From positions 1,116,001-1,180,000 of the forward strand of contig OZ374561.1 of the NCBI GenBank assembly GCA_977862235.1: a DNA stretch of 64,000 nucleotides, given 5' to 3'. This document shows positions 1 through 64,000 of this stretch, in pieces. Numbering within the stretch: the first letter of the stretch is position 1; each line of letters starts with the position of its first letter. The stretch comes from Dudresnaya verticillata (taxonomy: Eukaryota). The notes beneath the pieces were generated by a model that was given only the letters and a program-made list of their open reading frames with translations, searched no databases and was not told the origin of the DNA. A program made the translations under genes and the position numbers.

Positions 1-2175
1 AAGCAGTTCACGCTGCGGGTCGGGCCTCGAGGGCGTCGACGCCCGAGGTTGGCGACCGGCTTGGTCGTCAAACCCGACCCGCTTGTCGCGAGTGAGGAAC
101 CGCGGGACGTCTGCCGTTCGGTATTCGCGGCGCGGATCTCGACGATCCCCGCGGTACTGTCGTGGCTCCCCGCGATACCTTTGCGCGTCGAAGCGCTGCG
201 GGGGACCCCTATCGTCGAAGCGTCGGGCCCCACCCCGCTGCGCGTCGAAGCGTCTTGCGGGGTAACTTGCCTTGGCGCCTGCCGGCATGCGCTCGTCGAT
301 GAGCTGCTGCAAGTTGTTGCGCGCGTGCGGCTGCGTCTCCAGTCTATGGTTGCAGTTCGCATACGCGCAGTACAACTGCTGTTCCTTAGTAAGGAATGGG
401 CACGAGTACATGATGTGCCCAAGTTCTCGGCAGAACCAGCAGATGTACCACCCCTGTCGATCAGGGGTGACAGCGCGGGCCATGCCCTCTTGCGCCGGTG
501 TGAGCGGAGGGATCCTCCTCGGCAGGATGGCATCGATGCGTCCTGCGATGTCGAGGGTCTCCTCGGCTTGCGCCGCCCCGGCTGTCGACAGCGCGGGCAC
601 GACCATGACGGGTTCGAAACCATCGTCATCGGGCGCCACCAACATCGTGCCGTCGAAGGCCGCTTCCCTATCGGGTGTGTGTGGCGCCTCGATAAGCAGC
701 GTGCGGCCGCTTGGCGAACTGCTTCCCCTACCGCGCCCCGAAACGATGGCCGGCGTCGACGTCTTGGCCATGCGGGCGCGGTAGGTTGTGCCCTCACTGT
801 GGGCGATCCGACGAACGGTACTGAAGTTGGTCTGCTCGAGCATCGGCATCTGCCTTACCTTCTCCGCTACTGCGGGTCGGGTGGTCGGAAGCAGACCACG
901 CAGGAACTGGTGCGTCAGGTTCTCGTCGGAGTAGACGCCGGCACAGTCATTTGCGTAGCCCTCTAGACGAGAGGCGAACTCGAGTTCTGACTCGGTGTCC
1001 CGCTGCCGGGCGGTGGTCAGTCGGTCGTGCACGTCGGCGATCACGTCGTCGGTGACGAACCTCTCGACGAGGGTATTGACTACCGAGGCCCAGCACGGGG
1101 GGGTGCCGCGACTAGTCGTCCGGACCCCCGAGAAAAGGTGACTCGAATACACCTGGGATGCCGTTCCATCTAGGAACCAGGACACCACTCGCGCCGCTGC
1201 GCCTTCCGACAGGCCGACGCCGTTGAAGGCTTGGCGTAGCTGTCTAAGCACGCCAAGCAAGCGGATGGGCTCCTTGCCGTCGTAGCGATCTAGCCGCGGC
1301 ATGAGAGCCTTCATCCGGCTGACAATCTTGGTGGTGTTGCCATTGCAGAATTGCTGCTGATTGTCCCGCTGCCTTATGTCGTCTAGACGATAGGAGCGGT
1401 AGTCGATCGCCTTCGCGAATTCGGGGACCAAGGTGCTCAGCGGCTCGACGCCCGGCATCAATGGCCCCCAGTGCCAGTAGGCCGACACGGGACCTTCGTG
1501 TGGTGAGGGGCTAGACGCCCCTCCAACTCCGCGCCCGTCGAGGGCGCGTTGTAGTAGCTTGGGGTCGACCACGTAGAAGGGTTCGTCATCTCTTGTAGGG
1601 CGAGGGGACCCTTGCCCACTCCTAGGCGGAGAGGCCGGTGGAGAAAAAGGGTTTCGCTGAGCACGACGCTCAGCGAGGAGGGCCTTGGCCAGTTCGCGAA
1701 CCGGATCCGCTTGAGACGGCGATCGCGGAGGACGGCTCCGCACCGGCGACGGGCTAGGCGCCCGTCGGTCATACCGCGCCGGTGCGTGCTCAATCAACTC
1801 AACGCGTTGGCGTAGCTCGTCGAGGAGCCCTTGGGTTCGGGTTAATCCTTCCTCGACGGAGGCGAGAGTTCCGCGTCGAAGCGACTCCAGGTCACGTTGA
1901 CCTTGTGCCCGCGCGTCTGCGGCTGAGGCCATGAAGGTGTCGTACACTTCCGAAAATGAGTCCATCGTCCCCTCGTAGAGTAGTTGGAGGTCGGTCGCAG
2001 AGACCGCTGTCCCTCCTAGGGCCTTGGCGATAGCCGCCCTGCGCTCGATGCGCGGTTCCTCTAGGGGAGCTCCTGAGACGCCGACGTTACTCAGCAAGGA
2101 AGTGCGTCGACCGCCAACTTCACCTGCCGCAGCGTCTGCCGGACCGGCAGCGGCCGAAGTAGGTACCGGCGGCAT
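1..2175 (-). CDS. gag: Gypsy Gag, partial (open to the window edge, hence absent from the ORF track)
   Basis: Manual translation from ATG 2175 reads ...WGPLMPGVEPLSTLVPEFAKAIDYRSYRL...RYDGKEPIRLLG...SEGAA...FASRL...AGVYSDENLTHQFLRGL..., with a CCHC knuckle CWFCRELGHIMYSC near 400-445. It aligns by eye with SYRRYRL/FDGSDP/SEGAA/AGVYSEQDLITRFIRGL of the other gag. Confidence 0.85.
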   Translation of the reverse strand, partial: MPPVPTSAAAGPADAAAGEVGGRRTSLLSNVGVSGAPLEEPRIERRAAIAKALGGTAVSATDLQLLYEGTMDSFSEVYDTFMASAADARAQGQRDLESLRRGTLASVEEGLTRTQGLLDELRQRVELIEHAPARYDRRAPSPSPVRSRPPRSPSQADPVRELAKALLAERRAQRNPFSPPASPPRSGQGSPRPTRDDEPFYVVDPKLLQRALDGRGVGGASSPSPHEGPVSAYWHWGPLMPGVEPLSTLVPEFAKAIDYRSYRLDDIRQRDNQQQFCNGNTTKIVSRMKALMPRLDRYDGKEPIRLLGVLRQLRQAFNGVGLSEGAAARVVSWFLDGTASQVYSSHLFSGVRTTSRGTPPCWASVVNTLVERFVTDDVIADVHDRLTTARQRDTESELEFASRLEGYANDCAGVYSDENLTHQFLRGLLPTTRPAVAEKVRQMPMLEQTNFSTVRRIAHSEGTTYRARMAKTSTPAIVSGRGRGSSSPSGRTLLIEAPHTPDREAAFDGTMLVAPDDDGFEPVMVVPALSTAGAAQAEETLDIAGRIDAILPRRIPPLTPAQEGMARAVTPDRQGWYICWFCRELGHIMYSCPFLTKEQQLYCAYANCNHRLETQPHARNNLQQLIDERMPAGAKASYPARRFDAQRGGARRFDDRGPPQRFDAQRYRGEPRQYRGDRRDPRREYRTADVPRFLTRDKRVGFDDQAGRQPRASTPSRPDPQRELL

Positions 2176-2224
2176 TCTTGGCCTCGATCGCGTCGACGCG
2201 AGAGGTGATAGGGTCTTCTGCGAC

Positions 2225-2242
2225 TTCTAGGTCGGGAGACCA
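2225..2242 (-). promoter_or_regulatory. Primer-binding site TGGTCTCCCGACCTAGAA (tRNA-Tyr-like)
   Basis: Begins TGG one base after the LTR end; 18/18 identical to 61073-61090. Confidence 0.8.
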
Positions 2243-2243
2243 G

Positions 2244-3069
2244 TGTGGCATAGACGTCAGGTCGAACTGACGTCTAGCTGCGCTGGTCGATCGGTCGCAC
2301 CCAGACCCGTCGAAGGGTGGTAGCTGTGGTGGTAGAGCGGTGGTGTCGGCCGCGCGCGCCGTCGACGGTCGCGGATCAACGGCGTCGAAGCCTGAGCGCG
2401 CACGGGGCGTACCGTACGCGGGCGGCAGCGGCCGGATCCCTGCGTCCCCGTCGTGGGGCGGCACGAAGCCGACGGTAGGGAAAGGAAAAGGAAAGCCTAG
2501 ACGGCTAGGGAAAGAGGGAAGCCGTAGGGCGAAGGACTGGGAAAGAAACCCAAAGCAGAAAGGGCAAGCCTGGCGTAGGCTGGCTTGCCTTGGTTTAATG
2601 AAGCCCAGAGGGGCGACTACTAGATATACTACAGGGCCTGCGGCGGCACCAACCCGTGAGGTGCGCCGGCGCGCCCCAACACGCGTCGACGCGTACGGGT
2701 AACGGTAACCCGGGGGCGCGCGTAGGCGGAACGGTCCACACGTACTCAACGGCTCGACGCCGGAGTGCGCGCGCGCGTGTCACGCACTCAACGGCTCGCG
2801 CCGGAGTGCGTGCGCACAGCGCGCGGGACAGCAGGGCGTTCGACCGCCGCTTACACTAGAGGGTGCTGTACACTTACAAAACAATAAACGTAGAAATTGC
2901 ATGGGAGTTTCAGTGTCACACGCGAACGCGTGTACACGTGGGCGCCACTGCGCACTCCCTTACAGTTCAGCGGGGCTTCGGCGCCACCGGCTGACAGCGT
3001 GCGCACAGCAGTGCACACGTGGCGCAGCTGGTCTTACAGCTGCGCGTGCGTGGCACCGCTGGTCTTACA
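2244..3069 (-). repeat. 5' LTR of Gypsy element 1
   Basis: TG at 2244 abuts the PBS. Contains a purine-rich tract and recurring TTACA motifs like the other LTRs in the window; right boundary approximate. Confidence 0.65.
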
Positions 3070-3394
3070 TCTATGTGACACATGGTCTTCAGTGCGCAAA
3101 CGAATGTTTGGAGTTCGTAAGATACTTTCAGGTCCTCATTGTGTGCCTTCTAATGAAATTACTTGTCACCAGGCGCAAGGGGCGACTTTTCCAAAGGCAG
3201 TGGCATGTATTTCAAAAGACTTTCGGCAGTATGGAATGTCTAATGTAGCACTCTCACGTGTCCCGGATGACAACAATTTCGCACTGGAGAATGCAATATC
3301 GGCCGATATATTGCAGCCTGCTCCCAATATCTCCACATTCTTCGAATCGGAGTACATGAGAAGTGAACGTTTAATCACTGATTCACACAGATAA
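3070..3394 (+). pseudogene. Pif1-family (Helitron-type) helicase C-terminal fragment
   Basis: ITCHQAQGATF...YGMSNVALSRV matches the Pif1/RecD SF1B motifs TxHKSQGxT and GQxYVALSR; its 5' side abuts the Gypsy LTR. Confidence 0.7.
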
Positions 3395-6180
3395 TTACTG
3401 TCCATGATTTCAAGGACAATACCATCATGTTGTTGAATAACCACAACCGAGAGTTATCTCTGGGAAGGTGAAATGTAACCGTTGTGTGGCACACGTTGTG
3501 ATAGCAGAGAGTGAGTCGGCATAACTATTGATAGTCAGATCTGGGTTATGCAGCGGGTGAGTCGGCATGACTATCGATAGCCAGATCTGGGTTATGGAAA
3601 GGCTCCCATGAGTTTGGTACAATGAGTCAATTGGGGTCATGGAATTGTTCCCGAGAGTGGCCGAAAATAGGGAAAATTTCAAACTATTATGTTGGGAAAC
3701 TTCCGGGTGTCTTATGAACTATTTGTGAAGTGAGTACACTGAAAATGCTGATCGTTATCGTCGACGATATGCACACTGCTACCCAGATGTTGTTATCGAC
3801 GATATGCACACTGATACCCAGATGTTGTTACACATTATGGGACCTGATTTTCAGTGCGCCTATCAGCTTGGGCAGCTATGTACCCATTACAATACAATGG
3901 ATTATACCCATTACAAACAATGGATTAGATTAATTTCAGATATGCATCGAACCAATCACGGAAGATACCAAGCTGTTGCAATTTGCAAAAACGACCCTCC
4001 CAAATTTAATGATAATAGTACTAAAATAAAACGGCGTTCTCTTCTTTATTAGCGAATTACTACATGCGCCGTGTGACATTTTGCAGACCCAGTTCCCCTG
4101 TGAGAGCTCCGCAATTATACTGTACACTCGACCTTATTGGAGTGTACTGTGGGTTCGAAGCAGATCTTCCTCTCCAGTACTCTTGAAAGGGTCATCCCTA
4201 GCGCTACATACAGCTCGATCATTCTTTGAGAATTTCCTGCAGATGAGAAAAGAAGAAAGATAAGACAGACGCAGACCTCGGATGTTGTGGTATCACAGTG
4301 CTGTTAACGTCTGGTGTCATTCTGCAGGTCCCGTGCATCCAAGCCTATTCTGTTTTTGTTTGGACATTTATTATTGCTTCGCGCGTCCGATTGGCACCGC
4401 TTGGCATCTCCAATGTTGTGGTAGATGCTGGATATTGGCGACGCTATTCTGTTGCTGCAGGCACAGCGCGCCCGTAAGTAACATGTGACGGTCACTTCGA
4501 TGCAAGTAATACCAGTTTTCGTCAAAGGCTTAACACAACTTGTTTCCCCTTGTTCTCTCAGGCCTCCTAACGCTTCAATATAATTCTAATAATGTACACT
4601 TGGAGAAGGCATGCAGTGAACTTTCCGACCTTTTATGACACCTATGACGATGTCACGTGCGATTATAGTACATTATTCCAATGTAGGGAGCGCATTATTG
4701 CAACTTCAAGTCACCTTAACAGTTAGTTGTTACTGTATATCGGGCCACAATCACGACAAATCACTGGGGGCCTATAGAGCTGAAGCGATTCAGAGTCCCT
4801 GACCCGGCCCCAGAGCATGTTAACCGGCAAATGGGAGAGACCAATTCTCTAATAAGAGGAAAGAAAGAGACCATTTTTTCTCTTTCTCTTAAGCCGTGCA
4901 AAGAAATTCGGAATTTGCTGCACTCCTTGACCCAAACCGATTCCAATCTCGTCTGTGCAACACCTTGCTCGGTCCTGGCAGGTGCAAAATTCGACCCATT
5001 CCCACAAAGTGACTTAGAGATTAAAAGAAGGCTGCACTGAACAAATGGTGCTTGCTGCTAGAGCAAAAAGTGCGGGCTGTTTGCCTTATTAGACAGCATG
5101 CTACAGTCTGTCCTAATCCCGTGATGCAATTGAGTCTTATAGAGATGTCGATAAGAATGTGGAGAGAAATCGAGAGGAGAGGCAAAATTGTGTTATGCTT
5201 TATTGCGTGTTTATCGTGCAATGTTGCGCGGGCGACTTAAAGGCCCGTTTGCAGGCGGTTGCCCTACCAGCAAAAATTGTGGTAGCGACCTGTTCCCGTT
5301 GTAGAGGCAGCGCAGTTTGTGTAGTTTGACCCGGAATTACTAAGTCTAGAAGAACGGCACTCTGCTGCGGCAAGAAAACGTTTGCTCCTGACGGACTGTA
5401 ACATGGCCTGCGAGCGCCCGCCCGGCAGGCTATACGTTCACCAGGACGAGCTGGCCTGGGAGGAGATCGCAGCTATTATTACAGGCTCTAGCCGTGCCCA
5501 GAAATCCCATACAGCCCAATGCCCCAATGCCGTCCTGGCCGGTGAGCGGGTTGGCAAGCGGCTGCAACAGCACGAGCGCACAGCACGCGCGGAGGCGGAT
5601 GTGCTTCTGACGGCGCTCACGATGTCGCAACGCGGTGGATGAGCCGAAGGGACCTGTAACAACCCAGAAGCCTGAGCAGCCCGGCATCAACAGTACTGTG
5701 ACGCCTTATTTGAGGCTTCAAGCAATGCTTCCTTTGGGTACAGCACAACTTAGCGGCGGCGCGTTACGTACGTCGGGCCTGTTGAAAGAATAAACTGTAT
5801 GTGGGTTGCAATCTTACCGATCCTTTTCTTTCTTCTGCATAACATGTTAGATGCTTTATTAGATGCCACAACTCATCCGGTACTGGGAGACCTCATACTG
5901 TACTTGTGCGATGCTGCCAAACTGAGTGTGACTCTCAGTGCCAATGCAAAAAAGGGTATTTACCAAGGGTTGCATGCCGAAGCAGCCTTGGTAGCTAGGC
6001 AAGATCCTACGCTGCTCGTGCTCGACCGCGCTTCTCTGCTCCCTGCTCTTCAAACTATGCTCTCAAGTCCTCCAAGCCAGTCCCTCGACTTGTGTTCCCC
6101 ACCGTAGCCCTCGGGATAAATCTCCCCCTCACAACTAGACACAGATAAAGTTCCACAGTAAAGTCCACAAAGTCTACATC

Positions 6181-6735
6181 CAGGGCTGTCGTGCGATTAA
6201 TTGCAATAGCAATATATTGCAATATACAATAGCAATGACATATTGCGTTGCTGATAGCAAATTGCAATACTTATTGCAGTGACATTGTATATTGCAATAC
6301 CTATTGGGTTGAGTAGTAATATTGGAAGCCCTATTGCTAGATTCAGTAGACGATAAGCATATGTGTGGTTTTGTGGGGGAGCGGCATCTGTAGTGCTGGA
6401 TCCTGAGAATACAGCGTTTTCTAGCCCCATGCTGTAAGTTACATCTTACCAAACCCTTGCTATCACTAACATGTTGTCAGGTCTGCTTTTATCGTTCTGC
6501 AGGCTCATAAAACAACATTGCATTACACAAACATTAATATGGATATCCATGCTTTCTTCTCACGATCTAAGTCTATTGCTAACTTATTGCACCAAGTAGG
6601 CATATATTGCAGATGTTATTGGGGCGTGATGGCGGCTTTATTGCAATATATTGCTGAAGGGCGAGCATTGGTGCAACATATTGCTTATTGCATTTTTGGG
6701 AGCAATAATTTGCAATGTTATTGCTTGCAGCCCTG
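6181..6735. mobile_element. MITE / non-autonomous hAT-like DNA transposon (555 bp)
   Basis: TIR CAGGGCTG...CAGCCCTG; AT-rich interior with many subterminal (T)ATTGCAAT(A) motifs near both ends. Confidence 0.65.
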
Positions 6736-8464
6736 TTAGATGTAGACTACATCTAGTCATTCACGGACGTTCTAAGCTCACTTTTTAACCAATGTTCGCG
6801 CTCGCGTCTCTAAAGACCCTTTACCCTTAAAGTTACGTTTACGCTCGTGGCACCCATGTGGTGTTTTTCAATTATAGCGTGGTCTTTGCCAGTATTGAAC
6901 TTGAAATATACGTAAAAGTGCTATTGTTTCCGCTTCATGTATGTCACATCAATCATATGCCCTGTTCTGGACTCCGGAAGAGAGCAAGGATAAGGTTTAC
7001 TACTTGCGCGTTGATCCAGTTTCTTCCTGTTTGTGATTTGACGCAGCTTTATGTTTAGTTTTAAGCCGTTAAAAGCATCATTCGCTGCTCACGTTTGTCT
7101 AAATGATGCTGCAAATATAGGCACCCATCAACGTTCGGTGCACGGCAAGAAAACGCACACTCAGACTGGCGCACCGCTCGTAACTGGTAATGCCTTGTCC
7201 TCCGCCTCCACTCGTCATTCCATTACATCTATCTGCGATTTCCCTGTCGCTACAGTAGCCCCGAGAAAACGAGCTCTATTCCGAACCTACATCTGGATTT
7301 TCAGCGATCTGAGACAGAGAGATGGGGAACTTTATAAGATAGTAACTAGGCACCCTACAAGGCACCTTCTTGTCTACGATCATGAAGGCAGATATGATGC
7401 CGGCTCACGGCGAGGGCTTGGTAGCGGAGGAGGAGGGTGACCAGAGCACAGCAGACCCCACCCCGAGCGACCAAGCTACCGTATTCACTACGATTGCTAT
7501 TATCCACTGTATGCTTTACTCACTTTACCACATTCTTCGCTACCTACTAGCGCTCTACATAGTACCGCCGGTAGGGTCCATTAATGACATTATTCTTTAT
7601 GAGAGATTTTATTAGTGCCATCTGTCCAGGGGTAATGGCCCATGACCCACGGAGTCGCATCGCAGCTTGGATATCCTTGTCTAACAGCATGAAAGAAGTC
7701 AGATCCTTCACTATACTAGTGGTAGTTCTAGTAGCAATCGGATCACTGTGTTTGCTGGATAACGCGAACGTGACGCGAAAAGAATGACTTCGGCTGATGA
7801 AGGAGGGTCTGGTGAGGACAGGGTTGCTTTGTTAATGTTTACCAAGAAGAATACATGTCAGCAAGCTATACCGAGAGGTTGGAAGCATTCTGAAGATCTA
7901 TTGGTGATGTTCTTCATTGGCTGTTTAGAGTGGTCCTACGCAGGCTATATTGATATGTGCCGGGATGCTGTATTGAATTCAATACAATCACTGACAGTGG
8001 AACACAACTTTTGAGGTACTTGACTGCATAATGTCAACAATCCACTCTTCCAGTCAGAAGTGCTGGCGGCGTTAATATTGACACATATCATTGGGGTAAA
8101 GGTTATGAAACGTAATTGAGCTACAGTGCGATGATTCAATTTTAATGTGTTGTTTATGGTGGTTCTACGCGGGCGACAAGGGCCCAGTAGTAGGCACACC
8201 AGCCCAGAGGGCCAAGGTAGCGTTACTTAGTATCGTTACAAAGCAAACTGCTGGGGGTGTTACTGGGTCGGAGAGTGGGAGGAGGGGGGCGACAGGTATA
8301 AACACCTTCTCCTCTCGGATTTATTGCCACTGTGTTGTATCTCAATGTAACTTGTCAGTGCTAAGACCTCTGCCCTCTTCTCTCCTTGAGTGGAAGACGA
8401 GCAGAGCTTTATATAACCGGAGTTGCCTACCATGTGTAGACTACTCTCCAGCTTCGCACGTGAA

Positions 8465-8537
8465 CACACCCGCGGGACTCGATCCCACGACCTCCATGGC
8501 GGACCAAGCAAAAAGAAACCACTAAGCTATTGCCGCT
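8465..8537 (-). mobile_element. tRNA-derived SINE-like head (Pol III A and B boxes)
   Basis: Minus strand: A box TAGCTTAGTGG (8529-8519) and B box GGATCGAGTCC (8485-8475) within a T-arm-like GTGGGATCGAGTCCCGC; no proper anticodon arm. Confidence 0.55.
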
Positions 8538-9689
8538 TCAGTGTGGCTTTGCTTGGTGTAGTGCTGTGATGCTCCCTACTTAACATCCTACCTCAGTAGG
8601 TATCTACATAACCAATTCCAAAGACAGGTAGAGAACTCGAGTAGAAGAAACTGTGGTTTAATGAACAATGTTTTCCCAATCTCCTTGGTGCTAAGGACGA
8701 AAAGTTCTGGATTTTTGCAGAAAGCTCCTCTCATAAGCCCGCGAGTTGTCCAGACTTTACCTCATCGTGTCGATGGTTGCGCCGTACCGTAGCTCTACGA
8801 TTTTTCCTACTGGGTTTCTATCAAAGCATAGGGCGTAGAACATTATGCGCGCGGAAAAGGCTGCACAGTCAGCAAGACTCTCAGGGTTGTATGAGATTTT
8901 CGAGATACATTCATCAGTTTCGATGCAGAACTATACGGAAGGTTACGGCTAGTCAATCCAACAATTCATAGCCTCGAGTGCGATGCTGTGTACGGAATGA
9001 CAGACGATTTTTCGATGCAACAAAGTCGTACAAATGCTACTCTTCTGGTGCTGCTTGATTACCACTGCTCAGTCTCAGAGGAGGATCCTCGGCACAGTGG
9101 CTGTCGACGGTTCCCCCTCCACACATGCCGCTGAGGAGCGACAAGGCGAAGAAGCTGAAGGTTCTCTCAAGCCTCCGCTCCATCTGCAGGAAATTTTTCT
9201 AAGAAGAGCCTTGTGTTGGCGGCAGTGGACAATCATTCGCGCTTATGGGTCCATCTCTTGACACGCATGTTACACAAATAAGCATACCCGGGGGAAGAAA
9301 AAAAAGAGGCGAGCCATGGTGGAAACACTGTTTTGCTTTCACACCCGCTTTTAAACTGATACTACGCGAGGACCCAGCAGTGGAAGGTTCGATCGTTGTC
9401 CTCATGGCATAGCCAGTGCAAGTCCCAGGGTCTCCCGCATTCATAATGCCAACAACGCTGGTGCAATAATTCTTTCGGATAACGCTATGCTATGCTTTGC
9501 TCTCAAACTGTCTTACCTTACAGGTTTCCCTCTACGCCTACCTCAAGTGAAGCGACAAAAACTTCTTTGTGCCCTACGTGAATGCCATAGTGGCGGCCCC
9601 AACAACTAGAACCAACCTGCACATCCTGCAACAGCAGAATCTGTTGAATCACAAGGCAGCGTAGCAACCAAGCAACTTCGATATCCAAC

Positions 9690-11336
9690 ATGATTTCTGT
9701 AATTCTCACCTTTATCCTGCTGCACCTGGCCACCGTACTAGCTGACTGCCCACCGGGCTCTTATCAAAGCATTTCGTCAGGCTGTGTTGAATGTCCTGCA
9801 GGTACTTCCAATTCATTTCCAGGTGCTCTAGGACCAGATTTATGCCGAGACTGCCCCGCCAACACTTTTAGCTTGTCTGGTTCATCTAAATGCCAGCCAT
9901 GCCCTCCCGGCCAGATCTCTGAGCAAGCCGCATCAACATGCTTGGTGTGCCCGCCAGGGAAAGAGCTCAACTTCCGCTCCTGTGAACGATGTGCGAAGGG
10001 GTTTTATAGCGACCAGCCGACTAACTTGGACTGCCTGCCATGTCCGCCCGGAACGACGACGAAGAAGACAGGAGCAAAGTCCAAGAATGCCTGCCGTCCC
10101 ACCCCGACCCCCAGCTGTGTTGTTGAAGGCAAAGCCTGTGATGACTGTGATGCCGGTGAGTTCTACAACTTTGAAACTCAGAGTTGTGAATCTTGCCCTT
10201 CTGGAACATTCTCGAGTAGTCGTCGCTCCGTGAAATGTACCCCTTGCCCGCCGGGAACGTTTGCAAAGCATTCGTTCTCAACAGAATGTACGCCATGTGC
10301 AAACGGGAGAGTTGCCCCAGAGCCCGGCAGCGTCATCTGCCGATTCGCCGGCTTTCCTTGTCCATCTAACTACTTTGAGGACAAGATGGGTCGCTGCAAC
10401 ACCTGCAAACCAGGTTTCCGCCTAGACAAGAGCAAGAAATTATGTAAGCCGTGCAAAGGGAACAAGTGGAGCAATGGTGGTAACGTAACAAAATGCTTCC
10501 GATGTGGCAAGGGCCGAGTTGTGGTACCTAGCCTTAACGATTGTCTTTGCAAACCAGGACGTTTCCCAGCGGTAGATGGGCGTTGTGCAAAGTGTCCACG
10601 AGGGACGAGACGACAAAGTGCGTCGAGCAATCCTGTATGTGAGCGCTGCTTCTTCGGATCTGTTGGGAAGAAGAAAGGTTTATCGGAGTGCACAGTATGT
10701 CCAAAAGGGAGCTTCCAGCCAAAGGAAGGTCAGAAGAAATGCTTACCATGTCCAAATGGAACGGTGCAGAAACCGTTTTCGTTCGGAAGATCATGCGTCT
10801 CGACCAAGACAAACTGTCCTCTTGGATTCAAGCGGGTTCAGATCAATGCGAATTCGTTCCGCTGCGACCAGAGGCCCTGCCCGGCAGGCACTTTTGAGCA
10901 AGACGTAGGAAACGGACCCGTATGTGCAACCTGCTTCCCAGGACAGCGCTTTGTGCCGGAAACTGGAAGGTGCCTGGAGTGCGGAGACAGAGATATCAGT
11001 CCCGGTGGGCTTACAACTTCCTGTACACGTTGTCCGAACGGACTGTTTAGGTACAGACCTGAAGGAGATAACTGCCGGTGCGTAAATGCTGGGTACGGAC
11101 TCGAGAATGGAGAGTGTAAGCTGTGTCCACCAGGAACGTTCTCAGTTTACTATAAGGACTTCTGCACACCTTGTCCAGTAGGCACTTTCGCTGCTAGAGC
11201 GGGAACTTACCTGGGGTGCACAGCATGTCCGAAGAACACGTTTACGGACCAGGCTGGTTCGAGTTCTTGTAAGCCATGCCCAGCTGGGAGGATTAGCTAC
11301 GGGGTGCAGGAAAATAGCTGTGTTGGGAAGATATAG
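9690..11336 (+). CDS. Secreted cysteine-rich repeat protein (GCC2/GCC3, ephrin-receptor-like/TNFR-like Cys repeats), 548 aa
   Basis: Hydrophobic signal peptide MISVILTFILLHLATVLA, then tandem CxxCPxGxF/Y units to the end; intact single-exon ORF with no TM anchor. Confidence 0.9.
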   Translation: MISVILTFILLHLATVLADCPPGSYQSISSGCVECPAGTSNSFPGALGPDLCRDCPANTFSLSGSSKCQPCPPGQISEQAASTCLVCPPGKELNFRSCERCAKGFYSDQPTNLDCLPCPPGTTTKKTGAKSKNACRPTPTPSCVVEGKACDDCDAGEFYNFETQSCESCPSGTFSSSRRSVKCTPCPPGTFAKHSFSTECTPCANGRVAPEPGSVICRFAGFPCPSNYFEDKMGRCNTCKPGFRLDKSKKLCKPCKGNKWSNGGNVTKCFRCGKGRVVVPSLNDCLCKPGRFPAVDGRCAKCPRGTRRQSASSNPVCERCFFGSVGKKKGLSECTVCPKGSFQPKEGQKKCLPCPNGTVQKPFSFGRSCVSTKTNCPLGFKRVQINANSFRCDQRPCPAGTFEQDVGNGPVCATCFPGQRFVPETGRCLECGDRDISPGGLTTSCTRCPNGLFRYRPEGDNCRCVNAGYGLENGECKLCPPGTFSVYYKDFCTPCPVGTFAARAGTYLGCTACPKNTFTDQAGSSSCKPCPAGRISYGVQENSCVGKI

Positions 11337-11743
11337 CTGAACAGGGAGCTCCTCGTCCGAATACATAGAGAGCGTTAGCCACTATCCACTAAACAATGAG
11401 TACTAATCGTGCAAGTATACTTCACGTTGATCATCACAAGGACGTGAGCCGTCCGTAGAGGGATTTCAATACTGTAGCAGAATATGTCATCTCTCGCTCC
11501 TGGGAGAAGGCTTTGTCAGGTACTGGTGACTGAGAAAAGGTTGACAAAAAGGATAGCCGACAAACATCAACACCGCAATGTCAGGCTTAAGGTGATGAAA
11601 GAATCAGGAAAGAGGCGTTTGATGCTGAGGCTTCAAAGGCTGGAGAGCAATCGAATATACGTATACGGTTCCTATTCATTGACAGGAAGAGAGGAAAAAA
11701 GAATGAAGAAGGCAACAGCAACAGGACGAGGCAAAGGTGATAC

Positions 11744-11829
11744 TGTGATGGTAAACATTTACTAATTGTTTAGGGCGGTGCCGCACGGGCAACTACAGTA
11801 AGACCCATCAGCAGGCGCACCAGCACAAA
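11744..11829 (+). repeat. Short dispersed repeat, copy 1 (also at 28270-28350)
   Basis: TGTGATGGTAAACATTTACTAATTGTTTAGGG...AGCAGGCGCACCAGCACAAA shared with few differences; an upstream CCGCAATGTCAGGCTT is also shared. Confidence 0.8.
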
Positions 11830-12766
11830 ATGCTGTACAGTACTGTGCGCTATCACAGGAGTACAATAAGATACCACTCCAATTTCTGAAGAATCTCGAC
11901 AAGTGAATGTCTCGTACAGTATACTGTTCCAAACATCAAAGGCACTAGTCAAGCCTCATCATAGCCATAAGTACGGCACTTTTACAGGCAGTTAGCTGGA
12001 GGGTTGCGTCTACAGCTCGAAGAGTCAGATGACAGGGTCTGGCAGTCAAGCCGCAGTTCGTTTGGCTTTTGACGTGCATCTATGCCAAACTCTAACATAC
12101 TCCTGGGTACCACACTGTCCGCGAACGCCAAAAAACAACTTCAACAACAACACATCGATCTGCACTCTGCTTAACACACGCCATGGTTACGGGTACAGTA
12201 TTTGCTGTTGTGTTGGCGTAAATTACCTTCGTCGCTGGCTCGAAATGCCTGGAGTTCAGATTGTAACGCGGGTCTGTGCGGAAACATGTCTGCGTTATCA
12301 TCTGAAATTTCCGGTACAAGAGAAACCGGGACCCGTTTGTTTCATGTTCACTGATGAAAGCAAGCGACTAGATTAGTCCCTTCTCACCTTGTTCACTAAC
12401 TACATGCTTTGCCGACCATCTTATCTTAATTTCTGCGTCATTAATCTTAGGAACAAGAAGTTTAATCAATAACAAGGAGTCCAGTCCGCTGACTCCAGGA
12501 AGGCAGAATTGAAACTCCTATCGTTAAAGGAAGGGGCTATACGAAGCCCTGTGAGGTAGGTTACTACCAGCAAACTTCGAACAGCGCTTATTAGCTGAAA
12601 GCACTCGACAGTCAATGGGGCGAGTGACGAAGTGTAGCCTGCAGCTTGCTCAGACTCTAGATAAGTTGAGCATGTGACATCAGAGCACAACACAAAAATC
12701 TTTTGGGATGTGATGGTCTCGGGATTCTCTGCATGTCGGGCCAACTACTCAGATGTGTTGCTCTGA

Positions 12767-13000
12767 CTAGCGGGCGTAGCACGTGAAACGTTCGAAAAGG
12801 CAAAAGCCTGATGAACCGGTGTGTCTCGGAATACAGCAAACATAAGGGCCCGTGCAATCTTCGTCAGTGTAGCAACTAATCCTGGCGGCAACGTTGTCGA
12901 GGTCCACCTTCGAAGCGTCTACTGCCGTTTCCTTGGTGATCACTGTCGCAGCAGAAATGGTGAACAGGACAGCCATGAACAAAGTCGAGAAGCGAAACAT
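12767..13000 (-). CDS. Small secreted Cys-rich peptide precursor, knottin/ICK-like (77 aa)
   Basis: MFRFSTLFMAVLFTISAA (signal), TVITKETAVDASKVDLDNVAAR (putative propeptide), ISCYTDEDCTGPYVCCIPRHTGSSGFCLFERFTCYAR (C-x5-C-x5-CC-x10-C-x6-C). TATATAAAG lies ~90 nt upstream (13091-13099, minus). Confidence 0.8.
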   Translation of the reverse strand: MFRFSTLFMAVLFTISAATVITKETAVDASKVDLDNVAARISCYTDEDCTGPYVCCIPRHTGSSGFCLFERFTCYAR

Positions 13001-13688
13001 AGTTGCTGTGTTTGTTTGCAAGGTAGAGGTCAGCAGTTGGTTTGACAGTAAGGAATGGGCTTCGGAGTGTGCGTACGCGTAGGTGGTGTACTTTATATAC
13101 GTTTTGGAAAGACCGATCGGTGCTCTGAAACAGTCGCTGGGGGGTACTTTGACATGTGCTGCAGCACAGAGTAGGCGAACAGATTATTACTTGCGACAGG
13201 CGCTCTCCTGTTACACTTCCCTACGGCTGCCATTGGCACTCTTATTGGCATACCTCTGGGATCTCGAAATCTCGGACAGAATCGATCGCAACACCAAAGG
13301 AGCCAATGCGCTTCTATGTGCAAAAAAGACTACAGCAGTTTCGTAAGTTATTTTGTCGCACTGTGGGGCAAGGCGAAATCCGATATCGCACTACGGGCAG
13401 TGCTGATATGGGATATATCAGCACTGAATGCAACCTGTAATATAACGAGCACTACGCAGGATTTATTCTGTCTCGAGCTACTGTAGCCAGGACCGATCGG
13501 CCAAGTTAGATGCGGACGTTCTGCCGGCCGTCCTCAGTTTTCGCCAGTGCGACAAGCAAGTTATAGCCCCGCCCTTCGAACACTCATTGGACCTCGTCTC
13601 AAATTGGTCCACTCGGCTCCGCCTCGTGGACCGATTTGATACTCGGTCCAATATCGCGATTCTCGGCCCAGGGCTATAACTTATACAT

Positions 13689-15841
13689 ATTATACTGTAC
13701 ACTCGACCTTATTGGAGTGTACTGTGGGTTCGAAGCAGATCTTCCTCTCCAGTACTCTTGAAAGGGTCATCCCTAGCGCTACATACAGCTCGATGATTCT
13801 TTGAGAATTTCCTGCAGATGAGAAAAGAAGAAAGATAAGACAGACGCAGACCTCGGATGTTGTGGTATCACAGTGCTGTTAACGTCTGGTGTCATTCTGC
13901 AGGTCCCGTGCATCCAAGCCTATTCTGTTTTTGCTTGGACATTTATTATTGCTTCGAGCGTCCGATTGGCACCGCTTGGCATCTCCAATGTTGTGGCAGA
14001 TGCTGGATATTGGCGACGCTACAGTATTCTGTTGCTGCAGGCACAGCGCGCCTGTAAGTAACATGTGACGCTCACTTCGATGCAAGTAATACCAGTTTTC
14101 GTCAAAGACTTAACACAACTTGTTTCCCCTTGTTCTCTCGGGCCTCCTAACGCTTCAATATAATTCTAATAATGTACACTTGGAGAAGGCATGCAGTGAA
14201 CTTTCCGACCTTTTATGACACCTATAACATTGTCACGTGCGATTATGGTGCATTATTCCAATGTAGGGAGCGCATTATTGCAACTTCAAGTCACCTTAAC
14301 AGTTTTTACTGTATATCGGGCCACAATCACGACAAATCACTGGGGGCCTATAGAGCTGAAGCGATTCAGAGTCCCTGACTCGGGCCCAGAGCATGCTAAC
14401 CGGCAAATGGGAGAGACCAACTCTCTAATAAGAGGAGAGAAAGAGACCATTTTTTCTCCTTCTCTTAAGCCGTGCCAAGAAATTCGGAATTTGCTGCACT
14501 CCTTGACCCAAACCGATTCCAATCTCGTTTGTGCAACACCTTGCTCGGTCCTGGCAGGTGCAAAATTCGACCCATTCCCACAACGTGACTTGGATATTTA
14601 AAGAAGGCTGCACTGAACAAATGGTGCTTGCTGCTAGGGCAAAAAGTGCGGGCTGTTTGCCTTATTAGACAGCATGCTACAGTCTGTCCTAATCCCGTGA
14701 TGCAATTGAGTCTTATAGAGATGTCGATAAGAATGTGGAGAGAAATCGAGAGGAGAGGCAAAATTGTGTTATGCTTTATTGCGTGTTTATCGTGCAATGT
14801 TGCGCGGGCGACTTAAAGGCCCGTTTGCAGGCGGTTGCCCTACCAGCAAAAATTGTGGTAGCGGCCTGTTCCCGTTGTAGAGGCAGCGCAGTTTGTGTAG
14901 TTTGACCCGGAATTACTAAGTCTAGAAGAACGGCACTCTGCTGCGGCAAGAAAACGTTTGCTCCTGACGGACTGTAACATGGCCTGCGAGCGCCCGGCAG
15001 GCTATACGTTCACCGGGACGAGCTTGCCTGGGAGGAGATCGCAGCTATTATTACAGGCTCTAACCGTGCCCAGAAATCCCATACAGCCCAATGCCCCAAT
15101 GCCGTCCTGGCCGGTGAGCGGGTTGGCAAGCGGCTGCAACAGCACGAGCGCACAGCACGCGCGGAGGCGGATGTGCTTCTGACGGCGCTCACGATGTCGC
15201 AACACGGTGGATGAGCCGAAGGGACCCAGAAGCCTGAGCAGCCCGGCATCAACAGTACTGTGACGCCTTATTTGAGGCTTCAAGCAATGCTTCCTTTGGG
15301 TACAGCACAACTTAGCGGCGGCGCGTTACGTACGTCGGGCCTGTTGAAAGAATAAACTGTATGTGGGTTGCAATCTTACCGATCCTTTTCTTTCTTCTGC
15401 ATAACATGTTAGATGCTTTATTAGATGCCACAACTCATCCGGTACTGGGAGACCTCATACTGTACTTGTGCGATGCTGCCAAACTGAGCAGTGACTCAGT
15501 GCCAATGAAAAAGTGCATTTACCAAGGGTTGCCAAATCAGCCTTGGTAGCTAGGCAAGATCCTACGCTGCTCGTGCTCGACCGCGCTTCTCTGCTCCCTG
15601 CTCTTCAAACTATGCTCTCAAGTCCTCCAAGCCAGTCCCTCGACTTGTGTTCCCCACCGTAGCCCTCGGGATAAATCTCCCCCTCACAACTAGACACAGA
15701 AAAAGTTCCACAGTAAAGTCCACAAAGTCTACATCCAGGGCTGTCGTGCGATTAATTGCAATAGCAATATATTGCAATATACAATAGCAATGACATATTG
15801 CGTTGCTGATAGCAAATTGCAATACTTATTGCAGTGACATT
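13689..15841 (+). repeat. Third, partial and more diverged copy of the duplicated block (equivalent to ~4114-6286)
   Basis: Colinear similarity with more substitutions and indels; ends inside the MITE where the Copia LTR begins. Confidence 0.93.
15736..15841. mobile_element. Left arm of the hAT-like MITE, interrupted by the Copia insertion
   Basis: Matches 6181-6286, then switches to TGTTGTTGACC. Confidence 0.75.
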
Positions 15842-16283
15842 TGTTGTTGACCGCAGCCCCATAGGGCTGCCCGATCGAGAGCACCCCACGGGGCACAGGG
15901 AACAGTACGCGAGGACCAGTGGGGTTCGAAAGGGCACGAAAAATACCAGAACATGCATTTGAAGGGAGAGCGCGCACTGTCGCGCGAGGGGGGCTCACGG
16001 GATACTCAAAGTACGTTTTTGTACTGACTTTGTGTTGGACGCACACGCGACCAAAGGGCGCGAACGGAACTGATGAATGCAGCGGCGCTGCAAGCCCCAG
16101 GTGGGGCCGGGCTGGAAAAATAGTATATCAGCAAGCCGGCACTCGTAGCTCTACTGGTTTGTTTTTAGTTACGCGTTTGTTTTATCTTCTCAGTTGTTCT
16201 GCACTGCAACGCAAGAGGCGTCTGCAGTGTGCGAACGAAGAGAGGGGGCATCGCGACAAAGTAAAATCGTTTTTCTGTTAACA
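15842..16283 (+). repeat. Putative 5' LTR of the Copia element
   Basis: Starts TGTT exactly at the MITE breakpoint; candidate end ...GTTAACA at 16283. No second LTR is available to confirm. Confidence 0.55.
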
Positions 16284-16434
16284 AGACCCCTCCTAGCTTA
16301 GAAGAGAACTTTCTACTTCCCAACGATCGGTGCATCACATTTGCGGCGTGCCTGCTTTCGGCCTATTGGGAGATTCAGTCCGACCACATTCCGGAATTTT
16401 TCAGCTGACGATCCTTGGACTGTAGACCAAGCAG

Positions 16435-19400
16435 ATGTCGTCGGGTGAAGACCGCGCATGGGAAGAGCAAGTCGACAGCACGCCGCCTCGCAATTCGGGG
16501 GCGGCACAGCCGGACAGCAACCCAACTGGAGACGTATACGAGAAAGTACCCGGGCCTAGCTCCCCGCGACCGTTTCGCACGGTGGAAAGCGTGGACTGGG
16601 GGCCTGATACTTCATGTGAGAAGCAAGCATATGTATTCAAGTGGGTGAAAAACGCCATCGACCAGGGAAAACAAGGGCAAGACATACGGGATGTTTTCAC
16701 AGACCTACTCCCCCCAGAAACTCTCTTCTCGCGCGAGGTCATCAACGGATCCAATGCTCCGCTGATGTACAAGGAGCTCAGCGATCTACTGTACGCGCGG
16801 GGTGCGGCCATTGAGAAGCGAAGGGGCTTACAAATAAAGCGTGCACTGGCAGCTTTCTATGGCGATGAGCAATCGCGCCAAGATGCCCTCGACCTTGCAC
16901 GTGAAATCTTCGAAGAGGGGCTAAAAACGGTATCGTCGCGCCGCACTGGCTCTGTAAGGGGCGGTCCGCCAGCAAGTGAGGGGCGTCGAGACGGGTCAGA
17001 CGCCGGAAGTTCGGATCACTTACCCTCTCATGGGAGCCAGAATGCAAACAGCGGGCAACCGCCGGTAAGAACCAGGACATTTGGGAGCGGTGAACCGGCA
17101 GAATCAGGGAACGCAGATCACTATCCTCGCTTCGCTCCATACCGTCAAGGGCAGTACGGCATTGGTTCTTCCCCTGAGCGTGCTCAAGACATGGACCAGC
17201 CGTTCATTCCCTTGCACCGTCGCAACGCTCAGGCGCAGCGTCACGGTACGTCTCAGCACCCTTTCCCCAACCGACAGGGCACGCATTCCCAACCCATCTT
17301 CGATCAGCAAGGTGGTCCGAGAGGCGTGTCGACCCATGCCATCGCCATCCTCAGCAAGCTGGCCACCCGTTTCAAAGATCGGGCGGACAAGTTTGGTGGG
17401 GACGACGGAGAGAATTGGGAGGATATTTACGGGACATTCATGAACTGTGTCACACAATGGGGTGTCCCGGAGCGTGTAGCCCTCGTCAATATTGAAAAAA
17501 TTCTCGCAGGGCAGGCCAAGACGGACTACAGGAGGAAGGTACAGTCCGACCCGCATTTTTTCAAGACTTGCGAGGAAGTTAACGACTTCATGACGCGGAC
17601 CTTTCACGGACGGGAAATGCAGGAAGCCACTCTCGAGTATTTGGAGTCGTTGTCGATGTACGAGTCCGCGAAAGAGAAAGGCTCACTAGTCCAAGGGCTG
17701 AAGAGCGTGCGCGACGACATAGTCAAACACGTCAATCTGGTCCCGAGGGAGAGGAGGACGGACGAGGACCAACGTCGCTGGCTGAAAAATGCCGTCCGTT
17801 CGTACAAGTGGACCAGGGGAACCAACGCGCGCGCCCACGAGCTCGACTTCGCACGCCTGTACGCGACTGTGAGGTGTCAGGCCATTGAAGAGGATCGCGG
17901 AAAGGAACTCCGCGACAAAGACAAGGGCAGGATTCGAAGCCGAGTAGGTGACAAGTCGCTCGGCAAAGGGGTCTACTACGGGGATGTGTACGGGCGTGGC
18001 AGGGAGAACCCGAAGCACCGCCCTTACGTACCTCGTGACTCTAAGCCCTTCAACGGCAGCTGTTACGGGTGCGGCGCTCGCGGATTCCGCCGGGTCGATT
18101 GTCCCAACTGCAAGGGCAAGAAGTCCTTCGGCGACGAGGTTAGAAAGGCCTTGAAGGCAATCCATGAAACCAGCACGGTGGGAGAAATGGGTGAGCTGAT
18201 GGGCGAGCTCGCCATACAGTACGGCGAGGACTGGATGGAGCGCTTGGGCGAGGAACAGAACGAGACCCCCGAGCAGAGTTCAGAAGAGAGCGACGGCGCT
18301 GAGAGTATCCGCTTTGCGGCGGACGAAAAGGGCGAGTCAGGCGAAGAAGACGCAAGTCCCGACGAAGTGGGACCGCCAGGAACGCAGTTTGCGGAACAGT
18401 TCGGCATCTTTCTCGCCGACGAAGGTCGCGATCACCTGGAGGAACCGGAAGTGCTCAAAGACGCCGCCGCAATACATCGAACGGACATCATCCGGCACAA
18501 TGAGCTCACGCCAACAATCGAGGTGACTTCACGCAAATCCCTGACAAGGCACCGATCTTTCCAGTTCATTCCAGCCGAGAGGAAGGCTCACGACCCTTCG
18601 AGGGTGTCTGCCTGGATACCGGTGCTTCGACTTCTGTATGCGGGTTGGAGCAAGCCAAGGCCTACGCACGCTTCGCCGGCTTCAAGTACAAGCCGAAGCC
18701 ATCAGACCGGGTGTTCAGGTTTGGGGCGACAAGGGAGAGAAGTCTGGGAAAGATCACGGTCCGTCTTCCCATACCGCGCGATGCTTTCGTGGAGATCGGC
18801 GTAGACGTCGTGCGCGCGAACATCCCGCTCTTGATAGGCCTCGACGCGCTTGACGCTTACGGTCTGTACGTCAACAATGTGCAGAACGTGCTCGTGCACG
18901 AGAAAGAGAAATGGGGTCTACCGCTAACGAGGCAGGCGGGGCACATGTACTATCGCTGGGAAAAGGAAGTGATGTTCACCCTCCCTGAGTTGCGCCGCAT
19001 GCACGACGGACTGTACCACCCTTCAGTTGACAAGCTGTACATTCTCATAAAGAGGGCGCAGCCAGAAAACGCGACGCCGGAAGTCAGAAAGCTACTCAGG
19101 GAGATTGCGCAGCGTTGTAGAACATGCCAATTACACACACCGAAGCCGAAGAGGTTCACTGCATCCGTGCCGGAAGGGATAGTTTTCAACCGCACAGTAG
19201 TGCTTGATCTCATGTGGATTATGCGCGAGGCCTTATTGCACGTCATCGATGTCGATACCCATTACTCTGCAGCACGCTTCTTGAAAGGTGAGTCGACAGA
19301 AGACGTTTGGGAAACGTTTCTGATGTGCTGGGTAGCGACGTACACAGGCTATCCCGACATGGCGCGTTCGGACTCGGGCAGCATATTCACGGGTAAGGAG

Positions 19401-21680
19401 TGGAACAAGCGTATGGCACAGGTGGGAGTCGCCGTCGAGATTGTGCCTGTAGAAAGCAGCAACTCAATGGGAGTGGGGGAGCGCTACCATGACCCTCTGC
19501 GCAGAATCTACCGCAAGATCTTGATGACGCACCCTGGGCACCCAAAGGAAGTGATACTAGCCCTGGCAAATAAGGCCATGAACGATACAATGGGGCCAGA
19601 GGGGTTGGTACCGAGCTTACTGGTCTTTGGCACCGTCCCCCGGGTGGCTGCGGCGACGAGCGAGCTCCCCGACCAGACTGAACGAATAGCAATGATGCAG
19701 ACGGCGAGAGATGAAATGGAGTCTATCACCGCGAAGCTGAGACTCAAACAAGTACTGCGCTCGCGGGCACCGACGTCCGCGCACGCCATACTAACCGAAC
19801 GTGACCCCGTGCTGGTCTGGCGCAAAAAGGCCAAGGCCAGCGACAGCCTGTGGACGGGTCCGTTCGAGGTCATCAAGGTCGAAGGTAAGGTCATCACAAT
19901 TTCAGATGAACGGGCAAACCGCGCGAGTTCAATGCGAGTAGCGTCAAACTTTACACAGCGAGCGAGGCGGAAAGTGAACAGCCAGAGGAAGGCGAGCCTG
20001 CAAACCTCGGCGATGCGGACTACAGTAGCGACAGCAGCGAATTCGATTCAGGCTCCGAGACGGACAACGAGGAGCAGGACCCAGACTACACACCGTACTA
20101 CGCTGAAAACGGGAACGACCGGTGGGAAGACGATGCATACAGCGGGTACGACTCTGCTGGTGACCAATGGATATACCTCACAGAGGTGCTGCCCTTCGGA
20201 GATAAAAGGGGGCGCGAGGAGCGATTCGACAAAGCACGAAAGAAAGAATTGCAAGGGCTCGAGGATATGAACACCTGGGAACGTGTCAGTGAAGGTGACC
20301 TGCCAACAGACGCCAACGTCATGGGGTCGAGGTTCGCTCTGGCCGTAAAGAACGTTGGGACAAATGAGGAGCTCGCCAAGGCGAGGCTCGTTGCGCAGGG
20401 GCATACTGACAGGGACAAATACAACGTCGTTCACGACACGACGACGTTACATCAGCGGTCCATCAGGATCATCGTTTGCATAGCAGCAATGTTTGGCTTT
20501 GAAGTATGGGCACAGGACATTACGCAGGCCTACCTCCAAAGCGACAGCCCACTCAAGCGCAAAGTATTTTTGCGTCCACCGCCGGAGTTGCGGTTGCCCA
20601 AGGACCAGCTCTTGAAGCTACTCAAACCGCTCTACGGGTTGCCCGATAGCGGCGACTACTGGGGATCTACAAGTAGCAGGCACCACGAGAACGACCTGGG
20701 CATGAAGCCTACAGTTGGTGATCTGAGTCTTTACTACCGAAGGGTGGCAGGAAAACTCACTGGTCTGTCACGCGTGGTGGTCGATGACACACTGCAGGCG
20801 GGCACAGAGGGTTTCTTCAAGCATACAAGGAAGACAATGGAGCGCTTCAAGAGTAAGGAGCGCAAAACCACTGACGTAGTCTTTGCGGGCGTGCGAGTAG
20901 ACAAGACTGCGGACGGCGGGTTCAAACTGTCTCAATCTGATTATGCTCGAAAGATCCGTCAAATGGACGCACAGTCCACGTACCAGAACCTCCGGTCAGT
21001 CCGCGCCAAGCTGGCTTGGCTAACCAATACACGCCCGGACATAGCGTGTTCTGTGGCTAAGCTGTCGCAGATGACCGAGGGGACATTCGGTCCCGCAAGT
21101 ATCAAGTCTGCTAATAAGATCGTGGCACATGTAAGGAAGACAGCCGAGCTCGGCATCGAGATTCCAATGCTGGACCCGGAGACGGCGTCTATTATCGTGA
21201 TGACAGACGCAGCGTTGGCTAATAACGAAGATCTATCTTCGCAAATTGTGTTCGTCATTGTCATGGTCGACGGGCAAGGAAGAGCCAATTTGTTAGAGTA
21301 CTGCAGCCGCAAGTGCCGACGAGTTACACATTCGTCACTCGCGGGGGAAATCATGGCTTTCTCTGCCGGATTTGACGCTGGGTACATAATCAAACACGAT
21401 ATGGAAACGATAACAAAGAGACCCGTGACACTCTCAATGATGACTGACTCCAGGGGTTTGTTCGATATGGTAACCAGAAATAGCTACAGTGCCGAACGAA
21501 GACTGATGATAGACATGGCGGCTATCCGCCAGTCTTATCAACGCAGGGAGATCGACGGGATCGCTCACATAACAGGCGCAACCAATCCGGCCGACGCAAT
21601 GACGAAAGTCGTCCAAAGTCCTACACTGCTTGACCTCATGGCAGGAAAGATGAAGGCGAGAACGACGCAGTGGTTACTGC
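16435..21680 (+). CDS. gag-pol: Copia Gag-Pol polyprotein with two apparent -1 frameshifts (~18520 and ~19913)
   Basis: Zn finger CYGCGARGFRRVDCPNC; protease CLDTGAST; integrase HDGLYH...CRTC, VLD, RSDSG, GERYH; RT KARLVAQG, QDITQAYLQS, KPLYGL, VVDD; RNase H TDAALAN, TDSRGL, NPADAMTK. Confidence 0.92.
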
Positions 21681-24600
21681 GCCTGCGGCGGCACCAACCC
21701 GGGAGGTGCGCCGGCGCGCCCCAACACGCGTCGACGCGTACGGGTAACGGTAACCCGGGGGCGCGCGTAGGCGGAACGGTCCACACGTACTCAACGGCTC
21801 GACGCCGGAGTGCGCGCGCGCGTGTCACGCACTCAACGGCTCTGCGCCGGAGTGCGTGCGCACAGCGCGCGGGACAGCAGGGCGTTCGACCGCCGCTTAC
21901 ACTAGAGGGTGCTGTACACTTACAAAACAATAAACGTAGAAATTACATGGGAGTTTCAGTGTCACACGCGAACGCGTGTACACGCGGGCGCCACTGCGCA
22001 CTCCCTTACAGTTCAGCGGGGCTTCGGCGCCACCGGCTGACAGCGTGCGCACAGCAGTGCACACGTGGCGCAGCTGGTCTTACAGCTGCGCGTGCGTGGC
22101 ACCGCTGGTCTTACATCTATGTGACACATGGTCTTCAGTGCGCAAACGAATGTTTGGAGTTCGTAAGATACTTTCAGGTCTTCATTGTGTGCCTTCTAAT
22201 GAAATTACTTGTCACCAGGCGCAAGGGGCGACTTTTCCAAAGGCAGTGGCATGTATTTCAAAAGACTTTCGGCAGTATGGAATGTCTAATGTAGCACTCT
22301 CCCGTGTCCCGGATGACAACAATTTCGCACTGGAGAATGCAATATCGGCCGATATATTGCAGCCTGCTCCCAATATCTCCACATTCTTCGAATCGGAGTA
22401 CATGAGAAGTGAACGTTTAATCACTGATTCACACAGATAATTACTGTCCATGATTTCAAGGACAATACCATCATGTTGTTGAATAACCACAACCGAGAGT
22501 TATCTCTGGGAAGGTGAAATGTAACCGTTGTGTGGCACACGTTGTGATAGCAGAGAGTGAGTCGGCATAACTATTGATAGTCAGATCTGGGTTATGCAGC
22601 GGGTGAGTCGGCATGACTATCGATAGCCAGATCTGGGTTATGGAAAGGCTCCCATGAGTTTGGTACAATGAGTCAATTGGGGTCATGGAATTGTTCCCGA
22701 GAGTGGCCGAAAATAGGGAAAATTTCAAACTATTATGTTGGAAAACTTCCGGGTGTCATATGAACTATTTGTGAAGTGAGTACACTGAAAATGCTGATCG
22801 TTATCGTCGACGATATGCACACTGCTACCCAGATGTTGTTATCGACGATATGCACACTGATACCCAGATGTTGTTACACATTATGGGACCTGATTTTCAG
22901 TGCGCCTATCAGCTTGGGCAGCTCGGGCCTATGTACCCATTACAATACAATGAATACAATGGATTATACCCATTACAAACAATGGATTAGATTAATTTCA
23001 GATATGCATCGAACCAATCACGGAAGATACCAAGCTGTTGCAATTTGCAAAAACGACCCTCCCAAATTTAATGATAATAGTACTAAAATAAAACGGCGTT
23101 CTCTTCTTTATTAGCGAATTACTACATGCGCCGTGTGACATTTTGCAGACCCAGTTCCCCTGTGAGAGCTCCGCAATTATACTGTACACTCGACCTTATT
23201 GGAGTGTACTGTGGGTTCGAAGCAGATCTTCCTCTCCAGTACTCTTGAAAGGGTCATCCCTAGCGCTACATACAGCTCGATCATTCTTTGAGAATTTCCT
23301 GCAGATGAGAAAAGAAGAAAGATAAGACAGACGCAGACCTCGGATGTTGTGGTATCACAGTGCTGTTAACGTCTGGTGTCATTCTGCAGGTCCCGTGCAT
23401 CCAAGCCTATTCTGTTTTTGTTTGGACATTTATTATTGCTTCGCGCGTCCGATTGGCACCGCTTGGCATCTCCAATGTTGTGGTAGATGCTGGATATTGG
23501 CGACGCTATTCTGTTGCTGCAGGCACAGCGCGCCCGTAAGTAACATGTGACGGTCACTTCGATGCAAGTAATACCAGTTTTCGTCAAAGGCTTAACACAA
23601 CTTGTTTCCCCTTGTTCTCTCAGGCCTCCTAACGCTTCAATATAATTCTAATAATGTACACTTGGAGAAGGCATGCAGTGAACTTTCTGACCTTTTATGA
23701 CACCTATGACGATGTCACGTGCGATTATAGTACATTATTCCAATGTAGGGAGCGCATTATTGCAACTTCAAGTCACCTTAACAGTTAGTTGTTACTGTAT
23801 ATCGGGCCACAATCACGACAAATCACTGGGGGCCTATAGAGCTGAAGCGATTCAGAGTCCCTGACCCGGCCCCAGAGCATGTTAACCGGCAAATGGGAGA
23901 GACCAATTCTCTAATAAGAGGAAAGAAAGAGACCATTTTTTCTCTTTCTCTTAAGCCGTGCAAAGAAATTCGGAATTTGCTGCACTCCTTGACCCAAACC
24001 GATTCCAATCTCGTCTGTGCAACACCTTGCTCGGTCCTGGCAGGTGCAAAATTCGACCCATTCCCACAAAGTGACTTAGAGATTAAAAGAAGGCTGCACT
24101 GAACAAATGGTGCTTGCTGCTAGAGCAAAAAGTGCGGGCTGTTTGCCTTATTAGACAGCATGCTACAGTCTGTCCTAATCCCGTGATGCAATTGAGTCTT
24201 ATAGAGATGTCGATAAGAATGTGGAGAGAAATCGAGAGGAGAGGCAAAATTGTGTTATGCTTTATTGCGTGTTTATCGTGCAATGTTGCGCGGGCGACTT
24301 AAAGGCCCGTTTGCAGGCGGTTGCCCTACCAGCAAAAATTGTGGTAGCGACCTGTTCCCGTTGTAGAGGCAGCGCAGTTTGTGTAGTTTGACCCGGAATT
24401 ACTAAGTCTAGAAGAACGGCACTCTGCTGCGGCAAGAAAACGTTTGCTCCTGACGGACTGTAACATGGCCTGCGAGCGCCCGCCCGGCAGGCTATACGTT
24501 CACCAGGACGAGCTGGCCTGGGAGGAGATCGCAGCTATTATTACAGGCTCTAGCCGTGCCCAGAAATCCCATACAGCCCAATGCCCCAATGCCGTCCTGG

Positions 24601-27496
24601 CCGGTGAGCGGGTTGGCAAGCGGCTGCAACAGCACGAGCGCACAGCACGCGCGGAGGCGGATGTGCTTCTGACGGCGCTCACGATGTCGCAACGCGGTGG
24701 ATGAGCCGAAGGGACCTGTAACAACCCAGAAGCCTGAGCAGCCCGGCATCAACAGTACTGTGACGCCTTATTTGAGGCTTCAAGCAATGCTTCCTTTGGG
24801 TACAGCACAACTTAGCGGCGGCGCGTTACGTACGTCGGGCCTGTTGAAAGAATAAACTGTATGTGGGTTGCAATCTTACCGATCCTTTTCTTTCTTCTGC
24901 ATAACATGTTAGATGCTTTATTAGATGCCACAACTCATCCGGTACTGGGAGACCTCATACTGTACTTGTGCGATGCTGCCAAACTGAGTGTGACTCTCAG
25001 TGCCAATGCAAAAAAGGGTATTTACCAAGGGTTGCATGCCGAAGCAGCCTTGGTAGCTAGGCAAGATCCTACGCTGCTCGTGCTCGACCGCGCTTCTCTG
25101 CTCCCTGCTCTTCAAACTATGCTCTCAAGTCCTCCAAGCCAGTCCCTCGACTTGTGTTCCCCACCGTAGCCCTCGGGATAAATCTCCCCCTCACAACTAG
25201 ACACAGATAAAGTTCCACAGTAAAGTCCACAAAGTCTACATCCAGGGCTGTCGTGCGATTAATTGCAATAGCAATATATTGCAATATACAATAGCAATGA
25301 CATATTGCGTTGCTGATAGCAAATTGCAATACTTATTGCAGTGACATTGTATATTGCAATACCTATTGGGTTGAGTAGTAATATTGGAAGCCCTATTGCT
25401 AGATTCAGTAGACGATAAGCATATGTGTGGTTTTGTGGGGGAGCGGCATCTGTAGTGCTGGATCCTGAGAATACAGCGTTTTCTAGCCCCATGCTGTAAG
25501 TTACATCTTACCAAACCCTTGCTATCACTAACATGTTGTCAGGTCTGCTTTTATCGTTCTGCAGGCTCATAAAACAACATTGCATTACACAAACATTAAT
25601 ATGGATATCCATGCTTTCTTCTCACGATCTAAGTCTATTGCTAACTTATTGCACCAAGTAGGCATATATTGCAGATGTTATTGGGGCGTGATGGCGGCTT
25701 TATTGCAATATATTGCTGAAGGGCGAGCATTGGTGCAACATATTGCTTATTGCATTTTTGGGAGCAATAATTTGCAATGTTATTGCTTGCAGCCCTGTTA
25801 GATGTAGACTACATCTAGTCATTCACGGACGTTCTAAGCTCACTTTTTAACCAATGTTCGCGCTCGCGTCTCTAAAGACCCTTTACCCTTAAAGTTACGT
25901 TTACGCTCGTGGCACCCATGTGGTGTTTTTCAATTATAGCGTGGTCTTTGCCAGTATTGAACTTGAAATATACGTAAAAGTGCTATTGTTTCCGCTTCAT
26001 GTATGTCACATCAATCATATGCCCTGTTCTGGACTCCGGAAGAGAGCAAGGATAAGGTTTACTACTTGCGCGTTGATCCAGTTTCTTCCTGTTTGTGATT
26101 TGACGCAGCTTTATGTTTAGTTTTAAGCCGTTAAAAGCATCATTCGCTGCTCACGTTTGTCTAAATGATGCTGCAAATATAGGCACCCATCAACGTTCGG
26201 TGCACGGCAAGAAAACGCACACTCAGACTGGCGCACCGCTCGTAACTGGTAATGCCTTGTCCTCCGCCTCCACTCGTCATTCCATTACATCTATCTGCGA
26301 TTTCCCTGTCGCTACAGTAGCCCCGAGAAAACGAGCTCTATTCCGAACCTACATCTGGATTTTCAGCGATCTGAGACAGAGAGATGGGGAACTTTATAAG
26401 ATAGTAACTAGGCACCCTACAAGGCACCTTCTTGTCTACGATCATGAAGGCAGATATGATGCCGGCTCACGGCGAGGGCTTGGTAGCGGAGGAGGAGGGT
26501 GACCAGAGCACAGCAGACCCCACCCCGAGCGACCAAGCTACCGTATTCACTACGATTGCTATTATCCACTGTATGCTTTACTCACTTTACCACATTCTTC
26601 GCTACCTACTAGCGCTCTACATAGTACCGCCGGTAGGGTCCATTAATGACATTATTCTTTATGAGAGATTTTATTAGTGCCATCTGTCCAGGGGTAATGG
26701 CCCATGACCCACGGAGTCGCATCGCAGCTTGGATATCCTTGTCTAACAGCATGAAAGAAGTCAGATCCTTCACTATACTAGTGGTAGTTCTAGTAGCAAT
26801 CGGATCACTGTGTTTGCTGGATAACGCGAACGTGACGCGAAAAGAATGACTTCGGCTGATGAAGGAGGGTCTGGTGAGGACAGGGTTGCTTTGTTAATGT
26901 TTACCAAGAAGAATACATGTCAGCAAGCTATACCGAGAGGTTGGAAGCATTCTGAAGATCTATTGGTGATGTTCTTCATTGGCTGTTTAGAGTGGTCCTA
27001 CGCAGGCTATATTGATATGTGCCGGGATGCTGTATTGAATTCAATACAATCACTGACAGTGGAACACAACTTTTGAGGTACTTGACTGCATAATGTCAAC
27101 AATCCACTCTTCCAGTCAGAAGTGCTGGCGGCGTTAATATTGACACATATCATTGGGGTAAAGGTTATGAAACGTAATTGAGCTACAGTGCGATGATTCA
27201 ATTTTAATGTGTTGTTTATGGTGGTTCTACGCGGGCGACAAGGGCCCAGTAGTAGGCACACCAGCCCAGAGGGCCAAGGTAGCGTTACTTAGTATCGTTA
27301 CAAAGCAAACTGCTGGGGGTGTTACTGGGTCGGAGAGTGGGAGGAGGGGGGCGACAGGTATAAACACCTTCTCCTCTCGGATTTATTGCCACTGTGTTGT
27401 ATCTCAATGTAACTTGTCAGTGCTAAGACCTCTGCCCTCTTCTCTCCTTGAGTGGAAGACGAGCAGAGCTTTATATAACCGGAGTTGCCTACCATG
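21681..27496 (+). repeat. ~5.8-kb segmental duplication, copy 2 (partial Gypsy LTR, Pif1 fragment 22116-22440, MITE 25243-25797)
   Basis: Near-identical to 2636-8434; begins mid-LTR and ends just short of the SINE-like head. Confidence 0.97.
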
Positions 27497-28269
27497 AGAC
27501 TATGGGTTGACTCACTGCTCCTACTGAGCGAGCAGGAGTAGCCCCTAACCGTAAACCGTAATCACAACCCTGCAGTAGTCATGAACAGTATAGCTCAGAA
27601 CAGTTAGCCGTGGGTACAGGTTTCAACTCGTTACGTCTACAACGGAACATGTTCTGGAGTTTGAAATCAGAACAGTTATTCGAAATTACAAACTACAGTT
27701 CCAGTAAAGGTAACGGCAACATATTACTTGGAACCGCTCTACACAGGGACCAGGGAGACGGGAAAGCCGTCGCGCAGAGATCGCGAATGGCGCGGATCGT
27801 GGTCGAGATAGAGGCAATATAAGCAGTGGGTGGGTTGGCCTTTGACAATTTGAGCAGGGCTGGTGAGTGCGAGCGGAGGGTCGCGGGTGGGGGTGGGCTT
27901 TGCGATGGGATAGGGAAGGGGCAAAGGTGCCAACGGATGGCAAGGAGCCGATAGTGGTAGTCAGGGAGGACTAGCGCTGAGGGAAGGGAGTTTGGGTGTG
28001 ACACAGGTGCAGGGTGGCAACCCGCAAGCGCAGCTTTCCACTCCTTACAATTGTCAGCAAAAGCTTTGGCGTGGGAGAGCGAGTGTTGCAAGACGCGTTG
28101 AAGAGAAGGGGATGGGGCTTTGGGGAGGGCCTGGAGTGTCTTCTGGGCCTGCCAGGATGCACGGTAACCGTCCTTGTCAGGCGACGTAGGGAGGCGACGC
28201 GTTTGTTCTGCAGTGTCCGCTGCCGCAATGTCAGGCTTCCATGTGGAAGAGGGTGCGGAGTGCGTATAA

Positions 28270-28350
28270 TGTGATGGTAAACATTTACTAATTGTTTAGG
28301 GTGGTCCCGCACGGGCAACTAAGACCCATTAGCAGGCGCACCAGCACAAA
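28270..28350 (+). repeat. Short dispersed repeat, copy 2 (see 11744-11829)
   Basis: Direct sequence match. Confidence 0.8.
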
Positions 28351-29681
28351 GTGCCAGAGAAGCAAAGAGTTACACGCAAGGAAGGGGGCTAATCGGCGGT
28401 GGGGAGGCGGTAGGGGTGGTTACGAGGAGGGTGGTGGGGCCGGGTACTCTGCAGCACATATATGCCTGATGGTCGCGATGGTTCTGGACACGGATTGGAG
28501 ATCAGCTGTAGTAGGGTGGAGTGACGATAGTGTGCGAAGGGTTTCGGTGTGGTTTTAAGGCCTCATTCGACCCCCAAGTTCGTACCCTGCCCGCCGTGTC
28601 GGCCGGCTCTTTCACCTCTTCGTTCTGTGTGGTGCCATTGTGTTATTGCCCAACCTTTCGCTGCATCAACACCTCTCGCCCCCAAATCAATCCCTCTGTT
28701 CCGGTCGCAGCGACACGCCATTGCTGCTAATCGCGAAACTGAGCTCGCTCGCTGGGAACGATGCTCTTGCCAGGTTGCTGTCGTCCCACTTTACATATTG
28801 GCTTCCTATGACATTTCCGAAGCGAGCAACATTGCTGATCCAACAGCCCCTTGTTGGAAAGCGTCCTCACCAAAGCTGACCTTGTTTCCATCAACGTAAA
28901 TTCGACTTTGTGGTATCACAACTGCGTCCTACAGCTGCTGCCAAGAGCTATGGCTAGTGTATGCCAAGTTGCCAAGTTGCCATGCTCCCAAAGCAATTGC
29001 GCCTTGGTCAAAGTGATGATGATTCCCAAAGCTGCAACTTTTTTTTAGTTTCAATAGAGAACTGGGAAGTTCGCCGTACCGCGCCCGATGAAGCTCAGTG
29101 TCATATGGACGAAAATGGACAGAACGACCGGCCTTCCAGTCAACCCCCGCCTGCAAACAAACTGTACATCTTCAACGAAGCAAACTAGACAGACTATCGC
29201 TGCAGAAGTCTGTACTAACAAGGACGCTCAGCAGGTGCGTAGCAAATATCGACAAGCACAGCACTGCTGAAATGCCAAGGATGCTGCGCACTGATCACGT
29301 GATGCTTGCCGTACATGCAATTATCAAGTTGGCGGATGGCTACATGGTCATGGTTAGTAGGATTCGAGAACCCCTGTTTGCAACATCTGAGGCTGATGGA
29401 CTCCATACGATGGAGCTTTTGTTCGCATGTCGAATTGTGCATTGCGTTGTTGCTGCCTCCCTCCAGGGCACTTGGTCGGTTGTGACATTGCCATGCAAAC
29501 ACAGGGTTGTTCATTGCAACGTTTCCATGCTCTAGATGAGATATTCATAGTCCTGCTGTTGGTACTTAAGCAGTTGCCGTCACACGTTCTCATCTCGCAC
29601 TTTACATCTTGAAACAGTAACACTCCTCATTTTTGCGATACGCAGACCATCTGTACTGCTTGTCAAGTCAAGTCAAACAAA

Positions 29682-30125
29682 ATGAAGGCCTCCACCTTCT
29701 TCGTTCTAGCCTTATGTGTGCTTATCTCAACAACCAATGCTCTGAACCACAGGGTTCGTGTTTTTCTCAAGAAGTCATCTGGGGATATCGGCTCGACTGT
29801 GGAGATGCACACTCGAGTTCAGTTCTTCGGGACCACTCCATCTCTCATCCGGACTAACACTAGGAACGGCCTGGCCAAGTCGAACACATTTCCTGGTAAT
29901 GGGGAGGTAATATTTGACTCAGTCTTTGGCCAAGATCCCGTCTCTATCCTGGTTAGGGTTACCGAAAACGATGGACCTGGTACTACGAATGATGACGGAG
30001 TCTGTCGCTTTCTAGCACAGCCCTCTTCCTGGCCAGCTGGAGTCTCCCGGTTCCAGTGCTTGCGTGACGGTACAAATGGTCTGCAGAACGAGTGGTGGAT
30101 CATCGTTCAGGTTAATAGCTATTAA
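29682..30125 (+). CDS. Small secreted protein, possible C2-like beta-sandwich (147 aa)
   Basis: Signal peptide MKASTFFVLALCVLISTTNA; alternating beta-strand pattern; VRVTENDGPGTTNDD resembles the C2 Ca-binding loop 3; two mature Cys. Confidence 0.75.
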   Translation: MKASTFFVLALCVLISTTNALNHRVRVFLKKSSGDIGSTVEMHTRVQFFGTTPSLIRTNTRNGLAKSNTFPGNGEVIFDSVFGQDPVSILVRVTENDGPGTTNDDGVCRFLAQPSSWPAGVSRFQCLRDGTNGLQNEWWIIVQVNSY

Positions 30126-32323
30126 CAGCTTTGTTCCGTAGGAATGCTTCTCTGCCACCATTTCTTTTCTCATGGCCAGTATGAGTCCACAATGTCAGTT
30201 CGGTGCCTTTCCAGCATAGTTCCTTGAATATGTGGAGAAAGAACACGTTCTATGTCATGGCATAGAGTTAATTAAGGGTTGTCTCAGTTGCTTGAGAGGG
30301 TAGAATCTGCAGTAATCAGTCTTGGTACCACAGTGAAGTTGTAGTCGTTTAGTAAAAAGTAGTTTTGCGTCACCACATCCACTTCGATACCTCAAAAACC
30401 ATATAGGCATGATAAGGCGTAGGTGGGTGATGTTGAGATCTTTGTCACAGTTCGGAAGGGTGATATGCAGTGACCAATTCAGTTTTAGGGATATTGATAT
30501 GCATATTCATATGCGGATATGCAAGTGATATGACGTGTCGACACATGTAAGCGCACTAAGCACACGAAATACCGTTCTTAAACAGAGCCCAGAACATCGA
30601 ATCACATCACACATCCAGACAGCGTATGTCTAGCTATAGGACATCGGAGTAGCGGCAATATGTCGTTCTTAAACTGATTCAAGAACATCGTATCAAACAT
30701 CCAGACAACGCCATAGGAGGAGCGGCAATAGCTTATTGTTTATCAATCTTGCTTTGCCTCGAAAGAGGCCCCGCATGTAGCTGAAGTGTGTTTCGTTAGT
30801 GGTCTATATTGAACTGACCCAGAAGTAAAGCTACTCTTTAAATTGTACTTCAGTTAAGTTTTCAGTCAGTCAAGAAGTCTGTTCATTATATTGTCCAAGT
30901 GTTCAACAGAGGCTTTAATACCCGAGGGGCAGATCTAGCGAATCGTAGAGTTTCGACCGGCAGCTGTTTCCCATTCTCTATAGAAGAGACAGCCAAGCGA
31001 ATTGGAGTAAAATACTTGAGCCGCCTTTTTCATCGCCAGACATAGATTCCTGAAGGAAGGAACAGGTGAGCATTTGTCACTGCATTTGTAACCGATTGCA
31101 AACTTCCTCCCCGCAAAACCAACTTCTGAAAACTTCTGCGCAGAACTTCAAAGGGAGTTGTCTAAATTTGCTGAGATCCTGGAAATAGAGGGTAAACAAC
31201 GTTTTGTTGGCTGGGCGTGATAGAGCAACTGATCTTCCTGTGATGATTTCTTCTTCACAGGATTATCGTCGTTGAACCCCTTTGGTGGCGGGTCTGGAAG
31301 TTGACGTTCCACTTAAGTGTTCCCAATTTACCACTCAATATAATGAGAACAAATTCGTAACACATTAGACAGGGGGAAATCCAAACCTCATGCTCATGTC
31401 GGTAACAATAAATTGGTGATAAGACAACAAAGCGGTCTGTTCCTAAGATCGTCGTGAAAGGCTGGTACTCGGGCTGCTGCTCAGGAGGTATCCACTTGGA
31501 ACTGATGCGTTCATCGATGACTATTTCTGTGCACACATGAACAATATGCGCAAGCTCTTCGACGCCATTGAAGACGTGGAAGACGTGCTCATTGCATACG
31601 CACTTCCCATCGTAAACAAACGAAAAATATATTCTGCCCAGCACCCTTGTTCTGCTTACCCGAGGCCCATGATACCACCCGCACCAGGCTCAGCGAAACT
31701 CTCGGATTTTTCGAATAACCCGTGCTGCAGAAACATCTTCTGCGGAAACACCATTGTGACAGTCATGCTGCGCTCGGAACAGTGCGAAGGAGCAAAGTCG
31801 CCCCTTCCGGCTCGTCTTCGAGATCAGGCAACACTGGAAACGGTGCCTTCTAATAGTTACTTCACAAAGTGTTACAGCATCAATGCACCTCTCACTGAGT
31901 CTTTGTATTCCATCTGAATCACTAAGGCATGCTCTTCTCTTGCCACCAAATGCGCCATCACGGATTGTCGAGTGTCTCCCGTCGTAGAAACTGTCAAACA
32001 AGAGACAAATTGGGTGACAAAATTGCTGACCGCGACTGCCCGCGAAGGTGGGTACAAGTTTCTATGTATTACCTGCTTATTAAATAGCACATGCTGTGGA
32101 ATGTTCTTCAACGTCTCTGAAGGTTCTAGGATAGCTGTGCTCGCAAACGACCTACCAGGCTACGTGAAACGGCTTCAACGCAGAAGAAAAAGGTGCCCAT
32201 TCTCATGTGTTCATTGCCCGCGAATTATATCTCGAACGGAAAAAGAAGAATTGCACTCATCACTCGAATGCCCAAAGTTCAGCACCGTCCAGCTGTCCCC
32301 TCGAAAGCAACGGATTCCGTGAC

Positions 32324-32932
32324 TCATGCGAAGAAGTCCTCCATCCGCCTGAGAGCGTCGCCGCGTTGTGAGAAGGCGTTGGCAGCAGCCTGAGCTGCAG
32401 CAGCCGCTGCTACTTGAGGGGCAGCATGCGGAGCTGCGTCAGTCGCTTCAGCAGCAGCAGCCTGAGATGTAGGAGTCGGGGGAGTTCCGGGAGCGGGTGC
32501 TGGTTGATGGGCAGGAGCAACTGCTTGGCGCCCAAGGATGCTGGACGGAAGCACTTTGCCAAGAGCATCTATCTCGGAAACGAGGCCAGTCGCGATGAGG
32601 GTAACAGCGAAAACAAACGACTCCGTCCTGTCAAAATCAAATAACGTTAAGACAAGCACTATGATTATGAGCGACCATACCGCAACGCTGACAATGGTAA
32701 ACACCATCGTTATGCATGCAGAGTAGAGCCAGGCTGACTTGCCGGCTTCCTTGGCCATACACTCTTCTGCTGCTTGTATAGGAGGGAGATTGCTCTTCTG
32801 TAAGATTTTTGAGTAGCTGCGCTTGAGAATCAGAGGGACGAAAACGCGGTTCATCTTGAGGAGTGCCACCATGATAAGATTGGCGGCGGATATGATGGTA
32901 TCGTGGGTTTCCGGAGCGGAGCTGGAGTCCAT
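32324..32932 (-). CDS. Hypothetical multi-pass membrane protein, paralog A
   Basis: Likely start MDSSSAPETHDTIISAANL; hydrophobic segments; clearly paralogous to the gene at 34310-35004 (ISAANL, NRV, EAGKSAWLY, LIATG.VSE.D, terminal EDFF). Confidence 0.8.
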   Translation of the reverse strand: MDSSSAPETHDTIISAANLIMVALLKMNRVFVPLILKRSYSKILQKSNLPPIQAAEECMAKEAGKSAWLYSACITMVFTIVSVAVWSLIIIVLVLTLFDFDRTESFVFAVTLIATGLVSEIDALGKVLPSSILGRQAVAPAHQPAPAPGTPPTPTSQAAAAEATDAAPHAAPQVAAAAAAQAAANAFSQRGDALRRMEDFFA

Positions 32933-34309
32933 GATGATTGCGAACACAATGACCAAGGCATCGAGCGTGCGACAATGTCGCGCATAGGCGTGATACTTAT
33001 AGGCACCGAGATTGCTTTTGTGCCAGGCGCCTGTCGTGCCGAAGCACGGGCAGGCTTCGCTACTAATTGCATGAGTTGTTGAGATCCGGTTGCAGTTGTA
33101 TTCAGATTCCACACTGCAGGACGGCGGTGTGCCGGTCTGCCTGCTTCTGCCGGCGCCATTTTCATCATGCTTCTCGGCGATCAACGGGTTTCGAGACAAT
33201 AATAATGCTGCGGAATCTTCTGCCTTTGGAAATCACAGCATGACGTGGAGATGCTATCGATACGTGCACTGCGTCTCCCGCGCTGCAGTCTCGCGGGTGC
33301 ACCTGTCGACAGCACTTCTACCCCTATCTCACGATATCTATCGTACCTTAGGCCACCACATCGAACCTCCGCACATGGGCGCGAAAACACATTGCGCAAG
33401 TGGACGCCGCTCCTCCATTCCCCGGAGATACGTTACACCATAACGTGTTACTCTCGAAACCATATCTGGTAACGTCCGACTGCAGATACCCCGTCCACTC
33501 CCCGTACCTACACCACTCGCCACCGCCACGCATATCGCCCCCGACAGAAAAAGCCCCGCGCAGCACAGAATGTAACCCCACGACGCGCCGCGCCCGTTCA
33601 CTCCGCCCAAACGACATGTCCCGCCGTGCTGCCACCGTCCCACGTCCTCGAGATATAACACTACTCCTGGTACCCGCACCACGGAACCACGAATGCAACT
33701 ACGCGTCCGCCCCGTCCCACCCCCTAACACTTCCAATCATGCCTCTGGTGTAACCGTCTCCCCCACTCCGTCCCACTTCCTCCCAAACGGCCCTATGCCC
33801 GCCCTCCGCCCAGCTTCTCACCCATCCCTCATGCTTGCTGGAGCTGTGTTGTCAAGCGCATCACGCCTCCATCTAACCTTGGCTTTGCCGCTGAAAGGCT
33901 TTTTCTTTCGAAGGGTTTTCGCAGTTGCTGGGATCGTCACCTGCCTGGCAACATGAGCTCTGCGAATTGCGCTCTGGAGGAGCTCAACGTACCAATTGTG
34001 ACATGGACCGCACTGCATCTACCGTTCGCAGCAGACATGGGCCGATGGGCTCATGGAGATCCCGTATGTTGAGGCTTGCCGCTGTCGATCAGTGCTATTT
34101 GACTTTCCCCTTCAATGCGATTTGAAACAAGGCATGTATACTATCGACTTGCCGCAGAGACCATCCCACAGAATTCCCAGTTTCCACCCAAGCACTGTGA
34201 TTGCCAACGCCAGAAACTATCGCTGGACATTTGGTACATGAGCCTTGTCGGTGACATTAGTTGCGTATTGACAGCGAACCAGGGGTTGTGTCCGGGTGGA
34301 GAACCTGAA

Positions 34310-35004
34310 TCAATTGAAAAAGTCCTCCAGAATCTGGACGGCATTGTGGCGCTGGGAGGAAGCAGAAGGACTAGCAGTACCATGTGCAGTCAAAAGTGGA
34401 GTACTTGGAGAAGGTTCAGCTTCTGATGTGAGTGGCTCATGGTCGGGGTGTGACTCGGTATCCCCAACAGGCACTGCAAATGTGGTAGCGAAGAGCTGCG
34501 GGCCTTGCGGAGCCCCGGCTTCCTGAACAGACGCGGAGGTTTGGGCGGAAGCGGAAGGTCTTTGGGCAGCGGGGGTATGGGTGGAGAGCACGCGAGAAAG
34601 AAGGTCAACCTCGGAGACGATACCCGTGGCGATGAGAGAGGCAGAGAATGTGAAGGCCTCGTACTTCTCGAACGGGAAGGCGTTGAGGACGAGGGAAATG
34701 ATAATGGTGGACCAGAAGGCAATAGTGAAGACGGTGAAGAACATGGCCATGAAGGAGGTGTAGAGCCAGGCGCTCTTGCCGGCCTCCCTGATAACGGCGT
34801 GCGTGGCGCGGACGGCGGCGTCGTCATCGGTGGAGTGAGTGCGAGTTTGTTCCTCGGCCATCTTTCGGTTAATGGCACGAGCGTAGATACAGCGCAGGAC
34901 GAGCGGGACCATTACGCGGTTCACCTTAAGCAGGGAGACCATGAGGAGGTTGGCGGCGGAGATGACGGCATCGCGGCTTGAGAGGGGACTTCCTTGGCGG
35001 ACAT
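34310..35004 (-). CDS. Hypothetical multi-pass membrane protein, paralog B (apparent 1-nt deletion near start)
   Basis: ORF 34310-34942 extends upstream in frame as RDAVISAANLL. Adding one base to the G-run at 34984-34987 joins ATG 35004 (MSAKEVPLSSRDAVISAANL), matching paralog A. Confidence 0.75.
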
Positions 35005-35677
35005 GGTTAAGTGGCGCAGAGTGGAGGGAGACGTGCAGGTGTACGAGGGTGAGGCAACGGGCCGGCGGCTGCTCGAATACGGTGAGTCATACCCATAGCA
35101 CGGAGTGTCAGTTTGGACCCTCCAGGTCGGTTGGTCAGGTGAGAGGGGCTGTGAAGGCTGAGACTGGAACTTGAAGTGGATGCAAAACAAGTAGACAGCT
35201 ATGAAGCGCGGCCACGGTTCTTGTCCAATAAACACGTGGTGCTGTATGTCGGTGTCGGTGGACACATCAACGTTTGGCGCGTCGGTCTTGTTGCAGAAGG
35301 ATCTGGCAGCGTAGTTGCACGTCTCGGCCACCCCGGGTTGACCCACGAGGGCGTGGAGAACAGTTTGACGGCGGCGCTATCTTCTACCGGCAGCGTGGCA
35401 CCGTCCGTGGCTGCGCGGGGCGCAGGGCGCCTCACCAAACAAACAGCGCATCCTTCGAGTCCACGACATTGGGCTTGGGCCAAAAATCGGCCAAAATGAC
35501 CCATTTCCAGCCTATGATCCCGATCCCGGTCTCTGTGATCCCGATCACCCGCCCTGAGCCACAATCCCTCGACCTTGGCCACGAAACGTCTCCAACAGCA
35601 AAAACTTCCTGCAGTCTTTCACCTTTCCTCCACCCCCCTCCCGCCCCCTTCGTCCCCCCCCCGCCCCAGTCCCCACT

Positions 35678-38086
35678 ATGCAGGCGCGAAAGATACGCCT
35701 GGGAAACTGGGAGCTGCAGCACCACATCCTGCGCCCTGCCCGTTGCCTGCTGCAGCGCCACTGCACTCTCCTCCTCGAGGCCTCAAGAGTCCGCGACGAT
35801 GTCACCCTGCTCCTCACGGCCGACCACCCGCCGCAGCAGCTCACCCTGCCACGTTCCGTCCTGGCCTCGGTCCCGGGCCCGCTTCGCACCTTGGTCTCGG
35901 GCCCGTTCCGGGAGACGTCGCAGCGCACCATCCCCATCCACGAGTCTATCGCCACCTTTGCTGTCGTCGCAGACTTTCTCAACTGCCAGCCCATCCGCAT
36001 GCACCAACTACCGCCAGAGCTCCCACTCGTCGCCGACCGCTGGGGACTCATTACCCTGTACGACGCCTGGTTTGCACATGCCGAGGAGCGTCGCCATCCC
36101 CACCCGCGCGACGTCCCGGCCGTCTCCGCGGCCGACTTGTTGCGCCACTACTTGCCCGTCATGCGCCTGGTTCCCGCCCCGAAACGCTTCCGAAAGTATC
36201 TGGCTCTGCGCCTTGCTCTGGAGATGACTCTTGTCGACCAGTCTTTTGAACAGGAGGACGAAGCCGCCGAGACCTTCGAGTATGATGCGTGTGCCGTCGC
36301 TCATGAGGAAGGCGTTGCCTGTCGACGTCGCCGCTCGCAACACCCGTCCCTTTCGTGTTGCGACCCGTCCACACTTGTCGAGGCACCCGAGGTCCCACCG
36401 TTGCCGAAACCCGTCGCCCTAGAACCTGGTGCTGCCTCCGAACCGGCACCACCAGACGAACATGTGCCAGAACCCTCACCGTCTAATTCCGTGTACCAGC
36501 AAGCGATGGCTCCTTCTGACCATAACTGCAACGTTTTGGCAAGCAGGGATACTCAAGTGGTGTCAAACGATGTCGGCAAGCGCCCGTTAGACAAAGCAGC
36601 CGGTTCGGGTGCAACTGGGAATCCAGAAGAACTCGGCTCATCATCAACGCGTTGCGCAAATGGACATGCAGCAGCAACAACATCCATACTCACGAGCCCA
36701 ACGGCCCAGTCTGAGTCGCTCCCCCCTGTTGCCGGATCATCCGTTTCTGGGGAGCTGAACAGCAGTTCTCCGTTGGCTGACGGTACCGAACAGGCACAAC
36801 CTGAAGCGGGCACTCCAGCCCCGGACCCTACAAGTACAACTGCTGAAGCCATCGCGTTGTCGGGGTCGAGCGACGATGCTGATGATCTTTGTTATGAAGA
36901 TGACGATGATGACGTTGATGATGAGAACGTATCTGCAGATGATATAGGTGAAGGCTCCCACGCCAATGGGACCATGCACGCCGAGGACTCCAGTAGCAGG
37001 CTACAGGAAGCCAAAGACACTGTCGACGACACCCCAGTTTGTCCGATTGAGGCTCTGATTCGACCATGGCACAAACGTCTGGATATATGGAGGTTGTTTT
37101 ACAAGCAGCGGATGCTAAAACATATCATATACTACGTGTCACGGTTTGCAAAAGAGAACTACACTCCGCTACTCCTCGACGTTGTCTTGTACCAACTCGA
37201 GCCAATCCTAACTGACGAGGAAATACTTGAACTCCTGAGAGAGACCGACTGGGAATGGGAGCTACCGCATCTATCGGTTCTGAAAAGCAAAAGAGCTTTG
37301 AAATGGCCGGGGCGATCATGGCGCCTGCTCACATACTCGCAAGTCGGGTCGGCGCCACTGGGTTCTGATGTGCGAATGTCCTGGGAGTGTCCTGGCATTT
37401 TCGGGGAGATTGGTGCCCGATTGAGAGAGATTGCGTGGCGGCAGGAAAGCGCAGACGAAGACAACGCGTCTGTCTCTTCACATTCAGGCTCCTCCGATGA
37501 GGATGATGAGCAACGGGGAATGCAGTTCGTAAAGCAGTGGACAAGCACAGCCCAGTGCGATGGGCTTACTTTTGGCATGAGAATCAAATGCTCGGACATA
37601 CGACTGGACCATCTGACGCAGCTCCAGCTACGCGTGTGGCTGATTGAAGGAAACACGCCCCTAGACAAACGCGATGGGGAGCGTGTTATTGCGTCAGAGG
37701 TGCGGACGATTGCTGCGGGGTGCGGGTGTGACTTGGGTACTTCCTTAGAGAAAGGTGTATCGTTCCGCGCAAAGCGGGGTAGCGAACGCATGGAGGAGCT
37801 ATGGGATTTTCGCGGAGACGGCGTAGGATATCGCGCGATAGATCCAGCTCGATTGAAGAAGTTGATCGAGACACATACCAGAAAATGTGGGCTAGTGTTT
37901 CATGTGAGGTTGCACGTATTTCCACCTGATGGAGATGACAGTGAGGGGGACGAGCGTTATGAGAATGAGAATAGTGCAGAATGCGTGTGTGGCTTCTGTC
38001 GATGTGATGGTTGCGATGCGGCGGTTAGCTCGTCTGAATCAACGTCTCAATCACAAGGCGGTGACGCAGGTGGTACGGGGACTTGA
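35678..38086 (+). CDS. BTB/POZ-domain protein, 802 aa
   Basis: N-terminal DDVTLLL...RSVLAS.PGPLRTLVSGPFRETSQRTIPI...FAVVADFL...LVADRWGL is typical of BTB. Long acidic low-complexity insert; C-terminal beta-rich region, possibly MATH-like. Confidence 0.88.
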   Translation: MQARKIRLGNWELQHHILRPARCLLQRHCTLLLEASRVRDDVTLLLTADHPPQQLTLPRSVLASVPGPLRTLVSGPFRETSQRTIPIHESIATFAVVADFLNCQPIRMHQLPPELPLVADRWGLITLYDAWFAHAEERRHPHPRDVPAVSAADLLRHYLPVMRLVPAPKRFRKYLALRLALEMTLVDQSFEQEDEAAETFEYDACAVAHEEGVACRRRRSQHPSLSCCDPSTLVEAPEVPPLPKPVALEPGAASEPAPPDEHVPEPSPSNSVYQQAMAPSDHNCNVLASRDTQVVSNDVGKRPLDKAAGSGATGNPEELGSSSTRCANGHAAATTSILTSPTAQSESLPPVAGSSVSGELNSSSPLADGTEQAQPEAGTPAPDPTSTTAEAIALSGSSDDADDLCYEDDDDDVDDENVSADDIGEGSHANGTMHAEDSSSRLQEAKDTVDDTPVCPIEALIRPWHKRLDIWRLFYKQRMLKHIIYYVSRFAKENYTPLLLDVVLYQLEPILTDEEILELLRETDWEWELPHLSVLKSKRALKWPGRSWRLLTYSQVGSAPLGSDVRMSWECPGIFGEIGARLREIAWRQESADEDNASVSSHSGSSDEDDEQRGMQFVKQWTSTAQCDGLTFGMRIKCSDIRLDHLTQLQLRVWLIEGNTPLDKRDGERVIASEVRTIAAGCGCDLGTSLEKGVSFRAKRGSERMEELWDFRGDGVGYRAIDPARLKKLIETHTRKCGLVFHVRLHVFPPDGDDSEGDERYENENSAECVCGFCRCDGCDAAVSSSESTSQSQGGDAGGTGT

Positions 38087-41000
38087 AGCCCAGGTAGCAG
38101 GACGAGTTGTTGAATCCGGGATGGGGACACAAACGTGCTGAAGCTGTAAAGGGAACAGAGCGTTAATGCGTCATTGTGATCAACGCGGGGATGCGCGACG
38201 AGCGATGGTTTCCAACGGCTTCCTTTAGAAATTTCTTGACTTTGACAACCTGTATATCGTGTATAGCTACTTTCTGAAATAGTCCCACAAATATAGCTGC
38301 GGCGCTATAGAATGATAGCTTTTGCAAAGCTTTCACCTGTTGATCATAATGTTTCAAACGCACTGCCCAGCTTATGGGTCTCACTGACACTTCTTGTTAC
38401 ACATCGGAGGATGGCTATCTGTACAGATTTGATATGTCGGATTCTGGTCGTGAAAGAACTTGAGCAATCAGAGGATATGCTACTAGTCATTATTGAATTG
38501 AAAACGTTCAGCCGACTTCAAGGGTCCTCGTTCACACCACTGAGCCACCAATTCCGATTGCGAAACAAGGAATTGGAAACCCGACGCTTATGCATCTCTT
38601 TTCCTGAATTGGAAACTTACAAAGGTGAAGATTTATGAGCTGAATCGGGTTGGTGATCCCGCAAAAAACAATATCATGTTGATCCTCAGAGAAAAATGCG
38701 AGGCGATGAGCTCATCATCAACAGAAGGCCTCTCAATGCATAGCTCAAAATCCATCTCCACCAAAACTCTGAGCTCCAGGTTGTTGTTGTTCATCTTGCA
38801 GTGCCCTTGAGCAGAAGCGTGATCACGTGCCAGTTCATAGGAATCCGATCCATTTTGTAGGAGGGCAAATCTTGCGCTTTTCCATTATCGGATCTCTATC
38901 CGCAAACCACTGCAGTTCCATTCTCACTTGATACGGTACGTTAATTGTAGAGCCTTCCTCTAGTTGATCCTTGCGACGCTTTTCCTTACTTGACACTCCT
39001 TCATAGTTGGCTGGCAAGACCCAGCCTCCTAGATAAACCGGCCGTGGCGCAGTGCCATTCACCCAATAGTACGAAAATCATGCCTAGCTCAATAGTAGCA
39101 GCCTCCCAGCTTGTCATCTCGTCAAAAACCTGGTCTTCACACGGGCAGATCTGTTGAAGCAGTCACGAGGCCCAACATGAGTCGAGACTGGACCCATGGA
39201 CACCTTGCCTGTCTTGTAATGTAGCCTCATCTCCTTGCAAAAGGCCTTCTTGAGGGCAACGAACGCGCTCGATTCCAATATCTTGCCTCCTTAACCGTAG
39301 TGACCAAAATGGCCCCTGTCTTATCAAAATCATTGCTAGTGTCAAACATAGCGGTCTCACTATCCTCCAAAACTTTCCCTACATTTGCAGCACGCCGCGC
39401 TGTGGTTGCAGTTAACACTGCACCTTGCAGTTTGACGTTTGTAATCTCTTCTGTCGCCGCATTCGCATCAATAAGGCTGCCTTTTCCAGTGACTTCGAAA
39501 ACGAAATTCAAGTTGTCCTCTGTCTGCTTCGTTGGGGGCTCATTTGCATCCAACTCTGCTGACCAATTCAAAAATGATGCCTTTATATTTGTATGATAGA
39601 CGCCTTCTTAATTGAATTGTCTGACGCAACTGGAGATCGGCTTCGTTGTTGTGGACAAGAGCAGACTGCTTGAGTCAGACTCAGCATTGTAAACTAACCC
39701 AAAGGGCGAGCTCAAATATATTGAATAAGAAAAACGAAGAAGCCGAGAGGTGTTGCCTGCTTTGCTTTTCGTGGACAAGACAGAAGGTTTTGATCTTTTT
39801 GTATCCTAACAAGGCAAGACACAACTTAAAAAGTGGCGCCCGGCGTTTTGGTTCTATTTTTGTCGACTGAACAAGCTCTAGTGTGTCTTGTTTAAAGGGC
39901 TTCCTTGTAATAGACAGTCACTCAAGTCATTGCTGCTCATCCAGAAAATCAACGCTTATTTTCACATAGTCCTGTTTAGCAAAGATGTACGCCAGCAGCA
40001 CTTACGTTGTACATTGCAACGTCCCTGCTATTTCAAGATAGTCCCGTCGGAATGGTTAAGGGGCACAGAACTTTGCGACGCTATGGAAGGTCATGAACAG
40101 TTTCAGAAAATAGGCAGTCGAAAAAGAGAGAGCTAATAGTCATCGACAATGGGTAGTACAGTTCTGATTACAGGCTTCTCATCGCAGTATCTATTCATTG
40201 TTACCATTGTTTTAGGACCCCGTTTTATAACGGAATAGTGCTGCCATGGTCTGCTGTATCGTTCGTGACATCTATATACTTCTTCAGAAGCTAGCTTCAA
40301 GAGCTGTCTTTTCCTACAAGTCCAATATAATAATTGCCATTACGCTGATATCAGTGACCTTTAATGCCTCAGGCGGAGCAATGTTCTGATAGAACGTAGC
40401 TTTGGATGCAATACACGTATGCATATCTCTTGCTGCTTACACACTATGCAAAATCAGAATCTCTTCTCGCAAACCCCTCAGTGTTAGTGTGCATCAAACA
40501 CATTCAAGATGGATAATGTGTGTTTTCTGTCCCATTCTTCACAAAGGTCGAATGTGAAGTACAGCGGCTAACATATAGAACAAAAAGAAATTATTTAGGC
40601 TAGACAGTGTGATATAAAAACGGTAATGCCAAACGCAGTTACGAGAAGAACTCTTGTGACTGCTATTGCTATGCTGTTGTCTTCATCGGAAAGAGGTCTC
40701 CACAGTACTCAACAGTTTCTGTAGCTGCGGTTTGGCACCCTATTAAATGATTTAATCCCATGATTCTTGTATAGTAAATCTAACTTTATATCGTTTTATG
40801 TATCACGCTCGTAACTAAGCTTCGCGGTATGTTCACTAATATACTAGTACAAAGAATATAATGCACTATCAGTAAATTGAAACGAGACGCCGAATATCTC
40901 CAACTTGGTGACTCTCCCACCTGATAAACGGTAGAGTACTTCACTTTGGGTGAAAATGTTTTGAGTGAGTATCAAATGAAACATGGCGTACCTTTGCTGT

Positions 41001-41549
41001 TTTGATAGCAAAGGCTTCGTTGGATATTTGTTATTAATCTGCCAAATAAATGCCACATTCAAGTAAGAAAAGAGAGCAGGGATGCTCATTCGCTCAGCGA
41101 TCAGTGGATAGCTCAGGATACTGCGATATTGATGTCTGTCATATGTTTTTAATCCTGAACGTGCGCGGTTGTGCGGGAGACTTAAGGCCCATAGCTCCTC
41201 ATGGGGCTGTTTAACTAGAAATGAGTACTGCGATAGTGCTCTTTTCTAGCAGCATAGGTAGCGACAAGTTAATTAACAGGGTGAACAACATCAGGCCATG
41301 ACTCCAAGGGATAAAGTCTTGGAATTCTTCGCTCAGCAAAGGAACTGCGCTGGTGTAATGGCGATATGTCCTTAGGAAGTTTGGCCTCTATTTAAAAGCG
41401 GTTCGAAGAGGCGTTTATTACGTCTCCTGTAGTACACACAGGCGTTGATCACGATAATGAGCAATTTCCATTAAAGCATATCCAGAATGATAATGATCAT
41501 CCTTGCGCAGACTGATTTCGACTCTACATTAATATTTTGTTGTGCCGGG

Positions 41550-42480
41550 CTTTCCGTTTGAGTCAGCAAGTACGCCAAACAAGTGCGTCATGAGACTCTC
41601 CAATGACACTTTGAATTTCTCCCACCCAGCGCATCAAACACTCCAAGAAGTCTTTGCCAAGTTGTCACCCAAACTTCAGGCCTTTCACCCTCAGCTTCTA
41701 TAAACTGAACACATTTAGTTTTATTCTGAGATTGTGGTAATGCATATATTCACCAGGTTGAACAGCTCAGGCCGATTTGATAGTTTCAATACCATTTTTG
41801 TGTTTCTCGAAAAAGCAATGGGTGGATTCAAGATTGTGGATACGGAATGAATGGCACAGAAAACGCCATCTGTTGCATGTGACCACAGCATCTCATTCGT
41901 TATCCTTCACAGTATTCTCACTTTTTGGAAGGCAATAGAGCTTTTCCGTGACCCAAAAGATTCCTCTTCCTTTACAATGGTATACTTTATTCAATATCTA
42001 AGGTAAGCTTTCGCGAGCAACACATGAATATTTACAGTCGTACCAGTACAGAGTGCCAGAAGAGGAAGACTCAGGGGTACGAGGCTAAGAAGAGCCAGTA
42101 GTGGATGGGGAGATGGCTTTGTCAAACCTTCAGTGTCCATTAAGGCTTTCTTTTTCGTACACTTCTCTATCACCATCATTCATGCGTTGAACTACACTTT
42201 CTCGTCCTACGAGGAACAATAAACTTGCAGAAAGGATATGTCGATACGGAGTTAGCCGTTGAGTCGGCGTAGTTTTCTAAATTTCAAGCCCTCCTTGATA
42301 ATTCTAAACATCTAAATTCTTTGTCACTCTGCGACACAAGCGTCTCTGTTATCTTTGCCACTGAAAACATTCCTGCATATCTCGGTTAATGTAGCACTTC
42401 TTTTCAAATATATTCCAAACCCGTTCGTTGTATGGAAACGGCTTGTCCTTTCATGTATCATGGCTAGAAAAGGAGAAACT
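41550..42480 (+). pseudogene. Highly decayed Ty3/Gypsy integrase relic
   Basis: Colinear fragments SEIVVMHIFTRL...FNTIFVFLEK (cf. WExVSMDFITGL...IxVxVD), FRDPK (cf. SDRDxxF) and FHVSWLEK (cf. FHVSxLK), with many stops and frameshifts. Confidence 0.4.
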
Positions 42481-44217
42481 AAAGGAGGTTGTGACCCTTG
42501 ATTATGCAATTATGCAATTATGCAAGCAAGACACCTGTATTGCAATCTATGGATCGACCATGATAAGGGTCCTAATCTCCAGGACGCCTAGCAGCGGAAG
42601 ATAGAAGTTGCGGCGATTCTTGCTTTCGCGACACATGGAAGAAATAGTGCTGTGACAGGAGTTAATAGAGCAAAATCCTCAGTGAGGGTTTGGACCGGGT
42701 GTGACAAGGGGGTTCTCTTTCTTGCCAGTATTATAATCAGCGATACGCTGAATACCGGTGGGAAAACCGACGACAATACAGCCGTATAGTGCATGGGAAG
42801 TTCTAAAAGATTTACCTTTACCTGCCCGAAGGTAAATCGATCACTCCCAAGCCGGGCACTTTTAATAAACGTAGGCAAAAGGATACTCGTTCCGAAATTT
42901 TCTAAACTATTCAACATCACGAAAAATGCAGGGAGCAGATCTGCAAGGGAAATGATTACATGCTCTCGGCGAAGCTCTGGTGCTTTTTCGTTCCCTTTCC
43001 ATGGAATGATGAAAGAGTCCAGCAATGTGGAGCCATTTCGATATACTCGCTTAGCCAAATATTTTAACACTCTCCGTTGGTAGAGAACTGGAACCCCTTC
43101 CAACGTTTCCTGAGTAAAGCTCGCATCGCGGTAAGGACCTTCTACTGTTTCCTATTTATTTCTGATAACTTCGGCGTGAGCCCTAAAACATTGTCGTAAT
43201 ATTGCCATATCAACAACACCCCGTGATTAACACATAATATTAACTGCAGCTGTACATTCAACCTGACTGCTCTCAAGCCACGCGATGACTCGTTGTTTTG
43301 TGTTATCGACTTTATCGCTCACGATAACCAACATAATGTAGACGAAAGTGGTCCATGTCGCATATGAAATGAGCACTAAAATGCAATTAAAGGCGAATTT
43401 TCAACATGATGTTGTGTCGAACGAAGTTAGGTCGGCGTTTAGAAATGTGTTTCACATGCCGCGCGGTGGGGAGTGGGAGAAGAAGCGCACTATGTATTTT
43501 AAGAGCTTCAGTCCTTGCATGCAGAATTCCGGGGAGGGTGGGAGGAAGAGGGGCTGAATAGTTGCGCATTGCTTGGTCAAACGAGCTGCGAGAAGTGTTG
43601 CAAATTTTTTGCAATGTCTCGCAACGTCCAACCATAGTTTAACAATAAGCTTTCGCTAAAATTGCGTGACCTCGAGCTGCTTAAGTTTCCTAATGATTTT
43701 TCTCTGAGACGTATCTTAACTTCTTCTTCGTTCCTCGACATACAATCCTATAGCGAAAAACAGGCTTTGTTGCAAGTCTCTTCAGCCTTCTAAGCACGGT
43801 TTTGGCAGAAAGCATGTCCCATGATGTAACGCCACTGTAGGGTCCATTTCTGGCCTTAACGGGAGCACTCTATGACGTCTCCAGTATCTTTCAGTTGGTT
43901 TGCAAACTTGTAACCCCTTTTTCGGGCCCTTACAAAGCTCTTCTAATGAGGAATTGTATCGGCTAAAACAGAACAGATGATGCGCGTTTCTCAGATAACA
44001 TTTTCCGTTACAATAATGTTTTTAGTTTTAATACCTTCATCCGAAACGGCGAGTGGTGGGCGTGCCTATCTTTTGCTTTCAAAGCATTATTTTGAACTTC
44101 AAGAGGCAGGAGTTGCGGTCTTGTCTACCTCGCTCTCTTTTGTTTCTGAACTTGTTTGGGATACTTGCGCACCAGCGTGCTCTCAGTTTTGAAAACCGTC
44201 GCTTTGAAAGGGGTGAT

Positions 44218-45373
44218 ATGAAATTATTATTGTTCCTCTTCTCCGTGCATGTTGGATTACTTGCTCATGTATCCGCTCACTCAACCATGACTCAGCCTGA
44301 GTCCACCTCTCCTTTTGTAAGTTTTCAAACTGGTCTCGTACGGAACCGAAACCCCCTAACCAACTAACAAGATTCCCATAACAGTATTGCTCCTTCGATG
44401 AAGAAGAGGGCTTCTGCAAAGGCCCATGCGACATTCGAGCCATCGAGGACGAAGAACTTGAACTTCCGTTTGAAAGCCCGGAAAACCCTGCGGCCACTTA
44501 CAAAAGAGGTCAGAAGTTCAGGGTAAAGTATAATCGCAATAACCACCGTGCCGGCGGATTCGTGCGTCTCGCGCTTGTACGTCCGGAAGAAATGATGGAC
44601 AAGGGCGCGCATGACAGAGGTGCCTTTCACTACAGCTGCTGGGGTGCCAAGGTTCAAGTTGCAACTGAAGAGGAAATTTTGGAGGGAGAAGAGAATGAGG
44701 ATGGCATAGGTCCGACGTAGGTGTTGAAAGCTATCTTGGCGATGTTTTACTTTCTGCCCTCTTTTTGTTCCTGGCTGACTAAGTGACTGACTTTTCCCGA
44801 TTGGTTTTCTTACTTTTATTCGCAATAGTGGGAACGATGGTCTCGAACATGACCTTCCTCAGGCGTACTACTACGTCGACGTTCGAATGCCCAGAGTGGT
44901 TCCAGATGGTGTAAGTTGCGGGCATAGGAAGACCTTCGAGCTTCATTTCCTTTTCTCGTTCGCATAATCTGCGAAACTTACGCATTTATTTCTTATGTCC
45001 TCCAACAATTATGTTTGCAACTCGGGGTATATATAAGGTGTACGTGCTGGGTCAGGTCTGGTACGGTGGATCAATCGGTCCAGTAACAGCGAACGAGCCT
45101 CAGAAGCCTTTCAAGTTTGGGATGGAGTCCGACTTCTGGGCGTGCTCCTATATTCGTGTCAAGGGAGGAAAGTCTTTGAAGCAGTCGTATAGACCACGTT
45201 TCAGGAACGATATGAAACAGTTTTCCAAAAAGGGATGCAGGTCTATTAACAACAGGCCAGGTGTTTGTCCGAGCGTCCCTTGCGATGACAACGTTGCATT
45301 CTATCGGGTCCCAGCCCCGTTTGTTGGAGGTAAGAAGCCTAAAAGGCTTCAACAGTCGCAGTTCCGCGAATGA
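44218..45373 (+). CDS. Secreted LPMO-like (histidine-brace) protein, 282 aa; exons 44218-44316, 44385-44716, 44829-44910, 45038-45373
   Basis: Introns GTAAGT..CTAAC..CAG (68 nt), GTAGGT..CTGAC..TAG (112 nt) and GTAAGT..AAG (127 nt) give one 849-nt frame. The signal peptide ends VSA, leaving mature HSTMTQP; later motifs are RGQKFRVKYNRNNHRAGGF, PDGVYVLGQVW and DFWACSYIRV. Confidence 0.82.
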
Positions 45374-45989
45374 TGTTTCGAAACATCACAGTACACTTCC
45401 GATAAACGAACGTTGGAAATAGCCAACATGTGAAACTACAGAGGCGGCATACGCACCAATAGGAGAATCAACAGGGAACGGCTCACATTGCGCTCCACCT
45501 CGTTATGATAGCAAATTCTCGCTCGAGTCGTCGGCCTAAATGAGCCTGAAACGACACCTCCCTGTGGTGAAGTGAGCCGTGGCGCGCATCCCGCGTGCCG
45601 ACGGCGATCCAACCGTAACAGATGATATGGCAACGCGCCACGCCGATGATTTGGCAACGTGTAGCTGTGTGGTGTTGTGCGCATTACTGTGCGCAGGTAC
45701 GCTTTGCTGTACTGTAAGTGGACCGCACCAACCGTAGCGGAGTATTTATAGTATTTATTCTTTATTTTTAGTGAGTCTGTGTACGGTGTGTAGAGTAGCG
45801 CGCCAGCCAATGAGAATGCTGCGCATGACCCTTGTTGGAGATTGGGACCAGCAGGGCCGATTCCATCACGGGTCCAGACCACTAGGGTCTGGCCCACACG
45901 GACCGGAGCGCTCGGTGCCACACTGACTTGTATATCAGGGCGGCACCGCAGCAGCTCCTAAGGTAAATGTTACAAACAGTAACAAGTCG

Positions 45990-46212
45990 CACCGCCTTCG
46001 GCGGGGGCGGCGCTGCGCGCCGCTAGACCGCTCCTTCGGCGCGGGACGGCACTGAGTGCTGGTATGATAGTCCCCGCGCCGAAGGCACACGCGGGGTGTA
46101 ACGGCGGTCGCGCGCGCACAAAAGTAAAGGACCCAATTAAGAAATCAGGCGCACAGCAAAGGTGTCGGCTGTAAGGAGCACCATCCCGCCAATCAATAGT
46201 GAGCTTTGCTGC

Positions 46213-46268
<56 letters not shown>

Positions 46269-46930
46269 CTTTCATTGGCGCTGCGGCCGTATATTTTGGA
46301 TATAATTTCGGATGCGTAGAAACTATTGTGGCGCCAAGTGGATTTGTTGGCGCATCGATATAGCATTTTGTTTATTTTTCGAGACTTGGCCGGGCTAAAA
46401 CTACCCTTTGGGCGGTCATACCCCTACAAATTCTTACTATAAGGTAAACAAGGGCAACGACGCGGCGCTGCGCGCCGCTATGCGCCGTGCAGCCGCGCCG
46501 AAGGCGCGACCGAGTTTTGTAACCTCTGTGGCAGGATGGGATACTGTGGGATACCGGGATAGGTTGGGGTCGCTTGATAACGACAGGTGTCTTACAATTT
46601 CTTTGTGATGATATTTGTTTCCAAGCCGTGAGACCGGTGCGGTTTTAATCACATAAATTAAGAATGGAGGCGCACGGCGGGACTGTAAGATCGGGTCACT
46701 GTAGCGCGGCGGCGCGTCTGTCAACTTACTGTCAGAAAATCGGAGCGCACCAATGGGCACGCGTTGCGGCAAAATGCAGCCAATCGGGTGGCGCGGCTTG
46801 GCGGTCAGCCAATGGGGTTGCAGCTTTGCTGCTGCTGCTGCTGCTGCTGCTGCTGATGCTGCTGCTGCTGCTGCTGATGCTGCTGCTGCTGCTGCTGATG
46901 CTGCTGCTGCTGATGCTGCTGATGCTGCTG

Positions 46931-46963
<33 letters not shown>

Positions 46964-47596
46964 AATTTTTCTATTGGGCGGAAAAGGGTGAACTGGTAAT
47001 ATTTTTAGGCGTGCGTAGAATATAGGTTTGCAGGCAAGGGATGGTAATGGCGGGCGGATGTCTATTTTTACAAATGTTTTACGTGTACGAAGCCCTTGAA
47101 GGGCCTCATACACTGACTAATCATTACTATGGGGAGAACAAGGGCAACGACGTGGCGCTGCGCGCCGCTATGCGCCGTGCAGCCGCGCCGAAGGCGCGAC
47201 CGAGTTTTGTAACCTCTGTGGCAGGATGGGATACTGTGGGATACCGGGGTAGGTTGGGGTCGCTTGATAACGACAGGTGTCTTACAATTTCTTTGTGATG
47301 ATATTTGTTTCCAAGCCGTGAGACCGGTGCGGTTTTAATCACATAAATTAAGAATGGAGGCGCACGGCGGGACTGTAAGATCGGGTCACTGTAGCGCGGC
47401 GGCGCGTCTGTCAACTTACTGTCAGAAAATCGGAGCGCACCAATGGGCACGCGTTGCGGCAAAATGCAGCCAATCGGGTGGCGCGGCTTGGCGGTCAGCC
47501 AATGGGGTTGCAGCTTTGCTGCTGCTGCTGCTGCTGCTGCTGATGCTGCTGCTGCTGCTGCTGATGCTGCTGCTGCTGATGCTGCTGATGCTGCTG

Positions 47597-47629
<33 letters not shown>

Positions 47630-47802
47630 AATTTTTCTATTGGGCGGAAAAGGGTGAACTGGTAATATTTTTAGGCGTGCGTAGAATATAGGTTTGCAGG
47701 CAAGGGATGGTAATGGCGGGCGGATGTTTATTTTTACAAATGTTTTACGTGTACGAAGCCCTCGAGGGGCCTCGTGCACTGACTAATCATTACTATGGGG
47801 AG
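45990..47802. repeat. Tandem array of ~0.67-0.69 kb units, each with a (GCT/GAT)n microsatellite
   Basis: Units 46447-47136 (690 bp) and 47137-47802 (666 bp) differ mainly by 8 triplets; a shorter diverged unit lies at ~45990-46446 with (GCT)n at ~46207-46267. Confidence 0.9.
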
Positions 47803-48408
47803 AACAAAACTGCACAGTGGCAAAATTACAAAGCGCCATAATAGCGGTTGACCTCAGCATTTTTAATGAATTTTCAATCTACAAACGTGTTAGTCTTTAT
47901 TGTAGTCTTTTACTTAGTCTATAGACTAAGTGCTAGTTTTAGTAAGTTCCATCGGGCTTTCTCTAACTACTAGAATTCTATAAAGGAGGTCTGCTCTCGA
48001 CTCTCGTAGAGAAAGGGAGGCAGGCCGCAAAAGTCTGAAGCAAAAACTTCTGAGTCGGCGCGTCCAAGCAGAGTGTGAAAAGAACCGCGTGCTTTCATCA
48101 ACGACCCAAAAAACCCAGCAGTAAGTTTATTCATTACAGTGCTATCTGAGCCGCGACAAATTGGTAGCATCGCCTACTCGATCGCTAAGGTTTTTTGCGC
48201 GGTGAGCGCCAGTCCGCCCAGCATTGAGCCAAATATAGCTGAGAAGCCTTTGAAAACAGCAGCACCAAATACGTCAAATACCGAGAAAACAATTGAAAAA
48301 GCAGAAAGTGAAAAACCAGGAAAAGAGAAGCTAACAAACGTGGAAAATAAGGACAAATTTTAGGCAAAATTACCGAGTGCTTTAACGGGACCGACATTCA
48401 ATATTACC

Positions 48409-49030
48409 TGTAGTAGAATGGCCCTTGGCCAGGTAGTCGGCGATAAAACGGCGCGACAGCTGTCCTGGGGACACACACTCACGGTGGGCGGTAGCTCAAA
48501 GGAAAAGGGAAAAGGGGGTGGTAGAGACTTGTAGTGGGTGTAATACCCAGAAACAAAGAAAAGGGAAGGCGGACCCTACAGCGTAGAGCAATCGTCGTAC
48601 ACGATAGGGCTTGTAGACGCCCAAGGCAAGGGAAACACGGTGGCACCGTAGGAAGACCAGAAATGGGTACAGCCCAAATTACACACCGCTGCCGGTTTAG
48701 TGCGGGGCCCCTGCTACTCAGGGGCCCAATAAATACGGCGGGAAGCCGGAAATGCTACCCACTCTAAGTTAGAGTTATAATACTGACAGTTCCCTAATAC
48801 TGTACACTAAATGGTGGATTACAATCCAATGATAGGAATGAGTGGTAGTACCACTACGAGGTACAGGCGCGCTGCTGTCTGGCGCGCCATGCCAAAAATA
48901 TGGGTGACCAGGATTAATCAACCAATGATAATCAGCCATCTCAACCATCGTGCCCTCGGGCGCCTCACGCCTTACAGGCGTCGTCTGTACACGTGTGTGC
49001 TTACAGCGCTCGGGCGCTCATTATTCCACA
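48409..49030 (-). repeat. 3' LTR (622 bp)
   Basis: Matches 61092-61714; preceded on the minus strand by the PPT AAGAAGGGGGCCG. Confidence 0.96.
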
Positions 49031-49795
49031 CGGCCCCCTTCTTAAAACTGAGCGACCCCGCTCAGTACAGCAATGCTGTTTCCAACGGTTCCGACCGTTG
49101 AGATCTGAAATCTCGTCGAAAAGATTGGCCCAGCCAAGCGTGGGGTTTCTGGCTTTCTAGAAGCATCCGCGAACGGTCGTCGGCGCCTGCGCCAGATCAG
49201 CCCGGCAACAGCCGTCGTCGGTGGCTCGCCTTTGGCGCCACGACTGGTATCGACAACGCGACACGCCAGACGGGGCGTCTTATTTCAACCTCGGCGCAGA
49301 GCCGACTGTGCCCCTTTCGCGCTCTCGGTCATCCGCCGACTCGACTCGCAACCTCAACACTCCTGCGAGTCTGCCCTCCTCCTTCATCACTCTTCCGCCC
49401 TTCTTCACCCTAGCCTCTTCGCGACGACTCGCGTCGTGTTTGGGCGCGTCTTTCTGCCGTGCTGCGCAGCGCGCGGGAGCGTTTCTCCTTTGTCTCGTGG
49501 CAAAAACGTTTGCGTCGACGACTGGCGTCGTGTCGCCCATAAGCATCGCTCGAGCGATTCAGGTCGCGCTCGCCTTTCTTAGGATCGGCTTTGGAGCCGA
49601 CGTAGTTCTAGGAAGGTCTCTGCGCCTTAGAAGTATTTTCAGGTCGCGCTCGCCACCTTAGGGTTCGGCTCTGGAGCCGACGCGTATACCGAAGACAAGG
49701 CCTCCGTGCCTTAGAAGAATATCTGGGGGACTACCCCACTCGCGGTCCAAGAACCGTGACACGTCTCGCAGCGTTGTTGCGCGCTCATCTCTGTG

Positions 49796-52072
49796 ATGAA
49801 TAACTCCGGCCTTGCGTATGGGGAGGTTGGATCTAGCGCGAGCGTCCTCGGCCACGAAGTGGACTCGGCGGGCGTGCCAATGGCCATCAAGCACAGTCGC
49901 GACTGGTTGGTCCGTACTGATCTGGCACACATCAAAGCCCGTGCTGGGGCTGGTCGGGAAGATATCCAACGACGCGGTGGACGCGTGGCGCAAAGCCGGA
50001 TGTGGAACAGCGTGAGCCGTGCGCGGGTTGAGATGTTGACCGGCACCAACCGTTTCGTTCCCGGCCTTCAGGGAGAGGCATCATGCTATCTGTGGGATCT
50101 CGCATATGTGCGATTCAGGCATGAGCTGTTCTTCACGAACAGCGTGGCGGGGAATCTGAACTACCACTTGGAGATGTTGCGTGAGATCCACTCGCGTGGA
50201 GGGTGAGACCTGCGTATGGCCAACCACGCTCGTCCGCTGATTCGGAAGGGCCGGGATAATTACCCGTATACGTTAGCCCGCATCGTTCGCTGGGATGAGT
50301 CCACGAATCTCAAGTACGCCCTTGACAATCCCCAAACGGCCAAGCCGTTAGCTTATTCGCGTTTCGAGCGACGTCAGCGCCACAAGACGGGGTGTCTCAT
50401 CCCGTGTCATTGTCAAGAAGTGGTCGCCATCAAACCAGAATATTATAGGGCGAAGTACCCTCAGATCCCTGACGACCATGCGTCGTACGAAGTGTCATAC
50501 TCGATGCCCGTGGGAACACCCACTATTGTGGCTTACTTCGGGTTGAATATGATGGCGCGAGCCATGGACGAGAGTGTCCTTTGGAGTCTTTTTCGACACG
50601 AGTGGATCGTCTTAGTCGCTCAGACTCTCGTCTATGAGGCCCGCCATGGGGTGCTGTATTTCATCAACCAGCCCCTTCGAGCTGCCATCAAGGAGATGGG
50701 TATCGACAACCTGTCGGCGGATGCCGATGACGCAGAGGACTTGAAGGCCCTTTTGGTCTTTATAGACCGCATTCGGTGGAGCCGAATCTCCAAACGGAAT
50801 CGTCATCTCCCGGAGAACACCGGTCATCTCACTCCTGCATATGACCGAGGAGATTGGGTGGACTTTGACCCAGAAGATTGGCATCCGGTGTTGCCGGACT
50901 TCTTGATTCAGCCTGAGCCGACAGAGGAGAGATCCCTGGTCTTGGATGAGGGAACCCGCATCACCGGTGTGACTCACGGGTGGGTGAGCGCCAGTTGGCA
51001 GGACCCCGGTCCGGAGACTCCAGGGGACGTCCCGTCATTCGACGACACTGTCGATGGTCAGTCTCAAGGTCCGTACGCGACGGCGTCAACTGGCCACGGT
51101 AAGGCCAATCAGGTCTTGCGTGACGTCTTCAAAAAACGGGGTTTGGCTATCCACCTCGCGGTGCATTGGGAACTACGGAATCTCACCGTTAATAGCCTCG
51201 CCGACTGGGTCGAGGAGGTAATGGTGGACTATGAGTCCAACTGGATGAGGACTCCGGGTCCTGTGGAGCGTTTGGAGAAACTTCGTACCCATTTGTCAAG
51301 GCTCCCACCCTTGAAGGGATACCCCGATGATGTTGACATCAAACCGCGTTTGGGCGTTGGCCATTCTGCTACGCCGCGAGTGAAGAGGGAATCGGCCAAG
51401 GTCGAGGGTTTCGATCCGCGCGCAATGACAGGTGGTGACACCTCGGTGGTTCCTCGTGAAGAGTCAGCTGTGGCACCTTCGGCCAGTCATGGAGCGGCCA
51501 TTTCCCACTCGGGACCCAAGCCGATCAATACAGCGGGCGCCTCATCATCGACGATGGCGCCGGCTGCTCCTACGACGCACTTGTCTGGCTTCGTCGCTAC
51601 AGGCGAGTTTCTCAACACGATCTCTCCCCGAGATGATTCTCGGGGCCAGCCCGATGCTAGTCGTTCTAAGGGCGACTCCCTGGTGGTTAAACCAAGTGGC
51701 ACCGGCCAAGAGAGCGAGAAGCCTGCGGATGTCGAGACTGGGCCTTCGCCCATTGTTGGCGAGTCCAACGTAACCCCTCAAGACGACGTCGTCGTGAAGA
51801 CTGAGCTCGCCGTGAAGGAAGAAGACGAAGTAGCCCCTCTCGTACAGGGTAGCCAGACCGATGGCGTTGATGCCATGGAAGTGGACCAGCCAACGGCCAG
51901 TCGCCGTGCGTTAAACAAGTTAGAGGGGAGTCGGCGTGGTCGTGGTCTGCGTCGCGGAGGGGAAAGTCGTCACGTCGTGCGCGAGGTGCGACGTGTCGTC
52001 GTATCTCACTCGGCACCCAAGCCGAATCCTCCGTTGGGTGAGGATGAGGTTATTGACCTGTTGTCGGATTAG
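49796..52072 (+). CDS. Antisense extra ORF of the Gypsy element, unknown function (two segments, ~136 aa and 618 aa, in one frame, split by a TGA at 50204)
   Basis: Long, protein-like ORF located between the end of pol and the 3' LTR, on the strand opposite gag-pol. Confidence 0.75.
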
Positions 52073-53350
52073 CAGAAGTTGTCCTTCTTCGAGTAATGGC
52101 TCGTGAGCCACGTAATTCGCCACACTTGGGCAAGAGCGGCTTATCCGCTGAAGTAAAGTGACTTGTTGTTGTTTATGTCACTTCTGTACGCCGATTTCCG
52201 TAAGTAGAGCCAACCACTGAGGAGGCCCTCATTAACACGCCTCTGCGACTAGGCTCCGAAGGAGCCCCCGTCGACGTTCGTCGAGTGACTTCCTTTAACT
52301 CAAGGCCGTCGCGCCTTTTCTTGTCTAGGTCCTTCACTCGGAGAGGGAGTCGCGCGCACATGCGCGGCAGACTCCTCAAGGGAGTTGGTGGCGAGAGCCG
52401 GGGGGTGCCGGGGTAGTGCCCCGTGGATTGTGGTGCCAAACGATTGTGATTCGTTAGTCAATCCGCCTCCCTTGGCGCTTCACCAAATCAGAGTTAATGC
52501 CAGCGATGATAAAGGCGACTCTACAGTAGACAAAAACATACTGTAGAGCTACGCTCTTGTTGGCGCCAACCGATGTAGGGGCTCTTCAGCCATAGCTGAT
52601 TTGCAGGTCAATTCGCCTGAATTGGCGTCTAGAGCAACACCCCGTCCTTTCCCTCGAAGAGGGTCGTTAACATCCTCTAGTCGTCGTCGACGAGGGGGCT
52701 TGTGCCACATCTGCGGCCGGCAGGTCACCGTTATGGTGAAGCGACTCTCCCATGGTAGTGAGCCTCACCCGCGACGGCCTCTTAATGGCGACAAAGTTAT
52801 CGAAACTCTGCTAGGGCAGATGAGTGTAGTTTCGTGGATTCTCGTCACTATTATTGCCGTGGTGGAGGTGTCCAACATGAGGGCAGATCTCCACTCCTGG
52901 GTTCCAATCCATAAGTGGCTGGAGCCTATCTCCATAACTTAATTACCATATTAGCATAGGGCTTCCTTCCTACCGGTGGTAGTATTTGTTTCTATACATG
53001 TGAGCGTTCGCTCAAGTCTTATTATTACAGGGTTCTACCCCTGTCCAGATATCCCTTGATCTCATCTATCCCAGGTCTTGAACCTTCTGTACATCTATCC
53101 ACATCTATCCATGTCATCTATCCATATCTTGAACCTTCATTCATCTATCCATATCTTCTAACCAGACCAAGGTAACAACTTTTCCTTCACCAGCATACGT
53201 GTTCCACGTTTCATATAATGACAGCTTCCACAAGCAACCCAACCCTTGCTGCAGGAGATTGACTCCTCCTTTTCCATGCTAAGCCGACAGTCTCTTTCTG
53301 TAGAGCTATAGGGCTGTGTTTTCCCGAGACTCCACGTCTTCGTCTATCGA

Positions 53351-56300
53351 CTAAGCCACTCCGTCGGCAGTTACTCCTGGAAGGGGTATCTTCCTGGAAC
53401 GGTGATACCGTTTGACCAAATTGTCAGGGAGGTGATCCCTTGGCTCCCAGGTGTCTTGCGACGCCGGGCATTGGAACCACCTGATACGGTACTTATGGGT
53501 ATCGGCGTCATAGTCGACGATCTTTTCATACACGAACTCACGTGGGGGTGCTTTCTTATAGCGTGAAAACGTACGGCGAGGCGCCGTCACATCATCCTCA
53601 ATCGCCGGCATTGCCGTCGGAGCGGCAGGCGGATTTGACTCCTGTAAGAGTTGTGGGGTGTTACCGCCTTGAGACAGGGAAACAGATACCTCTGTAGGGG
53701 GCATGTTAGGAGAAACCGGGCCCACGGCGCTATCGATATTGTCAGTGTTTCCAATTAATGGATAGGGGACAGTCGTTGCATTTGCGGGTCCCACGGCCTC
53801 TCTTGAGCGTTCCTCATCTTGCGCTCTTCGCGCCTCTTCAGTGGAAGATTCATCGGTGGGCTCTGGCCCAGAAGGTGGTTGCATATGGTTTCCAGCTTCT
53901 GGTGCTTCACCAACTATCGTGGAGTCCTGTCCTAGAGCCCCGAGTTCTTCGTCTGGCGAGGGCGCCAATGTCACACGGTCCAACGAGATTGACTGTCGCT
54001 CCCCCTTGACTTCAAGCACGACGGTGTGCGTTCCTCTCTCGAGGACCTTATAAGGCCCCAGAGCCTTTGGGAAAGTTTTCCTTCTCGCGATACGCCTCTA
54101 GCGTCTTTCATCTTAGTGTCTCTTTCGAGAAAGACCCATTGTCCAGGGCGTATCTTCTGATTGCTCAGACGCATGCGGTTGTTGAAGTTAGTTTCGTAGC
54201 GACGTTGCGCTAATTTTAGCCGAGGCAACGCTGTATCCATCAGCTTCTCAAGTCTAGCGGTCAGCCGCTTCTTGACATTAGTTGCAGATACGTCAGCCAC
54301 GTCGACCGTTTCAGCTTTCTCCATGAGGATGGAAGTAGGTGGGTTGGATAGAACCAAATCAACGGGCGCGAATCCCGTAGCACGATGAACGGTCGTATTA
54401 TACGCATACGTCAGCGCCGACGTGAACTCGTCCCAATCTTTTTGATCATCTGCGATGAAGTGTCTCAACCCTGCTAGAAGGGTGCGGTTGAACCTTTCGG
54501 TCTGACCATTGGTCTGCGGATGATATGTAGAAGTGAACATATTCCGAATACGGAGGATGCCACAGACGGCAATAAAGAACTTGGAAGCAAACTGCGATCC
54601 ATTGTCGGACAAGACGTAACGGGGTGGCCCGTAGATATACACCCAGTCTTCGCAGAATGCTCTCGCTACTGTATAAGCCGTTACCGTCTTCAACGGGACT
54701 ACCCGTGTAAGTTTCGAGAAACGATCGGTGATGACGAGAAGATACTCGTTCCCCTTGCTTGATCGCGGCAGCGGGCCCAAGATGTCAATTCCTAGGAATT
54801 CGAGCGGCATAGTAGCCGGAAATAACTTCATGTGCGAAGTATGTTTTCTCAACTGGACTCGTTCCCTCGCGCACTTGACACAGTTACGCACTGTCGAGTA
54901 AACGGCAAGGGCCATGTCTGGCCAATACACTTGTCTTCTCAAGTTATGGTACATCCGTGTGCCACCAGGATGGCCAGCCATATCCGGGTAGTGTGCAAGA
55001 TGTAGGACTCTCTCCTGAAGAACTCTAGGTATGACTACCTGTAAAGATCGGTCAATGTAAGACCTTCGGACTAGGAGTCCGCGTTCGTCTTCCAGGTAAC
55101 ATCCCGGTTTTCCCGCTTCGATGGCTAATCGGATACCCTTACAGAATTCGTCTGTTCGTTGGGCGCGAAGAAGTTCCTCTATTGTAAGGAGTGAAAGACT
55201 CTTCTCGTCCATTTCCTTCTCAGCCACGTTGGCTATCAATTGCTCGTCCTCGAGACCCAACTCGAACGAATTGTCTTCGGGTTCCATCTCCCATTCTTCC
55301 AAAGGTCGCGACCTGGTGTTGGCTCGCGATGTTTCCTTCGCCGAAGGGTCAGGGGGATCTTCCCCATCGCTATCAGCGATTATGAAGCAGGGGATCTCGA
55401 GATCCGGTTCCCACTTAGTAAACCCATAGGTGGGTAAACGTGAGACAGCGTCAGCAATCTGATTTTTCTTTCCCTTACGGTATTGAACCGTGAAGTCATA
55501 CTCTAAGAGACGCAAGCGCCATCGCGCTAGACGTCCGGACGCGTCCGTCATGCTCATCATCCATTTGAGAGCCTGATGGTCGGTGTAGAGGTCGAAATGA
55601 GACCTTTCCAAATATGGTCTGAGCATTTGTGTAGCCCAGACTACAGCGAGGCATTCCTTTTCGCCGACGGAGTAATTCCGTTCTGCTGGTGTTAGGCCCC
55701 GACTCCAAAATCCAATAGAGTGTCGAGTCCCGTCGGGTTCCATTTACATTAGGGCGCACCCTATTTGGTAGTCACACGCGTCGGTATCGACCGGGAGGGG
55801 TCTGTCTTCCTTAGGAAGTCGGAGTATTGGCGGCGCGATGAGGGCTTTCTTCAGTAAAGCGAAAGCTTCGCGTTGCCGTTCATCGAATGGAGGTAATTCG
55901 AAACCAACGTCCTTTTGTAGGAGCCTATTAAGCGGAGACGCTACACGTGCAAAGTTCGGTACAAAACGTCCATAGACGTTGCATTGCCCGATGAACGACC
56001 GTAGTTGCGTTTGCGTCGTAGGTTCCTTGAAGCCTTCGATGGCTTGTGTATTCTTGGTAGCTACCTCCAGGAGACCAGGTCGGATCACGTGCCCGAGGTA
56101 GTCCACGCTTTTTGTGAAGAAATTACACTTCTTCAACTTGAGCGACACACCCGCTTCCTTCAACACAGAGAGGATCTCTTGAACGTGACCTAAGTGTTCG
56201 GTGACACTCTTAGAGAAGACTATGATGTCGTCCAAGTAGACGAGACAAGACTTCCATCGGAATCCCGATAATAAAATGTCAACTGTTCGTTGAAACGTTG

Positions 56301-57950
56301 CTGGTGCGTTGCACAGGCCGAATGGCATTCGGCAGAACTGAAAGCAACCTGCATGACAGGTAAAAGCGGTTTTTGGCTTATCCTCCGCCGCGACTGGTAT
56401 CTGCCAGTACCCTGAATTGCAATCAAGGGTTGTAAAATATTGGGCGTCGCCCAACGAGTCTAAGCACTCGTCCATTCGCGGGAGAGGGTAAGAATCCTTG
56501 ATGGTTATCGCGTTAAGCTTTCTGTAATCAACACAGAAACGGAGGGATCCGTCTGGCTTCTTCACCAGTACCACTGGACTTGCGAACTCAGAGCGCGCTG
56601 GCTCTATGACCCCTTCCTTCAACATCTTGTCGACTTCATATTGCTCCGCTTGTCGCGCCTTCGGTCCAGACCGATATGGTTGTGCAAATACGGGTTTTGC
56701 CCCGTCAGTGAGATCGATTCGATGCTCCGTGACCTTTATGGTCCCGAGCTTCCGGTTCCACCTATCTGCGAAGGGTCGCAACATCTTGCGCACGAGACGT
56801 CTTTCAGACGTAGAGAGTTGTTCCAGGGCTAAGTCATCGACTGTTAGCTTCTCAGCGGCGGTTGTAACGCCCGGTTTGGAATTGATCACGCCAAGAGCAG
56901 CAGCCAGCCCTGCCCCCCTACATCGAAGGATGTCTCCGTTTGAGGATTCGTGTCCTTTTGTTGTGAGACTGTATCCTCGGAGACGTCGTCGATGGAAACC
57001 GAATATACAGACGTGGCCGTGGGAGCTGGAACTGCGCGACCAATCACTTGGTGTTTGTTCAACCGCTGTGTGCGGGAAGAAAAGTTGGCAACCTTGACCC
57101 GGAAGAGAACATTCTCTTGGAGGTTGACGATGCCATTCGTGATGATCACTTGTTGACGGTCGTATAGACGTTGGAACGAATGTAGGAAGTGCGTTCCTTT
57201 GGCCGTGCACGTGACGGCGACCCAGGTTTCTGAACCGGGTAGTAAGTTAGTGGTTTGGGCAACTCTTACGAGTCGCGAGTTAGGTAGGGGAGGGACCTCC
57301 ATGGGCTCGCCAGAGTTCGTGTCTCTCGGGATACTGCACCGACGTCGTAGAATCGGGTGTACCGAGCCGTCCCGTAGCGCGATGGTTTGTTTGCGTACGC
57401 GCAAGGCTTCGACATGGGTATCGATAAAGGTACAGCCTAAGATCATATCAACGGCTAATGCCTTGACTACGACGAACGGTTGGCGTACCGTGTAGGAGCC
57501 AATTCTGACGGCCAGGGAGATCATTCCCATAGTTGTTAAGCGGTGACTTGACGCGGATGTCAAATTCACGATCGATCGGGTCGAAGATATCTTCTTCCGT
57601 TCTTCCAAAGAGAGCACGTCGGCTCGGATGAGGTTTGGGCCCGCCCCAGTGTCCAAGACTGAGAGCACTTGAGTAAGTTTCTCAACAGAAGTCCCCACGG
57701 ACGCGACAACTTTATAGTTGTATCTCGAAAGAGAGCAAACTGGGTCCTTAACATACTCATGATACTTATACCCGGGAGGTAGGCCCACAGGGCGTTCTAA
57801 AATCTTCTTTGGAAGAGAAGGCGGGGTTTCCCGCGACACAGATCGGTTGGTAGAGGAGAAGCTTAAGAAGTCACATTCCTCTGAACGATCGGGGGGTTCC
57901 GATACGACTGGGGTTGCCCAGTGAACCGAAACCGGTTCCCCCCTAGCTAG
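53351..57950 (-). CDS. pol: Gypsy Pol (PR-RT-RNase H-IN-chromodomain), disrupted by 1-nt shifts at ~56915 and ~54070 and a TAA at 55744
   Basis: PR VLDTGAGPNLI; RT LRFCVDYRKLN, MPFGLCNAPATFQ, YLDD; RH DTDAC, RNYSVGEKECLA, TDHQAL; IN H-HPG...CVKC, DILGP, SDNG, PQTNGQTERFN; chromodomain YEKIVDY...YRIRW...DTWEP. Confidence 0.95.
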
Positions 57951-60658
57951 TTTTTCGCCCTGCTAGCAGGCGACCGCGGAAGCGGTGGAGGCGGCGGAAG
58001 GGTTCGCGACCCTTGTCTTGGCGAGCGTGGCGCCGCCGGTGGGTGTCTGGGAGTGTCAACCGGGTGATTAAGTCCCGTTTGAAATTGGACATGTCCGTTC
58101 CTGCCTGGGGTTGACCCCAAATTTTGAAGCGTGCCTGGCGGCGGCCCACCGGCCCGACCTGACGATGCGTAGTCGCGGTGGTTGCCACGGATATCTCCGT
58201 TTGCGAACTCGGGTAGGCGCCCTATGGTGGCTAACCATGTCTTCTGCTCGCGCGACAAGTGATAAAACTGTCGGCGTTTTAGCGCCTCAAATGACGGTTC
58301 ATCCGTGCGAGCCAGATATGGGCAATTCGGTTTCTTGTGGCCCACGCCATAGCACTCGAAACAAATGTCATAGGGTGCATCTTCGACTTTTACCCACCCA
58401 GGACGCTGAGTCCTTGTTGGTTGTGCCCATCCAGGCAATCGGTGGTTGTAGTTCTGTAGAACCGCTTCCACTTCACCATAGTATGGTTGGTTACTGGGTG
58501 CCCCAGACCACGAGTCTGATTGGGTTACCGTGGATGGAGGCGCTTCGTTGTCGATGGCAGCCACCACGGCGTCCTCGCTATCCGCGTCAGAGCTACTGTT
58601 CTTTGATGAATCGGAATCCGAGGACATCTGCTTCTTATTCTGGAGAATGAGAAGAGCTCGTCCAGACTTGTGCATCTTCACCCTGGAGAGGGTTTTCCGG
58701 GGTAGCGTTGAGCTCACCTTCTTGGAGCGTCCCCCACCCACAAGGGCTCGGTGGGAATCTCCCTGAGCCGTTGCGAGCTCAACGTAGTCTGCCAGTCGCG
58801 CCGTGCGAGGGTCCAGTGATGTCGTACTCAAAAGCGGTTTGACCGCAGGTTGTAACCCTCGTATAAAACGTGTGATCAGGTCTTGCTCTGAATAAACACC
58901 TGCGACCTTTCGCGCTTTGTTCTGCAAACGTCTTGAAAACGTAACCTCCTCCTCATCAGACTCCAGAATCATCGTGTCCATCTCAGAAGAAATCTTCTCG
59001 ATGTAGACGTCCTTTGCGTAAGTACGCAGGAGGTAATTAATGGCTTCCGGCCACTCATTGAAACCCCCATTGTCGTCGCCTGCGGCATCGAAATTGGCTT
59101 CGAACATGTCCTTAGCGTCTTTTTCCAAGAACTCTGGGATAACCAGAATGGCAGCGCCTTCACTGACTTGGGCTTGATCCAACTGTCGTTTCAACGTGGC
59201 CAGAAAGCCAATTATGGAAACGGGGTCACTCCCATCAAAGCGGCGACTCCTCATTACGGATTTAACCCGTTTAATCTTCTTGAAAGTGGCTTCCGTTACT
59301 TCCGGTCCTCGATATGAATCGACATTCAACAACCGATAGCGTCGGTATGAAAGAACCTGTACCAAGGCAGGGTTTCGTGGAGTCAACTACTTGAGTCCCG
59401 TCCGACGTGGGCCTCTCCAAGAGCTCCATGACGGTCGGGAAAGACCTCGCGAGGTGGGTTCATCTTCATCCGAGTGGTTCGGAGCGGGGTAGGAATTGCT
59501 TCGGCGTTGATCTTCAGCCTTGCGGCTGGAGTACCGGTCTTGACGTGAATCAATCCGGCTGCGGCACACGTTGGAACCGTGCGTCGCCCGGCAATCACAC
59601 CGAGGGTGTTCCGTCCTCTCACGACCAAAGTCGTCCTTTCCAGACTCCCCTCCCGAGTCACGTCGCGGAGACGTTTTGCGACGGTCCCTGGTGCCTCGAG
59701 GCACAGGGGAGCGTCGTCGTTCGACTTCAGGGATTAAGTCCCTTTCACGATTAGTTCGCCTCATCTTTGCTTCTAGCAACGCGACCTTCCGTCTCTCTCC
59801 ATCGAGATCTTTGCGTAAGAGCTCGATGGCTCGATCTTGTTCGACACACCTTGTGTCGTCCACGTTACGTTGAACGTCTTGTATAGCCATTACGGCTTCT
59901 GTCCTTGTTAGGTCGGTAACCTTGTTGAGTGCGTGTAGTTCCTCGTGGACGGTATCCAATTGGTCCCCGAGGGAATCCACTTGCGCCTGCAGGGTTTCGA
60001 CCCTCTCTTCGTCTAAACCTCTGAGAGGACCTGGTCGACCTCGAGATTCAATCTCTTGCTGACACCTCGCCAGGAGGCGATCATCACGGCGCGCGGATGC
60101 CTCGTCAATGTACCTCTTGACCTTTAGAAAGGTATCATCAGCTTGGCTTTCCAACAGTGCCACGACGCTCGTCGTCAAGGATCTCTCGATGCCTAATTCG
60201 ACCATTCGTCCAATCTCACGCTCCGTGAAGCAGCGGATTTCAGACGAATAATACTTCGTTCGAATTGGCAACCCTTCGTCCGGAGTTGCCGGAGTTTCTT
60301 CTTCCTGGGCTCGTCCGCCCATAGCTTGAACACTGGCTAACGCCGGGGGCGACGGCATCATTCTACGGCCTGGACCTTCGTTCTCCCCGATGTCAGCGGG
60401 GGCTTCTCCAACGGTTCGGACCGTATTTTCTCCGTCAGGGACCTGATCCCTACCAGGGCCAGGTGGTTCTTCTTCAGCTGGGACGCCGGTCGTTTGGGGT
60501 GGCGGTCCCAGCTCCTCCGTTGCCGGATTGTTTGCAAGAGCGGTTACGCCCGCACGGGTGCGGGCGCCTACCGTTCTTACAGAGGCAAGACTGCCTGTAC
60601 GACTCGCGCCTCGGCTAGATAAGCCGGGGCGCGTTGTATCGCCATTAGATGTAGGCAT
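57947..60658 (-). CDS. gag: Gypsy Gag with long N-terminal extension (~903 codons; in-frame TAG at 59387-59389)
   Basis: The 423-aa and 479-aa ORFs share a frame; CCHC knuckle CFECYGVGHKKPNC; the paralog at 61845 has GAG (Glu) at the TAG position. Confidence 0.9.
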
Positions 60659-61072
60659 CTTGACTTCAACAGGACCTGTATCGTCGGTCTGATGACGTTC
60701 TTCTCGGTTCAGCCGATGTGGTAGCGGGGAATTCTTCCCAGGCTCCTCGACGGTAGGAACCGTATTATACTCGTGTTTTCTCAGGATGCACAGAAAACCT
60801 GTTGAGGTAGTCTCACTCCGGGCGTCACTCCCCCGTGAGAGGGTACTTCTAAAAACGGATAAAACCGTAAAACGAACTTGTGCTTGCTCACAGATTTGAC
60901 GCTACTCTGGAGCTTAACGTGAAGCGTAGAAACCGTCGACAGTAAGACGACTAGGGTTTTGCCCTTCGAGAGGTTGGAACCTTGAAAATCAACGGACACT
61001 CCGTCCTGTCTTGACTTCTCGATTCGGCCTGTCGATGACAAGGTGGAAAAAGGGTCCGACCCTGAGAACTTG

Positions 61073-61090
61073 TTCTAGGTCGGGAGACCA
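61073..61090 (-). promoter_or_regulatory. Primer-binding site TGGTCTCCCGACCTAGAA (tRNA-Tyr-like)
   Basis: Starts TGG one base after the CA of the 5' LTR. Confidence 0.85.
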
Positions 61091-61091
61091 C

Positions 61092-61714
61092 TGTAGTAGA
61101 ATGGCCCTTGGCCAGGTAGTCGGCGATAAAACGGCGCGACAGCTGTCCTGGGGACACACACTCACGGTGGGCGGTAGCTCAAAGGAAAAGGGAAAAAGGG
61201 GGTGGTAGAGACTTGTAGTGGGTGTAATACCCAGAAACAAAGAAAAGGGAAGGCGAACCCTACAGCGTAGAGCAATCGTCGTACACGATAGGGCTTGTAG
61301 ACGCCCAAGGCAAGGGAAACACGGTGGCACCGTAGGAAGACCAGAAATGGGTACAGCCCAAAGTACACACCGCTGCCGGTTTAGTGCGGGGCCCCTGCTA
61401 CTCAGGGGCCCAATAAATACGGCGGGAAGCCGGAAATGCTACCCACTCTAAGTTAGAGTTATAATACTGACAGTTCCCTAATACTGTACACTAAATGGTG
61501 GATTACAATCCAATGATAGGAATGAGTGGTAGTACCACTACGAGGTACAGGCGCGCTGCTGTCTGGCGCGCCATGCCAAAAATATGGGTGACCAGGATTA
61601 ATCAACCAATGATAATCAGCCATCTCAACCATCGTGCCCTCGGGCGCCTCACGCCTTACAGGCGTCGTCTGTACACGTGTGTGCTTACAGCGCTCGGGCG
61701 CTCATTATTCCACA
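61092..61714 (-). repeat. 5' LTR (623 bp)
   Basis: Matches 48409-49030. Confidence 0.96.
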
Positions 61715-61807
61715 TTACCCCCAAGCCTAATTACAGGAACAAAATGTGTTTCCAGTGCGGTCACACTAAATTTGCCAACCAATCCTGGGAAGACCCATAA
61801 CACATCC

Positions 61808-63907
61808 AAAGAACCTGAATGAAAGCCGGGTTCTGCGGAGCAAGCTCCTTAACGTCCGAGCGTCTAGGTCCTCGCCAAGAGGGGCACGATGCACTCCTCG
61901 GTGGGGTACTATCCTTTTCGGAGAACTGCGGCTGACGCCGTTGCGCCGAACGACGCGGTTCATCCCCGTTTCGACGGGATTCAGTCCCTTGGCCCGTACG
62001 GCAGGTTCTGCACCCTGAATGCGCAGCTCGCGGGTTGTCAGCATCCTAATGGTCGTGTACCGATTCCACATCGGAGTCTCGCCTAGGCGAATGCCGTCGC
62101 CTGTTTCGAGTCCCTTTTGGCACCGGACTCCGGCGTCGCTCCACTTCAGGAGATACGTTCTTCGCCAGAAGGCATAACTGTGGTGCAAAACGTCTAAGAC
62201 GATAGACCGCCGAGCAGTTCGGGGCTCGGTGGGTAGCTGCGCCCTTGGCGGTGAGTGGTCCCGCCGTGGGCGACTTGTTGGTAGAGCAAAGGAACACACC
62301 TTGGGCGGACTGTAGACGCCCGAGGCGGAAGGTGTGAAGGAAGGGAAAAGGAAACAGAAAGGGAACACGTCAAGGACGATGGTAGACGTGGAAGCACGGG
62401 AGGTAGACGCTTAGCCGTAGGCAGCGGTAGGGTACGCGCGTGCGGAACGGGGAAGTCTGGACCAAGGCCGGCTTGCCCGGGCGTTTACTGTTACGTCTGG
62501 GACGGCTTACCTAAGTATAGTACGGCGATGCGGCGGCGGCAGTGCGTGTGCGTAGCGCGGGAACTCGGGACGCGTGTCGTCCCGAGGTGCGTCTGACAGA
62601 TCACCCACCGCATGCAGCCGCACGCCTGACAGATTGCTGTACAACCCCCTGTGTGGGTGCTTACACGCACACGTGGACGCGTGTGCCTTACAGCCGTGCG
62701 CGCGCGCATACTGCAGAGCGTGCGCCTTGGATCTAATCTGATACTTGTCCGATCCCATCCGGATCGGTCCAGCAATGCGAATACCCGCAGCCTTACAGGC
62801 GCGTATCTTACAGCTTAGGCGATCCGGATAGCCAATCTGGATACCGGATCCGGATCCCATCTGGATCCGTATTACAGTGCCCCGGGGCGCCACGTCGGCC
62901 CATCACCGTACAGTGCCCGCGTGGCGCGCGGCGTGCAGTGTGCGCGCGCGCCCCAGTGAGCCGTCGATGACCACCGCGTTTTCGCGATACTCCCGCGTGA
63001 TCGCGCAGCTACCCTCCCGAGCCCGAACTCTCGGGGGTGCTCTACAGCCGCGTACTGCCATTTCACCACACCATGAGAGGTCCACTACTCGAGTGAGGGA
63101 CTCAAAATCTCCGTGGATCGTTTCCACCCGCTCCACGAGCGATTCTATCCTCGCATCGAGTGATTCCATTTCATCTGCCACTCTCTGTCCTGTATCGGAG
63201 TGGCGGATGCGGCTGGTCATTTCCTCTTGACACAAGGTCAGTATCCGCTCATCCCGGCGTCCGGCTGACTCATCAATGTAGCGTTTTACACGCGTGAGCG
63301 TTTCATCAGCCAGTGCTGCGGCAAGCGGCCTGATCTGGGTCGCTACAAGGTGACTAACACCATCAGCGACCATTAGGTGGATCTCCGATTCCGTAAAGCA
63401 CCGGACATCCTCCGAATTGGTATTCGTTCGAGTTGGCTGCCCATACCCAGGCGCCGAGTCGACCTCTGTCGGTGTCGCGTAATCGGTCGATCGTCCACTG
63501 GTGAGTCGCCCTGATTCCGGCATCACTTCTGGACCCTGGTCCTCATTCCCGTCCACTTGTGTGGATGGCTGCGGTTCTGACCGGGTCATTTTTCCTTCTA
63601 GCGTGGCCGATTCCCTTCCAGGGTTCGGCATTACACCGGGCGTAGTCCCGAGAACAAGGTCGGGCCTAGAACTTCCAACCAATAGTGGTCATTCGCGGCT
63701 TAACCTCGGTTCGGGACCGTCTTCATCGGGGGCGTCGCCGTCGATATGGCGTCGCCCCAATCGTTCGTCCGAAGGGCTGCGCCTTTGCGCGGCAGTCCCT
63801 GAACGGGTGGTAACGCCCGAAATACGGACGGAGGAAAGACTTCCGGCACGACTGCCACCACGGCCGATAAGGCTCGGCCTGGTTGTATCGCCATTCGATG
63901 TCGGCAT
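61808..63907 (-). pseudogene. gag: Decayed gag 5' region of a third Gypsy element related to 48409-61714; interrupted by a solo LTR and 3'-truncated
   Basis: MPTSNGDTTRP start, VRCFTESEI, VKRYIDES, PEVERRRSPVP and SWRGPRRSDVKELAPQNPAFIQVL all match the Gag of the complete element; in-frame stops at 63689 and 62046. Confidence 0.88.
62179..63070. mobile_element. Solo LTR (892 bp)
   Basis: Termini TGTGGTG...CACCACA form a 7-bp inverted repeat at the points where gag homology breaks; purine tract and TTACAG motifs as in the other LTRs. Confidence 0.7.
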
Positions 63908-64000
63908 CCTTCCGATGGTGTGGGACTAATAACCCGTCCCAAAATAGGTAATAATTCCGGAAGGACCGGTGGGTCGATGGGACTTTTTCCCGATGCGCCA

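Follow-up and report, generated by a model that had tools for sequence, protein, structure and literature searches.

What is a protein-coding frame of some 758 codons doing on the opposite strand of a retrotransposon? In the 64,000-nucleotide stretch of Dudresnaya verticillata DNA analyzed here (the window), such a frame lies within a minus-strand Ty3/Gypsy copy with a chromodomain, and it raises the questions of whether it is a gene of the element, how long the element has carried it and what its product may do. Antisense ORFs of LTR retrotransposons are an old puzzle, seen mainly in flowering plants and one fungal family, and the window adds one more, seemingly independent example, in which the gene is carried lineage-wide by a Gypsy group with a chromodomain. 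An earlier note, made from the sequence alone, had described a young chromodomain Gypsy element with ~4.3 kb between the pol stop and the 3' LTR, and in that space an opposite-strand frame of ~758 codons with a single TGA. Each of these descriptions holds: the translation of 49796-52072 agrees, pol ends at 53351 and the LTR at 49030, the LTRs are near-identical and flanked by the target-site duplication TTACC, and the Pfam Chromo match lies above its cut-off (Table 1).

Table 1. Features of the Gypsy element and of its antisense ORF, in window positions
Feature	Positions	Strand	Remarks
Target-site duplication, left	48404..48408	n/a	TTACC, 5 bp
3' LTR	48409..49030	-	622 bp; TG..CA ends
Polypurine tract	49031..49043	-	AAGAAGGGGGCCG
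Leader, 3' LTR to antisense ATG	49044..49795	+	contains duplicated unit of ~80 bp, 49558-49720
Antisense accessory ORF	49796..52072	+	758 codons; TGA at 50204-50206
Conserved domain, predicted mostly helical	49877..50890	+	residues ~28-365; spans the TGA
Middle segment	51071..51370	+	residues ~426-525; matched in 4/142 relatives, all short fragments
Low-complexity, likely disordered tail	51353..52069	+	ends in EVIDLLSD
Non-coding spacer between convergent ORF and pol	52073..53350		27-bp tandem repeat at 53054-53157
pol	53351..57962	-	protease, RT, RNase H, integrase, chromodomain
gag region	57947..60901	-	in-frame stop 59387-59389
Primer-binding site	61078..61090	-	TGGTCTCCCGACC; presumably tRNA-Tyr-like
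5' LTR	61092..61714	-	623 bp; TG..CA ends
Target-site duplication, right	61715..61719	n/a	TTACC

The carrier has the attributes of a Ty3/Gypsy element (LTRs with TG..CA ends, target-site duplication, primer-binding site and polypurine tract, and the order gag-PR-RT-RH-IN). Pfam matches cover gag and protease, both weakly, and RT, RNase H, integrase and chromodomain above cut-off, with Chromo at the integrase C-terminus scoring 31.1 bits against a cut-off of 25.1, and the pol is of a type that we take to be typical of red seaweeds. Chromodomain Gypsy lineages are also known outside the chromovirus clade (accessible part of PMC12477816). The two LTRs are 2 substitutions and 1 indel apart, and comparison with intact relatives reveals four breaks in gag-pol in total (those in pol being frameshifts at ~56920-57020 and ~54000-54080 and a stop at 55744-55746); gag in intact relatives is a single frame of 600-800 aa, and the gag/pol overlap is present in an intact relative as well. 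Judged from its sequence, the window copy is recent but defective, the breaks being mutations or assembly errors; it is dead, and its value is as a pointer to the family only.

The antisense frame is not a product of chance, because its longest stop-free stretch (621 codons) exceeds all of 1000 dinucleotide shuffles of the region (mean 180, maximum 442). It starts 0.77 kb from the 3' LTR, and its translation contains CLIPCHC and LWSLFRHEW...GVLYF and has EVIDLLSD at the C-terminus. The TGA at 50204 is most likely damage, one of five lesions in the window copy, since it cuts a domain that is conserved in relatives; these are continuous, so that programmed readthrough is unnecessary as an explanation. 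An intron removing the TGA was considered and rejected, each of the 4 in-frame candidates deleting residues that align with relatives. The stretch between two anchors measures 94 residues in the window copy and 73 at the median, a difference of ~20.

Relatives of the protein are numerous. A HMMER scan of 1.84 billion representative proteins (50%-identity level) recovered 142 at E<=0.001 (57 at <=1e-10 and 2 at <=1e-30), 24-45% identical, and an alignment of 109 rows (108 of the 142 plus window residues 1-430, with X at the stop) defines one shared domain of ~340 residues (~28-365). Conserved motifs lie on both sides of the stop: DW-x-x-R and D-x4-R-x3-E N-terminal to it, and ER-x-x-R, Y-x3-P-x6-E, P-x4-Y, W-x5-EW, W328 and GD C-terminal to it. 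Of the 102 relatives having the C-terminal half, 64 combine both halves in a single protein, many of the remaining one-half relatives being short and fragment-like, and many relatives are 430-870 aa long with low-complexity tails. Weak pattern scans of viral contigs (with two subfamily alignments) and of prokaryote genomes (with one alignment) returned no relative.

The protein is predicted to comprise one compact, mostly helical domain of ~340 residues and a disordered tail, much as the earlier note had pictured a globular N-terminal part followed by a disordered end. AlphaFold2 gave pLDDT 82 and pTM 0.84 for the window domain and pLDDT 89 and pTM 0.86 for an uninterrupted homologue from locus L018, both models consisting largely of helices plus a short strand region at the C-terminal end, and the tail is low-complexity, with 77% disorder-promoting residues versus 61% in the domain. 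Whereas the genomic arrangement is known, the protein family is recognized by no library that we searched, in agreement with the same note's report of no recognizable domain. Pfam gave no match at E<=1 for either half of the ORF and no significant family for 67 relatives (one weak match below cut-off), NCBIfam matched 0 of 109 proteins and PHROGs 1 of 109 (E 0.008), the best E values against PDB sequences were 1.2 and 2.6, and a word-based protein search, too insensitive for the antisense-ORF family, returned 0 hits with a single protein and 3 with the alignment. At the level of structure, Foldseek found nothing at E<=0.001 in the PDB (both models) or BFVD, and VIA-align against 48,161 chains reached Z 2.2 (rmsd 4.2, 98 aligned) and 3.2 (rmsd 6.0, 69 aligned) at best, low values that are no proof of a new fold, the typical Z of unmatched models being 7-8. 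Two leads were discarded: viral RdRP fragments in the ESM Atlas (0.84-0.86, ~100/256 features) lay in the noise range and had no fold support; and a kinase-like lead there (0.81), likewise in the noise range and without fold support, disagreed with the RdRP lead. The domain shows no likeness to integrase (hhalign probability 4%).

The pattern of conservation bears on what kind of protein this might be. Conservation is strongest at charged or aromatic positions (R195 97%, W328 96%, E232 93%, D101 91%), and the charged residues D101, R106, E110, E191, R195, E208 and E232 are kept in 81-97% of weighted rows. Such residues would suit an enzyme, for example a nucleic-acid or chromatin modifier with an unrecognized active site, and accessory enzyme genes occur on red-algal DNA transposons (accessible part of 10.1101/2025.02.11.637652); with zero invariant residues in the 109 rows, however, and no conserved His/Cys metal set, we consider an enzyme quite improbable. 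The CLIPCHC motif, which the earlier note had offered as a hint, does not extend to the family: C200 is kept in 9/92 rows, C204 in 4/95, H205 in 32/95 and C206 in 32/96. The resemblance of EVIDLLSD to a SUMO-interacting motif does not appear, by a general pattern, to be a family trait, a SIM-like motif with acidic flank occurring in 5 of 53 tails versus 2.7 in shuffles (126 of 1000 shuffles reach 5); a narrower pattern, chosen post hoc after viewing the data, occurs in 4/53 versus 0.14. Basic clusters are found in 11 of 53 tails versus 4.1 in shuffles, with no match in the window tail. The mean charge of the domain is -0.009 per residue, so it is not net basic and plain DNA binding is not favored.

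We then ask where the gene resides. A pol alignment led to 81 loci (the best 80 of 564 confirmed metagenome loci and one distant viral-collection locus), most of them GC-rich and from few record sets, probably representing few hosts; several of the records are labeled marine metagenome. A profile made from protein hits alone, without the loci, found the domain in 37 of the 81. After one round of retraining with 34 locus ORFs, for which it is circular, the profile gave 44 matches (the window's included), 43 of them antisense and 910-4014 nt downstream of integrase, and the best E with reversed proteins as control was 5.8. The main integrase is followed by the domain in 41 of 80 loci overall, and in 30 of the 38 whose 3' flank reaches 3 kb or more, counts that, the loci being pol-selected, speak to elements, with the domain as a host gene outside their reach; the other eight loci of the 38 comprise two with frameshifted copies, one with the tail only and five with nothing. 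Among ten two-LTR elements, the distance from the 3' LTR to the start of the domain match is 0.5-1.0 kb in seven and ~2 kb in two (partial matches), and in one the match overlaps the repeat. Carriers of the domain occur in every main branch of the locus integrase tree (106 rows, 25 of which are pol proteins picked by hand), and, circumstantially, family and pol clusters have source contigs of exactly equal length (P0143/P0010, n=4; P0136/P0011, P0270/P0005 and P0276/P0037, n=1 each). The spacer, leader and LTR of the window element had no DNA match among the 81 metagenome and viral-collection loci. At L018:1968-7202 (+), pol has an extended low-complexity linker and ends in a chromodomain-like segment missed by single-query tblastn, and for this reason we make no claim of chromodomain absence for other loci.

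Selection on the gene was estimated by the Nei-Gojobori method from 36 elements with both genes, in which 90 of 630 pairs were comparable (at least 50% identity and at least 100 codons), all of them pairs of relatives, with the window copy in none. The median dN/dS of the domain is 0.33 (range 0.11-0.82; below 1 in 90/90 pairs, and 0.13-0.54 over eleven disjoint pairs), that of integrase is 0.17, and the domain exceeds integrase in 78 of the 90. Of the six frames, pN/pS is lowest in the coding one (0.40 versus 0.59-1.43). These comparisons indicate that the antisense gene is under purifying selection and is evolving faster than the enzymes of the element. Domain and integrase distances are correlated (Mantel rho 0.64, p<=0.0005), their trees have 15 of 33 splits in common (none of 1000 shuffles exceeds 3) and do not conflict at any well-supported split, from which it follows that the lineage has long carried the gene and passed it on vertically. 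The term 'cargo', used in the earlier note, is too weak, because the gene is inherited with pol across the lineage. The same note had proposed to judge the ORF by sister elements and by identity to a recently captured host gene; the sister elements support it (domain in 30/38 loci with enough flank, median dN/dS 0.33), and a partial comparison with host genes gave no such identity. Conserved, constrained and fixed in position in related elements, the antisense ORF is, we are almost certain, a real accessory gene of the element, as had been suggested.

The same evidence weighs on the idea that the ORF is an ordinary host gene captured recently, or a neutral passenger. Cellular homologues are conceivable, host genomes having been outside the scope of the search, and one locus has a domain match without integrase on the expected side (L042:4394-5278, in the region L042:4346-5479, +, the sole such case). 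That match adjoins an LTR-like repeat, however, which fits a nested insertion, as it probably is, and 0 of the 18 family clusters looked up carried a name or an NCBI source. The gene is moreover antisense, fixed in position, selected and congruent with pol, in elements whose integrases are ~45-55% identical to the window's. A 'recent' capture is largely refuted, and we regard this whole explanation as very improbable.

Could the gene or its RNA instead restrain its own element, through copy-number control or through dsRNA that leads to small-RNA silencing, and so spare the host lineage? Genes that converge can interfere with each other's transcription or produce dsRNA (PMC7264820), and the accessible part of PMC11963269 cites regulatory antisense retroviral proteins. 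RNA alone is no explanation, however, because selection acts on the protein frame, and a purely negative gene would easily be lost by selfish copies, yet the domain is kept in 32 of 38 loci; we consider self-restraint improbable. A role in replication, with the protein binding Gag, integrase or element RNA and serving packaging, import of the pre-integration complex or target choice in the manner of retroviral Vpr/Rev-type accessories, would accord with the congruence of the domain and integrase trees and with the conserved Arg-rich helix (R192 87%, R195 97% of weighted rows), and has been proposed for plant antisense ORFs (PMC7264820). Linkage alone yields such congruence, however, the domain evolves ~2x as fast as integrase and the gene is absent or broken in some elements, so that a replication cofactor is rather unlikely.

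Our tentative preference is for a protein that resides in the nucleus and acts in trans as a host-facing or element-binding regulator, which we hold to be quite possible while stopping short of calling it probable. Its message would be a separate antisense mRNA starting near or in the 3' LTR, such a transcript being required because the genomic RNA cannot be the template; TATAA on both strands at 48775-48781 and CCAAT boxes (consensus words) make this LTR a candidate antisense promoter. Protein made from integrated copies could then act in trans, in the nucleus, on the host or on the element, and may help these elements to remain active. A globular domain with a disordered tail, the basic clusters of the tails and faster-than-enzyme evolution are consistent with a nuclear host-facing regulator; the Cys/His motif, being unconserved, the SIM-like motif, not being enriched by a general pattern, and the domain, not being net basic, argue against it, as does the lack of any link of the domain to a known chromatin family in the libraries searched. 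In Arabidopsis, accessory proteins of transposable elements exceed the core enzymes both in dN/dS and in predicted host contacts (accessible part of PMC13547354), and in maize, Grande gene23 has an antisense promoter of its own and its product is nuclear (PMC7264820).

By position the window ORF belongs to the class of antisense 3' additional ORFs (aORF-3R), and the conservation expected of that class is seen in 30/38 loci at dN/dS 0.33. The Retand/Tat antisense ORFs (Grande gene23, RIRE2, Retand) occupy the same antisense site between pol and the 3' LTR, and they too lie in a region of 3-6.5 kb and are lineage-wide, conserved, of unknown function and accompanied by tandem repeats (accessible parts of PMC11963269 and PMC7264820). 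Retand is a non-chromodomain lineage of flowering plants, however, whereas the window carrier has a chromodomain integrase, and the TRP28 domain (PF04195) of Retand ORFs matched 0 of 68 proteins (the window's and 67 relatives). Boty brtn, from a Gypsy element of Botrytis/Sclerotinia, is likewise a non-plant antisense gene between pol and the 3' LTR (accessible parts of PMC7264820 and PMC8365987); this comparison is by description only, and 0 of 18 family clusters bore a fungal or other name. Env-like ORF3 (errantiviruses, Athila, SIRE) is also an extra ORF between pol and the 3' LTR, but it is sense-strand with membrane segments, whereas the window ORF is antisense and its product has no membrane segment by hydropathy (19-residue maximum 1.22; the ten highest of 59 long relatives, 1.48-2.15).

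Seaweeds have mobile-element accessory genes of another kind. Plavaka PAG1-3, thought to be chromatin modulators, include in PAG1 a protein that likewise has no known domain, a parallel drawn by description only; they sit on EnSpm/Mutator elements, however, and PAG2/3 have methylase, SET, ParB or oxygenase domains that were not detected in the antisense ORF (accessible part of 10.1101/2025.02.11.637652). The same part of that source reports that transposable elements of C. merolae are silenced by H3K27me3, and it curates one Gypsy family without mention of 'antisense'. The ORF family is described in no title or abstract opening of the literature searched, a search that did not extend to Repbase; Repbase holds 1181 Chondrus families (accessible part of PMC4455052), and an entry there may already annotate the antisense ORF.

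The VANC proteins of VANDAL DNA transposons offer an analogy of proposed mode, that of a TE-encoded, trans-acting protein that counters silencing, and the short repeats of the window element would be its putative targets (the ~80-bp unit and the 27-bp tandem repeat of Table 1 are possible binding sites by their sequence). VANC itself belongs to a dicot-specific DNA transposon and is MAIN-related (accessible part of PMC13547354), and the window ORF has no Pfam link to it. That the seaweed Gypsy lineage encodes an independent VANC-like anti-silencing protein, of undescribed fold, expressed from a 3'-LTR antisense promoter and directed at a Polycomb-type target, is a specific and rather doubtful proposal; should the protein counter silencing, retrotransposons would have their own equivalent of VANC, one that could contribute to an explanation of LTR-driven genome growth in seaweeds. 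Under any of these readings the family offers a confidently predicted domain, measured selection and many naturally intact homologues, and it provides a well-defined protein for localization, pull-down and structure work.

Other repeats surround the element in the window. Beside its 5' LTR, 63074-63910 (-) encodes the N-terminal gag of a second related Gypsy (35% identity, E 1e-31), and 385-1425 (-) is a Gag-like remnant of a third (25% identity, E 1e-25), the pol side of which lies beyond the window edge. A Copia-type element, with integrase before RVT_2, extends over three frames at 16426-22294 (+). The left neighbor of the Gypsy element is an array of tandem ~690-bp units with GCT/GAT microsatellites (46207-47807), and a 5.8-kb duplication links 2630-8443 and 21675-27502 (99.5% identity), with a third copy of 2.2 kb at 13689-15841 (97%). 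Two tandem, similar-looking hydrophobic ORFs at 32324-33232 (-) and 34310-35086 (-) have no Pfam match, and 9690-11333 (+) encodes a cysteine-rich, probably secreted protein with ephrin-receptor-like repeats.
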